Below, piece by piece: positions 1 through 64,000 of a stretch of 64,000 nt of DNA. The notes beneath the pieces are model-generated. The model saw only the letters and a program-made list of their open reading frames with translations. It was not told the origin of the DNA and searched no databases. This stretch comes from Patescibacteria group bacterium (lineage in GTDB: Bacteria > Patescibacteriota > Patescibacteriia > Magasanikbacterales > GWA2-37-8), in the NCBI GenBank assembly GCA_041661385.1, contig JBAZUP010000002.1, positions 78,670 to 142,669 on the forward strand, given 5' to 3'. The translations under genes were made by a program, and so were the position numbers. The number at the start of each line of letters is the position of its first letter. The stretch's first letter is position 1.

Positions 1-1
1 A

Positions 2-583
2 ATTGTCAGTGAACTGATCTTCGGCAAGACCATTGTTTTTCCGACCGAAACTTCCTATGGTCTTGGGTGTGATGCTACCAATCAGACAGCCGTAAATAAA
101 ATTTATCTCATTAAAGGACGACCGGATAATAAACCTCTGCTCATTGTCGTGCCGAATATTGAAATGGCAAAAAAAATATTAGCATGGAATAAAATTATTG
201 ATAGGCTGGCAGAAAAATATTGGCCCGGCGCGCTCACGATAGTCGGGGAGGCGACTAAGACCGAAAGTTGGGCGACTAATCTTGCGCGCGGAGTGATTTC
301 CGAGGATAATACCGTCGCCGTTCGGGTTACGGCTGATCCGCTTCTAAAATCGATTACCGAAAAATTGGGCCGGCCGCTTGTTGCTACTTCGGCAAATTAT
401 TCTGCCGAAGGAGATAATTATCGGGCCGATGAAGTTATTGAAAATTTTAAAGATAAAGATGCGCGGCCGGATATAATTTTAAATAACGGCGAATTGCCAA
501 AAAATTTACCCAGCACTATTGTCCGGGTTTATAGCGATCGGTTTGTAGTAGTGCGACAGGGAGAAATTAAAATTTCCATATGA
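2..583 (+). CDS. tsaC: L-threonylcarbamoyladenylate synthase, TsaC/YrdC family (5'-partial, continues upstream of window)
   Basis: Reading frame is open from position 2 (IVSELIFGKTIVFPTETSYGLGCDATNQ...). YrdC-like motifs are present: KGRPDNKPLLIVV and ATSANYSAEG. The TGA stop overlaps the next ATG (ATGA). Confidence 0.8.
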   Translation: MVSELIFGKTIVFPTETSYGLGCDATNQTAVNKIYLIKGRPDNKPLLIVVPNIEMAKKILAWNKIIDRLAEKYWPGALTIVGEATKTESWATNLARGVISEDNTVAVRVTADPLLKSITEKLGRPLVATSANYSAEGDNYRADEVIENFKDKDARPDIILNNGELPKNLPSTIVRVYSDRFVVVRQGEIKISI

Positions 584-1722
584 ATCGACGAATCAGCCCA
601 AAATTATTAATATTGTTTCTTTCTCTAGCGACAATTTTTAGTTTTTTTATTATTGCAAAAGCCTGGCAGACCGCGAATGCGGAAATAGATTCAATGTTCT
701 ACCAAATTAGCGAAACACCTACCACAACTGAATTTGGCAGATTGCAAAAACCGGAGAAGCAAACGGTGAAAGGTGTTTACCTCACGGCTTATTCGGCCGG
801 CAGTTCGAAAAAAGTCGGAGAAATTATTGATCTTATAAATCGTACCGAGCTAAATGCGGTGGTGATTGATATTAAAGATTATAGCGGTCTGGTTTTGTTT
901 AATACTAAAAATGCTCTTGCAACTGATTTGCATTTGAAAGATAATCGTTATCCGGATTTAGCAAAGACAGTTAAGCGTTTTCATGATAATAATATTTATG
1001 TAATTGCGCGGCAAACTGTGTTTCAGGATCCGGTCCTTGCTGAAAAAAAACCCGCTTGGGCAATCAAAAAAGTTGGCGGTGGTCTTTGGCGCGATCGCAA
1101 AGGTCTTGCTTGGGTAGACCCAAGCAAAAAAGAAGTTTGGGATTATAATGTCGCGCTCGCAAAAGAAGTGATTGAATATGGGGTCGATGAAATAAATTTT
1201 GACTACATTCGGTTTCCCTCCGACGGCAATATGAAAACCACGGTTTATAGCAACACCAGTACCAAAAAATATAAGGTAATGGGAAATTTTTATAAATATT
1301 TAACAACCAAGCTTGCTGATGAACCGGCTTATCTTTCTTTTGATATGTTTGGATTTGTGATGGAGAAAAAAGGGGAGGACGATATGAATATTGGCCAGCG
1401 TATGGAAGATGCTTTGCCTTACGCGGATTATATTTGCCCGATGATGTACCCTTCTCATTATCCACCCGGTCATCTGAAGCTCGCGAACCCGGCGGCATTT
1501 CCAGCCTTGGTTTTGAACCACGGTCTTACGCTTGGGGCGCCGCGATTCGAAGGTAAAAAAGCCGAATTGCGCCCCTGGATTCAAGCGTTTGATATGGGGG
1601 CAATATATGATGGAGCTAAAATTCGCGCTCAAATCAATGAAGTGGAAAAATTTACTTCGGCCGGTTGGTTGCTCTGGAACGCTTCCAATCGTTATACCGC
1701 CGCCGGTCTGAAAGCAGAATAG
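580..1722 (+). CDS. secreted or membrane-anchored putative glycoside-hydrolase-like TIM-barrel protein (DUF4015/GHL-type)
   Basis: N-terminal hydrophobic segment, then VKGVYLTAYSAGS...LNAVVIDIKDYSG, typical of GH-like DUF4015 proteins. Family assignment is from memory, not searched. Confidence 0.45.
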   Translation: MNRRISPKLLILFLSLATIFSFFIIAKAWQTANAEIDSMFYQISETPTTTEFGRLQKPEKQTVKGVYLTAYSAGSSKKVGEIIDLINRTELNAVVIDIKDYSGLVLFNTKNALATDLHLKDNRYPDLAKTVKRFHDNNIYVIARQTVFQDPVLAEKKPAWAIKKVGGGLWRDRKGLAWVDPSKKEVWDYNVALAKEVIEYGVDEINFDYIRFPSDGNMKTTVYSNTSTKKYKVMGNFYKYLTTKLADEPAYLSFDMFGFVMEKKGEDDMNIGQRMEDALPYADYICPMMYPSHYPPGHLKLANPAAFPALVLNHGLTLGAPRFEGKKAELRPWIQAFDMGAIYDGAKIRAQINEVEKFTSAGWLLWNASNRYTAAGLKAE

Positions 1723-1723
1723 T

Positions 1724-2575
1724 ATGCCTTCTTTATATAGCCACGTCCACATTCAGCACCTCGCTACCAAATACGGTCTTCAACCCGGGCGCACCTATGG
1801 ACAGAATTTTTTGATTGATGAAGAAGTGATACGAAGAATTATCACACTTTCCAATGCTGACCGAACGGATACGATTGTTGAAATTGGTCCGGGGTTTGGC
1901 GTGCTCACGACCGCTCTTGCCGAAGTAACTGGCCGAGTGATTAGTTTTGAAATTGAAAAAAAGTTAAAACCTTATTGGGAAGATATTCAAACAAAATTTC
2001 CAAATATCGAAATTTTGTGGGGTAATGCTTTGAAAACATTTCCGGAAATAGCCAAGGGTCTGCCCGATCATTATAAGGTGGTAGCAAATTTGCCATATCA
2101 AATTACTTCGGCGGCGATTCGAATGTTTCTAGAAGTGCCGCATCCGCCGTCTAAACTTACTTTAATGGTTCAAAAAGAAGTCGGAGAAAGAATTTGCGCG
2201 GCTCCGGGGCAGATGTCGTTGCTTTCGGTGTCGGTACAGTATTATGCCGAACCGCATCTTGAACTTACTGTGCCAAGCAGCGCCTTTTGGCCGCCGCCAA
2301 AAGTTGATTCAGCGGTAGTTACCCTGCGCCGGCGCGAAGGGGTGCGATATTCACCGGAAGATGAACAGTTTTTTGCGGTAGTTAAGGCCGGTTTTGCAGC
2401 TCGGCGCAAACTTCTCATAAAAAACCTGTCTGGGTATGCCGGCAGTAAACACCGTAAAGAATTAATGGAAATTTTTGCTAAACTTAAGCTTCTTCCTACT
2501 GCTCGCGCTCAGGAATTATCGATGCCGACTTGGCGCGAGCTCGCAAAGGAAATAAATATTCTTCGTCAGAATTAA
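1724..2575 (+). CDS. rsmA: 16S rRNA (adenine1518/1519-N6)-dimethyltransferase RsmA/KsgA
   Basis: GQNFL motif, EIGPGFGVLT SAM-binding motif, NLPYQITS. Confidence 0.9.
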   Translation: MPSLYSHVHIQHLATKYGLQPGRTYGQNFLIDEEVIRRIITLSNADRTDTIVEIGPGFGVLTTALAEVTGRVISFEIEKKLKPYWEDIQTKFPNIEILWGNALKTFPEIAKGLPDHYKVVANLPYQITSAAIRMFLEVPHPPSKLTLMVQKEVGERICAAPGQMSLLSVSVQYYAEPHLELTVPSSAFWPPPKVDSAVVTLRRREGVRYSPEDEQFFAVVKAGFAARRKLLIKNLSGYAGSKHRKELMEIFAKLKLLPTARAQELSMPTWRELAKEINILRQN

Positions 2576-2640
2576 TTATCCACTTACGAGCGAAGGGGAT
2601 TTATGCTATACTAACAATCGTATTCTAGCATTTCGCGCTT

Positions 2641-3234
2641 ATGGCGGAAGTACAACCAGTAGCGCCGATTCCGAGGCTAAGCCGTGAGCAGAAAATGGGT
2701 TTTGTTTTCTTGCTCGTTTTTGCTGTCGTCGGATTGGTTTTAGGGATATTGCAAATACGAAATACTTTGTTTGCGCCGTTCGCTCTTTCCAATGTGGTTC
2801 CTGCTTCAGTAAAAGAAAATATAAATGATGTAGAAAAATTACGGTACCGGGATACCGACAACGATGGACTCACTGATTTTGACGAAACTTACAATTATGG
2901 TACTAGCCCATATTTATACGATTCATTTGGCTATGGATTAAGCGATAAAGACGTTATAGAAAAGGGTTTACCACGCTGCGCAAATGCCGGCAAGAATTGC
3001 GCAACCGAAGAAACGGTTATTACGGCGGCAAGCGCCTCGTCTAGCGCTCAGTCAATAATAGGTGAACAGCCAATAGATATAAAAAATATTATAAACGATC
3101 CAAAACAAATTCGGGAAATGCTTTTAAAAAATGGTATGACCAAAGATGTGCTCGATAAGGTAAATGATGCGGAGCTGCTCGTAATGATTCAAGAATTAAT
3201 GGCAAGTACAACCTTATCAACATCTACAAATTAA
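2641..3234 (+). CDS. hypothetical membrane-anchored protein with Asp-rich Ca-binding-like motif
   Basis: N-terminal TM (FVFLLVFAVVGLVLGIL). DTDNDGLTDFDE thrombospondin-type-3/dockerin-like motif. Ends 4 nt before the giant gene. Confidence 0.4.
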   Translation: MAEVQPVAPIPRLSREQKMGFVFLLVFAVVGLVLGILQIRNTLFAPFALSNVVPASVKENINDVEKLRYRDTDNDGLTDFDETYNYGTSPYLYDSFGYGLSDKDVIEKGLPRCANAGKNCATEETVITAASASSSAQSIIGEQPIDIKNIINDPKQIREMLLKNGMTKDVLDKVNDAELLVMIQELMASTTLSTSTN

Positions 3235-3237
3235 TTT

Positions 3238-6200
3238 ATGCGCGATAGGTTTAGAAAATTTTCAAAATTAACGCTAGTGTCGTTATTTTTATTTGTTTTA
3301 GTTTTTGGTGATTTAGTATTAATGAATAGAGTTAATGCGCAGCCGGATGGTTCGGTCGCGGATTTTGCGGCCTTAGATGCAGGAGGGGGTGTTCCGGTAA
3401 CAGATATTGGTGCGTCGGTTTCACGATTGATGTCGAGTATTAAAGCCTTAATTAAATCCGCCTTGATTAGCGGCGGTATTCGAGCGGCTTCATATGCGCT
3501 TCGAAAGGTTGCGTTTGATTCTGCGGTTTGGGTGGCATCTGGTGGCAAAGGTCAAAGTCCGCTTGCACATACTGGAGGATTTGGCGGTTATTTAAAAAAT
3601 GTGGGCGATGAGGCTGCCGGAACTTTTATTTCTGAAATGAGTAGTAAAGCGGGGGTAAACCTTTGTAAAGTGCCGGATATTAAAATTGATTTAGCCATTA
3701 AAGTCGGTCTTCGTACCAGATTTGGCGGCGGACCACCGGCCAAACCAGTCTGTACGCTCAGCCAATTTACAAAAAATTGGAGCAGTGGTGAAGCTTGGAG
3801 CAAATATTCCGATCCAAACAAGCTTGCAAAAAGTTTTAGTTCGAGTATTATCGCCAATGATAGTGATTTAGGTATTTACATCGCGGCCACGGAAAAAATA
3901 AATAATAAAATTATACAACAAAAAGAAGCGGCAACTTTAGATCGACAAGAAGGTGATGGTATTAAATCTCTAAATACCCTGATTGGAGATCAGATAAAAA
4001 CTCCCGCTGCTCTTGTAAAAAAAACAGTCGAAGGTCTTGATCCGGCAGAAACCCTTAAAAAAAATGAGGCCTTGTTAAACTCCGCTTTAGCAGGTGGTGA
4101 TGCCAAGGTTTTTCCGGCAGTATTAAGTATTTTTCTTAGTACTTTAGGCGGTACAATTCTTAATAATTTTCAAACAAAAGGTATTTTGCCAACCGGTATG
4201 TGTGCCGGGGGTATTGGCGGACCTGGTTGTAGTAATGGTTCCGGGTCTTATAATAACCCGCTCTTTAACGAAAGCGGGGAGGGTCTTACTTCACTTGGCC
4301 GGGCAGCGGCAAAAAGTTTTTTTAATTATTTAACAGCGGTTAAAATCAAGGAAGTCAATCGCTATGATTTGGCTTCACAGCTTAACAGCTGTCCGGATTC
4401 GCCGGGTATTTATAATTGCCGCGCGGGAGATGATTTAACAAATGCAATCGATCAAAAAATTACTATTGAAGACGCGATAAAACTGGGTATACTCGATGGC
4501 AACAAAAAATTAATTCCGGATGATGTTAAAACTCGTTCAATAAGCAATGATTTGAATTGTTATTTAAGCGCTTATTGTTTGAATAATGTAAAAGTTTTAA
4601 GACAGCTCAGAATTTTACCGCTAGGTTTTGAAATTGCGATTTCACGTTCTAATCCTAATGATTTATCCACGCTAAAAAGCGTGGTTGATGCGTTTAACGA
4701 TAAAAATTCCTCTTTTTATCATCTTATTGATCCGCGCTGGGTGATAAAAGCTCCCGAAGCAAAGTGTAATGCGTTGGTAAATAGCGCCAGTTTGCTTGGA
4801 GCAGATCTGCCAGCTCGTCTTCAAGATTGTGTTGATTTGCAAACCTGTGTCGGTTACGACAACAACGGTAATTGTATCGATTATGGATATTGTACTCGTG
4901 AACAAAATACATGGAAATTTCCCGCCGATAAATGTTCGGAGCAATTTGCGACTTGCGCGGTATTCCAAAATTCAAAAGGAAATTCTGTAGGTTATATCAA
5001 ACGCACCCTCGACAGCGCTTACTGCACCCAAAGTAATGATGGCTGTACCGCTTATAGTCTTTCAAGAAATTCACTCAATCAGTGGGTCGCTCCGCAATTT
5101 CCAGCGACAGCCAGCGCGAACGCCGGAATATTTTTAAACTCTAAAGCTGAAACAGATTGTTCGGCGAATTCGGCCGGGTGTTCAATTTTTAAAATTGCTT
5201 CCGCGAATTCCAATGATTATTTGAATATTAAAAAAGCACCAGATTATTTAGGGTGTTACGATAGTAACCCTGCAACTCCAGCCATAGACTGGCCGCAAAC
5301 AGCTATTGATCTCGGCCGGCTTTCCACCAATTCAGAATGTAATAATTATGCAAAAGCTTGTACAGCCGATGAAGCCAGTTGTAATTGGTATACTCCGAAA
5401 AATGGCGGTATCAAATTGCCGGGCCGATTTGTTCCGGCCGTTGTTACGACTTCTTCCGTAATTTGGAATGATCAATGTGACGCCCGTTGCGAGGGGTATA
5501 ATGTTTACCGCGAAATGCCAAGTAATTATTCCAATGGTCAGGATCTTGCTTATATAATTCCTTCTTCCGGCAAAACTTGTGTTGCGGAAGACGAGGGTTG
5601 CTCTAGCTTTACGAATCTGAGCACTGCTGTCGGCGGGGTAGAAAATACCGAATATTATTCTTATCTCCGGCCTTGTATTACCATGTCCGAAGCGACCAGC
5701 ACAGTCGCAAAGACCTTTATTACTTATGAAGGTTCCAAAGAAAATGGTTTTCAACTTCATACTTATTTAATGTTGTTTAACCAAGGCACAACGGACGTTC
5801 CACAAAACGGACCAGCTGGCTCGCCAAAATATTTTTATAAAGATCCGGCCGAACTTGCCTCGTTAAATAATGAATGTACCGAGCAAAGATATAAAGACGG
5901 TGTCGCATCGCTTGATTGTCGCCAGTTCAATGACAAAGACGGCAATATTTATTACCGAATGATTTCGCATACGATACCCGCGAATGAAAAATGTACCGGT
6001 TATCGTTTGAACGACCCGGAATTTTATGTTGATGCAACGATTGTAACGCCCGATGCCTGTCAAACTCGACTGGGTAATTGGACCAATTCTGGCGGTGCGA
6101 ATGTTTGTGAAATGTGTGTTCAAAATGGTGAATACCGTAATGGCGCCTGTATCTATTCTGGAATACCAACCGGCGTTCAAAATCCGGCCGGTGTCAGTCG

Positions 6201-9200
6201 CTCTTGTGGCGCTTCGGCAGATACTTGTCGCGCCTACAAAGGCAATGCCGGAAATAATATTCAAACCGTCTTTAGTGAAAATTTTGAAACCGCGAGTTCT
6301 AGCGACGGTTGGGTTGGTGGTGGATTCAGAGCGTTAGTTTCTACCCGCGTGGGTGAATATTCATTTGAACATGATGGCGGCGGTGCGTTTAGTAAGTCTC
6401 TCACTTTGGAACCTGGCAAGAGCTACGATCTTACCTTCTGGGCTTCGGCCGCGAGCATGGCCAATGTGACAGTGTCTTTGAATAATGGCACTGCGAATAC
6501 CATGGGTGTAGTAAGTGTCTCCGGTGTTTGGAGGCAATATCACCTTGGCACTATTGAATTAAAAGGTGCTAATCCGTCTGTGCAATTAACCTTTAATCAC
6601 GCGGCGGGCGATTCGATATATCTAGATAATATTAAATTGGTAAAAGTTGCCAGTTATTTATACTTGGTAAAAAATTCTCTTAGCGTTGATCCGGTTTGCG
6701 ACAGTATTCCAAATGATAATTTACCTGGAGAGGCGCTCGGCTGTTCGGCTTATTCCGATCCGCAAGGTCGCTCCTTCTACCTTACCAACTTTAGTTTCCT
6801 TTGCCGTGAAGACGCGATTGGCTGTACCGCTCTCTTTGATACCTTTAATACTGAAAGCACTTTACCAGAGGCGTATCACGTTTGGATTCCGGGAGCCGCC
6901 AGCACCACTGTCAACGGGTCAATTCCTGCTCCATATTCCTGTAAGATCGGCGATGGTCAGAATGGTTGTTATGTAGATATTAAGGGATATAGTTTGAGTA
7001 CAATTCGGGCGGCACTTAATGGTAGTGTTGTTGCTTCAACTGTTTATATCCCCGGCGACACTCCAAGCTCAAGTCCGGTATATCTGGTCGCAAATAAAGC
7101 CGCTTCTTGTAATGAGGTTGATCTTGGTTGTTCACTTGCCGGCAAGCAGGTGTTTGGTTCAAATGGATGGCAGTTTATGACCACCACCATAAAAAATGTT
7201 CCTGCGTCTTATGCCGATACGCTTTGTGAGAGTCAGGCAACCGGTTGTAGCGCTTTCTCCGAAGGTGATTCCATTTCATATTTTAAGGATCCGTCCGTAG
7301 CAGGACAAACCTTATGTGCTTATCAAACCGATGTGCCGGTCGCAAATGGCACTTCGGGTACGAAACGGCAAAATGGCTGGTTCTTGAAAACCCGAGTGGG
7401 AATTTGCAGTAATAGTTCGAGTTTAACTTGCCACGAGAATACAGCGGCCAGTGACTGTGGTGTGGGTACCGCGGTTTGTACCCAATTAACCTACGATCCA
7501 TGCTATCCGGCCGAGCCGCAAACCACTATTGGTTATGATTTATTATCCTTTGGAACTACCGGTTATCAAAATATTGTTGGCGAGTGTCCGTCCGATCAAA
7601 ATAAATGTACTGAAATTATTGATCATGCCGGCAATTCAAGTAACAGAAAAAATTATTTAATATTTGACGACAAACTTACTTCGGGTGACTGTGCCGGGCA
7701 AGTAAGTCAAAAGCTGGGGTGCGCTCTTTTTGATCAAACGGATAATCCGATAAAATTATGGCACACCACCAGCACCTATGCGTTTAGCGAAACAGTCGAA
7801 AATGTTTTGGTTTCGCCATCTTCAACTTCAAACAACGATGCAAATTTAATTTTGAAAGTAGTCCCAGATCGTTCTTGCGGAGAATGGCTCTCGTGCGGCA
7901 GTTCATATTCAGTTTACGATGATCAAACCGGTAAATATCGAAATGTTTGCAATCGTATCCAACGCTGTAATGGCTCCACTTGCAGTGGCGTAAATGCTAC
8001 TTATGCTAATTCTATTTTAAACTCAGATATTTATACAGCACGAACCACCACTTGGGCTGGTATGGATTATGCCGGTTATTCGCTCTTGGGTTTTTATCCG
8101 GTCGAAAGATTTGACCAGGTAAACATGGTAACCTCGACCGACAACCCCGATTGGCGCTTGGTAAAGAAAGTTCCGTGCGGCGTTATTAGCGGAGTCAGTA
8201 ACTGTACTACCGGTAGTGTAAATATTTATAGCTGTGGCGAACCGAGCGGATATGTCGATGGTTTACCATGTGGCACTGAATCAGTACCGGGTGTATGTAT
8301 GAATCACATTTGTGTTCAGCCTCCAACCGGTGTAGACACTGCTATCACTCAGCAAGAACTTGCCGATATTTCGCCAAGTCACAGTTGCCGAGCTTATCCC
8401 GAATCCGATTCGCCATTCCCACGCACTCAAAAAATTATAAACGGCGGAGCATTTAGTGGTGTCCATATTTGTAGTGAAGAAAATCCAAATGGCTGCGAAT
8501 GTAATTATCGCAAAGTTTCTTATGGCGATTCAATTATAAAATATTGGAATTATTCCGGAAATGATTCAGTCGATTCAAAAATCGGCAATTTAAACGGTAA
8601 CGATCCGGTTGGTATTTGTTTGGGCGGTACGGGAGAGGGTAATAGCTGTTCAACCGATAGCCAATGCCCCGAGGGAGCTTGTCAGTTTAAATCGGGCACA
8701 GTGCGAAAACTTTTGGGTTGGAAAGGTTTTTGTTTAGAAAAAGATACTAGCAGAGTTTTGAATGCTGACCCGGCCGTAAACCCATGTCTCACTTGGTTCC
8801 CGGTAGAATCGCTGGTCGGTGCAGCCGATATATATAATCAGCATACCGAGGCGGGCACAGATTGGCACGCGACTCCTCACAATGGCGGATATTATTGTCT
8901 TAGTTCCTCCGGAACTTCCACAACCAGAACCGCCAGAATCGCATTTTCACCGTCTGGTCTTTTTGCACAGGATCCTCGTCAAGATCAGTGTGGCAACAGA
9001 GGTGCGTTTGGATTAGCTGATTGCAAAACTGAAAATTGTGGGAATGGTTGTAACTATCAATATACTAGGGAAATATTTTCCAGAAATATTATTGATATAC
9101 CAAGTCAAACTGAAATACTTGAAAATAATACGAGTAGAGCTTATGTAGCAGCTACTGATTTAGTTGGAATTAAAAAAGAAGATATTGGCGTTATAAAAAT

Positions 9201-11142
9201 TAGCACACTTACCGGTACAGGTGGGGCATATAATATTCCGGTTGGAAGTAATTTTTATCTTAATCCAAATGATTTACCAAATGGTACGCCCCAAACTTAT
9301 TATCATCTGGTAAATAATTTCGGTGAAATGTCGGCTGTAGTGGGTGGTTTTTATCGTGGCAATCCTAATGATTTATTATTATTTTATAGCAGCTCAGATC
9401 AGATTCCAGCAGTAAGTAATAATATCGGTCTAGATGTTAATACTGGGTTATTTAATTATTATTTTAGAGAAGCAAACGTTTATGATTTCCCTGGTTTAGT
9501 TGGCAATTTATTTTCCACAACTCCATCGTTTAAAGCGGGTACTATACAAGTCGATGATATTTGGGATGCGAATATAAGTAATACTTATGTAATTGCCGCA
9601 CCTGCTACTCAGATTCCTGATCCCTATTCTGACCCCATGAACCCCACATATATAGATGTTCCAGCGACAGTTAATACGGGTTTTTGTCCAACCGATTTAA
9701 TTATAAATGGTAGCCACGGTCATTACGATGCGCCATATACATGGCACGCAATTCGTTTTAGGTTTGATCCATACACTCATCAATTAGTTAATGTATACAC
9801 TGCATTTTGTGGGCCCGTTAGAGGGGCAGATGATGTTGTATATCAAATATCTTTCCAAACTCGCGAATGGTGTACTGATTTGGCGAACGATCAAATTGAT
9901 TTAGCGCGATCGAGCGGCCAGCGCGCTATTGCTTGGACCGATCGACTCTTTAGCCTACCAAAGAGTCCGCCATTTTCTGTGCCCGATCTCGGATTTACTT
10001 ACGATACTATTAATCCCGCGTTTGGCAGTATTTCTCCGGTGTTAAATCCGCCTCTAAATCAACCGGTATCTCTCAGTCCCGCTCCGTCGATTGATTGTTC
10101 AAGTTACAATTCAAATACCAGTAACTGCAGTTCGTTTGCGCAACCTCTTATCAACAATTCCCATACTGGATCGGCTTACAGCAGAAATTCCACTTTTCCA
10201 AATGATGTGCCTTATTGTGTTCGAGGTCCTTGTCTAATTCGGAATCCGTTTACTAACGCTTGTATGGCTTATTTTATAGACTGTTCATTGGCACGGCCGC
10301 CAGCAGCCGGTGGAAACAATTATTTGCTTACGGTATTTGCCGCTCATAATAATATTCTAAGTTATCGAACTTCTACCGCTTCTTATGTAAATAATGCTGT
10401 GTCGACAATGCCATTAAATATTACTCAATCCGGAGATTATATTACTGGTGTTCAGCCCAAACCGCCCGAAATTCACCCACTCGGTCGGAGTGTGTCTGGT
10501 ACCGGAAGTAATGCCGGAGTTTATTATGAGGAATTGCCGGCGCTGGGTTTTTCAGTGAACAATTCGAGTACCGGACAAGTGGTGTCCGCTCTTGGCAATG
10601 GGTATAATTTTTCCTTGGATTTCTTCATGTTTGCCGACAAAAATCAAATGCCGATTCGCTCGGTCACGATTGATTGGGGAGATGGGTATGCTCCTGTTCC
10701 GAATGCCGGATCTTTCCGCAATCAGCGTGGTGTTACTTCTACCGCTCCGTTAAAATTGCAGTGTCAGCCTCGGGCGAGCGCCATTGATTTCGGTCATATT
10801 CTTGATCAAACTTGCGACAACGCATATTTCCACGCCGAAAATATTTATTCCTGTGCTGGTTCGGCCGGCAATGTCTGTGCTGGGTTGAATGACAGTAATT
10901 GCTATGTCCCTGCGAATGATGCTCGAAATTTATGTCCTACTGCTTACCAAGCATCCGGTTGTTGTTTCTTCAAACCAAAGGTTAGAATTATAGATAATTG
11001 GGGGTGGTGCAATGGAAGTTGTATTGCAGGAAATGGTGGTTGTTATGATGCCTCGGTGAGTGGTGGAATTAATCAATGTAAAGAAGATCCGCGTTCTTGG
11101 ACAACATTTGGTGGTACAGTTGTTGTACCTAGCAGTAATTAA
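3238..11142 (+). CDS. giant (2634 aa) Cys-rich secreted/surface protein with CBM4/9-like beta-sandwich segment
   Basis: Uninterrupted 7.9-kb ORF. N-terminal signal/TM (LTLVSLFLFVLVFG). Very many paired cysteines. Segment near nt 6270-6640 (WVGGGFRALVS...SYDLTFWASAA...IYLDNIKLVKV) resembles carbohydrate-binding modules. Intrinsic terminator follows directly. Confidence 0.7.
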   Translation: MRDRFRKFSKLTLVSLFLFVLVFGDLVLMNRVNAQPDGSVADFAALDAGGGVPVTDIGASVSRLMSSIKALIKSALISGGIRAASYALRKVAFDSAVWVASGGKGQSPLAHTGGFGGYLKNVGDEAAGTFISEMSSKAGVNLCKVPDIKIDLAIKVGLRTRFGGGPPAKPVCTLSQFTKNWSSGEAWSKYSDPNKLAKSFSSSIIANDSDLGIYIAATEKINNKIIQQKEAATLDRQEGDGIKSLNTLIGDQIKTPAALVKKTVEGLDPAETLKKNEALLNSALAGGDAKVFPAVLSIFLSTLGGTILNNFQTKGILPTGMCAGGIGGPGCSNGSGSYNNPLFNESGEGLTSLGRAAAKSFFNYLTAVKIKEVNRYDLASQLNSCPDSPGIYNCRAGDDLTNAIDQKITIEDAIKLGILDGNKKLIPDDVKTRSISNDLNCYLSAYCLNNVKVLRQLRILPLGFEIAISRSNPNDLSTLKSVVDAFNDKNSSFYHLIDPRWVIKAPEAKCNALVNSASLLGADLPARLQDCVDLQTCVGYDNNGNCIDYGYCTREQNTWKFPADKCSEQFATCAVFQNSKGNSVGYIKRTLDSAYCTQSNDGCTAYSLSRNSLNQWVAPQFPATASANAGIFLNSKAETDCSANSAGCSIFKIASANSNDYLNIKKAPDYLGCYDSNPATPAIDWPQTAIDLGRLSTNSECNNYAKACTADEASCNWYTPKNGGIKLPGRFVPAVVTTSSVIWNDQCDARCEGYNVYREMPSNYSNGQDLAYIIPSSGKTCVAEDEGCSSFTNLSTAVGGVENTEYYSYLRPCITMSEATSTVAKTFITYEGSKENGFQLHTYLMLFNQGTTDVPQNGPAGSPKYFYKDPAELASLNNECTEQRYKDGVASLDCRQFNDKDGNIYYRMISHTIPANEKCTGYRLNDPEFYVDATIVTPDACQTRLGNWTNSGGANVCEMCVQNGEYRNGACIYSGIPTGVQNPAGVSRSCGASADTCRAYKGNAGNNIQTVFSENFETASSSDGWVGGGFRALVSTRVGEYSFEHDGGGAFSKSLTLEPGKSYDLTFWASAASMANVTVSLNNGTANTMGVVSVSGVWRQYHLGTIELKGANPSVQLTFNHAAGDSIYLDNIKLVKVASYLYLVKNSLSVDPVCDSIPNDNLPGEALGCSAYSDPQGRSFYLTNFSFLCREDAIGCTALFDTFNTESTLPEAYHVWIPGAASTTVNGSIPAPYSCKIGDGQNGCYVDIKGYSLSTIRAALNGSVVASTVYIPGDTPSSSPVYLVANKAASCNEVDLGCSLAGKQVFGSNGWQFMTTTIKNVPASYADTLCESQATGCSAFSEGDSISYFKDPSVAGQTLCAYQTDVPVANGTSGTKRQNGWFLKTRVGICSNSSSLTCHENTAASDCGVGTAVCTQLTYDPCYPAEPQTTIGYDLLSFGTTGYQNIVGECPSDQNKCTEIIDHAGNSSNRKNYLIFDDKLTSGDCAGQVSQKLGCALFDQTDNPIKLWHTTSTYAFSETVENVLVSPSSTSNNDANLILKVVPDRSCGEWLSCGSSYSVYDDQTGKYRNVCNRIQRCNGSTCSGVNATYANSILNSDIYTARTTTWAGMDYAGYSLLGFYPVERFDQVNMVTSTDNPDWRLVKKVPCGVISGVSNCTTGSVNIYSCGEPSGYVDGLPCGTESVPGVCMNHICVQPPTGVDTAITQQELADISPSHSCRAYPESDSPFPRTQKIINGGAFSGVHICSEENPNGCECNYRKVSYGDSIIKYWNYSGNDSVDSKIGNLNGNDPVGICLGGTGEGNSCSTDSQCPEGACQFKSGTVRKLLGWKGFCLEKDTSRVLNADPAVNPCLTWFPVESLVGAADIYNQHTEAGTDWHATPHNGGYYCLSSSGTSTTRTARIAFSPSGLFAQDPRQDQCGNRGAFGLADCKTENCGNGCNYQYTREIFSRNIIDIPSQTEILENNTSRAYVAATDLVGIKKEDIGVIKISTLTGTGGAYNIPVGSNFYLNPNDLPNGTPQTYYHLVNNFGEMSAVVGGFYRGNPNDLLLFYSSSDQIPAVSNNIGLDVNTGLFNYYFREANVYDFPGLVGNLFSTTPSFKAGTIQVDDIWDANISNTYVIAAPATQIPDPYSDPMNPTYIDVPATVNTGFCPTDLIINGSHGHYDAPYTWHAIRFRFDPYTHQLVNVYTAFCGPVRGADDVVYQISFQTREWCTDLANDQIDLARSSGQRAIAWTDRLFSLPKSPPFSVPDLGFTYDTINPAFGSISPVLNPPLNQPVSLSPAPSIDCSSYNSNTSNCSSFAQPLINNSHTGSAYSRNSTFPNDVPYCVRGPCLIRNPFTNACMAYFIDCSLARPPAAGGNNYLLTVFAAHNNILSYRTSTASYVNNAVSTMPLNITQSGDYITGVQPKPPEIHPLGRSVSGTGSNAGVYYEELPALGFSVNNSSTGQVVSALGNGYNFSLDFFMFADKNQMPIRSVTIDWGDGYAPVPNAGSFRNQRGVTSTAPLKLQCQPRASAIDFGHILDQTCDNAYFHAENIYSCAGSAGNVCAGLNDSNCYVPANDARNLCPTAYQASGCCFFKPKVRIIDNWGWCNGSCIAGNGGCYDASVSGGINQCKEDPRSWTTFGGTVVVPSSN

Positions 11143-11152
11143 TTATAATAAC

Positions 11153-11180
11153 AAAAAACCCCGATTCAATCGGGGTTTTT
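11153..11180 (+). terminator. rho-independent terminator of giant gene
   Basis: aaaaaccccgattcaatcggggttttttt: GC stem plus T-run. Confidence 0.7.
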
Positions 11181-11185
11181 TTATT

Positions 11186-11222
11186 ACCGACCTCCATTCC
11201 ATTGGATAGGAAAGAGGTCGGC
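11186..11222 (-). terminator. hairpin downstream of minus-strand GC-islet gene
   Basis: ccgacctc...gaggtcgg, an 8-bp stem directly after the stop of the 11243 gene. Confidence 0.4.
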
Positions 11223-11242
11223 GGTGATGAAGTTGGAGCGAA

Positions 11243-11980
11243 TTACTGGAAAACGCAGGTGTAGAGTCCGGTGAACGGATAGAACGCCTGGGTCATGGAG
11301 ATCAATTGGTTGGTCACCGGTGGGGATGTGTAAACGACCTGACTGGCAGGATCGCGAGCCAAGAGTGCGCCTTCAAGATCATTCATCTTGGCCATACACA
11401 CCCCATTGTTAACATACAGGGTGATGATGCCACCTTGTGGTCCGATTTGAGATGGGCAACCCTTCACCGCGCGGTTGTCGAGGTCACTGCGCCACTGGGC
11501 GCAGATATCGACCGGCGGGTCGTTGACCTTCAGGTTCACTGAGGCCGGGTTGCTGGAATTGCCAGCTTTGTCGGTCGAGATGGCCGTGAGGGGGAAGGAC
11601 CCAGGAGTCGTTGGGATCCACGAGCAAGTGACCGTGAAGCCGCCGTACAACCCGTACGTGACGTCGGTCGTCGTGCAGACGATCGTGTTGTTCACCTTGA
11701 AGTCAACGCGATCGATACCGCTCGTCGGAGCGCCGGGGTCGCTCACCGTGGCGGTGAGCGTGACCGTGGTGCCAACGACGATGTTGGTGTCGGCGGTCGG
11801 CGCCGTGATGACGACGGTGGGTGGGGTGATGTCGGGGTTCTGGACGCACTTGTTCTGGGTAGCGTCCCAGTGCTCGCCGGACGGGCAGGTCGGAGGGGTG
11901 TTCGTGTCTTCGCCGCCGCCACCGCAACCGACGATGAAAGCGACGATGACGACGGCGATGATGACGAAGAACTTCGTCAT
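11243..11980 (-). CDS. GC-rich islet: lipoprotein with Ig-like (Big-type) beta domain
   Basis: Start chosen at MTKFFVIIAVVIVAFIVGCGGGG, a lipobox (track ORF extends to 12079). T/V/P-rich beta-strand repeats (TPPTVVITAPTADTNIVVGTTVTLTATVSD). Region is visibly GC-rich against AT-rich flanks. The many overlapping ORFs on both strands are GC artefacts. Confidence 0.5.
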   Translation of the reverse strand: MTKFFVIIAVVIVAFIVGCGGGGEDTNTPPTCPSGEHWDATQNKCVQNPDITPPTVVITAPTADTNIVVGTTVTLTATVSDPGAPTSGIDRVDFKVNNTIVCTTTDVTYGLYGGFTVTCSWIPTTPGSFPLTAISTDKAGNSSNPASVNLKVNDPPVDICAQWRSDLDNRAVKGCPSQIGPQGGIITLYVNNGVCMAKMNDLEGALLARDPASQVVYTSPPVTNQLISMTQAFYPFTGLYTCVFQ

Positions 11981-12341
11981 CGAGGTGCGACGGATCGGCA
12001 GGGAATTGGTCATGGGCTTCTCCAGGTGCATGGGAATGGTGAGTGGCATCAACTTTGCGTCGAGGGTCTGTTGTTTCATGATGAAACTTCCTTCGGCCTC
12101 AAGGGCCCGTTGTGGCCCTTTGGGCCGTTAAACTTCTACAGACATTTTCAGAATTCTTTGAAGCTAAGGCAGAAATAGAAAATAATGGATTATTTACTAC
12201 CTATTTCCACCTTAGCTTTTCCAACTTCATAGTGGTTATTATTGGTCAAAAAATGACTAAAATAACACATTGTAAAGAGCAAAAGATGTAATAAATACAT
12301 CATTGTTTTTCAACCCAATTCTATCATAAGAAAAACATATA

Positions 12342-12370
12342 AGTATACACCAAAATAGGGGTTTTGTCAA
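12342..12370 (-). promoter_or_regulatory. sigma70-like promoter (TTGACA-N17-TATACT) pointing at the GC-islet lipoprotein gene
   Basis: Minus strand reads gtttacTTGACAaaacccctattttggtgTATACT. A near-identical module recurs at 27017-27045. Confidence 0.4.
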
Positions 12371-12395
12371 GTAAACGCCCTTATCCCCATTTTCG

Positions 12396-12424
12396 TTGTT
12401 GGCACTCATTTTTTATGCTATAAT
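12396..12424 (+). promoter_or_regulatory. candidate promoter of the T4SS-like operon (extended -10 TGcTATAAT)
   Basis: ttgttg-N17-tgcTATAAT about 40 nt upstream of the 12461 start, in a 330-bp AT-rich intergenic region. Confidence 0.3.
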
Positions 12425-12460
12425 AAGAGCACGTTTGAAGATTTAATTCTCATTGTTTCC

Positions 12461-15400
12461 ATGACGATAGAAAATATCGTAAAAAAGCTTGTTTCATGGA
12501 AAAAAATAACGCGAAATCAAAAAGCGATTTTTTTGTCGACTTTATTTTTATTTATATTTGGATTATTTTTTGCTGTTCTTCCCGCCTCAGCCCAAACGAA
12601 TACATTTGTCGGTAACAGTTTTTTTGACGCGCTTCTTATCAGCATGTCTCGGGTCATGATGGTAGTAGCACAAACCTGTTTACAGCTGCTCATGTTTGTT
12701 TTAACTTTCATTATTCAAATTGCCGCCTACAATAACTACTTAGATTCCACTGCCGTAAACACCGGTTGGATTTTAATCAGAGATCTTACCAATATGGTTT
12801 TTGTGGTGGCTTTGCTCGCCATTGCTTTCGGCACGATTCTTGGTATCGAACACTACGAATGGAAGCATATGTTGTTCAAGTTGGTTTCTGCCGCAATTTT
12901 AGTAAATTTCAGCCGCATCATCTGTGGCATTCTCATTGATATTTCTCAAGTAGTGATGATGACATTTTTAAATGGTATCGCTGCCACGATGGGCGGTAAT
13001 CTTATTCGCACTTTTAGTTTGGAAAAAATTCAAAGTTTTAGGCCTGGTGTCTCGGGCGCTCTCATTGACCCAGCCACCGTATTTATTACCGCCATGGCGG
13101 CGGTGTTTATTTCGGTCACGATATTGGTTGTCATGGGTATCATGCTCGGCATGCTTGTTGGGCGTATGATAGTGCTTTGGGTACTCATTGTACTTTCTCC
13201 AGTCGCTTTTGTGCTCGGGGTTTTACATCAGACCGAACACTATGCTTCAGAGTGGTGGGGTGAATTTGGTAAAAATGTTATAACCGGCCCGGTTTTAATA
13301 TTTTTTATTTGGCTTACTTTGGTTACGGTCGGAAGTGGAGTTATGGACCAAGAAATGAATAATGCTACCACTGGCGTTCCAAAACCAGAAACTATCAATG
13401 TCGGTATTGCTGATGTCTTATCCGGTGGTAAATTAGTAAATTTTGCTATTGCGATTGGCATGCTTTTGGTTGGTTTGCGGGTTACTCAGCATCTCGGTGG
13501 TATTGGCGCCGAATGGACCGGCAAAGCGGTAAGTATTGGTAAGAAAGCCGCAATGGCGGTGAGCGGTGTCGCACTCGCGCGTGATATGGCAAAATCTGCC
13601 GGTGGAGCGGTTCGGGATTATGGTCAACAAAGTTACAAAAATCTTGTTTCTGCACCGAAGGCGTTGGCTTCAATGGGTTTATCAAAAATAAAAATGACAC
13701 GGGATAATATTGCACAAGGCTTTGAAAAAGGTGGTAAAAAAATGATTGAATTAAAAAGTTTAAGAGATCGAAAGATTATTTCTGAGAAAGAATATCAGGC
13801 GCGTGTTAAGGGTGATGAAGTTGCATTAGGTCAAGTATATAATGAGAAAGCATTTTCACAATCTCGCGAAGAAGGCGATAAATATCGCGCTCAATTGGAA
13901 GCTGAAAATAAATTACTAAAACCGGCCGACCGACTTTCAAAGTCTCAAATTGCTCTCAAGGTTATGCAAAGGCAACAAGAAGTAATTGCTAATGTTCAAA
14001 GAGAAAAAGAAAAAGCATTAGCGGACAGTCCAAAAAAAGGTGGAGTATTTCAGTCTACAGCGGCAGGTCGCGTGGCTGGGAGTGTTTTGGGTTCGATTTT
14101 TCAATCTCAGTCCAGGGCGACTTCAAGAGCTGAAAATTGGGCACAGGCCGCTGAAAGCCTGAAAGTACGAGCTGGAAACGAAGAAAGTACAAGTGCTACG
14201 TTGGGTGGTCAGGTTAAGTTGAAACAAGGTGTACTTGAACACGCCTCCGTAGAAAGAGGTAAGGCTAAATCGCAACAGAAAAAAGATGAAGAAGCCCAGG
14301 CACTTATTGCAACGGAAGACGAAACATTCCATGAGTTAGAAGAAGGTGCAAGAAAGGCGAAGGCTGCTGGAACTGTGGCGCAAGCCTATGTTTCTGGTCA
14401 TGAGGCGTTAGCTCAACAAAAAGCTGATCAGAAAGCTGGTGTATACCGGGCTAAAACAAAACAAGAAATAGAAGAAGGCCTCGCGCGAGCTAGAGATAAT
14501 AGTGGCGTTGCCTTAGAAAGAGAAAAACTTATTTCCGAACCATTGATGGTCCGCGGTAATAAAATAGATTATATTGATCATACTCCGGAAAGTTTAAAAC
14601 TAGCCGAGAGTCATATTGATTCATTGGTCAGTGATGAGGGTGAGCGTGAAAAATTAAAGCAAAAAGCCGAAGCAATGCATATGGAGGCTTCCAGAAAGAG
14701 AGAAGAGGCAATCGGAGTACAGCGTAAAGAAGCGGTTGCTGCCCAAGAAACTGCTGCCGGTGCAAAAGCAAAAGAACAATTAGCGAAAGAAGGTGATTAT
14801 AGATTGAGAGAGCAAAGAATCACCGGCTTTACTGCAGAAATGAATCAGATTCAGGACAAGCTTACCGCAGAACGGCAAAATGAATTATTAACTTCAATTA
14901 GAAATTTATTAGAATCAGAAGTTGGCCTGACTAGGCAACAACAAATTGCTTCTTTTCAGGCGGGCAATAAAATGCAAGAAGATAGAACTGGGGGCATAAA
15001 AGAGCGTGAGGCTTTAGCAGCAAGGAGAGAATTGATGGCTTCGGCGGATAGTCGCCGGGAATTAAGGGAGACAGAACAACAAAAAGCACAAAATAAGCAA
15101 CAAGAAGAAAGATTGAGTGGAATAGGTGAAAGAGAAGCTGGGCGTGCAAAACGAGATTTGTTAGCAACTACTGGAGGACAAAATGAGCAGGCGAAAATTT
15201 ATCGCACAAGAGGACAAGAGGAGCTCGATAAAAGCTTGGCGGAAGATCCGCAAATAATGATGCAAGCGAGAGAAAAAGCTGCCATTTATAGACGTAATGG
15301 GGATCCCCTAAGGGCAGAAGCGACACTTAAATCAGCTTCAGCTCAAGTTGATAAAAAATATTCGGAATTATTTTCTGGCCTAACTTATGATGACCGAATG

Positions 15401-16231
15401 GCACAAGAAAAAATTCTATTAAGAAGGATTGCTGTAGAATCGGCGCCGGGAGGTGATCGGCGTAGGCTTGAAACTGCACAAGCAATGCGAGCTGCTTTAA
15501 CGCGATTAAATACAGCATCAGATGCTTCTTCGGCTCGAGACGGACGACAGGCCGCTGCGAGTGAATTGGGGGTTACCCAGATAGACGATACAAATAGTTT
15601 TATGGTTGAATTACAGCGGCTTACTGGTAATAGGAGTAATAATATAAATATTTTAAAAGCCGCTTTTGAAGCGAGGTTTAGAGGTGACCGGGTACAAAAA
15701 CAAGCGGCGTTAAGAGGATTATTTGAAGCTTACAAAAAAGCGGCTGAACGGGGAGATGAAACAGCGTTAGGCTTTATTAAAAAAGATTTAGTTGGTGCAT
15801 CAGGAAGTGAGACACTTAATTTTGAATGGGCAGCTGATCAAACGGACGCTAACAAATATGCCACGACGTATGGTACTTTTTTTGCGGAAAGAGCAAAGGG
15901 GCAAGTTGATACGATTGCTCCGATGTCTGGAAAAACTAAACAATCTGCGAGTGGTGAATGGGTAATGAATGGACAGACTACACAAGGACGTAAATCAATT
16001 GTCGCTTTTCATAAAGGAAAAGATGGAAGAGAGATGTCACAAAAAGATATGACTCCAGTTTACGCTTCTTGGAATAGTGCAGAAGTGAATGGGGCAAATG
16101 TTGCAGAGTATGTTCAAACAATGCAGGAGATAAAAAATGCCATGCCAGATGATGGATGGAGAAAATTCGAAGAAAATGTGAAAGATCTTAAAGCAAAAAT
16201 GGCCGCTTTTGGAGGTACCTGGCCACCGTAG
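12461..16231 (+). CDS. VirB6/TrbL-like polytopic membrane protein with long C-terminal charged coiled-coil extension (1256 aa)
   Basis: About 340 aa of multiple TM helices, then about 850 aa of E/K/R/A/Q-rich predicted coiled coil. It is the first gene of a cluster containing VirB4. Extended VirB6 proteins are known in Gram-positive and Rickettsiales T4SS. Confidence 0.5.
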   Translation: MTIENIVKKLVSWKKITRNQKAIFLSTLFLFIFGLFFAVLPASAQTNTFVGNSFFDALLISMSRVMMVVAQTCLQLLMFVLTFIIQIAAYNNYLDSTAVNTGWILIRDLTNMVFVVALLAIAFGTILGIEHYEWKHMLFKLVSAAILVNFSRIICGILIDISQVVMMTFLNGIAATMGGNLIRTFSLEKIQSFRPGVSGALIDPATVFITAMAAVFISVTILVVMGIMLGMLVGRMIVLWVLIVLSPVAFVLGVLHQTEHYASEWWGEFGKNVITGPVLIFFIWLTLVTVGSGVMDQEMNNATTGVPKPETINVGIADVLSGGKLVNFAIAIGMLLVGLRVTQHLGGIGAEWTGKAVSIGKKAAMAVSGVALARDMAKSAGGAVRDYGQQSYKNLVSAPKALASMGLSKIKMTRDNIAQGFEKGGKKMIELKSLRDRKIISEKEYQARVKGDEVALGQVYNEKAFSQSREEGDKYRAQLEAENKLLKPADRLSKSQIALKVMQRQQEVIANVQREKEKALADSPKKGGVFQSTAAGRVAGSVLGSIFQSQSRATSRAENWAQAAESLKVRAGNEESTSATLGGQVKLKQGVLEHASVERGKAKSQQKKDEEAQALIATEDETFHELEEGARKAKAAGTVAQAYVSGHEALAQQKADQKAGVYRAKTKQEIEEGLARARDNSGVALEREKLISEPLMVRGNKIDYIDHTPESLKLAESHIDSLVSDEGEREKLKQKAEAMHMEASRKREEAIGVQRKEAVAAQETAAGAKAKEQLAKEGDYRLREQRITGFTAEMNQIQDKLTAERQNELLTSIRNLLESEVGLTRQQQIASFQAGNKMQEDRTGGIKEREALAARRELMASADSRRELRETEQQKAQNKQQEERLSGIGEREAGRAKRDLLATTGGQNEQAKIYRTRGQEELDKSLAEDPQIMMQAREKAAIYRRNGDPLRAEATLKSASAQVDKKYSELFSGLTYDDRMAQEKILLRRIAVESAPGGDRRRLETAQAMRAALTRLNTASDASSARDGRQAAASELGVTQIDDTNSFMVELQRLTGNRSNNINILKAAFEARFRGDRVQKQAALRGLFEAYKKAAERGDETALGFIKKDLVGASGSETLNFEWAADQTDANKYATTYGTFFAERAKGQVDTIAPMSGKTKQSASGEWVMNGQTTQGRKSIVAFHKGKDGREMSQKDMTPVYASWNSAEVNGANVAEYVQTMQEIKNAMPDDGWRKFEENVKDLKAKMAAFGGTWPP

Positions 16232-17510
16232 AAATATAAATATGACTTTAAACCTAAAAGATAGTCAGCAGCTAGAATCAAAGCTAGTAGAAAATTCACA
16301 AACACCACAAGGGCGTGAGAATGTTTGGGTTTTTTTGCATTCTTATTTTCTTAATGCAACACCAGACGACGACAAAAAAGTTCGACTGACTTTATTTCGT
16401 TGGTATACAGACTTGACCTGGAAAAGAATAAATTTACTTTCAAATGAAGATTTTGTAAATGTCGCTTTTGGTCGACAAGTACCACTCGCTTTACTTCTCG
16501 GGTTTGATATTCAAAAAATTCTTTTTGATTATTTAAATTTTCGATGCCCAGAAAAGGAAGACATGGTGGATGTTTATGCAAAAACAAAAAATGCTTTTAT
16601 GAATTCTGAGGCTTTTCTTGGTTCGTTGGACGGAATTGAATATGGCGTAAAAGATATTATACCGGATATAAAAAAATATAATTTAGAAAGCCTGTCTACT
16701 TTAGAAAAAGCGACTATTACAGAAAAATTAACAAAAATATTGTTTCCCAAGAAAGATGAATTATTTAATCAATATATATTTACCGAGCCAACTCAGGTTG
16801 TTGATTGGTTTATCGGGTTGGTAAATTTTTTCATGGGTGTAAAAGCTGAGGATATTAAATTGATAGTGGACGGTTATAATAGAGAAGAGGATGAAGAAAT
16901 TATTAAAATATCCGAAAATAATAAAAAAATTGCACAAAAAGAGACAGAAAATAAACCATTCGAATTAAAACAATCGGAATCGATGAAAAATGTTATTCCG
17001 GTTATAAAACCCGAAGAGCCAAAAAAGCCGGAAATAAAAATTGAGGCTAAAAAAGAGATAAAACCCGAAGCGAAAAAAGAAATTAAACCTGAAATTAAAC
17101 CAACTGAAATTAAGGCCGGCGCAAAAACGCCGGAGAAAACTGATGACTCTATGTTTTTCTCAAAAAAATCAACTTCGCCAAAGAAACAAGAAGGTGAAGT
17201 AAATCACAATGTCGATGAAAACCTAAATGCTCCGAAGGCCCTGACACGTTCGCCAATTTTATCTGGTCATAAAAAGCCAGAAACGACGACGGGGGTAACC
17301 AATCGAAGATTGTCTTATAAGGAAATAAGAAAGCAATTAGAAAGCCGATTTGCAAAGGACTCGTATGGGCATTTCTTGAATGTGACAGATGTGCTGAACG
17401 AGTTGCAAAAAATTTCTGTTACGCAAGAAGATCCGCACATAAAAGATTTGTATTATTTTAATGAACAAGCTGGAGGATTTGAGTGGAATGAAAATTTACT
17501 CAAAGATTAA
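16209..17510 (+). CDS. hypothetical protein with KPE/KKEIKPE tandem repeats
   Basis: Real start is probably ATG at 16239 (MTLNLKD). Lys-Pro-Glu repeats (EIKPEAKKEIKPEIKPTEIK), no TM. Sits between the VirB6-like gene and the Pro-rich gene. Confidence 0.45.
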   Translation: MEVPGHRRNINMTLNLKDSQQLESKLVENSQTPQGRENVWVFLHSYFLNATPDDDKKVRLTLFRWYTDLTWKRINLLSNEDFVNVAFGRQVPLALLLGFDIQKILFDYLNFRCPEKEDMVDVYAKTKNAFMNSEAFLGSLDGIEYGVKDIIPDIKKYNLESLSTLEKATITEKLTKILFPKKDELFNQYIFTEPTQVVDWFIGLVNFFMGVKAEDIKLIVDGYNREEDEEIIKISENNKKIAQKETENKPFELKQSESMKNVIPVIKPEEPKKPEIKIEAKKEIKPEAKKEIKPEIKPTEIKAGAKTPEKTDDSMFFSKKSTSPKKQEGEVNHNVDENLNAPKALTRSPILSGHKKPETTTGVTNRRLSYKEIRKQLESRFAKDSYGHFLNVTDVLNELQKISVTQEDPHIKDLYYFNEQAGGFEWNENLLKD

Positions 17511-17512
17511 TT

Positions 17513-18964
17513 ATGTCTGATCAAGACGAAATAAAAATTTTAGTAAAGAAATCTGACGGCAGTTTTATACACATGCCGATTTCGGAAGTTCAAAAACACA
17601 ATCGGCTGACACCGACTGCGTCTTCCGCCGAGCCTGTTTTATCAAAACCGGCGGCTTTTAATCCCGCTGCGCCATTTGCTTCTGTACAGCCGGTTGCACC
17701 TGCTGCACCTCAAAAGCCAGCTGCGCCAGTTGCCCCTCAAAAACCAATTGAAAAACCGGTTGAAAAGAAACCGGAAACAATGCCAGTTGTAAAACCGGTA
17801 GAAAAAAATGAAGCATCGAAACCTAAATTTAATCCAAAAGAAAATGCCAGATTAGAAAAAGAAATTCCGGCGGTAATCAAAGCGGCGCCGGTAGTAAAAA
17901 ATACGCCACCGGTTGCAAGTGCGCCAATAAAAAATATTTCGGCGGCAGTACCACCCATTCCGGTTACGCCACCCCAATCGAAACCAGTGGTACCAAAAAT
18001 CGAACCGGTTAATTTGTCAGTAGTATCTGAAAAGAATGATATGGGTTCGCTGCTGGATGAAAAATTACCGAATGAAAATAAACTCACTCCGCTTACCAGT
18101 GAATCAAGAGATAAGCAAGTTGATGAGATAATTAAAAGTATTGGTTTTAAAATACCTCCTGGAAATAATAGTAGAGTAAAAACAATCATTCAATTATTTT
18201 TAAAAGAAGTTCGAGGCAAGGAAGAAACAATGGAAATTTTACGCCGGCCCGAAATTGATGGGGGAGTTGGTTTGTCCGATGAACAAGTAAATGAAGTTTT
18301 AGAAAAATGCAGTAAAACTACGGTATCAGCTGCCGGCAGTTTTTCCGTGCCATCGTTAAAAACTGTGCCGAAAATAACCGTGCCGATGCCAAATAAACTA
18401 GCAGCGATTCAAATAACAAGAATTACGAATTCGCAAGTAAGCACAAATGACAATAAGCGCTTAGAAGCAGAGTTGCCGGCTGTGGTAATAAAAACAGCAG
18501 CCCCAAAACTGCCGCCAAAACCAATTGCGACTGGAGATGCTAGAAAAATTTTAGAAGAACAAATAACTAAAAATACAATGTCGGAATTACCTGGTAATTT
18601 TACGATTAATTCCGATCGAAATAAAACGACCATGTCGGATGTAAAATCGGCTCCGGCTCAAATGGGACCGATTGAGGAAATTCGTTATTTTAGTTTGGTA
18701 GATTTTCGTAGGTTGTCCGGAGATCCGACCGAGGCTGCCAATCGGTTGAAACAAAAGTTTTTAAATCTTCACGAGGAATCAGTAGTTTTTTATTTTGAGG
18801 GGCTCGACGCCTGGAAAATTTCGCCGCTTTATCACGATTATATAAATTTGGTAAGTGAGGCGATAAAAAAACGCCAGACGCTGGCGCAAGTTGCAGTAGA
18901 TAAATCCAGAATACAAGTTTCGGAAATAAGCGCGCTTATTAAAATGGAAAAAGAATTAGGCTAG
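17513..18964 (+). CDS. hypothetical Pro/Ala/Lys-rich repeat protein
   Basis: PAAPQKPAAPVAPQKPIEKPVEKKPETMPVVKPVEK low-complexity repeats. Start is 3 nt after the preceding gene. Confidence 0.5.
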   Translation: MSDQDEIKILVKKSDGSFIHMPISEVQKHNRLTPTASSAEPVLSKPAAFNPAAPFASVQPVAPAAPQKPAAPVAPQKPIEKPVEKKPETMPVVKPVEKNEASKPKFNPKENARLEKEIPAVIKAAPVVKNTPPVASAPIKNISAAVPPIPVTPPQSKPVVPKIEPVNLSVVSEKNDMGSLLDEKLPNENKLTPLTSESRDKQVDEIIKSIGFKIPPGNNSRVKTIIQLFLKEVRGKEETMEILRRPEIDGGVGLSDEQVNEVLEKCSKTTVSAAGSFSVPSLKTVPKITVPMPNKLAAIQITRITNSQVSTNDNKRLEAELPAVVIKTAAPKLPPKPIATGDARKILEEQITKNTMSELPGNFTINSDRNKTTMSDVKSAPAQMGPIEEIRYFSLVDFRRLSGDPTEAANRLKQKFLNLHEESVVFYFEGLDAWKISPLYHDYINLVSEAIKKRQTLAQVAVDKSRIQVSEISALIKMEKELG

Positions 18965-18965
18965 T

Positions 18966-19406
18966 ATGCAACAATTTACCGTACCACAATTTATTGATGT
19001 TGAAGATAAAATTTTTGGTCCTGTTACAGCCCGTCAATTTAGTATTATGATTGGGGCGGTTGGTCCGATATTTTTAGCTTATAAACTCGCAGATTTTGCT
19101 TTATTTGTATTTATCGCGATTTTAATCGGCGGCACGGCAGCGATGTTTGCTTTTGTGCGCATAAATGGACAGGCTTTTCATTATTTTGTTTTAAATATTT
19201 TACAAACCTTACGTCGTCCAAGTCGTCGTCTTTGGTATAAAAGTTATACGAACGCTTCTTTGCAGGATTTTTTAAATTATGAAAAGCAAAATGTAAAAGA
19301 TAAATTGGATGCGGAAGATAATAAAATTGAAAAAAAAGTTATTTCCAATACGCGCATCAGAGATTTGTCGCTATTAGTGAATACCGGCGGGTATTTTAAA
19401 GTTTAA
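18966..19406 (+). CDS. small 2-TM membrane protein, VirB3/PrgI-like candidate
   Basis: 146 aa with two hydrophobic helices (IMIGAVGPIFLAYKL, ALFVFIAILIGGTAAMFAFV). Position just upstream of VirB4 matches prgI/virB3 in Gram-positive-type T4SS. Confidence 0.4.
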   Translation: MQQFTVPQFIDVEDKIFGPVTARQFSIMIGAVGPIFLAYKLADFALFVFIAILIGGTAAMFAFVRINGQAFHYFVLNILQTLRRPSRRLWYKSYTNASLQDFLNYEKQNVKDKLDAEDNKIEKKVISNTRIRDLSLLVNTGGYFKV

Positions 19407-19415
19407 TTTAAAAAC

Positions 19416-20102
19416 ATGAAAAGCAAAACCGAAGAAAAAAAGAAGAAAAGCATGGTTACGACCCAAAACCATTTGCTTATTTCTGAAATTAAACAGGACA
19501 CTGTAATAATGAAAGACGGTACTCTTCGCGCTGTTATTATGGTTTCGAGTATTAATTTTGCGTTAAAAAATGACGACGAACAAAATGCGATTATTCAGTC
19601 TTATGTCGGTTTTTTAAATTCACTCGACCATCCCTTGCAGGTCGTAATTCAATCTCGCAAATTACAAATCAAACCATATATCGACCGCCTAATTCAGCAG
19701 GAGCGCAATCAGACAAATGATTTATTGCGCACCCAAACCGCCGATTATCGGTCGTTCGTACTTGAGCTTGTAAAGCTTGGTGAAATTATGAACAAGCAAT
19801 TTTATGTGGTAGTTCCTTATGATCCGATTTCAAATAAAACAAAAAGTTACTGGAGTCGCGTGAAGGAAGTTATAAATCCTACGGCGGCGATTTCTTTAAA
19901 AGGTAAAAAATTTGATGAGCGCAAGAAAGATCTCGACAGCCGGGTACACCTTGTTGAAAGCGGTCTAACCAGCATTGGCTTACAAATTGCGAGGTTAAAT
20001 ACCCAATCGCTCATTGAACTATATTACTCAACTTATAATACTGACATTGCTTTGGTTCAGGAACTTGCCCCAATTGAGCAATTGCAGGTAGAAACAGAAT
20101 AA
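19416..20102 (+). CDS. VirB4/TraC N-terminal domain-like protein (first part of a split VirB4)
   Basis: LLISEIKQDTVIMKDGTLRAVIMVSSINFALKNDDEQNAIIQSYVGFLNS resembles the N-terminal region of VirB4/TrbE. It is in the same frame as the next ORF, separated by one TAA at 20100-20102. Confidence 0.5.
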   Translation: MKSKTEEKKKKSMVTTQNHLLISEIKQDTVIMKDGTLRAVIMVSSINFALKNDDEQNAIIQSYVGFLNSLDHPLQVVIQSRKLQIKPYIDRLIQQERNQTNDLLRTQTADYRSFVLELVKLGEIMNKQFYVVVPYDPISNKTKSYWSRVKEVINPTAAISLKGKKFDERKKDLDSRVHLVESGLTSIGLQIARLNTQSLIELYYSTYNTDIALVQELAPIEQLQVETE

Positions 20103-20105
20103 AAT

Positions 20106-22004
20106 TTGAGGTATAATGTAACAACTATGGCATTTAAGCCCACTAATCAAACAATTGAATCAAAGACCTCCGAGTCATTACTTGATAAGCAAAAAAATGT
20201 AATGAAAGATCGGGCCGAATCTGAGTTAGTAACGCTTGAGGAAGAGCGTATTTTTCGCGAGGGTGTAGTTTCGATTCGAGATCTTATTGCTCCGGCGGCA
20301 TTTAATGTTGAATCTAATTTTTTACAAATTGGTACCGCTTTTGCGCGAACAATTTTTGTCGCTTCTTATCCACGGTATATTTCTATTGGTTGGAGTTCGC
20401 CGATTATTAATCTTTCGGTAACCATGGATATCGCGATGTTTTTTTATCCGGTTAAATCTGAAATAATTTTAAAACAGCTTCGAAATAAAGTCGGTGCGCT
20501 CGAAGCGCAGATAACCTCGGATTCGGAAAAAGGCGCGCCTCGCGATCCGATTCGTGAAACCGCTCTTCGAGATATTGAAAAACTTCGTGATGATCTTACT
20601 CAAGGAATTGAACATTTTTTTCAGTTTGCTTTTTATGTCACTATTTATTCAGAATCCAAAGAAAAACTCGATACCGTATCGGCGGATGTCGAAAGCATTT
20701 TGGGCGCAAAATTAATCGGTACAAGAAAAGTATTGTTTCAATCTGAACAGGGTTTCAATTCGACCCTTCCGATTGGCGTGGATGAAATTATGGTTTCATT
20801 CAACATGAATTCAAGTCCGATTGCCGCTTCTTTTCCGTTTATTTCCGCCGAGCTTACTTCGGACAGCGGTATTCTTTATGGAATAAATCGCCATAACAAC
20901 AGTTTAATCTTGTTCGACAGATTTTCGCTTCAGAATGCCAACATGGCGGTATTTGCTACTTCCGGTGCTGGTAAAAGTTATTGCGTAAAACTGGAAATTT
21001 TGCGTACCCTCATGATGGGAGTAGATGTCATTGTTATTGATCCGGAAATGGAATATAAACATCTTAGTGATGCAGTCGGCGGTACCTACATAAATATTTC
21101 ACTTTCTTCGGAAAGTAAAATTAACCCATTTGATTTACCTCGGCCGGTCGGCCAGTCGATATCCGTCGAAGATGTTATTCGTGGCGCTGTCATTACCACC
21201 AAGGGCCTTTTGCGTATTATTTTTGGCGGTTTAAGCACTGCTCAGGACTCATTAATTGATCGGGCGCTCATTGAAACCTATGCCAAAAAAGATATTACCG
21301 CTGATTCTGATCTGGCCACCGTTCAGCCGCCGATTATGCAAGATTTGCTGGAAATTTTGGAAGGTTTAGAAGGCTCCGAGGAATTGGTGATGAAGCTGAA
21401 AAAGTTTACGGAAGGTACTTTTAGCGGTCTCTTTAATTCACCGACCAATGTCGATATAAAAAATCAACTGGTGATATTCAGCGTGCGAGATTTGGAAGAC
21501 GAACTTCGCCCGATTGCTATTTATACAATTATCAATTATATTTGGAACGTCGTTCGTTCTGAAACAAAAAAACGTATCTTGGTTATTGATGAGGCTTGGT
21601 GGCTTATGCAGCACGAAGATAGCGCCAGATTTATTTTTGCCCTGGTTAAGCGCTGCCGTAAGTATTATTTGGGAGTAACCACTATTACGCAGGATGTAAA
21701 TGATTTCTTGAAATCTCAATATGGACAGGCGATTGTCACGAACACTGCTTTGCAGATGCTTATGAAACAATCTCCGTCGGCGATTGATCTGATTCAAAAA
21801 GTATTTATGCTTACGGATAGTGAAAAATATCTTTTGCTAGAAAGCGGTGTTGGTGAGGGAATATTTTTTGCCGGTTTCAAACACGCGGCGATTAAAGTCG
21901 TTGCATCTTATACAGAAGACCAGATCGTTACAACTAATCCGGAACAACTGCTTCAGATTGAAAGAGCTAAAAAAGAATTTCAAGATCAACTTAAAAAAGA
22001 ATAA
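20106..22004 (+). CDS. virB4: VirB4/TrsE-family type IV secretion ATPase (ATPase domain)
   Basis: Walker A VFATSGAGKSYCVK, Walker B ILVIDEAWWLM, and VirB4-like C-terminal motifs. First ATG is at 20127; the track start at 20106 is TTG. Confidence 0.8.
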   Translation: MRYNVTTMAFKPTNQTIESKTSESLLDKQKNVMKDRAESELVTLEEERIFREGVVSIRDLIAPAAFNVESNFLQIGTAFARTIFVASYPRYISIGWSSPIINLSVTMDIAMFFYPVKSEIILKQLRNKVGALEAQITSDSEKGAPRDPIRETALRDIEKLRDDLTQGIEHFFQFAFYVTIYSESKEKLDTVSADVESILGAKLIGTRKVLFQSEQGFNSTLPIGVDEIMVSFNMNSSPIAASFPFISAELTSDSGILYGINRHNNSLILFDRFSLQNANMAVFATSGAGKSYCVKLEILRTLMMGVDVIVIDPEMEYKHLSDAVGGTYINISLSSESKINPFDLPRPVGQSISVEDVIRGAVITTKGLLRIIFGGLSTAQDSLIDRALIETYAKKDITADSDLATVQPPIMQDLLEILEGLEGSEELVMKLKKFTEGTFSGLFNSPTNVDIKNQLVIFSVRDLEDELRPIAIYTIINYIWNVVRSETKKRILVIDEAWWLMQHEDSARFIFALVKRCRKYYLGVTTITQDVNDFLKSQYGQAIVTNTALQMLMKQSPSAIDLIQKVFMLTDSEKYLLLESGVGEGIFFAGFKHAAIKVVASYTEDQIVTTNPEQLLQIERAKKEFQDQLKKE

Positions 22005-22010
22005 AAATAT

Positions 22011-22601
22011 ATGCCATTAAGAACACGAATTTTTATAATGATTGGTGCCGGGGTATTTGTTATCGGGGTAATAAGTATTTTTATAATTTTTAAGTTTGGC
22101 AAAAAGCCGGTCACAACTCCGCCGGTTCAGGAACAGGTAACCATTAATCAAACAAATGATCAGGTTAATGTAAAAGTTGGCACCGAACCGACTGTCGTGC
22201 CAAAGAATGTAAAGATAACCCCTCCGACTGCAATTCAGCAGGAAGATATTACGGTAAAAAATATCGCTCGAGTTTATATTGAAAGATATCATACCTATTC
22301 TAGCGAAAATAATTTTCAAAATATTCGTGATATTGAATCAATTGTCACTGCAGCCTATTGGAAAAAAATCAGCGCGCCAATGGTCGCAAAAATAGCGCCT
22401 CCGGCTAGTTTTGTTTCTTTAACAACCGAGGTGCTTAGCATATTATCAGTTGATGTAAAAAGCATCAGCGCATCGGTGGCGTTAAACACCCGTCAAACTG
22501 CTATCGCAAACGGACAAACTACTGTTAGCTTTAAAGAATATACCGTGACGCTTGTTAAGTCTGGTGGTAGCTGGCTGGTAAGTGGAGAGACTGCAAAATA
22601 G
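22011..22601 (+). CDS. bitopic membrane protein, VirB8-like (NTF2-fold) candidate
   Basis: N-terminal TM (IFIMIGAGVFVIGVISIFIIF). C-terminal about 120 aa has an NTF2-like character ending SGGSWLVSGE. Directly follows VirB4. Confidence 0.35.
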   Translation: MPLRTRIFIMIGAGVFVIGVISIFIIFKFGKKPVTTPPVQEQVTINQTNDQVNVKVGTEPTVVPKNVKITPPTAIQQEDITVKNIARVYIERYHTYSSENNFQNIRDIESIVTAAYWKKISAPMVAKIAPPASFVSLTTEVLSILSVDVKSISASVALNTRQTAIANGQTTVSFKEYTVTLVKSGGSWLVSGETAK

Positions 22602-22603
22602 TT

Positions 22604-23236
22604 ATGGTTACGGGGGAAGTAAAAGAAAAAATAAAGGATTTTTTGTTTCCGTATTTTTGCGCAGGCTGTAATAAAGAAGGGGAATGGTGGTGCAAAAACT
22701 GTCGCAAAACTGAAGTAGCACCTTCTATTATAAAGGCCGAAGCTGGGCTAGAAGCTGTTTCGGTTCTTTTTAATTATGATGAACATTCGGCAATTGGTTA
22801 TCTTATTAAACAGTTCAAATACAATTATGTTAAGGATATTTCGGAATTATGGAGAGCTGTTATAGTAGAAGCTAATTTATATTTTGAAAATAATACCATG
22901 CTTATTCCGGTTCCGCTTTTTTGGCGTCGAGAGCGAGAAAGAGGGTATAATCAGGCAAATATTTTAGCTCAAATATTGGCGGAGGTTTCCAAAAAAGAGC
23001 CGGTTCTGCATGCTCTAACTAGAGTTCGGCCGACCTTGCAACAAGCAAAACTTAATCGCGCTGAGCGGCAAATAAATGTTTTAAATGCTTTTGAGTGGCG
23101 GGCAAGCTATGTTCCAGAGCGGGTTGTCTTGGTGGACGACGTTTATACCACCGGAGCGACCATGAAAGAGTGCGCAAGCGTATTAAAACAGGCGGGGGTA
23201 AAGAAAGTCTCTGGTTTTGTATTGGCGCATGGATAG
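22604..23236 (+). CDS. comFC: competence protein ComFC (phosphoribosyltransferase-type)
   Basis: N-terminal Cys cluster (CAGCNKEGEWWCKNCR), PRTase motif VLVDDVYTTGATM. Confidence 0.75.
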   Translation: MVTGEVKEKIKDFLFPYFCAGCNKEGEWWCKNCRKTEVAPSIIKAEAGLEAVSVLFNYDEHSAIGYLIKQFKYNYVKDISELWRAVIVEANLYFENNTMLIPVPLFWRRERERGYNQANILAQILAEVSKKEPVLHALTRVRPTLQQAKLNRAERQINVLNAFEWRASYVPERVVLVDDVYTTGATMKECASVLKQAGVKKVSGFVLAHG

Positions 23237-23296
23237 GTGTAATATTGACTTGCTCAATTGAAAATGCTATTATGTAAGGGTTATTTTATTGAAAAA

Positions 23297-23368
23297 GCCG
23301 CGGTAGCTCAGTGGTAGAGCGAAGGCCTGAAGAGCCTTGCGTCGTGGGTTCGATCCCCACCTGCGGCA
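23297..23368 (+). tRNA. tRNA-Phe (GAA)
   Basis: Hand-folded cloverleaf: acceptor gccgcgg/ctgcggc, anticodon loop ctGAAga, T-arm gtggg-ttcgatc-cccac. No encoded CCA. Confidence 0.85.
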
Positions 23369-23471
23369 CGCTGTCCACCCCGACCCCCGACTTAAGACAC
23401 CTTCGGTTTCTTACGTCGCTTCGCTCCTATCTTTCCACTGCGGGGTGTCCAGATTTGCCTCAGGCAAATAA

Positions 23472-23545
23472 CGGGCTATGGCTCAATTGGCTAGAGCGTC
23501 TGGTTTGGGACCAGAAGGTTGTGAGTTCAAGTCTCACTAGCCCGA
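23472..23545 (+). tRNA. tRNA-Pro (TGG)
   Basis: Acceptor cgggcta/tagcccg, anticodon stem tctgg/ccaga with loop ttTGGga, T-arm gtgag-ttcaagt-ctcac. Confidence 0.85.
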
Positions 23546-23550
23546 CACGT

Positions 23551-23585
23551 AAAAGACCAGTCATTAGGACTGGTCTTTTTTATTT
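23551..23585 (+). terminator. terminator after the tRNA pair
   Basis: aagaccagtc-atta-ggactggtctt followed by a T-run. Confidence 0.7.
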
Positions 23586-23734
23586 TTATTCAACAAAAAA
23601 TATTACGGTTTTTTGTGATACTTCAAAAAATAATCGCTTCTTTTTTTTACCAAAGTAATTTGATAAAAATAAGAAGGGTTGGGAACGGCGCATGAGAAAG
23701 CGCCGTTCCCATAGATCACACCCTTTCATTGCCT

Positions 23735-24097
23735 TTAGCCACGCCGACGTGATGACGTTCGACTCCATCCGCGGAACAGGATGCCAGCTCCCAGCACGAA
23801 GCCGAAGTTGTACCATCCTCCATTGTTGTGGACTTCGTAGAAGCTGACTGTGTCGTAGAAGAGCGAGATGATGAACGTGATCCCACAGATCAAACCATGC
23901 CAGAGACCAAGCCAGAACCCGGCGATGTTGCCGTCGGACGAGGCGGTGTGGGTTGCCGGATTGGGACCGGCAGCACAACCGCTCATCTGGAATAGGGTGA
24001 TGACCAGTAGAACAGGGGCGTACTTCTTGAGGTTCTTCACGGGCTTTCTCCTTGGGGTCCAAAAGACCCACGCAAGTGATTTTTGTAGACAGGACAT
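23735..24097 (-). CDS. GC-rich islet: small lipoprotein/membrane protein (about 100-120 aa)
   Basis: Lipobox-like LFQMSGCAAG and a TM segment (GLICGITFIISLF). GC-rich block 23690-24110. An 11-bp perfect hairpin (gggaacggcgc...gcgccgttccc, 23679-23708) lies just past the stop. The overlapping 179-aa Arg-rich ORF is an alternate-frame artefact. Confidence 0.4.
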   Translation of the reverse strand: MSCLQKSLAWVFWTPRRKPVKNLKKYAPVLLVITLFQMSGCAAGPNPATHTASSDGNIAGFWLGLWHGLICGITFIISLFYDTVSFYEVHNNGGWYNFGFVLGAGILFRGWSRTSSRRRG

Positions 24098-24376
24098 TTG
24101 AAACTATGATATATCTCAATTTCAAATATCCCGTCCACCTAGGTGTGATAAATTGTAAGATACAAGCTTACTAGCAGAATATACGGCTAAAATTAGTCAT
24201 AAATTACAGCTAATAAACAGTAAAGCATATCACAAAAGACGACTTTTGTCAAGATTGTTGGCAAAATAAGTTCCAACTTCATTCCACTAGTTCAGCACAT
24301 TAAAACCCGCCATTATTGGCGTGTTTTGTTATTTTGTAAAATGTATTTATTGTGATATACTAGCAAAAAAGAACCT

Positions 24377-24811
24377 ATGTTTGGAGAAAAAATACCTACT
24401 GATAAAGAACAGCTTGAAGCTGGGCGAATTTTTGTTTCCCCTTTACCGATTGAAGAAGGACCTGAGTGGAATAGCGCAGAAATTGAAGGTAAATTATCTG
24501 TAGATGTGCTTGAGACCGAAACCGATTTGGTTGTTATTGCTACCATGGCCGGCACCAGGCCGGAGGATATTTTTTTGCATTTACACAACGATTTTCTTAC
24601 TATTCGAGGCAGTCGGTCCCCAAATTTGAATGAACCGGTTCACTTTTTTTATGAAGAATGCTATTGGGGAAAATTTTCAAGAACAATCGTTTTGCCGGTA
24701 GATGTAAATGGCGATATAGCAAAATCTGAATATCGTAATGGTGTACTTACCATTCGTTTGCCAAAAGCCAGCGCAAGGCAAAGTATTCCAATTTTAGTAA
24801 TTGAAGATTAG
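24377..24811 (+). CDS. Hsp20/alpha-crystallin small heat-shock protein
   Basis: ACD motifs: FLTIRGSRS...YGKFSRTIVLP...GVLTIRLPKA. Confidence 0.85.
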   Translation: MFGEKIPTDKEQLEAGRIFVSPLPIEEGPEWNSAEIEGKLSVDVLETETDLVVIATMAGTRPEDIFLHLHNDFLTIRGSRSPNLNEPVHFFYEECYWGKFSRTIVLPVDVNGDIAKSEYRNGVLTIRLPKASARQSIPILVIED

Positions 24812-26714
24812 TGTGAAAATAAAACTTCCGGCGTCGATAGGTCGACTCGGTAAAAATAAGTTGATTTTTGTTTTGCCGGCATGCATTATAATGCTTGGCG
24901 CTATTATTGTCGGCGGTGTTTGGTATTATATAAATTCTTATCAAGATCGGGTTTATCCGGGAGTAAAAATTGGCCAGTATGATTTGGGCGGCTTAACCAA
25001 AAAAGAAGTCAAAAATTTTATTGAAAATATTAATAACCGATTTGCCAACGAAGGAATAGAAATAATTATCGATAGTGAGGTCGGACCAAATGTAAAAATC
25101 AACACGGTGGCGAGCGGGGAGAGCGCTTTTGAAATGTTCCGTATCGATAGTGACGCCGTCAGTATTGCCGCGCTCAGGGCCGGTCGGCGAGGTGAAAATA
25201 CCAATGCTTACTTTGACCCCCTATATTTGCGTTTTTTCCCGTCGGAGCTTATTGTGCCGGTAGTTGCGAATGATGATATCTTAAAGTCGGAACTTTCAAT
25301 TGCTCTTTCATCTTATGAAGATAAGGTTCGCAATGCGACCGTTAGTAATGTCCAGCTAAATGGCGCGGCAAACATAATTGAAGAAAAGAGCGGACGAACT
25401 TTTGATTATGATTTAGCTGTGGCAAGTATTAGGAATAATGTTTCACATATTTCATTTCAGCCGATAGTTTTAAAAAGAAGTTTTTTTTCGCCGACGGTTA
25501 CTAAGCCGATGATTGAAGCAATTTTACCGGATTTGGGAGCGATTTTAAAATTTGGACCGCTCATTATAACTGACCCAACTTCATCTACTCCAGAGCGAGA
25601 GTGGGTTATTACCGAAAGAGAACTTGCGGGACTCGTTGGAGTAAGAGCAACCGACGATGGCCGGGCGGTTTTTTCGTTAAATAAAGATGAGCTTGAAAAA
25701 TATTTAAAAAATGTCATTGCTCCTGAAGTAGAGGTGCCGGCTAAGAATGCGAAATTTACCGTTGAAAATAATAAGGTTATTGAATTTCAAAACAGTTCTG
25801 ATGGTAAAGTGGTTGATCTTGATGCGACATATCTTGGGCTTAATAATTTGTTTGAGGTTCGAAATTCATTAATTTTACATAATACCAATGCCGATCGAAC
25901 GCCGCTGGTTTTAAAGACGTTATTACCGGATGTTCGTATTGCGAACAGTAATGAAATGGGAATTGTCGAGCTGATTGGCAGCGGTACTTCAACTTTTAGA
26001 GATAGTCATACTAGGCGCATTCAAAATATTGCCCACGCTGTAGAACGATTAAATGGTACATTAATAAAACCTGGAGAAGAGTTTTCTGCTACCAAAGCCG
26101 CCGGTCCGTTTACTTTAGAAAATGGTTATTTACCTGAGTCGGTAATAAAAGGTAGAACACTGAAAGATGAAGTAGGGGGTGGCATGTGTCAGATTGGAAC
26201 AACGCTTTTCCGCATGGCAATGCAAAGCGGACTTCCTATTACCGAACGGCATAATCATTCGCTTGTAGTAAGTTATTATCTTGATCCGGTAAATGGTAAT
26301 CCGGGAACGGATGCCACCTTGTATGAACCGATTTTGGATCTGAAATTTTTAAATGAAACTGGAAATCATTTACTTTTACTTACGGATATTGATTATAAAA
26401 AACAATTGTTAACTTTTTCATTGTGGGGAACAAATGATGGCCGTAGTGGATGGTTTTCGCGCCCTAAAGTTAGCCGTTGGATTCCGGCACCGGCTGAGAC
26501 GGAATATATTGTTGCAAGTGTCAATTCAAATGGTAAACCGATTACCGGTGAATCGTGCCAGGTCGCTTTTCGCGGTGCGGTTGCAAGTTTTACTTATACA
26601 CGTATTACACCGGAAGGCGAAAAAATTGAGCGTGTTTTTGATAGTTATTATCGGCCACTTCCAAGAATTTGTACGATTCCACCGAGCAGCACTCCCGCCG
26701 TCGTCACTCCATAA
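24801..26714 (+). CDS. VanW-family protein with N-terminal TM anchor
   Basis: GGGMCQIGTTLFRMAMQSGLPITERHNHS matches the VanW core. N-terminal TM segment. Probable GTG start. Confidence 0.6.
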   Translation: MKISVKIKLPASIGRLGKNKLIFVLPACIIMLGAIIVGGVWYYINSYQDRVYPGVKIGQYDLGGLTKKEVKNFIENINNRFANEGIEIIIDSEVGPNVKINTVASGESAFEMFRIDSDAVSIAALRAGRRGENTNAYFDPLYLRFFPSELIVPVVANDDILKSELSIALSSYEDKVRNATVSNVQLNGAANIIEEKSGRTFDYDLAVASIRNNVSHISFQPIVLKRSFFSPTVTKPMIEAILPDLGAILKFGPLIITDPTSSTPEREWVITERELAGLVGVRATDDGRAVFSLNKDELEKYLKNVIAPEVEVPAKNAKFTVENNKVIEFQNSSDGKVVDLDATYLGLNNLFEVRNSLILHNTNADRTPLVLKTLLPDVRIANSNEMGIVELIGSGTSTFRDSHTRRIQNIAHAVERLNGTLIKPGEEFSATKAAGPFTLENGYLPESVIKGRTLKDEVGGGMCQIGTTLFRMAMQSGLPITERHNHSLVVSYYLDPVNGNPGTDATLYEPILDLKFLNETGNHLLLLTDIDYKKQLLTFSLWGTNDGRSGWFSRPKVSRWIPAPAETEYIVASVNSNGKPITGESCQVAFRGAVASFTYTRITPEGEKIERVFDSYYRPLPRICTIPPSSTPAVVTP

Positions 26715-26741
26715 AAAAATCTCCCACGTACCAATAAGTAC
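26713..26741. terminator. bidirectional hairpin terminator
   Basis: ctcccacgtac-caataa-gtacgtgggag flanked by an A-run and a T-run. Confidence 0.6.
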
Positions 26742-27016
26742 GTGGGAGTTTTATATTTGTGGGGGTTACCCCCCTAAACCGCACCCAAGAAGATGTATTG
26801 CAGGTAAGGATGAGCCGGAGCCGACCATTCCAACAACACATCTCCATGCTTGTCGTGGATACGGGAACCTGATGAAAAATTTTTTCGGCAGATTCCCTAA
26901 TCCAGTTCAGAGCTTTTCCGGAGTATAGAGTGTCTTGGTTGTCACCATTTCGCGCCGCGATAATTATCTGGAAGGCGCTGTTTCTGGTGTGCGTTCTAGG
27001 GTCACTAGAACTGTTA

Positions 27017-27045
27017 AGGATACCATATATAGGATGGGTTGTCAA
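27017..27045 (-). promoter_or_regulatory. second copy of the TTGACA-N17-TATcCT promoter module (minus strand)
   Basis: Minus strand reads gtttacTTGACAacccatcctatatatggTATCCT, nearly identical in architecture to 12342-12370. It points into the 26745-27010 region. Confidence 0.35.
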
Positions 27046-27090
27046 GTAAACAACTGTGGATAGCCTGTTTTTGGCTAAAACAAAAGGAAA

Positions 27091-27115
27091 ACCTCCGCTT
27101 GGGCGGAGGTTTTTG
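27091..27115. terminator. bidirectional terminator downstream of clpP
   Basis: aacctccgc-ttgg-gcggaggtt with A/T runs on both sides. Confidence 0.6.
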
Positions 27116-27131
27116 AAGGAAAGAAGGGTGT

Positions 27132-27743
27132 TTATTTAATTATTACCTTATCAATTAAACCGTATTTTAGTGCTTCAGTTGCAGTTTGGAAATAGTCACG
27201 ATCAGTGTCTTTTTCAATGGTTTTAAGGTCTTTACCGGTGCTTTCCGATAGAATCTTGTTAAGCCGGTCTTTTATTCTGAGAATTCTTTCAGCGCGGATT
27301 TTGATATCACTGGCTTGGCCTTCCATTCCGCCCATTACTTGGTGAATCATTATTTCTGAGTTTGGTAGGGCAAAACGCTTGCCTTTTTCTCCGGCCGCGA
27401 GTAGCACGGCTGCCATACTAGCCGCAAGACCAACGCAGATTGTACTGACTGCCGGTTTAATGAATTTAATGGTATCAAAGATAGCTAGGCCAGCGGTGAC
27501 TGAACCACCTGGAGAATTGATGTAAAGCTTAATATCTTTTTCCTCACTTTGATTTGCAAGGAATAACATTTGCGCGATTACGACATTGGCAACTCCGTCA
27601 TCAATTTCACTTCCGAGGAAAATTATCCGATCTTGGAGAAGACGAGAATAGATATCGTAGGCGCGTTCACCAAAGTTGGTTTTTTCGATTACGGTTGGGA
27701 TTAAGTATTGTGAGGTAGATTTAATATTATTTTGTTTTGACAT
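27132..27743 (-). CDS. clpP: ATP-dependent Clp protease proteolytic subunit
   Basis: [17 protein letters not shown] and the catalytic Ser/His/Asp context typical of ClpP. Confidence 0.9.
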
Positions 27744-27768
27744 AATATTTTATTAAGTCTTTACCTTA

Positions 27769-28290
27769 TCATAAGGTTGAAGAAGTTTCAATAACAGTTG
27801 TCTTTGGCAAAGATTCACGAATTTTGGCTAGGTCTTGTTCGGAATATTTGTTGCCGCTAATTATAAACTTCTTTAAATTTTTAAGATTGCCAATTTCATA
27901 AGGCATGCCGGTAATGTAATTATTCGAAACATCGAGTATTTCAAGGTTGGCGAGCTGGCCTACTTCTGCCGGAATGCCGGTAAGAAGATTGTTGCTCATA
28001 TTTAACACCTTAAGGCTGGTCATTTTACCGACCTGAGACGGAATAGCTCCGGTCAGTTTATTGTTAGAAATATTTAATTCAATAGCCCGACTATTTTCGA
28101 ATATTTCTACGGGAATAGTTTTAAGATTCTGGCCACTCAGATTTATTGTATTTAAATAAGTCTGGATTGCCGGTGGCTTTTGTCCGATATTTGAATTGTC
28201 TGGCACTCTAAATATAGTGGAACGCGGGGCGCACCCAACTCCCAAAATAATTAATGTTGAAGCTGCTGATAAGATCAATTTATTACGCAT
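27769..28290 (-). CDS. leucine-rich-repeat lipoprotein
   Basis: Start chosen at MRNKLILSAASTLIILGVGCAP (lipobox), 4 nt after the upstream gene stop. Tandem LxxLxLxxNxL repeats (LTGAIPSQVGKMTSLKVLNMSNNLLTGIP...). The track ORF extends to 28461. Confidence 0.6.
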   Translation of the reverse strand: MRNKLILSAASTLIILGVGCAPRSTIFRVPDNSNIGQKPPAIQTYLNTINLSGQNLKTIPVEIFENSRAIELNISNNKLTGAIPSQVGKMTSLKVLNMSNNLLTGIPAEVGQLANLEILDVSNNYITGMPYEIGNLKNLKKFIISGNKYSEQDLAKIRESLPKTTVIETSSTL

Positions 28291-28294
28291 AAAA

Positions 28295-29260
28295 TTATTC
28301 TTTAAATTTAATAGTTTCCGGTGCAAATTCCGGGACGAAGGAATTAATAATGTTTTTTTCAATTGTTTCAAGACAAAAACTTTTTCCATTCGGTAAAATA
28401 TGAGTGCGGTCAATGACGCCGTCTTGTTCGGCTTTGGTTCTAAATAAGCGCGGCGGTTCACCCATGGCTTCGAGAGCGAGGCGAAAACTGCCCCAGTGAA
28501 TAGGAATGCAGTGATCGCTTTTCAAATCGGCAAATGCCTGATGTGCTTCAAGCGGGTTCATGTGGTGCGATGTCATCATCATTGGCTTATAAGCACCTAC
28601 CGGCAAAAGCGCGATATCGATTTTGTGTTTATCACCAATGTCTTTAAAATATTCGCCATAAGCAGTATCTCCGCCAAAAAATATCGCGTGATTATTTCGT
28701 TCTAATACATAGCAGTTATAACCTCGATCCGCTTTTTCCCAAGGAAATCTCTTTCCCCAATGTTTTGCTTGATAGGCAAAAACATTTAAGTCCGATTCAA
28801 GATTATTTTTATTCCAGTCGAGTTCGATAATTTTTTGGAAAGACATTTTTTCCACCAGATCGCGGCAAGCGCGGGGGACAATAAGTGTTTTTGTTTTGCT
28901 GGCGAGTCGGCGTAGCGAGCGCTTATCAAAATGATCAAGGTGAGCGTGGGAAATAATAACATAATCTAGCTCTGGCAATTCTTCGACTTTATATCCATGC
29001 ATTACGCGACGTTTGGGTACCGGCAAGCCACGCATGAGAAGCGGATCAGTAAGAATAATGGTGCCAAAAAAATTAATCAGAACGGTGGCATGTCCAACCA
29101 TCCAAACTCGTATTTCGTCTGGATTAATTACAATTGGTTCGCTGGGAAGAAGTTGGATGCGCCGAAAAAAATCTAGAGTGGTTCGGATTAACATAATTAG
29201 GCCAAAAGTCGTGATTAATGCGCCTTTGGTCAATTTATAACGTTTTTTTGTTGTTTCCAT
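28295..29260 (-). CDS. metallo-beta-lactamase-fold hydrolase
   Basis: HAHLDH-type motif (VIISHAHLDHFD) and downstream His/Asp ligands. N-terminal TM. Confidence 0.6.
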   Translation of the reverse strand: METTKKRYKLTKGALITTFGLIMLIRTTLDFFRRIQLLPSEPIVINPDEIRVWMVGHATVLINFFGTIILTDPLLMRGLPVPKRRVMHGYKVEELPELDYVIISHAHLDHFDKRSLRRLASKTKTLIVPRACRDLVEKMSFQKIIELDWNKNNLESDLNVFAYQAKHWGKRFPWEKADRGYNCYVLERNNHAIFFGGDTAYGEYFKDIGDKHKIDIALLPVGAYKPMMMTSHHMNPLEAHQAFADLKSDHCIPIHWGSFRLALEAMGEPPRLFRTKAEQDGVIDRTHILPNGKSFCLETIEKNIINSFVPEFAPETIKFKE

Positions 29261-29431
29261 GTATTACAGGTTATTGATGATACTATTATACAATACGTTT
29301 GGGAGTATGGAAAGGGTGCTAAACTGCTAAAATTATGCCTTATTTAAGCTCAAAATCAAGCTTTTTTTAATTAGCTATTTGAAGTTTTGGGCTGGTAGTA
29401 AAATTGTGCCACTAACGAGAGATTTTTATCG

Positions 29432-30166
29432 TTAGTTGAAAAGCTTCATAAACCAACCGAATAGACTGAAGGTGTTTTCGTGTAGAGAGACGAAGGTGTT
29501 GAGTTTTACTTCTTCGGCTTTCAGATTATCTATTTCGGCGATGGTGGAAGTGCTTGGGGTGGAGGTAGGCAGGCTGGCAAGTAGGCGGTTTAATTTATCG
29601 ATTCTATTTTCGGTTTTTGCTATTTCACTACGAATTTCACCAACATTTTTATAGTCAGTACCGATGAAGAAAGTTTTTATTTTGCTTCGGCTTTCAATTT
29701 CTTCGATTGCGGTAGAGACTTTATCTTTCGATTCATCCAGTTCTTTCGCCACCTCTCGAACTTGTTCACCGATGCCGCCTTTGTTATTGTCCGCTATATT
29801 CAAAAGATTTTGAACAAAAGCGGATACAGAACTACGGTGTTCTTCCGCTCGGCTATTATCTTCATTGTCTTCTCTGTTTTCAGAAGAAGTTTGGTTTTGG
29901 GTGGTGGTTCGATTGTCGTCATTTTCATCGTCATTATTATCTTCAATATCTTCTTTATCTCGTCTCGAATTAGAGCTTGTTGAATCGTCGTTGTCGTCAT
30001 TTCGACGTTCAGTTGAGGTAAGACCGTTAGCGGTGATACTTATCTCCTCATCGCTCGTATCGCGAGTTTCATCATTGTTTTCGCGAGCGTAGATGCCAAT
30101 ACTCGGCAAAGCCAGCAAGGCGACAGTGCTAAATATGGCTAAATTCTTAAGTTTATTTGTTTTCAT
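29432..30166 (-). CDS. secreted acidic (D/E/N-rich) coiled-coil protein
   Basis: Signal peptide (MKTNKLKNLAIFSTVALLALPSIGIYA). Low-complexity acidic central region. Confidence 0.5.
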   Translation of the reverse strand: MKTNKLKNLAIFSTVALLALPSIGIYARENNDETRDTSDEEISITANGLTSTERRNDDNDDSTSSNSRRDKEDIEDNNDDENDDNRTTTQNQTSSENREDNEDNSRAEEHRSSVSAFVQNLLNIADNNKGGIGEQVREVAKELDESKDKVSTAIEEIESRSKIKTFFIGTDYKNVGEIRSEIAKTENRIDKLNRLLASLPTSTPSTSTIAEIDNLKAEEVKLNTFVSLHENTFSLFGWFMKLFN

Positions 30167-30337
30167 ATTTGTTTATTTTGTGAATAAATATTCTCTTGAT
30201 GCGCAAGAGTCATATCTATTTTGTAACATTAAATTAAATAAAAATCAAGGTTATTTAGAAGGGTGTGAACCGGAAAAAAATTGTAAAAAAACAGGAATCG
30301 TGCCCTGTTTTTTAATAATTTTGACAATTTGTTATTT

Positions 30338-30514
30338 TTATAGAGCGTCGGTTTTGGGCCGGCTGCGCTTTTCCATTTTCTTGGAAAAAGATTTTTTGCC
30401 GATTACTTTTTTTAACCCAAAATGCTCCGCGGGTTTAACCGGAACGGAATCGACTTCAAATTTTTCCGGCTCCTTTTTTTTAATTTCGTCTAATTGTTTT
30501 TTATACCATTTCAT
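30338..30514 (-). CDS. small basic protein (58 aa), hypothetical
   Basis: Hand-translated minus-strand ORF MKWYKKQLDEIKKKEPEKFEVDSVPVKPAEHFGLKKVIGKKSFSKKMEKRSRPKTDAL. Below the ORF-track length cut-off. Confidence 0.3.
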   Translation of the reverse strand: MKWYKKQLDEIKKKEPEKFEVDSVPVKPAEHFGLKKVIGKKSFSKKMEKRSRPKTDAL

Positions 30515-30663
30515 AAAGTATCTTTATCTATAATATGTAGTATAGAGGATATTTAAAAAAATGCAAATTTAGACAATCGTTTTTTGATGTGTTAGACTGC
30601 AAACAACTGATCGGGGATAAGAAGATATTTCAAACCTAACACCCAATCAGCGAAAGGAAGCAC

Positions 30664-30858
30664 GTGAACGACGGCGACCCGAAGTCAGCAGCACTCGGTG
30701 ACCTCCGAAGAGCGGTATTCAGCGGGTCTCCGCACGATATCGAGATGCAGACGGATCGGTGCCGTGAATACGGTGCTACTCGTGAAGAAGTGGACAGCAT
30801 CGTGAACAACAGTCATCCCGCCCGGTATCGGCGGTTCACCACCATGCGTGGTTCGTAG
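30664..30858 (+). CDS. GC-rich islet: small hypothetical protein (GTG start)
   Basis: SD gaaaggaag 4 nt upstream of the GTG. GC-rich block. 9-bp perfect hairpin atcccccgg...ccgggggat right after the stop (30869-30901). Confidence 0.35.
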   Translation: MNDGDPKSAALGDLRRAVFSGSPHDIEMQTDRCREYGATREEVDSIVNNSHPARYRRFTTMRGS

Positions 30859-31027
30859 GAGAAGAAATATCCCCCGGCGTGCAATTGCGCGTCCGGGGGA
30901 TCATTATTTATTCCTTCTTTGTATTATCAGGCTATTGACACTTTAAAAAAATTACAAACAAAATCGGTCGAATTCTTCATTGTTGAAGCAGTTTTATCGG
31001 AGTACAATTAAATAGTAGCTTAATTAA

Positions 31028-31780
31028 ATGAAATCAATTTCTTTATTCAGTATTAAGGCAAAAATTGAACCGTTTTATTCCACGGTTTTGGGTTTGCTAT
31101 TGATTGTAACGACCGTAGTTTTAATAGTTCTTATTGGAAATACTTTGGACCATGTTGGTTTTATAGTTGCTTTCGATAAATTTATCTATGAACAAATTAA
31201 TCTCGGTGCCCATCCGGGGTGGTTGAATAAATTGGTTGCGCCGTTTAATTTTAATTTTATTCCTCAGCTTGGAACATTGATTCCAAATTTTTTATACTTT
31301 GTTTTTGCCTTAGGTTTTTTGGATATTTTATTGTTTAATAGAAAAGATTTTGGCTATGCGCTGCTCGCAATAGTATTTGCGTTTTTGGTAGATTATTATT
31401 TATTTAAAATCACGAACAGCTACGTGTTTCGCGACCGGCCGTTCATACATTTATTAAATACTGTTCCGGACGGTTCAAAGGCAATTTGGACTCATTGGCC
31501 GACTTATCCTTCCGGTCACGTGCGAGACATGGCGCTTTATTCAATAGTGTTAAGCGGTTTTGGAAAATATTTAAAGTGGCCGTTTGTAATAGTTACTTTG
31601 TGGGTCGGTTACACTCGAATATATTTGGGCGCGCATTATCCAACGGATGTTTTGGCTGGTTTATTGCTAGGCTATTTTATCGGTTACGGTATTTTGATAA
31701 TTATAAAATCTTGGCAAAAGCTTATCCGTGATAGAAAAATTAGGCGCAATATAAAATATTTTGGAGCGGAAGATAATTAA
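31028..31780 (+). CDS. PAP2-family membrane phosphatase
   Basis: PSGH and SRIYLGAHYPTDV-type PAP2 signature (YPSGHVRD...YTRIYLGAHYPTDV). Confidence 0.7.
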   Translation: MKSISLFSIKAKIEPFYSTVLGLLLIVTTVVLIVLIGNTLDHVGFIVAFDKFIYEQINLGAHPGWLNKLVAPFNFNFIPQLGTLIPNFLYFVFALGFLDILLFNRKDFGYALLAIVFAFLVDYYLFKITNSYVFRDRPFIHLLNTVPDGSKAIWTHWPTYPSGHVRDMALYSIVLSGFGKYLKWPFVIVTLWVGYTRIYLGAHYPTDVLAGLLLGYFIGYGILIIIKSWQKLIRDRKIRRNIKYFGAEDN

Positions 31781-31789
31781 TACATTAAA

Positions 31790-32779
31790 ATGAGAAAATA
31801 TCTAAAATATTTTTTTGCCTTTGTCGCTTTGGTTTTAGCGGTGGTATTTTTGTATTTCGTGTTACGAACATTTTCTTGGCAGGAAGCTTATGGTTCAATA
31901 AAAATATTGAACTTTGGCACTATCGCGATTTTTGTCGGATGTGTTTTAGCGGTTGGCGTCATAAAGGCGTATCGTTTTTATATTATTTTAAAATCGGTTG
32001 GTTTAAAAACTAGTTTATGGAAAACCATAATAGTTTTTATTTCTAGTCAGGCTTTTACTCCGCTACCGGGCGGAGAGGTAGTTCGGATTATTCTTTTTAA
32101 AAATAAATTACATTTAGAAACAACCCGGGTAATTGCGCCGGTTTATCTGCAGGCTTTTTTTGAATTGTGGACTGCCACGGTGTTGGCACTTCTTACGATT
32201 TTATTTATTAAAACAAGTTTTGGAATTTGGTTTGGGATTGGGCTTTCCTTAATGTTGATAGTAATATCGGTATTTATTTTAATTCCCGGTAAGTTGCAGA
32301 ATTTGCTTTTGTTTTTAAAAAGTAAGGGTTTGAAGTATTTTTGGGTAAATAAGCTTGTCGAAATTTTAAAGGTTAACGAAGAATTTATATCAAAGACGAG
32401 TGGTAGCGTGCGCTGGCGATTGTGGAGCATCGTAATTGGGCTTGGCCTCGCAAGTCATATAACGGGCGGGTTCCTTGTTTGGTATATTGCAAAAGTGCAG
32501 GGTGTTAATATAACAATCGTGCAGAGTATTTTCACCGCTGTCGCGGCGGTACTCATACAAATTATTCTGTCGTTTATTCCCGGCGGGCTTGGTGTTACTG
32601 AGGGCGGACTAATTGGCATCTTAACGACTTTTGGTATTCCTTGGAATAAATCCGTAATTATTACTTTGCTTTATCGGATTTTAACCTTACCAGTTTTAAT
32701 TATAATTTCACTTCTGTTTTTATTATTTCTGTATATTCCAAATCTTTATAGAAAAAAACCGGTTCTAATCCAAAGTTAA
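31790..32779 (+). CDS. flippase-like / lysylphosphatidylglycerol-synthase-TM-region (UPF0104) membrane protein
   Basis: Polytopic membrane protein. N-terminal region resembles UPF0104 (ISSQAFTPLPGGEVVRIILF). Confidence 0.55.
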   Translation: MRKYLKYFFAFVALVLAVVFLYFVLRTFSWQEAYGSIKILNFGTIAIFVGCVLAVGVIKAYRFYIILKSVGLKTSLWKTIIVFISSQAFTPLPGGEVVRIILFKNKLHLETTRVIAPVYLQAFFELWTATVLALLTILFIKTSFGIWFGIGLSLMLIVISVFILIPGKLQNLLLFLKSKGLKYFWVNKLVEILKVNEEFISKTSGSVRWRLWSIVIGLGLASHITGGFLVWYIAKVQGVNITIVQSIFTAVAAVLIQIILSFIPGGLGVTEGGLIGILTTFGIPWNKSVIITLLYRILTLPVLIIISLLFLLFLYIPNLYRKKPVLIQS

Positions 32780-32787
32780 TTTGTAAT

Positions 32788-33519
32788 ATGTTTAGACTTT
32801 CCAAGCGTTATCATATTAATCCATTATTACTAGCGATATTTTTTATCTGTCTATTATTTTTTGCTTCGGTTGTTTTTGGATATTTGGTTGAGAAGGTAAA
32901 ATTATTTGAATACTTTGATCGAAGTATTTATGAATTTTTTCAGTTCACTTGGCATCCGGCTTGGGTTAGTTCGATTATTGTTCCTTTTAATTTTAATTTT
33001 ATTCCAATCGGCGGAGCGCAGTTTTTAAGTTTTTTGGTGGTAATAATTATTATCTCGCTTGGGTATATTGCCTATTTTAGGCGAAAGGATTTTTCATGGG
33101 CCGTTTTCGCTTGCGCCTTGGCAGGTCTTTTTGATGCGCTTCTCGTTTTAACGATTCCATTTGTAATTTTTAGACAGCGTCCATTTTTATCTTTGCCAAA
33201 TTCAGTTAGTCAGGTTGCTTCAAGTATTTGGCAGGTCTTTCCTTCATATCCTTCTGGGCACACTCGTGACACCGCGCTTTTTTTAACGGTCTTAGCGGCT
33301 TTTTTGCCAAAAAAAATACGGGTGCCGTTCATTATATTTGTATTTTTTATCGCCTTTAGCCGGGTGTTTGTTGGCGCGCATTATCCAACCGATGTCATTG
33401 CGGCAATTTTTATCGGGTTTTTAATGGGGGAGATAGTGTTAAGTATCGTTGAAGAAGTAAAATTGATAATTGAAAATAAAAGAAAACTACGATCGAAAAC
33501 GCCGAGTTCGTCATCTTAA
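32788..33519 (+). CDS. PAP2-family membrane phosphatase (paralog of 31028..31780)
   Basis: YPSGHTRD...FSRVFVGAHYPTDV. Overall architecture parallels the first PAP2 gene. Confidence 0.7.
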   Translation: MFRLSKRYHINPLLLAIFFICLLFFASVVFGYLVEKVKLFEYFDRSIYEFFQFTWHPAWVSSIIVPFNFNFIPIGGAQFLSFLVVIIIISLGYIAYFRRKDFSWAVFACALAGLFDALLVLTIPFVIFRQRPFLSLPNSVSQVASSIWQVFPSYPSGHTRDTALFLTVLAAFLPKKIRVPFIIFVFFIAFSRVFVGAHYPTDVIAAIFIGFLMGEIVLSIVEEVKLIIENKRKLRSKTPSSSS

Positions 33520-33544
33520 ATTTGGAAGTAAACTTTTTTAAAAT

Positions 33545-34549
33545 ATGGCAAAAATAAAATTAATATACAATCCGCATGCCGGATCAAAAAAACATATTTT
33601 TGCCAGAACAAATTTTCTGTTGCTGCAGGATATTTATGCTTTGTTGTACAAATATGAAATAGATTTTGATACTTCGCCGATTTTAAAAGAGGGAGATGCT
33701 AGGCGACTTGCAAGAGAAGCGGCGAGTGATGGTTATGAATATGTAATAGTCGCGGGCGGTGATGGAACAGTGGGTGAGGCGGCGACTGGCCTCGTTGGGA
33801 GTAATACCGCGCTTGCCATTCTTCCGCTTGGAACATATATGAATGTTGCAAAGATGTTGTCCATTCCTTTAAATTTGGAAAGTGCAGTAATGGTTATAAA
33901 AATGGGAAATATCCGATCGATTGATGTGGGGGAGGTAATATCGTTAAAAGAAGAGCAGGTTGACGGTAAAGCGGCACGTGAGGCCAATTATTTTTTGGAA
34001 AGTGTCGGCATCGGAATTGAAGCCGATTTTCAAAATTTTTTATTAACTTATAAAAAAAATCGGTGGCATTCAATTGTCGAATTGGTCAAAGGCATGAAAT
34101 CGTTTTATAACGCTCCGCTCAGTATTGAATTAGATAACGATCGAATTATTGAATCAAAAGCTCAGTTGATTATGATATCAAACGGACCTTTTATGGGGGC
34201 GAATCTTTCGGTTGCGCCAACTTCAAAATTAAATGATCACGTATTGAAGGTGACAATATACAAAATGACAAATAAAAAATTACTTTGGCATATTTTTAAA
34301 CTTAAAATGACTAAACAGGGTTCGTATTTACGCTCTCATAACTTAAACCCAGCCATTCAAACTTATACATCAACTTTTGTAAATATTAAGTCTAAAAAAA
34401 CAAGACCAGTTGACGCGGATGCGAGGATTTATGGCGAAACTCCGATTTCGGTAAAGGTAAGACCGGGCGCGCTGAAAGTAATTGTTGGTTTCGCGGGTTC
34501 AAAAAAAGATTCAGCTCTTCTTGAAAAGAATGTCTATATAAAAGCCTGA
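33545..34549 (+). CDS. diacylglycerol-kinase-family lipid kinase (DAGK_cat)
   Basis: VIVAGGDGTVGE motif and the rest of the YegS/DagK-like catalytic domain. Confidence 0.7.
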   Translation: MAKIKLIYNPHAGSKKHIFARTNFLLLQDIYALLYKYEIDFDTSPILKEGDARRLAREAASDGYEYVIVAGGDGTVGEAATGLVGSNTALAILPLGTYMNVAKMLSIPLNLESAVMVIKMGNIRSIDVGEVISLKEEQVDGKAAREANYFLESVGIGIEADFQNFLLTYKKNRWHSIVELVKGMKSFYNAPLSIELDNDRIIESKAQLIMISNGPFMGANLSVAPTSKLNDHVLKVTIYKMTNKKLLWHIFKLKMTKQGSYLRSHNLNPAIQTYTSTFVNIKSKKTRPVDADARIYGETPISVKVRPGALKVIVGFAGSKKDSALLEKNVYIKA

Positions 34550-34597
34550 TAGTTGCATCAGGCTTTTTGGAAGAAATCTAAATTTATAAACAAATTT

Positions 34598-35287
34598 TTA
34601 TTCTTCGACGATGGTAACGCTTTTAACTTGAGTCGGAGTAACGGGTGAAGACATTTCACCGGAGGGGCTGGGTTTTACCGGGCTGTTTGCGATTGTGTCG
34701 ACTATATCCATTCCTTTGGTCACGTGGCCGAAAATTGTATAGTTTTTTGGTAATGGCACGTCGGCGTGCATAATAAAGAATTGGCTGCCGTTGGTGTTTG
34801 GTCCGGCGTTTGCCATGGCAACTGTGCCGCGATCATATTCACCGGTAAACGGCTCGTCATTAAATTTATAACCCGGACCGCCGGTGCCGTTACCTTTCGG
34901 ATCACCGCCTTGAATCATAAAATCTTTTATTATCCGGTGGAAGATGGTGTTGTCGTAAAAGTTTTTACGTGACAAGTCAACAAAATTTTTGACCGTGTTT
35001 GGCGTTTGTCCAAAATTCAAAGCGATTTCAATATCGCCGGCTGAGGTATGTAAGGTGGCGCGATAATGTTTGGTGGAGTTAAATTCCATAGGTTTATTAG
35101 AGGTTGGATTAGAAAGTTTATTAGAGGTAGTTTGAAAGGAAACAGTGTTATTTTTTGGAGCTGGTGTCTGCGCTTGCGTGGTAATTTCGTTTGCTTCTCT
35201 AGCGACTGGCGGCGAGTAACCACAACCAGAGGCAAAAATTAGCACAGAGAGCAAAGCAAGATTTAAATATTTGTTTTTGTTAATCAT
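34598..35287 (-). CDS. cyclophilin-type peptidyl-prolyl cis-trans isomerase, lipoprotein
   Basis: [14 protein letters not shown]...[19 protein letters not shown]. Lipobox FASGCG. Confidence 0.85.
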
Positions 35288-35365
35288 ATTTTTTTATAAA
35301 CTTAGTTTGTTAAGTTTAGCATAGTTAATAACTTCGTAAAACCCCCTGAGCAGTTAAAATGGCTA

Positions 35366-36250
35366 TTATTTTTCCGGTGTAAAAATTTCTCCGGGGAATT
35401 TGGAAGATATTTCTACCGAATAGTCTGCAAACATTATTAGGTATTCAAATTCGTAGTCGGATTTAAATTTGCTGCTAGGAAGAAAAAATAAACAAGTGGC
35501 AAGCGCGTCGGCAATGGCCGTGTCTTTGGCTACTACCCAGATTGCCAAAATATCTTGCGGTGAAGTTAGCTTTCGCGGATCAATAATGTGGTTGAAATTT
35601 GCCCAAGCGCGACGATTACCCGCAGAACCACAAATACTATTATTCAACAATTCGGCAACGCCGATAACCTGACCTGAATTTTGCGGGTGTTCTAGCCCGA
35701 CGCGAAGTTTTTTTCCTTGATTATTTTTATAAAAAATATCTCCGCCGGCGTTAATACAAAAAGATTCAAAACCATGCTTTTCAAAAATTTTGGAAATTAT
35801 AGTTACCAAGTAGCCCTTGCCGGCGGCGCCAAAATCTAACAGGGCCGGTTTTTTTATTATTATTGTCGGCAACGTGAGTTCTATTACTTCATCCCAGCTC
35901 GGAGGGGTGGAAAGCTTTTGGGTTGTAAATGAGTAGGCCGCATCATAACCGGCATCAGCCAGCACTTGGCCGATGAGCGGTGTAAAAGCGCCTTGGGTAA
36001 GAATATAAAGGTGGTGATAAAGATTTAAGAGCGGGCCGGCGTCTTCGGGCAAGGTGTATGTGCCGGCTTTTTTAGACATCTCTGTCACTAGGGATTCGGA
36101 ACGAAAGCGTGAATAATTATTTTCAAATTTTTCAATTCGTTCACGAATTTCAATAAGCAAATCCGCCTCATTTAAAAGAGGCGGATTGTGTTCAATATCA
36201 ATTTGCCAGTGCGTTCCAATCGCTTCAAATTTTAAAGTCGCATTTGGCAT
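35366..36250 (-). CDS. apbE: FAD:protein FMN transferase (ApbE family)
   Basis: FEAIGTHWQIDI N-terminus and DFGAAGKGYLV motif resemble ApbE. Assignment is from memory. Confidence 0.55.
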   Translation of the reverse strand: MPNATLKFEAIGTHWQIDIEHNPPLLNEADLLIEIRERIEKFENNYSRFRSESLVTEMSKKAGTYTLPEDAGPLLNLYHHLYILTQGAFTPLIGQVLADAGYDAAYSFTTQKLSTPPSWDEVIELTLPTIIIKKPALLDFGAAGKGYLVTIISKIFEKHGFESFCINAGGDIFYKNNQGKKLRVGLEHPQNSGQVIGVAELLNNSICGSAGNRRAWANFNHIIDPRKLTSPQDILAIWVVAKDTAIADALATCLFFLPSSKFKSDYEFEYLIMFADYSVEISSKFPGEIFTPEK

Positions 36251-36281
36251 ATCGTAATCTTTTGAGAGTCTTGGCCGATAT

Positions 36282-36752
36282 TTATTTAGCTTGCAATTTT
36301 ATTTTTGCAATCGCATCATTAAAGGCATTTGTGGTTAAAGAAGATCCGGAAATTACCGAAAGATTAAGGTTGTTAATATTTTGTCCGATTACCTGTGTTT
36401 TGTAATTGGAGGCAAACATATTTTGCCAGACCTGTGAAACTTTATTTGTGGCTTTGGGTTGAATAGAAGTATCGGTGATGATGTTATTTTTTAACGTAAC
36501 ACTCACGCCAACGTCTTCTGTAAGGGCCTTCTCATCAGGTATATTGTAAGTCGTTGTTATATTATAGGTGCCGTCTTTATAAGTTCCTGGTGAATTGACC
36601 TCGCTCAATTGGGTATTAGTTTGAGTAGGGGTGGTGTTTGCGCCGATGTCAGTGGTGGTTGAATTACAACCTGCGCCAGTTACAACTAGTGCCATTGCAA
36701 CTATTGTAAAAAGGACCGCTAAATTAGGTAAGTTATGATTTTGTTTTCTCAT
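36282..36752 (-). CDS. hypothetical lipoprotein
   Basis: Signal plus lipobox (LVVTGAGCNS). T/N-rich. Confidence 0.45.
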   Translation of the reverse strand: MRKQNHNLPNLAVLFTIVAMALVVTGAGCNSTTTDIGANTTPTQTNTQLSEVNSPGTYKDGTYNITTTYNIPDEKALTEDVGVSVTLKNNIITDTSIQPKATNKVSQVWQNMFASNYKTQVIGQNINNLNLSVISGSSLTTNAFNDAIAKIKLQAK

Positions 36753-37117
36753 ATGAATGAATAAATATTAGATAATTTAGTTATTTTTATAATAATACTG
36801 TTAAAAAGTATTAGTAAATTATTATAGCAAAAATTATTATCGCTGTCATTTTCGCTGATATCCTTACTATACGTATTTGGCACCCAAAAGGTTTCAAGGC
36901 AAAAAAGCCGTTATTCCTGTTTGAGCTATTCACAATCAATTTACCTTGACAACCCTAAGGATTGTGGATATAATTAGGCACATGAAATTGAACTGCGCAA
37001 ACAATTTGAATAATAACAATAATAATACCTAGCGCAGGTATAGTTTTTCATGAAGCTATACCCGCTACTAAGCGGGTTTTTAAATAGCACAAGACTTATA
37101 GTTGGTAAGCAGTATAT

Positions 37118-37192
37118 TCCGGGATAGTTGAGTGGTACAACGCCACGCTGTTAACGTGGATATCCTAGGTTCGAATCCTAGTCCCGGAGCCA
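37118..37192 (+). tRNA. tRNA-Asn (GTT), CCA encoded
   Basis: Acceptor tccggga/tcccgga, anticodon stem ccacg/cgtgg with loop ctGTTaa, T-arm ctagg-ttcgaat-cctag. Its 3' end overlaps the recombinase stop region. Confidence 0.85.
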
Positions 37193-38677
37193 AGTAGGAT
37201 AAAGGGTTTTTTCGGCGAAAATACGCCAGCCCCTTTTGGCCAAGAATTCAAATTTTTTGCCTTTCACCGTAAAGTTCGAGCCGACATTTTTTAGAAAGGT
37301 ACGAATTTCATTGAGATCGCCTGCACGGGCGATTTTTTTGGCTTCACAACTGGATAAAATAAATTCCCTCATCGGTTCGAGCCAATTAGCGCCCTTGTTA
37401 TTAATTTCTTTCAATTTGCCTTCAGCTACCATTTTTTGATTCAGCAGTTTTTCTTTCTTTGTCAAATAATCGGCTTTATCTATTGTGCTGTCAAGATGCG
37501 AATCGAGCAATTTATCCATTTTTCCCTTTATTGCCGTTATTTGGCCTTCTAAGGCAACTACAAGGGCGCTGGATGCTTGTTTATTTGATTCCGCATCATT
37601 ATCTAGTTTAGCAAGCATCTGCTCGCCCAGGTCATCAGGTAAAGAAACTTTTTGCAAAACCTCTTTCAGCTGTTCGGCCAGCGCTTCTTCACGAATATAT
37701 TTTTCCTCGCATGTTCCTATTTTCTTGGTACAGCGATAGTACACATGACCCTTTTGTCTTTCAGCCGTTATATAGCAACCACACGAACCACATTTCATCA
37801 AACTGCAAAAAATATATTCGTGTTTCTTAATTTTGTGGGGCCGACCACGGTTTTGCATTATTGTTTGCACTTCGTCAAAAAGTTTCTTGGTAATCATTGG
37901 CTCGTGTTTTCCCTCGTGCAATTCGCCGTTGTATTTAAACACGCCAGAGTAAAAAGGATTTTTGAGAATTGATTGAAGTACGCTTACTGATAGTTTACTA
38001 TTGCTTTGGGTGCGTAGTCCTAAATCATTAAATTTTTCCGCAAGGACTTTTAAAGGATATTCACCAGTCGCGTACAATTCAAAAATCCTTTTTACAAGTT
38101 TATGCTTTGTCTTATCAATAAACATGGTGTGGTTTTTGAGATCATTCAAATACCCAAACGGCGCGCGGCCAGGGCATTCACCTCGGCGCAATTTTTGGCG
38201 CAAACCCCGTTTTACATTCTCGGAAAGATTATCAATGAAATATTTACTCTGGCCGAAAGCAATATTAAGCATAAACTTGCCTTGGGGCGTGTTTTCGAAC
38301 CAAAAAGTCGGAAATTTGAGGGAATTTATTTTTCCGGTGTCCACCAGGTAAATTATTTGTCCGCCGTCGATTGGATTACGAGCCAAACGATCAGGATGCC
38401 AAGCCAAAATGCCGTCGGCCTTTCCGCTATTGATAATTCGTAACATTTCACCGAACACAGTTCGGCCAGGCTGTTTGGCAGTTTTTGCCTCGCAAAGCGA
38501 GGTGACGATTTCAAGTTTTTCCTTTACGGCAAATTCTTTTAACTCGGCCAGTTGTGCGTCAATCGATAATACTTGTCGCTCTTCCTCGTCGGTCGATTTA
38601 CGAGCGTACAAAATGTATTTGGCCATACGATTATCAATTATATTTAGAAAAGTTTGTTTTTGGCGTCGTGCGACCAC
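37178..38677 (-). CDS. large serine recombinase (resolvase catalytic domain + recombinase domain + zinc ribbon + coiled coil)
   Basis: YARKSTDEEERQ...SIDAQ resolvase-type catalytic N-terminus (likely true start MAKYILYARKST, about 38626). CGSCG...C zinc ribbon. C-terminal coiled coil. Confidence 0.85.
   Translation of the reverse strand: MVARRQKQTFLNIIDNRMAKYILYARKSTDEEERQVLSIDAQLAELKEFAVKEKLEIVTSLCEAKTAKQPGRTVFGEMLRIINSGKADGILAWHPDRLARNPIDGGQIIYLVDTGKINSLKFPTFWFENTPQGKFMLNIAFGQSKYFIDNLSENVKRGLRQKLRRGECPGRAPFGYLNDLKNHTMFIDKTKHKLVKRIFELYATGEYPLKVLAEKFNDLGLRTQSNSKLSVSVLQSILKNPFYSGVFKYNGELHEGKHEPMITKKLFDEVQTIMQNRGRPHKIKKHEYIFCSLMKCGSCGCYITAERQKGHVYYRCTKKIGTCEEKYIREEALAEQLKEVLQKVSLPDDLGEQMLAKLDNDAESNKQASSALVVALEGQITAIKGKMDKLLDSHLDSTIDKADYLTKKEKLLNQKMVAEGKLKEINNKGANWLEPMREFILSSCEAKKIARAGDLNEIRTFLKNVGSNFTVKGKKFEFLAKRGWRIFAEKTLYPTWLRD
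37187..37263. repeat. IR-A left copy (77 bp). It includes the tRNA-Asn 3' end and the recombinase 3' end.
   Basis: Reverse complement matches 38681-38757 (gagccaagtaggataaagggttttttcggcgaaaatacgccagccccttttggccaagaattcaaattttttgcctt). Confidence 0.8.
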
Positions 38678-38680
38678 GAC

Positions 38681-38757
38681 AAGGCAAAAAATTTGAATTC
38701 TTGGCCAAAAGGGGCTGGCGTATTTTCGCCGAAAAAACCCTTTATCCTACTTGGCTC
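38681..38757. repeat. IR-A right copy (inverted), just upstream of the recombinase start
   Basis: Reverse complement of 37187-37263. Explains the shared peptide KKFEFLAKRGWRIFAEKTLYPTWL in two track ORFs. Confidence 0.8.
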
Positions 38758-38853
38758 GGAATGTACGAAAGAATACGAACGGAATTTACGGAATAGGGCG
38801 AGCGGAAGGAGGGGTTTGGGGAGGAATTCCGCCCGCCCACTGGCGCGCTTTTT
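38754..38853. repeat. IR-B left copy (100 bp)
   Basis: Reverse complement matches 44089-44188 with one mismatch (gctcggaatgtacgaaagaatacgaacggaatttacggaatagggcgagcggaaggaggggtttggggaggaattccgcccgcccac...). Confidence 0.8.
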
Positions 38854-38992
38854 AAAAACTGCCAAACAGCCTGAAAAAATGTCGGCTCAAACTTTACGGT
38901 GGCCAAAAGCAAACTTTTCTTTTCTCTGCGCTTGCCCCACCCGCCCGTTGCGCGCGCAGCGGGGTAGGAACTCCCTTTATAAATACTGAATA

Positions 38993-41242
38993 CTACACGT
39001 CAAATATAATATTCTCCTGCGCTTTGGCGTAAATATCAAGTCTATTTTTTAAATCGATTCTATTGACCAACCAACCCTGTAATTCGCACTGGTGGATAAA
39101 ATCATTAATTCTATTAATACCATATATTTCTTTTAGGGTTACCACGAGGCCAAACTTAATACCATCTCCATCTCTCGTGCCAAGTCTTTCTTTTGTTTTA
39201 ACACTTATCCCCCACATGCTATTATCATATGCTTTCCTAGGTAATAATTTTTCGCCAAATGTTTCCTGTATGTGTTTAGTATTGTCCCACTTGCGAAAAA
39301 ATTTTCTTGCGTCACCCTCATACATATAATGTGACTCGCCGTCGTCAACGCTTTGAGTGTTTCTGTTTATTGTCTTAATACCTTTTGTGTGAACCCTTCC
39401 AAGATACACATCCAGTTCGGTATTGGTATAATCTACTCCTTGGTTTATCGAACATTTGGGAAAATAACAGAGTGTAGCTTTTGCTACAAAGGGATATTTT
39501 TTATCATCAATAGGAACAGGAAGTTTGTAGTTGTATGTGTCATACATCTCTGAAACACCATTGATAATAAACCTTATCTCGTCATCGGGTGATTTAATTA
39601 TATCTTCTATGCGTTTCGGTACTATTCCATGGCCAATTAGTGCTGCAAGTCTTTGGTCGCACGCTTTATTACTCCATCCGGAAGCAGAATCCACAATTAA
39701 GGCTTTGGCTGTCTCTCTACTAAGACCCAAGACCTCGATTAGATATGCAACTTTTCTAGTTATCCAAGGTGCCGCAAAAGAAGTTCCCGTGCGAAGACCT
39801 TCACCGTTTGGTTCGCAAACTCGAATAAAATCTTCAGTAATCATATCACCCCCATAGCTACAGACATCTGGCTTGTTAAAAAATGACAAAACCAGCCCTT
39901 TTCTAGAATAAGAGGCGGGTGTATTTGTGCTGTTTACAGAATTGACCACTATCGAGTTTATGGAATCTGCTGGAGCGCCTATTCTTCTTTCGGTCTTAGG
40001 GTCTCTATTGTTGGTTCCCGCGATAATAAAAATTATATCTTTTTCGTATTGAATTTTGTCGAGTATGGCAGCTTCTGGCGATATTGAATTCAGGTTAATT
40101 TCGTTATCTGATCCCAAAGACAAGTTCCACACTTTAATGTCAGGGTTTGCTTCAACAATTTCTTCTATTAATTTCATAATTGTGAAGGCGCTGTACTGAC
40201 CCTTGGCTGCAACGCCAAAGTGCCGTACCTTAAACCTACCACAACCATCGTCGAGATCGGGGTTAATAACCGGTCCGTCCACAATAATAGAACTTATTGC
40301 CGTTCCGTGTTCATAGTCCTTTTGATCAAGTGGAATTTCATCATCGATCATTTTTTTGAATTTAACCCACTCAGAAAAATAAACCCTCGTATCAAACATG
40401 GTATCAATAACACCTATAGTTGGTTCATTATTTGGAGAATCAATAATATGACTATTTTTCTGGACCGTCTCGCTCAAAACATCATCATAACTTAATTTGG
40501 ATATATCCTCCGTTGCCATCGCTATAAGGTAAGGGGCTTTTTCCGTTAGGATTGTGATTTGAGGTGGCCTTAAGAGCATGGTGGTGTCACTGATCACTCT
40601 TTCTTCGGGGACATCAATGCCAATTTTTTGTAAAATTGTAATTGCATCAGCACTAGTTTTATAAATAGTTATAATTGATTGATTCTTTGTATTGATTCTG
40701 TTATCTGGAATTCCGAACCCTTCTACATAGTGCGAATCCGCAATAATATTGCAAAACGTTGATCGAGTAAGTCCATACTTATTAAATTCTATACCAAAAC
40801 TTCCAAGCTTTTCGAGCCCGTCAGCATCAATACTTCCTTTGAACTCGATGTTAAGTAATATGATACTTTTACTTAATTTTTCGATTGTATCATCAATTAT
40901 ATCGCCATGAACAAAATGAGTAATGATGTGTTTTTTTTCTCGGTCGCTGTCTGAGAATCTTGCGCCAACAACTGTGCTATTTGCGTGCATTTGACCTTTA
41001 GAAAAAAAGCCACTGATTCTATTACTTTTCGCCACAACGGTCGTGTACCTAACATCAATAAGGGCCCCACCAAGAACCTTCTCTTTTTTCCAATATTCTC
41101 CAAGTTGTTCCAGCCCCACTGACAGCGTCGTCAAATATTTAGATGTTACAGGAGGTGCGTTTTTTGGAATATTGCGAAATCCCGGCCTGTTTTTACTTGG
41201 CCGCTGCTGAAAGGAACCTTTTAACTGAAGTAGGTCATTCAT
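38993..41242 (-). CDS. S8-family subtilisin-like serine protease with N- and C-terminal extra domains (IetS-like)
   Basis: Catalytic triad contexts: IGVIDTMFD (Asp), HGTAISSII (His), GTSFAAPWITR (Ser). 749 aa, no signal peptide. Follows the AAA ATPase with a 3-nt gap. Confidence 0.8.
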   Translation of the reverse strand: MNDLLQLKGSFQQRPSKNRPGFRNIPKNAPPVTSKYLTTLSVGLEQLGEYWKKEKVLGGALIDVRYTTVVAKSNRISGFFSKGQMHANSTVVGARFSDSDREKKHIITHFVHGDIIDDTIEKLSKSIILLNIEFKGSIDADGLEKLGSFGIEFNKYGLTRSTFCNIIADSHYVEGFGIPDNRINTKNQSIITIYKTSADAITILQKIGIDVPEERVISDTTMLLRPPQITILTEKAPYLIAMATEDISKLSYDDVLSETVQKNSHIIDSPNNEPTIGVIDTMFDTRVYFSEWVKFKKMIDDEIPLDQKDYEHGTAISSIIVDGPVINPDLDDGCGRFKVRHFGVAAKGQYSAFTIMKLIEEIVEANPDIKVWNLSLGSDNEINLNSISPEAAILDKIQYEKDIIFIIAGTNNRDPKTERRIGAPADSINSIVVNSVNSTNTPASYSRKGLVLSFFNKPDVCSYGGDMITEDFIRVCEPNGEGLRTGTSFAAPWITRKVAYLIEVLGLSRETAKALIVDSASGWSNKACDQRLAALIGHGIVPKRIEDIIKSPDDEIRFIINGVSEMYDTYNYKLPVPIDDKKYPFVAKATLCYFPKCSINQGVDYTNTELDVYLGRVHTKGIKTINRNTQSVDDGESHYMYEGDARKFFRKWDNTKHIQETFGEKLLPRKAYDNSMWGISVKTKERLGTRDGDGIKFGLVVTLKEIYGINRINDFIHQCELQGWLVNRIDLKNRLDIYAKAQENIIFDV

Positions 41243-41245
41243 AAA

Positions 41246-42283
41246 CTACCCCCTAAGATCTCGTGATATCTGACTTTTTGATATTCCTGTGAGCATCTCC
41301 ATATCCCTAACAGAGAAGCCCTCCCTTTGTAAGTATTTTAAATCCGTTTTCTTATTCTTTGAATCGATAGATTCGTACAATTTTTTTAGATAGTCGAACT
41401 CATTGTTTGGATCACTAAATGCGAGCGAGGTTTTTATAATATTTTTTAGCTCACCGGGGTATGGCATTTCATCCATTAATGAAATAATTTTTTTAAACAA
41501 TCGCATATTGCGACCTGCAAATTTAAACTTTACTAAAAAATCATTAAGTATTGATTCAGCAACTTCAATTAAGTCGTTTCGACTGTATCTATTGAAGTTA
41601 ATGGTGGAATCGAATCTTCTGACTAATGCTTTATCAAATTTAATATAAAGGTTAGTCGTGGCAATAAGGATGGTACTAGCACTTAGACTGTCTAAACCCT
41701 TTAGCACCGACGATGTTACACGTCCCATTTCCCGTAAGTCGTTGGAATTTATCCTATCAAGAGCAATTGCATCTATTTCGTCAAAAAGTACGATCATCTT
41801 TTCTGGGTGGGGAAGTTCTTTTAGCTCTTTAAAGATAGTAACAATATTTTTTGATGTTTGACCAAGTTTGCTATCAATAACATTTTCAAAATCAACTGCA
41901 AACAACTCCCGCTCAAGTATTCTAGCTACTTGCTTGGCGGTCTCAGTCTTTCCTGTCCCAGGCTCGCCCTCAAACAAAAACTTATTTATTCCCGCGTTAT
42001 GACCTATTGAATTAATAATCCCTAAAATATCATTCTTGATTGGGGTGGGAAGTGGAAGAGCGCCTCCTGACAGACTTATTTTGGTCAAAAAAGGAAAATT
42101 TTGTTCGTTGTCTTGTGGTACGAATGTATTCGTGCCGGATAATAGCGCCATTATATATTCAGCAAGCTGCTGGTCGCCGTTTGCGTCAAAATATCGAGCT
42201 ATACTATAAGCTTCATTTCTAAAAGCCCCATCGTTTTTTTCTGCGTGATATTTTATTAAATTTAATATATTTTTTTTTCGCAT
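41246..42283 (-). CDS. AAA+ ATPase (IetA-like)
   Basis: Walker A GEPGTGKT, Walker B IVLFDEID, second region of homology ALVRRFD. Confidence 0.8.
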   Translation of the reverse strand: MRKKNILNLIKYHAEKNDGAFRNEAYSIARYFDANGDQQLAEYIMALLSGTNTFVPQDNEQNFPFLTKISLSGGALPLPTPIKNDILGIINSIGHNAGINKFLFEGEPGTGKTETAKQVARILERELFAVDFENVIDSKLGQTSKNIVTIFKELKELPHPEKMIVLFDEIDAIALDRINSNDLREMGRVTSSVLKGLDSLSASTILIATTNLYIKFDKALVRRFDSTINFNRYSRNDLIEVAESILNDFLVKFKFAGRNMRLFKKIISLMDEMPYPGELKNIIKTSLAFSDPNNEFDYLKKLYESIDSKNKKTDLKYLQREGFSVRDMEMLTGISKSQISRDLRG

Positions 42284-42536
42284 ATTTTCCTTTTATTTTT
42301 ATTCTAACACACCAGGGACGCATTTACAAGAAAATGGGACACAAACATAAAATCGACTACATTTCGCGAATAAGATAGGGCTTTTGACTTATTGTTTATT
42401 TCGGCGTATAATTATGCGACCACATTTTGGAGAAAGCGGTTTGTTAAGCAAAATATTGTTAATAAACCGAGTTTCCTAAAAAGAAACTCCTTTGTGCAAT
42501 GATGCATGAAGCCGAAACGAAGAAAGGGAAACACCA

Positions 42537-43475
42537 ATGCACCGTTCACTGTTGTTTGTTGTTCTCTTCATCACGGCCGTCGCAGTCGGCTGTGGTCGGC
42601 AGGGTTCGCCGGATGTGGCACAGGACCTTGGTGGCGCAAGCGCCTTCAAGGCTGTGCAGAATCTCAACCCCGGCCTCACCATCTACAAGGCATCCGGAGG
42701 CGAGCTCCGCGGAAGCTATCGCGCCAACAACAGCGCGATCCACTTCCAAGCCTTGCGCGGAGAGAATCTTGTGCTCGGCGTCAACACGGTCGATCCGGAT
42801 GCTCCCGCCTACGCCGTTTCCGTCCGGATCATCGACCAGGAAGGAAACCCTGTTGCGATCGCCATCGGCGATAGCGATGAAAGGATTTCCGCCTGGCAGG
42901 AGAAAGTGGAGGGACTCGGCACGGGTTCCAACCCCGACCTCAGTGAAACCTTCGTGCTCGCGCAGGAGGCCACAGATGTCCTGTCCCAGACCGTGACGAG
43001 CGGATTCGACGAGGAGATCAAGACCTTGAAGCGACGCAGCTTCACAGCTGCACCCGTCGCAAACGCACCCGGCCAGTCGAGCAAGATGCAGGCGCTTTCC
43101 TCGACGTGGAGGTACTGGCTCCGGATGTTCCGGAAGGATGCCAACTTCAACGGCAACTTCGCCGATCACTCCGCCGTCATCGTGAATGTGACCAAGCCAG
43201 ACGGAACGATCCTGAACTACGTCACCTGCAACCACGGTACCTGCGCGGACGATCCGTCCATGCAGTTCCGGTGTCAGAACACGGTCTACCCGGCAAGCCA
43301 GCGTCCGTTCGCGATCTTGCCGTGCGATTCGGTTTCTTCCTATGGCTTCTTCTCGGGCCAACACGTCTGCAACGATGATACTCTGGTGCAAGTCAACATG
43401 GTCGTGTACGGCAATAGCAGTCTCACGACCTGCACCGACTCGTCGTTGCGCCTCTGGGCACCTTCTTGCAGCTAG
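42537..43475 (+). CDS. GC-rich islet: secreted lipoprotein (312 aa)
   Basis: Lipobox LFITAVAVGCG, SD gaaagggaaa upstream. GC-rich block 42480-43545. 15-bp perfect hairpin gatgtcggcgctcgc...gcgagcgccgacatc after the stop. The minus-strand 310-aa Arg-rich ORF is an antisense artefact. Confidence 0.55.
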   Translation: MHRSLLFVVLFITAVAVGCGRQGSPDVAQDLGGASAFKAVQNLNPGLTIYKASGGELRGSYRANNSAIHFQALRGENLVLGVNTVDPDAPAYAVSVRIIDQEGNPVAIAIGDSDERISAWQEKVEGLGTGSNPDLSETFVLAQEATDVLSQTVTSGFDEEIKTLKRRSFTAAPVANAPGQSSKMQALSSTWRYWLRMFRKDANFNGNFADHSAVIVNVTKPDGTILNYVTCNHGTCADDPSMQFRCQNTVYPASQRPFAILPCDSVSSYGFFSGQHVCNDDTLVQVNMVVYGNSSLTTCTDSSLRLWAPSCS

Positions 43476-43609
43476 CAAGTCGGCCTAACCAGTAGGCGAT
43501 CACAAAGGATGTCGGCGCTCGCTCCTCGCGAGCGCCGACATCGCAACTTTTACACATATTTGTTATAATACCCACATATTTATAATAATACTTATTTATA
43601 ATAATACTT

Positions 43610-44047
43610 ATGAAAAATATTATATTATCTCCAGTGCCCTTTAAAAAAATAATTACTATTTTTTTTGCTGGCTTAGTTGGTGCCTTGATATTTGGCTTAC
43701 TATTTGGTTTGGTCGGTTTATTGTTTGCCAACAATCTCGGGTTTAAGGTCGCTATTGGTTCAGAAGAATTAACTATGGGAGCAAGCGCGATATTTTACTG
43801 TCTTCTTAGTACGCCTTTTGGCGCAATGTTTGGTGTTTGGATTGCCTCTAAGATGGCAGGTTATAAATCTAATTATTTGTATTATTTTTTAACGACTTTA
43901 TTTTTAGTTGTTATTGGTCTATTTTTTAGAGACTATTTTAATTTGTTTGCATTTGTGGCATATGCCGCTGTCTGTTCAATTACCCTAACAGCTGTAATTA
44001 ATTATTTTGCTAAAATTAAATCGCAAAATGTATCTACTCAGAAGTAA
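43610..44047 (+). CDS. small polytopic membrane protein
   Basis: Four hydrophobic helices, AT-rich native composition. Lies inside the IR-B-bounded segment. Confidence 0.5.
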   Translation: MKNIILSPVPFKKIITIFFAGLVGALIFGLLFGLVGLLFANNLGFKVAIGSEELTMGASAIFYCLLSTPFGAMFGVWIASKMAGYKSNYLYYFLTTLFLVVIGLFFRDYFNLFAFVAYAAVCSITLTAVINYFAKIKSQNVSTQK

Positions 44048-44088
44048 TAATTTTGTAAGTCTAGTTAAAGGAAAAACTTGAAATCGTC

Positions 44089-44188
44089 AAAAAGCGCGCC
44101 GGTGGGCGGGCGGAATTCCTCCCCAAACCCCTCCTTCCGCTCGCCCTATTCCGTAAATTCCGTTCGTATTCTTTCGTACATTCCGAGC
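44089..44188. repeat. IR-B right copy (inverted)
   Basis: Reverse complement of 38754-38853. Confidence 0.8.
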
Positions 44189-44214
44189 AAATACAAAAAA
44201 GCACCCTAAAATGG

Positions 44215-44357
44215 GTGTTTTTTTGTATTTTGTTTTGCGTCTGGATTCGAACGGAAGATGGTAATAAACGAAGTTTCTTACTTGCCGAGGAAAGTCCACG
44301 AAAACCCGAAGGTTGTCGTGAGAGAGAACGAAGTGAGCGCATTCGAATAGCCAAGCG
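44215..44357 (+). repeat. tRNA-3'-adjacent structured element, copy C (next to the tRNA-Asn 3'-end repeat)
   Basis: Inverted T-loop copy ctggattcgaacgg (44241-44254). Core cttgccgaggaaagtccacgaaaacccgaaggttgtcgtgagagagaacgaagtgagcg (44281-44339) is about 95% identical to 60165-60232. Followed by cctagtcccggagc. Confidence 0.6.
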
Positions 44358-44371
44358 CCTAGTCCCGGAGC
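44358..44371 (+). repeat. direct repeat of the tRNA-Asn 3' end (putative attR core)
   Basis: cctagtcccggagc is identical to 37177-37190. A degenerate third copy tctagtcctggggc sits near 44685. A hairpin terminator follows at 44372-44404. Confidence 0.6.
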
Positions 44372-44759
44372 ATAATAAATAAGCACACCATAATGGTGTG
44401 CTTATTTATTATGATTCAAAGGTTGGATTCGTTTTATTTTATAATATTGCTATAATTAACGTATAATGAAAGTCAAATTATGAAAAAATACCATAGACGA
44501 ATACTATATTCTATTTTCGCAATAGTATTTGGTGTGTTTATGTTTATATATGGTGGGTACGATGACAGTCCGGGTGGGCAAGGATTGGGGCTATTACTAA
44601 TTATTATTGGTATTGTTGGATTAGTAAAAAACAAAAAAATATCTTCGTAAAGCTAGTAAAATGAGCACGTTTGAATAGTGAAGCGTCTAGTCCTGGGGCT
44701 AATAAAAATATTGACAAAGTGCTAATTTAGTGCTATTTATAAGACAAGGAGGCAAAATC

Positions 44760-44960
44760 ATGGATTTTTCCTGGGAAACCAAATCATCGCCGGTCATTTT
44801 GCTGGCGGTAGCAATTCTCGGACCTGTAATCTTGTTAGGGTTCGTGATCATCGGACCAATTCATCTGGTTCTTCGCATGTTCGGGAGGCGCGGTTTCTAC
44901 ACCTTGAAGAACGGAGTAACCCATACCTGGTCCCTCGAGGGCGCCCTCGAACCGCGATGA
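44760..44960 (+). CDS. GC-rich islet: small membrane protein (66 aa)
   Basis: SD aaggagg 8 nt upstream of ATG 44760. One TM segment (PVILLAVAILGPVILLGFVIIGPI). Palindromic hairpin gagctcg...cgagctc after the stop. Confidence 0.4.
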   Translation: MDFSWETKSSPVILLAVAILGPVILLGFVIIGPIHLVLRMFGRRGFYTLKNGVTHTWSLEGALEPR

Positions 44961-45079
44961 AGTTTCTCCATTTGAGCTCGTTTCGACCATCGTGTCGGAG
45001 CGAGCTCTTCTATTAATAATTACCTTTCTTAATTACAATGAGGTATAATTATTTAAACTAAATTTAAATTATAATTTAT

Positions 45080-45451
45080 ATGGAAATTACAATTTTTTTA
45101 GCAAAATTTTGGGGGAGCCTTTTTATGATCCTAGGCGTCATGTCTATTGGTGCAAAATTGTTGGGAAGAATTATAGAGTATACAGAAGAAAGAGCTGTTA
45201 CTGTATCGACGGGTTATATTACTTTTTTGTTGGGACTTGCTACCGTTGTCGCTCATAATGTTTGGGTGATGGACTCGCGGGTTGCTATTACAATTTTGGG
45301 CTGGGTTACTTTATTCAAAGGAATTGAAAAAATTGGATTTCCTGATCGTGTTAATAAAAAAGCCCAAATTTTTAAGGGGAATCAAATGCTCTGGGGTGGA
45401 GTTATATTCCTAATTGGCGTTTTCTTTTTCTGGATGAGTTTTAGCTATTAA
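45080..45451 (+). CDS. hypothetical membrane protein (4 TM)
   Basis: Hydrophobic helices throughout. AT-rich native composition. Confidence 0.5.
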   Translation: MEITIFLAKFWGSLFMILGVMSIGAKLLGRIIEYTEERAVTVSTGYITFLLGLATVVAHNVWVMDSRVAITILGWVTLFKGIEKIGFPDRVNKKAQIFKGNQMLWGGVIFLIGVFFFWMSFSY

Positions 45452-45470
45452 TTTTTTAAGCATATTTATT

Positions 45471-45860
45471 ATGGAAAAAACCGCCAGAAAACTTGCTATA
45501 TTGAATATCGTGATAATTTTAATTCTGACCGTGCTAGAATTTCCTGCTCCGATTGGTTTTGAAGTTCGTCCTCAGAATAACGTGTCGATTTATTGGCTGA
45601 TATCTTTTCTCACAATTTTGCTTTCAGAAATAACTGCTATTTTTCTTCTTTTTAAAAGAAAAATTTTGGGAGCAAGATTGGCAATCTTGGCTGGGGTATT
45701 AAATATTTTTCAAATCATTGCTGACCAGGCTCATTTAATGCAGCCAGAAATAGCCCCGCTCGGATATCTTATACTCGAGGATTCTGTGGGGGTTTTTTCG
45801 ATTATATTAATATTTCTCTCGCTAAGAATTTTAAAACCAAACAAGCTTGAATCTGTATAA
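45471..45860 (+). CDS. hypothetical membrane protein
   Basis: Three or four hydrophobic helices. Confidence 0.5.
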   Translation: MEKTARKLAILNIVIILILTVLEFPAPIGFEVRPQNNVSIYWLISFLTILLSEITAIFLLFKRKILGARLAILAGVLNIFQIIADQAHLMQPEIAPLGYLILEDSVGVFSIILIFLSLRILKPNKLESV

Positions 45861-45948
45861 GGATGTAAAATAACAAAAAGCAACTTAATATGGAGTTGTT
45901 TTTTTTCGGTCAGTATTGTAAACTTCTAATGTTTTAATACTATATTAT

Positions 45949-46299
45949 ATGAGTGAACACGGTGGCGGACATGGTGGTGGGCATGCCGCTGAACACGGTG
46001 GCGGACATGAAAAAAAAGCCAAAGCGCATGGTGGTGGCGGACATGGTGGTGGGGGAGGAGCTGAAAGGAAAGAGCTTGCAATTATAGCGGGTCTAACTAT
46101 AGCGGGACCGGAATACGCGAGTAGTATTTTTAAATCTATGGGTTCTGCCTTTGACGTTGCTACTATCTTTCCAGCCAAACACGCTCTAGGAATTGCGGCA
46201 GGGTCAGCATCGGGAGTAGATTCAATTTCTACCGGTGGCATTATTACCGTGGGTCTCATTCTTTGGGATGCGTTTGGCGACGTATTATCGGCTATTTAG
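45949..46299 (+). CDS. His/Gly-repeat protein (HGGGHGGGH N-terminus) with hydrophobic C-terminal half
   Basis: MSEHGGGHGGGHAAEHGGGHEKKAKAHGGGGHGGGGG, then a G/A/I-rich segment. The minus-strand ORF 45945..46259 is its antisense artefact. Confidence 0.5.
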   Translation: MSEHGGGHGGGHAAEHGGGHEKKAKAHGGGGHGGGGGAERKELAIIAGLTIAGPEYASSIFKSMGSAFDVATIFPAKHALGIAAGSASGVDSISTGGIITVGLILWDAFGDVLSAI

Positions 46300-46302
46300 A
46301 AT

Positions 46303-46530
46303 ATGCAAAAAACTTTGAAAGAAAAATTTGTTGAACTGGTGAATAATAAATTTTCGGAGGAAGCATGTTTTAATTTTTTTGGTAATCTGAATGAAAATGA
46401 AATAAAATTAATGCTGGAAAATTTGTCCAAAGAAAACCCTTCATTAAATGCAGAGCAGAGGAATTTTTTACAAACCTATTTAGAAAAACTGCTTGAGAAA
46501 ATTGAGGAAATAAAAAAACAAACCCAATGA
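46303..46530 (+). CDS. small hypothetical helical protein
   Basis: 75-aa ORF, 3 nt after the previous stop. Charged helical sequence. Confidence 0.4.
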   Translation: MQKTLKEKFVELVNNKFSEEACFNFFGNLNENEIKLMLENLSKENPSLNAEQRNFLQTYLEKLLEKIEEIKKQTQ

Positions 46531-46544
46531 GGTTTGTTTAATTT

Positions 46545-47498
46545 TTAAGCGGTAAGAATTTTGCCCAGCACTTCTTCTAACGTGCCGTCGACTGTAAAGC
46601 CAGCGGCTTTTTTATGTCCACCGCCATTAAATTTTTTGGCGATGGCCGATACATCAACATCATTTTTTGTGGTGCGCAGGCTGCCTTTTATTTTTCCATC
46701 GGCGGTTTCGCTAAGGAGCAGAGTAATTGAAGTATTTTCTAAATTATTCAGGAAGTTGGAAATGCCTTCATATTCGCTTTCCGAAACACCCAGTTCTTTG
46801 ATATCGGCTTGAGTCACATATGTATGAGTAAGATTAAGCCGTTCATCTTTGGTCAGGCGGCTAAAAGCTTTACCCCAGAGCCGTAGTGAACCGATGGATT
46901 TATTTTTTAGGGTGTTTGAAGTTATTAAATTAAAGTTGCCTCCCGCTAAAATGAGTTCACCGCCGGCACGCAAGGCGTCACCTGTGGTCGCGGCGTTGGT
47001 GAAGTTGCTCGTGTCGGTTGAAAGACCGGTTAGAAGACTGGTCGCCATTTTTTGAGAAATGCGAATGCTGTTATGCCGAAAAAAGCGAAATAATATTTCG
47101 GTGGTCGAGGCGGCGGTTGGAATTACCAGATTAATGTCGCCGTAATTTTCATTGGAGGCGTGATGATCAATATTAATAATGGTGGCGCGATGTCCTTTTA
47201 CAAGTTCGGCGATGCCGGAATATCGCAAGTCGCCGGAGTCGAGCGTAACAATAGTATCAATGCTTGGGTCCTTAAAAATTGCCGGGTCAGAATAGATCGG
47301 AGCGGAATGATGTACGAAACTAAGTTTTGGATTGGGCGGAGTAACGCAAAAAATTTGTGCCTCGCGGCCAAGACTTCGCGCATATTCATGAAAGGCCGCC
47401 GCCGAACCAATGGCATCGCCGTCGGGATTTTGGTGGGGCACAATCAGGATTTTATGAGCTTTTTGAATGTGTTTATGAATTACCGTTGCTGCATGCAT
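46545..47498 (-). CDS. nrnA: DHH-family phosphoesterase, NrnA-like (oligoribonuclease/pAp phosphatase)
   Basis: DHH motif INIDHHASN. N-terminal HQNPDGDAIGS. DHHA1 GGGHKKAAG. Confidence 0.75.
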   Translation of the reverse strand: MHAATVIHKHIQKAHKILIVPHQNPDGDAIGSAAAFHEYARSLGREAQIFCVTPPNPKLSFVHHSAPIYSDPAIFKDPSIDTIVTLDSGDLRYSGIAELVKGHRATIINIDHHASNENYGDINLVIPTAASTTEILFRFFRHNSIRISQKMATSLLTGLSTDTSNFTNAATTGDALRAGGELILAGGNFNLITSNTLKNKSIGSLRLWGKAFSRLTKDERLNLTHTYVTQADIKELGVSESEYEGISNFLNNLENTSITLLLSETADGKIKGSLRTTKNDVDVSAIAKKFNGGGHKKAAGFTVDGTLEEVLGKILTA

Positions 47499-47670
47499 AT
47501 CAATAAAACGACTGTTTTTTGGCTTTAATTAGTTAAAAGTAATTAGAGATTATAGCTCTCTTGTCGCAATTTGTCAAGGTGCGGGGCAGGAATTAATTTG
47601 TTGTTACTAAATTATTAAGATTTATTTAATATAAAAAAACTCCGAGGTGACCCGGAGTTGAAATTGATAT

Positions 47671-48327
47671 TTAAAACAAGGTATTTATTGTTGGTGCCGA
47701 GGGTTTTGATTTTTTTCCAATGAGTTTGGAAGGGGGAGTGTTGGGGTGGGCTGTTAAGTATTTTTTAATTAAATTGTATCCAATAATGTAACCAGTAAAT
47801 CTAGGAATATTTCTTTTTTTTGAGCCATGAAACCACTCGTCATAATCGTATTGGCGAGAAAAAAAATGTTTTTTCGCTTTTTTAACTAATATATTTAGTG
47901 AATTTCCTTTGGAGTAGCGATAGTGAGGTTGTGGCTGATTGCCAGTTACCTCTGTTTCAAAATGGATTGCTAGACCTTCGTCAATCATGTCTTCAATTAA
48001 ATTCTTTGGATAACCAATTTTTTGGTTTCTTGCCGAGTGGAAAAGTTCGTGTGCTAAGGTTTTTGCTAGCTCAGAGCGAAGATTTTTCTTAAAATATTTA
48101 TGAGTAACATTTAATGCGATGTTTATTTTATGCTGATGTTCAGATTGACCGCTTATTATTCCAAAAGAAATATTTCCAGGGCTATGCATTAAAATAATAT
48201 CGATATTAGTAATCGGTATTAGTTTGGAGATTTTTTTAATTATTTCAGCCGCTGTTTTTTTTATTGCTTGTGCCTGACTTGTTAATGCTGGATTTCCATC
48301 CAGGATGTGAATTTTTACATTTTTCAT
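47671..48327 (-). CDS. putative zinc metallopeptidase (HExxH motif, DUF2268-like)
   Basis: AHELFHSARNQ...EGLAIHFE. Family guess only. Confidence 0.4.
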   Translation of the reverse strand: MKNVKIHILDGNPALTSQAQAIKKTAAEIIKKISKLIPITNIDIILMHSPGNISFGIISGQSEHQHKINIALNVTHKYFKKNLRSELAKTLAHELFHSARNQKIGYPKNLIEDMIDEGLAIHFETEVTGNQPQPHYRYSKGNSLNILVKKAKKHFFSRQYDYDEWFHGSKKRNIPRFTGYIIGYNLIKKYLTAHPNTPPSKLIGKKSKPSAPTINTLF

Positions 48328-48414
48328 ATTAAATATTATGCGGTCGGTAGGTGCGACTACCGACCGGTTTGTCCACTTTTGATCTCACTCGCACGTAATG
48401 TTGGCCGCGGTTGC

Positions 48415-48579
48415 TTAGAATATGCGGAAAACGTTCTTGCGCTCCCTGTTGCGATTGGAGTTCGTCTTCTTGCCCATGTCGATCCAGGACGAGTTCTTCT
48501 TCGCCGAGTTGCTCGGCTTCTTCTCGTGCTTGTCGCGATTCTTCTTGTAGTTGCCGGTGTTTTGGTTCCCGTGCGCCAT
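48415..48579 (-). CDS. GC-rich islet: small basic protein (54 aa)
   Basis: Hand-translated MAHGNQNTGNYKKNRDKHEKKPSNSAKKNSSWIDMGKKTNSNRNRERKNVFRIF. Perfect SD aaggagg 7 nt upstream. Hairpin cggtcggtag...ccgaccg downstream at 48341-48368. Below the ORF-track cut-off. Confidence 0.4.
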   Translation of the reverse strand: MAHGNQNTGNYKKNRDKHEKKPSNSAKKNSSWIDMGKKTNSNRNRERKNVFRIF

Positions 48580-48735
48580 TACAACCTCCTTGTTAATCCG
48601 TCAATTATTTGACGGAGTTACTGTAACGTTAGCAAAAAATGATCAAAAGGTCAATTATCGCATGAGTCACTTTTCATAAAGAAAAGGTCGTGATATAATA
48701 ATTTCGTGCAATTTTTGAATTGATGTAGTGGAAAC

Positions 48736-51700
48736 ATGTATCTTAAGCGTTTAGAAATACAGGGTTTTAAATCTTTCGCTAATAAAACCACCTTAGACTT
48801 TTTGCCTCCCAAAGATGGCGTTTTTAGTTTGACATCGATTGTCGGACCAAACGGCTCCGGCAAATCAAACGTGACTGACGCAATTCGCTGGGTAATGGGG
48901 GAGACAAGTATGAAAAATGTCCGCGCTAAAAAAAGCGAGGATGTTATTTTTAATGGTTCAGAAAATAAAGGTGCGATGGGGTCGGCGGAAGTTTCCATGA
49001 CGCTCGATAATAAAGATAATGATTTTAATGACGAAGTGCTGCAAAATTATCCGGAAATCACAATTACGAGACGTTTGTATCGAACCGGTGAAAGTGAATA
49101 TTTGGTGAATAATATGCCGTCTCGGCTTATTGATATTCATTTGCTGCTTGCACGCGCCCGCTTCGCTCAGCATGCCTACAGTATCGTTGGTCAAGGCATG
49201 ATTGACCGGCTACTCACGGTTACACCGGCGGAACGCAAAGATTTTTTTGATGAAGCCTGCGGAATTAAAGAACAACAAATTAAACAACATCAGGCGCAGC
49301 TGAAACTAGTTCGCACTGAAGAAAATATTAAACAAGCCGAGACTTTGCTTGCGGAAGTTGAGCCGCGTTTGAATCTGCTCCGCCGGCAAGTTCGTAAATT
49401 GGAAAAACGACAAGAAGTAGAACAAGAGTTGACGGCCGCGCAGGAAAGATATTACTCGATTTTGTTTAGCCGCAGTAAAAAAGAAATGGATGAAGTAAAA
49501 TTAAAACTTCAAACTTTGAATACCTCATATCGCGCCGGATTTTCCGATTTGGAAAAAACCCAAGGCGAACTCGCCGAACTCGCGCGCGGTTCTTCACGTC
49601 AGCAAGTTTTTGAATCTTTGCAAAATAAATATCAGGAAGTGGTAAAAGAAAAAAATGAGCTGGAAAGGCAACTCGTTATTTTGGAAGGTCAAATGCAGAC
49701 CAAATATAGCGAAGCTGGCGCGCACAATGTGGGCTGGATAGAAAATAAGGTTAGTGAACTGTCTTTGAATATTTCCGGAGTAAAAGGGAGGCTGGAAGAG
49801 GCGAGAGCTGAGGCGGATCGCAATGCAAAAATGGCCAGTGAACAAAAAAAGCAGCTTGAAAATATTAGCATTGAACAAACTCAGCAACGGCTTAAAATTT
49901 CCCGGTTGCAGACCCAGCTTCTTAGTAATCAATCGGAACAAAGTTATCGCGATATCGTCGGTCTTACAGCAGTAAAAGCAGTTCTTGAAAATCGTAAGAA
50001 ATTTGGCAAGGTGCACGGTCTCGTTGCTGAACTCGCCGAAGTAGACGAGGAATATAGGCTCGCCCTCGAAGTTGCGAGTGGCGCTCATTTATCTTCGATT
50101 GTGGTAGAAGATGAAATAGTCGCGAGAGAAGCGATAAATTTTTTGCGTGAAAATAAATATGGCGTGGCTACTTTTTTGCCCCACACCAGAGTTCGCGCCC
50201 GCCAAAGCTATACTGAAACCGAAAGCTTGCTTCGCGAAGAAGGGGTGCTTGGCAAAGCGATAAATCTTATCCGATTTGATTCGAAGTTTGATAATATTTT
50301 TTCAATGATCCTCGGCGATACGATTGTTGTTAAAAATCTCCGCGTGGCAGAGCGACTTGGTATTGGCCGCGCGCGCATGGTCACGCTCGATGGCGATTTG
50401 GTTGAGCAGCGCGGTATTATGCGTGGTGGTTATCGAAATCGGCGCGGTAATATAACTTTTTCCGCTAAACTGACTCTTAGTAATGATGAACAGATGCAGG
50501 AAATGCAATCTGCTCTTACCCTTGAAACAAATAATTTAGTCGAACTCGAAAGAAAAATGGAAAGCACTAAATCAAAAATGGTGGATTTTTCTATTTTGGA
50601 ACGTTCTTCAACTGAAAAAGTTCGAATGATTGAAAGTGAACTGACTAATGATGAAAAAGAAGTGGCGACTTTAAAACGAGAACTATCATTATTCCAAAGC
50701 GGTCCTGAAGAGTACAGCCAGCACCTGAAGGGCATGGCGGAAGAAAAAGAAAAAGTTTTGAAAAAAATTCTTGCTGCTGACAAAATTGTAGTCGCGGCGA
50801 GCGGTGATATTGAAAAGTTTAATCGTGAGGAAGAAGAAAAGAAGCAGCGAGTATTTGCATTGCAAGGGCAGATGCAAAAGGAGCAGGAAAAAGTAAATCA
50901 AATCTTAAATGAACGTAATGACCTGAGCGTGCAAATGGCCAAACTGGAAACTCACCTGGAAGATTTATCTCAAGAAGTGATGAACGAAATGAAAGTATCG
51001 CTTGAATCAGTGGTAAGCCGCGTGCCGACCCCGGTTGCAGACGCGGCGCAATTGGATGTTTTGGCCGGTGATATTCAAAAATTAAAATACCAACTCAGTT
51101 TAATTGGCGGAATTGATGAAGAGGTAGTAAAGGAATATGGAGAAACCAAAGAAAGATATGAATTTTTGGATGGCCAACTTACCGATCTGCGCTCCGCAAT
51201 GGAAGACCTCCAAACGATGATTGAAGAACTTGATGCGCTCATGAAAAAGAAACGAGCGGTTGCGTTTAAAAAAATTCGGCATGATTTTGATCGATATTTT
51301 CAGATTTTATTTGGTGGCGGTAAAGCCAATTTAGAAGAAATATATGGTGAACCGCCGGTAGAAATCGAAGAAGTGATTGGTGCGGAGGTAAGTGGTGTCG
51401 CGCTTGTGCAGCAGAATGAAGCGGCTGAAGAAGAAAAAGAAGTTAAGAAAAAGAAAAATGAAAAAGTTTTAACCGGTATTGAAGTAATGGCTAATCCGCC
51501 CGGAAAAAAAGTTCGTTATCTTAGTATGCTTTCTGGTGGTGAAAGAACCCTTACTTCCATTGCACTTATTTGCGCGATTTTGTTCAACAATCCTTCGCCG
51601 TTTGTGGTGCTCGACGAAGTTGAAGCGGCGCTTGATGAAGCTAACACGCTTCGCTTTGTAAAAATCATGTCTGAACTTTCTCATCATTCACAATTTATCA

Positions 51701-51822
51701 TTGTTACGCACAATCGTGTTACGATGCATGCGGCAGATGCTTTGTACGGCGTGGTTATGGGCACAGATGGTGTTTCGAAGCTGCTTAGCGTTAAAATTGA
51801 AGATGTTGCCAAAATTGATTAG
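48736..51822 (+). CDS. smc: chromosome segregation protein SMC
   Basis: N-terminal Walker A GPNGSGKSN, long coiled coils, hinge, C-terminal LSGGE signature and Walker B VLDEVEAALD. Confidence 0.9.
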   Translation: MYLKRLEIQGFKSFANKTTLDFLPPKDGVFSLTSIVGPNGSGKSNVTDAIRWVMGETSMKNVRAKKSEDVIFNGSENKGAMGSAEVSMTLDNKDNDFNDEVLQNYPEITITRRLYRTGESEYLVNNMPSRLIDIHLLLARARFAQHAYSIVGQGMIDRLLTVTPAERKDFFDEACGIKEQQIKQHQAQLKLVRTEENIKQAETLLAEVEPRLNLLRRQVRKLEKRQEVEQELTAAQERYYSILFSRSKKEMDEVKLKLQTLNTSYRAGFSDLEKTQGELAELARGSSRQQVFESLQNKYQEVVKEKNELERQLVILEGQMQTKYSEAGAHNVGWIENKVSELSLNISGVKGRLEEARAEADRNAKMASEQKKQLENISIEQTQQRLKISRLQTQLLSNQSEQSYRDIVGLTAVKAVLENRKKFGKVHGLVAELAEVDEEYRLALEVASGAHLSSIVVEDEIVAREAINFLRENKYGVATFLPHTRVRARQSYTETESLLREEGVLGKAINLIRFDSKFDNIFSMILGDTIVVKNLRVAERLGIGRARMVTLDGDLVEQRGIMRGGYRNRRGNITFSAKLTLSNDEQMQEMQSALTLETNNLVELERKMESTKSKMVDFSILERSSTEKVRMIESELTNDEKEVATLKRELSLFQSGPEEYSQHLKGMAEEKEKVLKKILAADKIVVAASGDIEKFNREEEEKKQRVFALQGQMQKEQEKVNQILNERNDLSVQMAKLETHLEDLSQEVMNEMKVSLESVVSRVPTPVADAAQLDVLAGDIQKLKYQLSLIGGIDEEVVKEYGETKERYEFLDGQLTDLRSAMEDLQTMIEELDALMKKKRAVAFKKIRHDFDRYFQILFGGGKANLEEIYGEPPVEIEEVIGAEVSGVALVQQNEAAEEEKEVKKKKNEKVLTGIEVMANPPGKKVRYLSMLSGGERTLTSIALICAILFNNPSPFVVLDEVEAALDEANTLRFVKIMSELSHHSQFIIVTHNRVTMHAADALYGVVMGTDGVSKLLSVKIEDVAKID

Positions 51823-52012
51823 TTATAATTATTAAAGACCGAATAACCCAGGTTTTGCGGGCGTTGGGTTGACAAAAGGTCTTTTTTTTGTTATTTTAAG
51901 TTATTAATTTTCGATATTGATTTGGGAATATTGTTCCCAAATCAATGTCCGAAAATGGACAGATGTAATTGTTCTTTTTATCGCTGTCTAACTCTAACCA
52001 AGGAGTAGCGCC

Positions 52013-52342
52013 ATGACCACAACCAAAAATCATCGCGTCCTTATTGTTGCAAGCTTGACCGATGGAGACCCCACTCCCGAGCAGCTGAAAGACGCCGTGT
52101 TCTTCGACAGAAAAGTCTCTTTTTTCTATACCATGCCGAGCGAGGCCGCGGCCGAGTTCCACATGCTTCCGGAGGGGACTATCGAAGTTAGGTTGTACAA
52201 GGCAATGCAGACCAAGCCGGGTGCTTTTTTGCTCCGGGGTGTGTACTATCACCCCGACGGCCAGAAGCCCCTCACCGTGGACGGGATGTATTATACGAAT
52301 CCGGTCTCCGGCTTCCTCGATCTCGGAAAAACCTTTGTCTAA
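52013..52342 (+). CDS. GC-rich islet: small protein, paralog 1 of 3 in tandem
   Basis: SD aaggag upstream. Shares VSFFYTMPSEAAAEF / DGMYYTNP with the next ORF (VVFTYTTDSEAARAL / NGTYYPV). Confidence 0.4.
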   Translation: MTTTKNHRVLIVASLTDGDPTPEQLKDAVFFDRKVSFFYTMPSEAAAEFHMLPEGTIEVRLYKAMQTKPGAFLLRGVYYHPDGQKPLTVDGMYYTNPVSGFLDLGKTFV

Positions 52343-52359
52343 TTATTTGGAGAACAGAA

Positions 52360-52662
52360 ATGAACAAACTTTTTCTTCTCCATGTCGTTAAGGGGATAAA
52401 CCCGTCTGTGGATCATTTGCTGAACAAAACGGAAAGGGTGGTTTTCACCTATACGACTGATTCTGAGGCGGCAAGAGCGCTCAAGATTCCTGATCATGGT
52501 CAAATGTTTTTCAATTTGACCTGTTGCATTCTTAGCTCCGCCCTAATCAACGTCTTCGTTGTAAAGGGCAAAAGCATCGATGACCGACTTCTAATGAACG
52601 GGACTTATTACCCGGTCAAAGAGGTTGGCAAACTGGCTGTTTGCATGAACGTGCCGAAATAA
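52360..52662 (+). CDS. GC-rich islet: small protein, paralog 2
   Basis: SD ggaga upstream. See paralog 1. Confidence 0.4.
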   Translation: MNKLFLLHVVKGINPSVDHLLNKTERVVFTYTTDSEAARALKIPDHGQMFFNLTCCILSSALINVFVVKGKSIDDRLLMNGTYYPVKEVGKLAVCMNVPK

Positions 52663-52685
52663 ACATTTCAGCATTGGGAGACTCC

Positions 52686-52982
52686 ATGTCGCATTCGAGA
52701 AAAATCCACATTCTTGACCTTACCACGGAAGTGGATGCAGAGAAGGCATTTGCTTCTTTGTTCAAGGGAATACCGATGGAAATCGGCTTCAAAACCGACA
52801 AAAAAACTGCCCAAGCAATTGGGATCGAGGTTCGTGGCAATCTCAATGTTTCCTGGTGCCACATTACCAGAATGGCGGAGATGTTTGTTTTCGAAGGAGC
52901 GTGCTCGCGCGGATTCAGCGTGCGCTGCTGGTATTGCCCAGATCGGTCCATCCGCCGCATTGAGCTCAAGGAAAAGAGTTAG
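52686..52982 (+). CDS. GC-rich islet: small protein, possible paralog 3
   Basis: Start chosen at MSHSRKIHILD with SD gggag (track ORF begins 52641). Similar size, weaker similarity. Hairpin ctgccga...tcggcag after the stop. Confidence 0.35.
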   Translation: MSHSRKIHILDLTTEVDAEKAFASLFKGIPMEIGFKTDKKTAQAIGIEVRGNLNVSWCHITRMAEMFVFEGACSRGFSVRCWYCPDRSIRRIELKEKS

Positions 52983-53138
52983 ATTGTTGTAAACAGGCCT
53001 GCCGACCTGAACTTCGGCAGCAGTATATTGGAGTATAAATATTGACAAACTCCCGGGTTTATACTATAGTAATGCTGCTCTCGCCCTAAATGGGGTCAAA
53101 AAAAGTCACAGTTTTATCTAAACTGAAAATAATACATT

Positions 53139-53513
53139 ATGTTAACCATTCGCTTACAACGCGTTGGAAAAAAGAAAATTGCCACTTATCGTTTGGTCAT
53201 TTCTGAAAAAGCCCGCGACACCCAAGACCGATATTTGGAATTACTTGGTACTTACAACCCTCACGCAAAAGAAAATCAATTTTTGCCAATTGCTGAAAGA
53301 ATTACTTATTGGATTAGCAAGGGTGCAGAAACTTCCCCAACTGTTCACAATCTTTTGGTAAAAGCCGGCATCTTGAAAGAAAAGAAAGTTAAAGCTGTTT
53401 ACCTTTCAAAGAAACGCCACGCCAAGATTGCTGAAAAAGCCGCTTCAAAGAAAGCCGCTGACGATAAGAAAGCCGCAGTCGCCGCAGCACCAGCTCCGGA
53501 AGTTGCAGCCTAA
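53139..53513 (+). CDS. rpsP: 30S ribosomal protein S16 (bS16) with Ala/Lys-rich C-terminal tail
   Basis: MLTIRLQRVGKKKIATYRLVISEKARDTQDRYLELLGTYNPH. Confidence 0.9.
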   Translation: MLTIRLQRVGKKKIATYRLVISEKARDTQDRYLELLGTYNPHAKENQFLPIAERITYWISKGAETSPTVHNLLVKAGILKEKKVKAVYLSKKRHAKIAEKAASKKAADDKKAAVAAAPAPEVAA

Positions 53514-53570
53514 GCATAAAAAGAATATACTACCCTGCACTGAAATAGTGCAGGGTTTTTTTTAAAATTT

Positions 53571-54557
53571 ATGGATAATTTATCATTTTTAGAACGGCCT
53601 AAATTAAACGGCGAAATTTCAATTGTTGGCATTCCGCTTGATTTGGGAAAAGATTCGGTCGGCACGGACAAAGGGCCGGCGGCTTTGCGCAAAGAGGGTG
53701 TTTCTTCCATGCTCGAAGAAATCGGTTACAAGGTGGAAGATGTCGGTGATATTTCTTGCCCGGATCAGACTATGGCCGAGGTTGGAAATACAAAAGCAAA
53801 ATATTTAGATGCAATAGTTACCGTTTCTGAAAATATCGCCAAAGTTGTCGCTGAAAAAATTAAGAGCGGTAAAAAGATTTTGGCAATTGGCGGAGATAAT
53901 ACAATTTCGATAGGAACACTTTCTGGTGCGGGGGAGGCGTTTAAAGACGATTTAGGAGTAATTTGGATTGATGCGCACGCTGATATTAATACCGATGAGA
54001 CCAGTCTTTCCGGAAATGTGCACGGCATGCCAATTTCCGCCGCGCTTGGCCTAGGAAATAAATCTCTAGTTGGTATTCGTTCGGCCGGCCGAAAACTTAA
54101 GCCGGAAAATTTAGTTTATGTAGGTCTGAAAGATTTAGATCAGGCGGAAGTGGATATTATTAGAGAACAAAAAATTGCGAGCGTTACCATGCTGGAAATT
54201 GCCGAGCAGGGGTTAGCTCCAGCTTTTGAAAAAATAAAAAAATTATCGCAAAAAGTTTCTAAAGTATGGGTCTGTCTCGACATTGATTCAATGGATGAAG
54301 AGTGCGCGCCCGGTACGCCCATGGCGACGAGGGGCGGTTTGAATTATCGTGAAAGTCTTAACCTTGCTAAATACATCGGAAAAGTTTGTAATGTGGCCGG
54401 TGTTGATGTATCGGAGCTTGCGCCGGATCTTGATTCAGAAAACAAGACTTCGCGTTTAGTTGTTGAACTGATTGCTAATTATTTTGGCGGTCAATACTCC
54501 TGGTATACCCGTTATATGAATGAAGAACAGAAGAAACAGGCAAAAAGACGGGGTTGA
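53571..54557 (+). CDS. arginase/agmatinase/formiminoglutamase-family hydrolase
   Basis: Mn-binding motifs GGDNTISIG, IWIDAHADINT, SLDIDSMDEECAP-like DxDxxDP context. Confidence 0.7.
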   Translation: MDNLSFLERPKLNGEISIVGIPLDLGKDSVGTDKGPAALRKEGVSSMLEEIGYKVEDVGDISCPDQTMAEVGNTKAKYLDAIVTVSENIAKVVAEKIKSGKKILAIGGDNTISIGTLSGAGEAFKDDLGVIWIDAHADINTDETSLSGNVHGMPISAALGLGNKSLVGIRSAGRKLKPENLVYVGLKDLDQAEVDIIREQKIASVTMLEIAEQGLAPAFEKIKKLSQKVSKVWVCLDIDSMDEECAPGTPMATRGGLNYRESLNLAKYIGKVCNVAGVDVSELAPDLDSENKTSRLVVELIANYFGGQYSWYTRYMNEEQKKQAKRRG

Positions 54558-54661
54558 CTTTTCACCCTATTTATGGTATAATGTATTCATTGAAAAGCAG
54601 TACTGGTAGGTCCTGAGTTAATCAGGATTCTGCACTACGTCGACAGGCTGCACTTATAGAA

Positions 54662-55018
54662 ATGTTAAGAATTGACAATATGGAAATGGATCAAAAGTTT
54701 GTTGAAGATGTCGTTCGCGCCATCACCAACAACCCAAGCGATGTCAAAACCAACAGAACCATCGACGAGCGCGGTGTTCTCATCACCTTAGATGTGAATC
54801 CAGCCGACATGGGTTATGTTATTGGTCGCCAGGGTCAGACTGCCAGATCTATCCGCACTCTCCTCAAAATCGTTGGAGCCAAGAATAACGCTCGCGTTAA
54901 CTTGAAAATCAACGAACCAGTAGGTGGTCGCGGACCAGCTCCAAGAATGGACTCACAAATGGGTTCAATGGACTCACAGCCAATCGATACCAGCGCTGTA
55001 GACAATCTGGAAATCTAA
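54662..55018 (+). CDS. KH-domain RNA-binding protein (KhpA/UPF0109-like)
   Basis: GYVIGRQGQTARSIRTLL KH core. Sits in the conserved rpsP - KH - (rimM) - trmD neighbourhood. Confidence 0.7.
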   Translation: MLRIDNMEMDQKFVEDVVRAITNNPSDVKTNRTIDERGVLITLDVNPADMGYVIGRQGQTARSIRTLLKIVGAKNNARVNLKINEPVGGRGPAPRMDSQMGSMDSQPIDTSAVDNLEI

Positions 55019-55162
55019 AGATAAAAAATCTTCAAACCACTCCGAGTAATCGGGGTGGTTTTTTGTTAAAAAAATACGGTGCACAATTGGATACTTCTTT
55101 TTTTTATTTTATGCTATATTAGTCTCAGCGTTTCCATAAACCTCCACCCATGAGGGTTCGGA

Positions 55163-55417
55163 ATGGCACTCAAGCCTCATCACAGAAAGCAGCGTGAGCG
55201 CATTCTCGCGGACGTACTTCTTCGGGAGGCCGAGGCAGAATTGCCGCTTGGCCACAAGGTTCACATGTTCCGGCCGAAGCCGGAATTCCTGATGATTCAA
55301 GGAGACACACTCGAGGAGTGGAGGAAGGCTGTGCACCCGTACTATGCACAACTCATCGCCGACGCAGTGCGGGAACTCGCAGCCATGAGGAGTGCCGGCA
55401 TCATGCTGGCCAGTTAG
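55163..55417 (+). CDS. GC-rich islet: small hypothetical protein (84 aa) occupying the position where rimM is expected
   Basis: GC-rich block 55130-55480. 12-bp perfect hairpin gggcgtcccgac-tttt-agtcgggacgccc after the stop. Confidence 0.35.
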   Translation: MALKPHHRKQRERILADVLLREAEAELPLGHKVHMFRPKPEFLMIQGDTLEEWRKAVHPYYAQLIADAVRELAAMRSAGIMLAS

Positions 55418-55446
55418 CCGTTTCACGGCCATTCGTTCTTTTCCAC

Positions 55447-55478
55447 CAGGGCGTCCCGACTTTTAGTCGGGACGCCCT
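55447..55478 (+). terminator. perfect 12-bp hairpin after the islet gene
   Basis: gggcgtcccgacttttagtcgggacgccc. Confidence 0.5.
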
Positions 55479-55539
55479 AATCATTATATTAAGTTGTTTT
55501 TTAGTATTTTTCATGTTAGGATAGGCACATAATTTATAT

Positions 55540-56217
55540 ATGAAATTTGAAATCATAACCATTTTTCCAAAATTCTTTGAGAGCTTTAAAACCGAGGCTT
55601 TGATTTCGCGCGCAGAAAAAAAGAAGCTGGTTGAAATTAATACTCATTATCTTCGGGATTTTGCAGATGATAAACGCGGCACTGTGGACGATCGTCCTTA
55701 TGGCGGGGGAGCGGGAATGGTTTTAATGTTTGAACCGATTTATAAAGCGATTAAAAAAATAAAAAAAGCCAAAAAAACCAAAATAATTGTTTTTAATCCA
55801 AAAGGTAAAAAGTTTACGCAAGAAATGGCCCGTGACTGGGCAAAGCTTGATCAGTTAATAATGGTTTGCGGGCGCTACGAAGGAATTGATGAACGAGTTA
55901 TGGCTGAGGTCGCTGATGAAGAAATTTCTATTGGTGATTATGTTTTGTTCGGCGGTGAAGTGCCGGCGATGGTGGTGATGGAAGCAATTACCAGGCTTCT
56001 TCCGGGAGCGATTGGCAAACAAGAATCATTAAATGACGAATCTTTTAAAAGTGTAAAAGGCATTGAAGGGGAACAGCTTACAAAATATTTGGAATATCCG
56101 CACTATACTCGACCGGAAGTAATCAAATTCGGCAAGAAAAAATTAGCGGTGCCCGAGGTTTTGCTGTCTGGTGATCATAAAAAAATTGAAGAATGGCGCA
56201 AAGGAAAAAGTAAATAA
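55540..56217 (+). CDS. trmD: tRNA (guanine37-N1)-methyltransferase
   Basis: MKFEIITIFP...RPYGGGAGMVL...GRYEGIDERV. Confidence 0.9.
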   Translation: MKFEIITIFPKFFESFKTEALISRAEKKKLVEINTHYLRDFADDKRGTVDDRPYGGGAGMVLMFEPIYKAIKKIKKAKKTKIIVFNPKGKKFTQEMARDWAKLDQLIMVCGRYEGIDERVMAEVADEEISIGDYVLFGGEVPAMVVMEAITRLLPGAIGKQESLNDESFKSVKGIEGEQLTKYLEYPHYTRPEVIKFGKKKLAVPEVLLSGDHKKIEEWRKGKSK

Positions 56218-56224
56218 TAAAAAT

Positions 56225-56806
56225 ATGTCTAAACTAAAACCAATCGCAAATTTTCTTTTTGAAGTTGGAATGTTAAATCGCACGCCCCGTAGCGGTTTTC
56301 AGTTTCTCGGTAGTGGTGACCAGAGCGTTGCGGAGCACACCAATCGAACCATGTATATTAGTTATGTGCTTGGCAAACTCGACGGCACAGTTAATATTGA
56401 AAAGATGTTAATTGAAGCAATGTTTCACGATTTGGGTGAGGCGCGGGTTTCGGATCTTAATCATATCCATCAAAAATATACGGAACGCTTTCAAGCCGAT
56501 GCAGTAAAAGATGTGGCGGCTGGTTTGCCGTTTGGGGCCGAAATGGTGCAGTCTTATACTGAACACGAAGAACGCAAAACCCCGGAATCAAAATTGGTAA
56601 AAGATGCTGATACTTTGGAATGGATTATTTCTTTGAAGGAACAAGCCGACATCGGAAATGAACGGGCAAATTTTTGGATTGAGAGTGCCAAGGAACGGTT
56701 ACATTCAGAAATCGCCAAAGAACTTTGTGAAGAAATATTGAAGACGGATTCGAACGAATGGTGGGGTGGACAGGCCGGCGGGGAGGCGTGGAAAAACAAA
56801 ACCTAA
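56225..56806 (+). CDS. HD-domain hydrolase (YfbR-like 5'-deoxynucleotidase family)
   Basis: HD motif AEHT...HDLGE. Start chosen at MSKLKPI (track ORF from 56171 would overlap trmD). Confidence 0.7.
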   Translation: MSKLKPIANFLFEVGMLNRTPRSGFQFLGSGDQSVAEHTNRTMYISYVLGKLDGTVNIEKMLIEAMFHDLGEARVSDLNHIHQKYTERFQADAVKDVAAGLPFGAEMVQSYTEHEERKTPESKLVKDADTLEWIISLKEQADIGNERANFWIESAKERLHSEIAKELCEEILKTDSNEWWGGQAGGEAWKNKT

Positions 56807-57299
56807 ATAGGCTAGCTTATCCACAATCTATGCCCTTGACAGGGTGCTTCAAATAAGCTAAAATGGTGTAACGTAAATTTAGACCCTAACCCGGTCGCCC
56901 CTATAAAAATTAATAGACTTCCTCTAAGTCCTACCGACAGTATCTAACGGTAACGAAACTGGAGAGAAAAAAGAGTAACTCATTTATTGGTTCCTCTTTT
57001 TTCTTTCTACGAAGCAGTTCGAAAAAAAACGAACCGGCCCGCCGTAAAAAGAATGAACTTTGACAATACAAATGTGACAAAAACCATTAACAGTTAAACG
57101 TTGGTTTAATTGTTATAATAATCGTCTATTATAATCTTTGAAATATTCTTCTTCGGCTTCGGCCGGAAGTAATTTCAAGATCCAACAAATCCAAAATAAT
57201 TAACCTCGTTCATTGAACGAGTTTCAATTCTCTTATGATAAGTTGAACAAGGAGCGAGGCCTGCGCAAGCGGACTTGAACACCGTTCTACATACTTATC

Positions 57300-58862
<1,563 letters not shown>

Positions 58863-59000
58863 GGAGATACTCAGTCGAAAGACTGTGATTATCCATAGTC
58901 GAATCCCGATATATAGTGAAACTTCGGTTTCTCTATGGGATGAGTAGACGAAAGGTTTTTGTCACTTTGTATTGTGAAAACAATAACACTGACTAAAAAG

Positions 59001-59030
59001 CTATCCTTCGGGATAGTTTTTTAGTTATGA
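59001..59030 (+). terminator. hairpin (UUCG loop) about 140 nt after the 16S 3' end
   Basis: aaaaagctatcc-ttcg-ggatagttttttag. Confidence 0.5.
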
Positions 59031-59069
59031 AAATGGAATTTAAAATTTGTTTTATTAAGATGTTGATTC

Positions 59070-59098
59070 TTGACTTTTCGGTCGTTTTGGGGTATGTT
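59070..59098 (+). promoter_or_regulatory. sigma70-like promoter TTGACT-N17-TATGTT for the 59132 gene
   Basis: ttgacttttcggtcgttttggggtatgtt. SD aaagga precedes the ATG. Confidence 0.35.
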
Positions 59099-59131
59099 GA
59101 AAATGCCCAAGCGGGCCGAAAGGAATGACAC

Positions 59132-59455
59132 ATGCAATTACTGCTAATAGTCATTTACATTCTGGCCCAGATTTTGGGAAACGGTGGAAGCGCTCAAAAA
59201 AGCGCTCCGGCCTCTGCGCCCATAAAGGCACAGCTCAACTACGCAATTCTCAGGTCTGATTGCAAGGCAATCCCCGTCGATGCTGCCGGTAGGCAGTTCA
59301 TGGAGATTAATCTTCAAGAATTAGACCCGGAGACGGACGAAAGCAAATCAAAACAATCGTGCAAAATTGGCGCGAACACATCAATCATTAACCCCGTAAA
59401 GGCGGTGTGGATCAAAAAAAAGGAGGTACCGCGACCGGTAGTTCATTATATTTAG
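59132..59455 (+). CDS. small secreted/TM protein (107 aa) between 16S and tRNA-Val, islet-like
   Basis: N-terminal hydrophobic segment (LLLIVIYILAQILG). 15-bp perfect palindrome ggaaggtggcgcgcta-g-ttagcgcgccaccttcc after the stop (59465-59500). Confidence 0.4.
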   Translation: MQLLLIVIYILAQILGNGGSAQKSAPASAPIKAQLNYAILRSDCKAIPVDAAGRQFMEINLQELDPETDESKSKQSCKIGANTSIINPVKAVWIKKKEVPRPVVHYI

Positions 59456-59581
59456 GAGGACCTGGAAGGTGGCGCGCTAGTTAGCGCGCCACCTTCCACA
59501 CAATACACAATACCCGGTGTATTTTTGTTTGGCTTTAGCTTGACTTTTTGACAACTTTTGTATATAATTTTCAGTACTTAT

Positions 59582-59658
59582 GGGCAATTAGCTCAGTTGG
59601 TTAGAGCGTTACATTGACATTGTAAAGGTCAGAGGTTCAACTCCTCTATTGCCCACCA
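59582..59658 (+). tRNA. tRNA-Val (GAC), CCA encoded
   Basis: Acceptor gggcaat/attgccc, anticodon stem ttaca/tgtaa with loop ttGACat, T-arm agagg-ttcaact-cctct. Confidence 0.85.
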
Positions 59659-59773
59659 GAGTTGAACAAGGGTTGGAAAGGGAAGTATTCCCTTTCTTGT
59701 TGAGGAAGAGTATTGAGAAACCCGAAGGTTTCTCAAAGAGCGTAAGCGAGTTCAACTCCTCTATTGCCCACCA
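59659..59773 (+). repeat. tRNA-3'-adjacent structured element, copy A (after tRNA-Val)
   Basis: Begins gagttgaac, the reverse complement of the tRNA T-loop gttcaactc. Hairpins gaaaggga-agta-ttccctttc and gagaaacc-cgaa-ggtttctc. Ends with a 24-bp direct repeat of the tRNA 3' end, gttcaactcctctattgcccacca (59750-59773 = 59635-59658). Confidence 0.6.
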
Positions 59774-59787
59774 AACTATGAAGTCAT

Positions 59788-60003
59788 ATGGAAAATGAAT
59801 CAAGTTTAGAAATTAAGAAATTGAATGAGTTGGCAGATAAGCTAGAAGAGCTAAATGGTGGTAAAGAGATTCCTGGTGCTTTAGGAGTATTTGTGAAATT
59901 GCTGAGGGTAGGAAAACGCGAAGAAGCCGTCTCAAGAGTAAAAAATGAATTGTTCGACAAATTGACCGATGAAGAAAGAAAAATAATTGGCGATTATTTA
60001 TAG
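59788..60003 (+). CDS. small hypothetical helical protein (71 aa)
   Basis: ORF between tRNA-Val and tRNA-Ile. Charged helical sequence. Confidence 0.35.
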   Translation: MENESSLEIKKLNELADKLEELNGGKEIPGALGVFVKLLRVGKREEAVSRVKNELFDKLTDEERKIIGDYL

Positions 60004-60011
60004 TAAATAGC

Positions 60012-60085
60012 GGGCGTGTAGCTCAGATGGTTAGAGCGCGTCACTGATAATGACGAGGTCCCCGGTTCGATTCCAGGCACGCCCA
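60012..60085 (+). tRNA. tRNA-Ile (GAT)
   Basis: Acceptor gggcgtg/cacgccc, anticodon loop ctGATaa, T-arm cccgg-ttcgatt-ccagg... No encoded CCA. Confidence 0.85.
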
Positions 60086-60250
60086 CATAAATAAAAATTC
60101 CCAACAGGGGATTTTTTATTTATGTTAGCCTGTGAATCGAACGGGAAAGGGAGAAAACGGGAGTTTTCTCTTGCCGAGGAAAGTCCACGAAAACCCGAAG
60201 GTTTTCGTGAGAGCGAACGAAGTGAGCGAGTGAGATTCCGCACGCCCACA
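60086..60250 (+). repeat. tRNA-3'-adjacent structured element, copy B (after tRNA-Ile)
   Basis: Terminator-like hairpin. Inverted T-loop copy cctgtgaatcgaacggg. Hairpin gagaaaac-ggga-gttttctc. Core cttgccgaggaaagtccacgaaaacccgaaggttttcgtgagagcgaacgaagtgagcg. Partial direct copy of the tRNA-Ile 3' end, gattccgcacgcccaca. Confidence 0.6.
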
Positions 60251-60258
60251 TATAAAGA

Positions 60259-60834
60259 TTAGAATCGAAAACCGGACAAGATTATGCCAAAATTTTTCAA
60301 AAATAATATTGTTGTAATAGCTGAAATACAAATTAGAAAAATGAATGATGAAATTTTGTATAATTTTTTTTCTTGTGGAAAGTAATTCGTTATTTTTGCA
60401 ACGTATAATATTAGTAGGGGCGGCAGTATCAAATTATACATTATGCCTGCCATGTATCCAGCCATATCACCATCTTTTGATAGGTCAACAAATAAATCCG
60501 TGATAAAATTACCAGTTAAATAACCGTAATGGGAGTAGTTAACTACTTGAAATCTTGCATATAATATCGAAAAAAGTCCATGAATTATTGCTAGGATGCT
60601 CCAGGTGATAGTGGTTTTATTAACCCATGATTTATGGGTAATATATCCGTAACCGATGGCAGTAAGAGTGATAGAAAATAATATTCTTATTCCTGTAATA
60701 ACGAAAAATGAGTCTACAATATTTATTAAAAAAAAGATATTTGATAGTATTCCTATAATTCCTATAATTTCAAGTATAACTCCCACAAGAAGATTTGTTT
60801 TTGGTGGTGGGTTAAGTTGTGTTGTTGTTTCCAT
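60259..60834 (-). CDS. hypothetical polytopic membrane protein
   Basis: Five or six hydrophobic helices. AT-rich. Confidence 0.5.
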   Translation of the reverse strand: METTTQLNPPPKTNLLVGVILEIIGIIGILSNIFFLINIVDSFFVITGIRILFSITLTAIGYGYITHKSWVNKTTITWSILAIIHGLFSILYARFQVVNYSHYGYLTGNFITDLFVDLSKDGDMAGYMAGIMYNLILPPLLILYVAKITNYFPQEKKLYKISSFIFLICISAITTILFLKNFGIILSGFRF

Positions 60835-60927
60835 ATTTATTATATTTATGTAAAGATATTTGAATAAAGTATACCTTTATATCAATATATTGTCACGAAT
60901 GACAAAAGGTGCTAACATGGCGAGGTT

Positions 60928-62268
60928 ATGCAAGTAAAAATCGAAAAACTCGTATTTGGCGGGCAGGGCCTGGCACGGAGTGATGGCCAGGTGATTTTTG
61001 TTTGGGGCGGACTTCCGGGAGAAGAAGTAGAAATAAAAGTTTTGAAGAAAAAGAAAAACTTTGTCGAGGGGGTAGTGATAAATGTTTTATCCGCTTCGCC
61101 CGACCGCGTTAAGCCCGCTGAGGAGCATTTTTTGTCTTGCTCACCCTGGCAAACTATTGGTTTTGAAAAAGAGAACGAATGGAAAAAAACTATCGCCGAA
61201 GAAACTTACAGCCGCCTCGCGGGAATAAAAGATTTAAATTTGGAAATAGTTTCTGGTACAGAAGAATACGGTTACCGAAACAAAATGGAATATAATTTTA
61301 CCGCGGGTAAAAATGGCGGAGTATCGCTCGCTTTTCATCACCGTGGTACTCACGATTTATACGAGGTAGAAAAATGCGTGCTTGCGGACAAAAAAATTCA
61401 GGAGTCAAGTGCGCAAATTGTGAATATCTTGAATACCAACCAAGTACCGCTAAATGTGCTAAAGAGTTTGATTGTAAGAAGCGACAAAAAGGGGGTAGCG
61501 GCGGTTTTGTTTGTTACAAATCGGGAGTTTTTAAATATTTACCCAGAGCTTTCTACTATTGATGACCTTGTCGGCTGGCAAGTGTATTTTTCAAATCCGT
61601 TTTCTCCCGCTTCAGTCCCAACTGAATTGATTGGGCAGAACGGTAAGACCGAATTGGATTATATTTTAAATGGTGTAAAACTTAGTTGTGGTCTGCTTAG
61701 TTTTTTTCAGATTAACCCTTCAATTTTTGAAGAAACCCTAAAAGACATTGGACAACACTTGTCCAGTGGGCCTGCCCGCAATGCTACGCATAGCGTTGCC
61801 CGCCGGCATGCCTTTGGCAAAGCCAATGGCGGCCAGGCAGGCGGGCGAGTTGTGGATTATTATTCGGGGGTAGGGGCAATTGGTTTAGCCTTGCATGATA
61901 AGTATAAAGAAGCCGTTTTGATTGAAGAAAATAGAGAAGCGGCTGAATTTGCGGAAATGAATATTAAGAAAAATGGTTTTAAAAATGTTAAAGTTGTTAA
62001 CTCTTTATCGGAAACGGCAAAAGCAGAAATCGGGGAGGATGATATTGTAATTTTGGATCCGCCTCGCACCGGACTTCACAAAGATTTTACAAAGGAATTA
62101 ATAAATAGCCGTCCGAAGAAAATAATATATCTGTCTTGCGGGTTAGACACACACGCTAGGGATATTTCGGTTTTATCTCTTATCTACAAACCAGTCTTCT
62201 GGAAACTTTATAATTTTTTTCCTCACACTCCGCATATTGAAGGATTGTGCGTACTTGAGCGTAAATAA
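60928..62268 (+). CDS. TRAM-domain class I SAM-dependent RNA (uracil-5)-methyltransferase, RlmD/TrmA family, with in-frame GC-rich insertion
   Basis: N-terminal TRAM (KLVFGGQGLARSDGQVIFVWGGLPGEEVEI). FFQIN and VVDYYSGVGAIGLAL SAM motif. About 20 extra residues (LSSGPARNATHSVARRHAFGKANGGQAGGR) between them, encoded by a GC-rich palindrome-containing stretch at 61765-61850. Confidence 0.8.
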   Translation: MQVKIEKLVFGGQGLARSDGQVIFVWGGLPGEEVEIKVLKKKKNFVEGVVINVLSASPDRVKPAEEHFLSCSPWQTIGFEKENEWKKTIAEETYSRLAGIKDLNLEIVSGTEEYGYRNKMEYNFTAGKNGGVSLAFHHRGTHDLYEVEKCVLADKKIQESSAQIVNILNTNQVPLNVLKSLIVRSDKKGVAAVLFVTNREFLNIYPELSTIDDLVGWQVYFSNPFSPASVPTELIGQNGKTELDYILNGVKLSCGLLSFFQINPSIFEETLKDIGQHLSSGPARNATHSVARRHAFGKANGGQAGGRVVDYYSGVGAIGLALHDKYKEAVLIEENREAAEFAEMNIKKNGFKNVKVVNSLSETAKAEIGEDDIVILDPPRTGLHKDFTKELINSRPKKIIYLSCGLDTHARDISVLSLIYKPVFWKLYNFFPHTPHIEGLCVLERK

Positions 62269-62347
62269 CCCACCTTGCTTTACAAGCTTCTATAACCATG
62301 AGATAGTAATATAATCTCATTTTTGTTTATTCCTATTTTTTTATTAT

Positions 62348-62875
62348 ATGCGTAAGCATAATTTAGTCGGTTTATTGGGGGTGGCCGCAGCCACAATTAT
62401 TTTGGGCGCTGGGTGTAGTTCGGCGCCTGGTTATCAGGATAATGCGGCAATTAATCCAGTCGGGGATGGGTATAAAAATCAACCGATTGCGTCTAGTCCA
62501 ACGCCGTCGCCAGCCGCGAACAACCCGCAAACACCCGCAAGTCAAAAGCTTTCCGATCAACCTTATGCGCAATATGCGTATCTGATTTCTAGTCCAACAC
62601 TTAGTGCTGATGCGAAACTGGCTTTGACTGGATTTCAAATGACCAAGAAAGCAAATGCGGACGGTTCGATACAATTTACTTTAAAGGCGCTTAAAACAGA
62701 ATACCGCGACCAAGTTTACACCTTGCAACCCGGACAGCAGCTATATTTCATCGAAAAATTCTTACAGGATGATGACCAAGAAGCCAATGAAGATAAGAAT
62801 ATAAAAGATGATTTGGCTGTGATTGTCGACAAAGATGGTAATGTTGTAGGGGAGCCGGCAAGCTTCAGTAAATAA
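62348..62875 (+). CDS. hypothetical lipoprotein
   Basis: Signal plus lipobox LGAGCSS. Terminator aaaaccacccaaacgggtggtttttt follows. Confidence 0.5.
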   Translation: MRKHNLVGLLGVAAATIILGAGCSSAPGYQDNAAINPVGDGYKNQPIASSPTPSPAANNPQTPASQKLSDQPYAQYAYLISSPTLSADAKLALTGFQMTKKANADGSIQFTLKALKTEYRDQVYTLQPGQQLYFIEKFLQDDDQEANEDKNIKDDLAVIVDKDGNVVGEPASFSK

Positions 62876-62925
62876 GTAATTATTAAAAAACCACCCAAAC
62901 GGGTGGTTTTTTGTTAGCAATATTT

Positions 62926-64000
62926 TTAACCCAAACTCTTGCGAAGTAATGCCGCTTCTTTAATCAGCTCCGCGACTGGTTCTTTTTTTTGAACGCGAGC
63001 GTAAATTTCTTCCGAAAGGATTTGGTGCTGTTTTTCTTCAAAAGTATTAGGCCCCAGTTCAGTGCCCAAATATTCCTCGATTGCTTCTACATCTTGCCGA
63101 ATTCCTTCCCAAGCCGGAGACTGCAAAGCCAAATCTTTCAAAACATTTTTGTTTAAATAATGTCCGGCGCGTTTAAGATCAGCTTTAATATTGATGTAAT
63201 ATTTTTCCACCAATTTGAGATTTTCTTTTTGAGCTAATCCAATTTCGCGAAGGCCGCGACCAGTACCGATAAGTTCGGGAGGTACGCCGATAGAATAAAG
63301 CGCGCCAGTGAAACCGATTGCGCGTGGGAGGCGGACTTTGCCGACTCCGCGGGAATAACCAAACAGGCCGATATGCTGAACGCGTTCGCGGCGTTTTGGT
63401 AAAAGTTTTGCGACATCATTTACAAGGCCGGCAATTCCTTCCACGGCTTCACGGTAATAATTTTCAAAAATACCGCAAAATTTTTCCAATTGTTTTTCTT
63501 CTTCGTCTGACACCTTCATTGGTTCGCCTTTGGGAAGTTCTGTTTCTAGTTTTTTGATAGCTTCAATAACCATTTCTTTCGGATAATCATAACGGAAAGC
63601 GCTTTGGAGTAGGGCGGTTCGGACGCCTTTGTATTCGTTGATAAAAAGTTCCGGCGCATCGGGCCTGAGGCCGCCGCGGAAAGGGAGCGAAGCAGAACCG
63701 ATAATTGGATACATTTTAATTCCTAATTCTTTTTCCAGTTTTGCGTAACGGGACAAGGCGATTTTAATCGCAAGTACAGTCGGTACAGTTCCCGAATTGA
63801 GCGCCGGGTCCGAGCGGGCCATGTAAGGGCGTACGTAGGGAGGAAGTTTATTAAATTTTGCTTTGTGAAGATCTAGATATTTTCGGAGTATGCCATCGGA
63901 ATTAATAATCGTGCCAACTTGTTCAAAAAGAGGAATTACTTCAAGGTGATGAAAAGCACTGGTGCCAAGCTTATATAAACGATGTTTAAGCTGAGTTAAC
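62926..64000 (-). CDS. archaeal-type phosphoenolpyruvate carboxylase (PepcA)-like protein, 5'-partial (continues past window end)
   Basis: Frame stays open upstream of the track Met to position 64000 (...LKHRLYKLGTSAFHHLEVIPLFEQVGTIINSDGILRKYLDLHKAKFNKLPPYVRPYMARSDPALN...). Family call is from memory. Confidence 0.4.
   Translation of the reverse strand, partial: LTQLKHRLYKLGTSAFHHLEVIPLFEQVGTIINSDGILRKYLDLHKAKFNKLPPYVRPYMARSDPALNSGTVPTVLAIKIALSRYAKLEKELGIKMYPIIGSASLPFRGGLRPDAPELFINEYKGVRTALLQSAFRYDYPKEMVIEAIKKLETELPKGEPMKVSDEEEKQLEKFCGIFENYYREAVEGIAGLVNDVAKLLPKRRERVQHIGLFGYSRGVGKVRLPRAIGFTGALYSIGVPPELIGTGRGLREIGLAQKENLKLVEKYYINIKADLKRAGHYLNKNVLKDLALQSPAWEGIRQDVEAIEEYLGTELGPNTFEEKQHQILSEEIYARVQKKEPVAELIKEAALLRKSLG

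Follow-up and report, generated by a model that had tools for sequence, protein, structure and literature searches.

Several described systems share features with the element reported here. MITE-like repeats (Correia/NEMIS, RPE, ERIC, REPIN) are likewise short, gene-less, multi-copy and foldable, carry inverted terminal sequences, and vary in presence between relatives. tRNA-gene integrative elements and CIMEs also duplicate the tRNA tail from the T-loop, use tmRNA, and leave the tRNA gene intact; repeats from the T-loop to the tRNA end and tmRNA targeting are classic signatures of integrase-type tRNA integration. Integron attC sites are similar in size (~60-140 nt), have imperfect inverted ends (...AAC / GTT...), depend on single-stranded structure, and have a sequence conserved within one lineage. 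In IS200/IS605 omega RNA and IS110 bridge RNA, a folded scaffold bears variable target-matching segments, one sense and one antisense. Further parallels exist with tRNA-like structures, the tRNA-like domain of tmRNA, and permuted tmRNA, in that some copies (L122) rebuild the acceptor and T stems, discriminator, and CCA. R2 is a site-specific retroelement in 28S rDNA that is co-transcribed with the RNA gene (PMC3414825). R2 and tRNA-related SINEs resemble the element in an orientation locked to the host RNA gene, in co-transcription (probable for the element), in a 3' end homologous to the target, in variable-length duplications with one fixed edge, and in gene-less non-autonomous forms.

The original prediction described three instances of one plan next to tRNA genes. 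All three (copies A, B, and C) are located where it placed them in the window, that is, the whole 64,000-nt stretch of DNA analysed, and further copies exist: 17 elsewhere in Magasanikbacteria-like Patescibacteria bring the total to 20 distinct copies. Their hosts are at least 11 tRNA types (including Val, Ile, Asn, Glu, Met, Ser, Asp, Gly, Leu, and Thr) and one tmRNA, and every copy shares the strand of the adjacent tRNA. The element is ~100-170 bp long and has no genes; a 71-aa ORF 3' of copy A was rejected as cargo because it is missing at every other locus. With modest confidence, the favored explanation is a new gene-less, non-autonomous insertion element, specific to the 3' side of tRNA and tmRNA genes, that would be co-transcribed with its tRNA.

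The shared plan begins with X, the host tRNA stretch from T-loop position ~54-58 through the 3' end, followed by an optional terminator hairpin, an inverted copy of X (rcX), a core, and a direct copy of X (X'). The terminator-like hairpin between X and rcX is frequent, and its stem begins within the tRNA end. The T-loop/T-stem portion of rcX is kept throughout the family; in several copies rcX spans the entire acceptor strand, generating a long palindrome with the tRNA. The conserved core (~95-110 nt) comprises three hairpins and purine-rich joining strands (GGGAAAGG / UUGCNGAGGAAAG / AGAGCGA / AGCGAG). X' measures 13-52 bp and in some copies continues into native downstream DNA. In the predicted core string, cttgNNgaggaaRgtcc, the last four letters do not hold: gtcc after GAGGAAR is not conserved and is the foot of hairpin 2. 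The segment given as GAGAGCGAACGAAGTGAGCG is corrected to AGAGCGA, a variable third hairpin, and AGCGAG. Copy A (59659-59773) illustrates the plan at tRNA-Val:

59540-59568: promoter-like site by tRNA-Val
59582-59658, plus strand: tRNA-Val(GAC), host of copy A; X, T-loop to CCA, is 59635-59658
59659-59667, plus strand: rcX GAGTTGAAC, the inverted Val T-loop, a 9-mer from the inverted-repeat comparison
59676-59696, plus strand: hairpin 1
59697-59712, plus strand: joining strand 2, CTTGTTGAGGAAGAGTA, with GAGGAAG at 59702-59708
59713-59736, plus strand: hairpin 2, TTGAGAAACC CGAA GGTTTCTCAA
59737-59749, plus strand: joining strands 3/4, AAGAGCGTAAGCGA
59750-59773, plus strand: X', a perfect 24-nt direct copy of tRNA-Val from T-loop to CCA

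The predicted Val direct repeat is exact (24/24, 59635-59658 = 59750-59773). Here rcX abuts the tRNA-Val CCA without an intervening terminator, and the first 9 nt of X' pair with rcX to form P1. The CGAA loop and stem top of hairpin 2 are invariant.

Copy B (60129-60252) lies behind tRNA-Ile:

60012-60086, plus strand: tRNA-Ile(GAT), host of copy B
60078-60132, plus strand: long palindrome of the tRNA-Ile acceptor 3' end, a terminator hairpin (60093-60116), and the start of the inverted copy
60129-60142, plus strand: rcX CCTGTGAATCGAAC, the inverted Ile T-arm
60143-60229, plus strand: core, starting with joining strand 1, GGGAAAGG
60149-60172, plus strand: hairpin 1
60176-60183, plus strand: joining strand 2, containing GAGGAAAG
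60186-60209, plus strand: hairpin 2, then AGAGCGA
60217-60223, plus strand: hairpin 3, then GAGCGA
60230-60252, plus strand: X', GTGAGATTCC then GCACGCCCACATA, a direct tRNA-Ile tail copy with a 2-nt deletion

The inverted T-arm copy at 60134-60145 is 92% complementary to 60062-60073. The tail copy predicted for Ile is present, its length now set at 13/13 (60077-60089 = 60240-60252), with GATTCC before it after a 2-nt gap.

A first genome-wide pattern was too loose: among the 116 loci that it gave, 6 proved genuine. In the 64-kb window, a covariance model derived from the family finds A, B, and C at E values of 1e-22 to 1e-32 and has no other match; core strings match B and C alone there, and 100 shuffles gave no match. 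The 'possible fourth copy' suggested after tRNA-Phe scores 4.5 bits on the opposite strand and does not belong to the family. The B and C cores are alike, as proposed, though their flanks match different tRNAs, but at 58/64 (~91%) rather than ~95% identity. About one-third of tRNAs bear an element. Most of these have an inverted T-loop 11-mer on their 3' side with 0-3 mismatches (mostly 0-2), and element-free tRNAs have one with 3-5 mismatches; the exceptions are L134 and the L094 tRNA-Ser(tga) copy, where the inverted T-loop is degenerate (5/11 mismatches), as at element-free tRNAs. L094 also has a short variant of the element. An origin of rcX as a native tRNA-terminator feature was rejected, since it is absent 3' of element-free tRNAs. 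At L128, a core lies between two tRNAs with neither flank present.

Copy C (44240-44371) is parted from its tRNA by a large-serine-recombinase island, which is context outside the element:

37118-37192, plus strand: tRNA-Asn(GTT), to which copy C originally belonged; the island now lies between them
37187-44191: large-serine-recombinase island at the tRNA-Asn 3' end
37178-38677, minus strand: LSR
38993-41242: IetS
41246-42283: IetA
44089-44191: conserved far end of the island
44189-44231, plus strand: terminator-like hairpin, originally after tRNA-Asn by comparison with L133 (terminator 1 of copy C)
44240-44252, plus strand: rcX TCTGGATTCGAAC, the inverted Asn T-arm
44253-44340, plus strand: core
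44262-44280, plus strand: hairpin 1
44287-44294, plus strand: GAGGAAAG
44297-44320, plus strand: hairpin 2, then AGAGAGA
44328-44334, plus strand: hairpin 3, then GAGCGC
44341-44371, plus strand: X', with T-loop copy ATTCGAAT, a further small hairpin at 44349-44358, and 14-nt copy CCTAGTCCCGGAGC (44358-44371)
44372-44415: terminator-like palindrome 3' of copy C

The 14-bp Asn direct repeat is confirmed (CCTAGTCCCGGAGC, 37177-37190 = 44358-44371). The position of copy C, 7 kb from tRNA-Asn on the far side of the island, and the 14-bp tail copy at its end could suggest that the elements are a remnant or outer arm of the island, as could a reading of this repeat as an island attR. Yet the conserved island end stops at ~44191, ahead of terminator 1 and copy C. 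This 103-110-bp end recurs in three related islands (L133, L134, L135), where it abuts host DNA without a core. Therefore, copy C is neither an attR arm nor a CIME-like remnant of the island, and the island was evidently inserted later, between tRNA-Asn and its element. Moreover, the element core is unrelated to either island end (44089-44191, 37187-37263), and A, B, and 17 other copies have no island, which refutes this origin and leaves it virtually no probability.

Evidence for insertion comes from relatives, ordered by the identity of a neighboring RlmD-like protein. The orthologous Val and Ile sites are both filled in L129 (74%), half-filled in L130 (72%), which has the Ile element only, with Val and Ile 6 nt apart, and empty in L132 (62%) and L136 (57%). 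This pattern argues for insertion rather than a fixed trailer, in line with the original prediction. A tRNA-Ile with an element is also found at the distant locus L122. No fresh insertion was seen between near-identical strains. Since no transposase, integrase, or reverse transcriptase is linked to the family, mobility is inferred entirely from presence and absence, and precise direct-repeat loss from an old, vertically inherited feature could give the same pattern. The B and L130 Ile copies share the 2-nt X' deletion and are still identical to the tRNA tail over 11-13 nt, which indicates descent from one insertion together with constraint or gene conversion. Such a history is as compatible with a functional RNA as with a selfish element.

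The duplicated target has a left edge within the T-loop in every case and a variable right edge, with direct repeats of 24 bp in copy A, 21 in L122, 27 in L123, 41 in L135, and 52 in L113 (terminator included). The mature tRNA was rejected as the template of X', because the L113, L123, and L135 repeats run beyond the tRNA end. All 52 bp of the L113 direct repeat match, but its rcX is imperfect; thus, rcX is not made anew at each insertion. The L135 repeat takes in rcX, which a simple staggered-cut scheme does not predict. The inverted repeats formed by rcX and X' (9-19 bp) are terminal, as in MITEs, but copy the neighboring tRNA rather than a transposase-specific end. Nor is there a short target-site duplication of constant length outside them. 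Unlike those of MITE-like repeats, the direct repeats are long, vary from 13 to 52 bp, and have one fixed edge; they overlap with the right inverted repeat, and a terminator lies between the left repeat and rcX. Another difference from MITE-like repeats is that the element occurs exclusively 3' of tRNA and tmRNA genes and always in the tRNA orientation.

The direct repeats, from the T-loop to or past the tRNA end and with tmRNA also a target, would fit miniature attP-only integrative elements (CIME-like) whose tyrosine or serine integrase is encoded at another locus. A small circle of tRNA-tail copy, terminator, rcX, and core would integrate and excise at the T-loop, its core hairpins offering arm-type or accessory sites for binding that may be read in single-stranded form, like integron attC. 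A T-loop-to-3'-end identity block does occur at both insert ends, although this feature is common to other mechanisms, and in L113 and L123 the identity continues into downstream sequence. tRNA-type lineages have features of their own (an extra hairpin is common to the two Glu copies, and a different one to the two Ser copies), and the rcX end ...CGAAC and X' start GTTCG... faintly echo the inverse-core and core sites of attC. However, the ends NYCGAAC ... GT(T/G)(C/A)GA do not match the attC consensus RYYYAAC ... GTTRRRY, and the elements are attached to tRNA genes, outside cassette arrays, with neither intI nor an array at element loci. Unlike CIMEs, the element is 100-170 bp, carries an extra inverted tail copy, and has one core across many tRNA identities; tolerance of 11 or more different tRNA tails is hardly to be expected from a single site-specific integrase. 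No cognate integrase lies within the element or beside any of the 10 copies examined. The only recombinase in the window is the island LSR, whose att arms are unrelated to the element and whose related islands lack the core. A 100-170-bp double-stranded circle would be physically strained, and the covariation of the stems and their G-U pairs point to a fold of single strands rather than protein sites on duplex DNA. Movement as attP-only elements is accordingly very improbable.

The proposed stem covariation is borne out. Hairpins 1 and 2 are 95.9% paired across copies, with both sides changed in 13 of 21 pairs; shifted-partner controls give 35-57% pairing, and the observed values were reached in 0-1 of 500 shuffles. 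Two of the pairs are frequently G-U (15/20 and 11/20), a pattern that fits only the tRNA-sense strand and so places the fold there. Single-sequence folds of A, L122, L123, L120, L113, and L135 give P1 and three hairpins (z -2.9 to -6.1), and the models show rcX:X' pairing closing the core into a predicted four-way junction on the tRNA-sense strand, which leaves the copied acceptor 3' strand (CCA where encoded) as a tail.

This structure may instead belong to a host small RNA, or to a module for processing or mimicking tRNA transcripts, with patchiness arising through loss. A four-way-junction RNA cut from the tRNA precursor would display the acceptor 3' strand and CCA, extended in some copies to a complete minihelix of acceptor and T stem. 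Its targets or partners would belong to the tRNA machinery (RNase P, RNase Z, CCA-adding enzyme, synthetase), or it would be a toxin decoy. Consistent with such a role are the sense-strand structure, the GNRA-like loops of hairpin 1, the invariant hairpin 2, the location of some elements within tRNA operons (L128, L135), and the L122 fold, whose 15-bp P1 rebuilds the acceptor and T stems with a 3' CACCA left over. Likewise, rcX and X' of L122 and L120 agree together against their own tRNA, and the X' tail stays tRNA-identical in B and L130 despite changed intergenic surroundings. On the other hand, both L129 copies have kept the core and lost the tail, about two-thirds of tRNAs and close relatives do without the element, several copies sit behind a predicted terminator, and the acceptor mimic is complete in few copies. 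The hairpin of rcX with the real tRNA is as good as or better than rcX:X' and would harm rather than help tRNA folding. A host RNA is thus possible but unlikely. Compared with tRNA-like structures, the element has its T-loop paired and lacks any counterpart of the D and anticodon parts as well as a tag reading frame.

Judged by its sequence, the family matches no described RNA or mobile-element family. With Rfam 15, only tRNA, tmRNA, and rRNA pass the gathering threshold and no element does; the best sub-threshold overlaps are Clostridiales-2 (22.9 vs 58.6 bits) and permuted tmRNA (33.8 vs 47 bits), the latter covering the X-terminator-rcX stretch. Relaxing the Rfam cutoff to E <= 10 likewise assigned the element to no family. 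Self-cleaving ribozymes (hammerhead, HDV-like, twister, pistol, hatchet, hairpin) gave no Rfam match even at E <= 10, and ARAGORN and the Rfam tRNA/tmRNA models call only the genuine upstream genes. The core string resembles an RNase P-like string, GAGGAAAGUCC; this lead was dropped, as the family conserves only GAGGAAAG of it and has no RNase P match. Phage, plasmid, and viral-contig searches returned no match to the element, two viral pattern matches being chance hits within coding sequence.

Partner enzymes were sought as well. No recombinase, reverse transcriptase, or transposase, and no conserved neighboring gene, was found beside the 10 copies examined; the window has no reverse transcriptase, and no transposase-bearing parent with the same ends was seen in the window or beside these copies. 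The element therefore differs from R2 and SINEs in lacking a detected reverse transcriptase or self-cleaving ribozyme, in being bacterial, and in having no poly(A) or simple-repeat tail. It differs from omega and bridge RNAs in that no TnpB, IscB, or IS110-type recombinase is adjacent in the window or at the 10 copies, and in that its target-matching segments are physical duplications continuing into the flanks rather than internal loops. An improbable but related scheme is a homing element without protein genes whose own RNA carries the address, the antisense rcX and sense X' flanks serving as guides or as primer/homology arms. Here both copies of the cognate tRNA tail would flank a four-way-junction scaffold, and in the fullest copies they rebuild, as a 'genomic tag', the minihelix of acceptor and T stem together with CCA. 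Insertion at the T-loop-to-tail segment of the matching tRNA gene would fall to an enzyme acting in trans, whether a reverse transcriptase, a nuclease, or a recombinase, and new flanks alone would suffice for retargeting.

For the favored non-autonomous insertion element, the proposed course is as follows. Copies A, L128, L134, and L135, which have no front terminator or lie inside tRNA operons, suggest that the element is transcribed together with its tRNA. It would be mobilized in trans, or spread by recombination through the tRNA-tail copy that it carries. The target would be duplicated from the fixed T-loop point to a variable downstream point, as either a staggered-break/target-primed mechanism or Campbell-type recombination could produce, and precise loss could follow by recombination between the direct repeats.

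With this family, the non-coding repertoire of candidate-phyla-radiation bacteria, about which little is known, gains a widespread structured element that had not been described and that is tied to their most conserved genes. The duplicated tRNA tails of the element imitate attL/attR pairs and will mislead genomic-island finders, as with the island described here, whose true boundary lies ~180 bp from the tRNA-tail copy that ends copy C, and its filled and empty sites provide strain-level markers. A constant scaffold with flanks copied from the target in both directions is a layout otherwise seen in guide-RNA or target-primed systems, and a partner enzyme, if found, could reveal a new mode of site-specific insertion.

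Three gene-less folded inserts in the window, each 3' of a tRNA gene, belong to a genuine and previously undescribed family of elements of ~100-170 bp. The RNA genes of the window, located with ARAGORN and Rfam, and the three element copies are listed here.

23297-23369, tRNA-Phe
23472-23546, tRNA-Pro
37118-37192, tRNA-Asn
44240-44371, copy C (tRNA-Asn)
57300-58860, 16S rRNA gene
59582-59658, tRNA-Val
59659-59773, copy A (tRNA-Val)
60012-60086, tRNA-Ile
60129-60252, copy B (tRNA-Ile)

The original prediction of one shared plan stands: the plan is present in the sequence after tRNA-Val, after tRNA-Ile and at 44240-44371, and a repeat finder confirmed its details. Direct repeats are perfect for Val (24 nt, 59635-59658 and 59750-59773) and Ile (13 nt, 60077-60089 and 60240-60252), and the Asn repeat, CCTAGTCCCGGAGC, occupies 37177-37190 and 44358-44371. 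The same program matched the 9-mer at 59659-59667 (inverted T-loop, copy A) to both 59635-59643 and 59750-59758, found the inverted T-arm of copy B (60134-60145) to be 92% complementary to 60062-60073, and returned two perfect 10-bp stems with CGAA loops in the window. Long core strings are shared in the window only by B and C, whose cores are identical at 58 of 64 positions; 100 shuffles gave no match.

On the tRNA strand, the element reads X, an optional terminator hairpin, rcX, core and X'. X is the tRNA segment from the T-loop to the 3' end, rcX is X inverted, and X' is X copied in direct orientation. The terminator hairpin is usually there, its stem starting within the final tRNA bases. 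rcX invariably ends in (A/T)TCGAAC, or TGAAC for Val. At loci L122, L120, L125, L117, L111 and L113, outside the window, rcX spans everything from T-loop to CCA, so that tRNA tail, terminator and rcX form a single long palindrome; in copy B the palindrome arms found by the repeat finder are 25 nt long and 84% complementary. The core consists of three hairpins: the first has mostly GNRA-like loops, the second an invariant top, AAACC-CGAA-GGTTT, and the third, absent in some copies and up to ~20 nt long in others, frequently has a GAA or GCA loop. The strands joining them are purine-rich (GGGAAAGG, TTGCNGAGGAAAG, AGAGCGA and AGCGAG). X' begins with GTTCG or GTGAG, the latter forming a tandem G-A pair opposite CGAAC, and is identical to the cognate tRNA from about T-loop position 57 on. 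In some tRNA-specific lineages a further small hairpin separates the T-loop copy from the T-stem copy; the two Glu copies have one type of it, both Ser copies and copy C another.

Pattern scans of genome and metagenome collections, plus look-up of orthologous loci, yielded 17 more distinct copies outside the window, or 20 in all. Most come from MAGs that bear the label Candidatus Magasanikbacteria or Patescibacteria group; proteins encoded in the window are likewise labelled Patescibacteria. All 20 lie 3' of a tRNA or tmRNA gene and on its strand (Val x2, Ile x4, Asn, Glu x2, Met, Ser x2, Asp, Gly x2, Leu, Thr x2, one tmRNA and one partial class-II tRNA). A covariance model trained on 15 copies scores every member at E 1e-15 to 1e-32 and finds exactly three in the window. 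The phage, plasmid and viral-contig collections searched contained nothing resembling the element, and no Rfam family lay at or near threshold for it. Sub-threshold Rfam matches to permuted tmRNA (L125 1967-2082 and L122 1091-1230, minus strand, 33.8 and 21.5 bits) span the tRNA/tmRNA tail, terminator and rcX and stem from the succession of acceptor 3' strand, hairpin and acceptor-5'-like strand.

The covariance model does not capture the whole family, since it misses a ~70-nt relative in L094 (~290-400, minus strand) after tRNA-Ser(CGA) (409-497). This short form combines a terminator, the T-loop in inverted orientation (GGATTCGAA), a single GAAGCGAAGTG-loop hairpin and 16 nt of the tRNA tail copied in direct orientation. 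Separately, L094 (~2040-2200, minus strand) and L123 (upstream of tRNA-Ser 399-487) hold tRNA-Ser(UGA)-like copies that ARAGORN does not call as tRNAs. Their anticodon loop contains a ~29-nt insert of two hairpins, with UUCG and GCA loops and with stems covarying from one genome to the other; this insert may represent a small intron-like insertion.

A degenerate fourth copy had been proposed after tRNA-Phe. The Phe-Pro spacer (23370-23471, 102 nt) folds strongly (z -3.9). Its plus strand has a C(UUCG)G loop, its minus strand contains GAGCGAAGCGA and AAACCGAAGGT, and it partly echoes the tRNA-Phe tail. It was rejected as a family member: the unfiltered covariance model gives it only 4.5 bits, for one minus-strand hairpin. 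With just 4 nt between Phe and Pro in L120, the spacer may represent a separate insertion or a very distant one.

Pairing statistics from a model-guided alignment of 20 copies support the fold. In hairpins 1 and 2, standard pairs fill 95.9% of cells, and 13 of 21 pairs change on both sides; just 0-1 of 500 shuffles attain these values, and shifting the partner by 1-3 columns lowers pairing to 35-57%. Two pair positions are mainly G-U or U-G (15/20 and 11/20 copies), which would be A-C mismatches on the opposite strand, placing the fold on the tRNA-sense strand. Folded as single sequences, A, L122, L123, L120, L113 and L135 give a closed multibranch structure (z -2.9 to -6.1) in which rcX pairs with X' as a closing helix, P1, and three hairpins radiate from the junction; this structure was not returned for B, C, L111 or L117, with no P1 in B and C. 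Covariation in P1 is not independent evidence, because both of its strands derive from the tRNA, although in L122 and L120 rcX and X' match each other where they differ from their own tRNA. In most copies the predicted pairing is confined to the T-loop/T-stem part, leaving the acceptor 3' strand as a free tail. The predicted P1 of L122 is 15 bp long and reproduces the tRNA-Ile acceptor and T stems, with CACCA unpaired. This minihelix mimic, together with conservation of the X' tail in B and the L130 Ile copy, makes a functional RNA a serious rival to an insertion element.

Orthologous loci, fetched via the RlmD-like gene adjoining copy B, point, as had been suggested, to insertion rather than a conserved tRNA trailer.

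Occupancy of orthologous sites (locus; RlmD-like identity; Val site; Ile site)
L129; 74%; filled; filled
L130; 72%; empty (Val-Ile gap 6 nt); filled
L132; 62%; empty; empty
L136; 57%; empty; empty

In L129 the acceptor part of X' has decayed in both copies. An Ile element is also present in the compositionally distant L122, so the elements are patchily distributed. Most element-bearing tRNAs are followed by an inverted copy of the T-loop with 0-3 mismatches in 11 positions, and the best match at element-free tRNAs has 3-5; the exceptions, L134 and the L094 tRNA-Ser(tga) copy, bear the element yet show 5. Direct repeats start constantly in the T-loop and differ in where they stop: copy A at CCA, L123 12 nt beyond the tRNA, L113 behind the terminator (a perfect repeat of 52 bp) and L135 behind rcX (41 bp). 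A 2-nt deletion in X' common to B and the L130 Ile copy shows that both stem from one insertion. Their single origin, the different subtypes of their first hairpins and the near-identical B and C cores in one genome together point to exchange between copies. A 71-aa ORF without a Pfam match (59788-60003), between copy A and tRNA-Ile, is missing from L129, L130, L132 and all other fetched loci.

Copy C had been placed beside an attR-like repeat of tRNA-Asn. The ORF adjoining tRNA-Asn encodes a large serine recombinase; homologues 72-80% identical to it likewise lie against the 3' ends of tRNA genes (Asn, Gln and Trp). Repeats at 37187-37263 and 44089-44191 delimit the island in the window, whose cargo is an IetA/IetS defence pair, and 44071-44178 matches the far ends of the homologues' islands. 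The L133 island ends in CCGTTCGTATTTGTTCATATCTCCGGAGCCA, followed by host DNA; the window island ends in CCGTTCGTATTCTTTCGTACATTCCGAGCA, followed by terminator 1 and copy C. None of three related islands has a core at its end, so copy C is an ordinary tRNA-Asn element, independent of the island, which is, judged from these ends, a later insertion between tRNA-Asn and copy C.

The island repeats form two pairs, 37187-37263 with 38681-38757 and 38751-38853 with 44089-44191. Just upstream of the recombinase gene, an attP-like stretch (38681-38853) carries the island's own joined ends, inverted and intact; 77 nt of it match the island ends at 100% identity and 103 nt at 98%. An inversion switch or a self-excision site is conceivable here, and BLAST matches point to the same arrangement in the related islands at tRNA-Asn, tRNA-Gln and tRNA-Trp. 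Elsewhere, 3238-22004 looks like a type-IV-secretion-like or surface-protein region, with very large ORFs (2634 and 1256 aa) without a Pfam match and an adjoining TraG/VirB4-like ATPase (20106-22004).

A near-consensus promoter, TTGACT-17-TATAAT (59540-59568), lies upstream of tRNA-Val, and no terminator separates this gene from copy A; one is predicted at 60093-60116 between tRNA-Ile and B. The L128, L134 and L135 copies lie directly between or after tRNAs with no intervening terminator, and at least these must, on this predicted arrangement, be transcribed with the tRNAs.

No mobility gene was found adjoining the 10 copies examined, and the element would be non-autonomous. Insertion would duplicate a target segment that begins at a fixed position in the T-loop and ends at a variable position downstream, either through staggered breaks and target-primed or fold-back synthesis, or through Campbell-type recombination of a unit carrying its own tRNA-tail copy, which would also account for lineages restricted to one tRNA type. 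Neither scheme fits everything, given the imperfect rcX of the otherwise "young" L113 and the rcX within the L135 repeat. Small non-autonomous insertion elements and tRNA-tail integrative elements are the closest in kind, but the element lacks their defining features. Its layout, a constant scaffold between sense and antisense target copies, invites a more novel reading.
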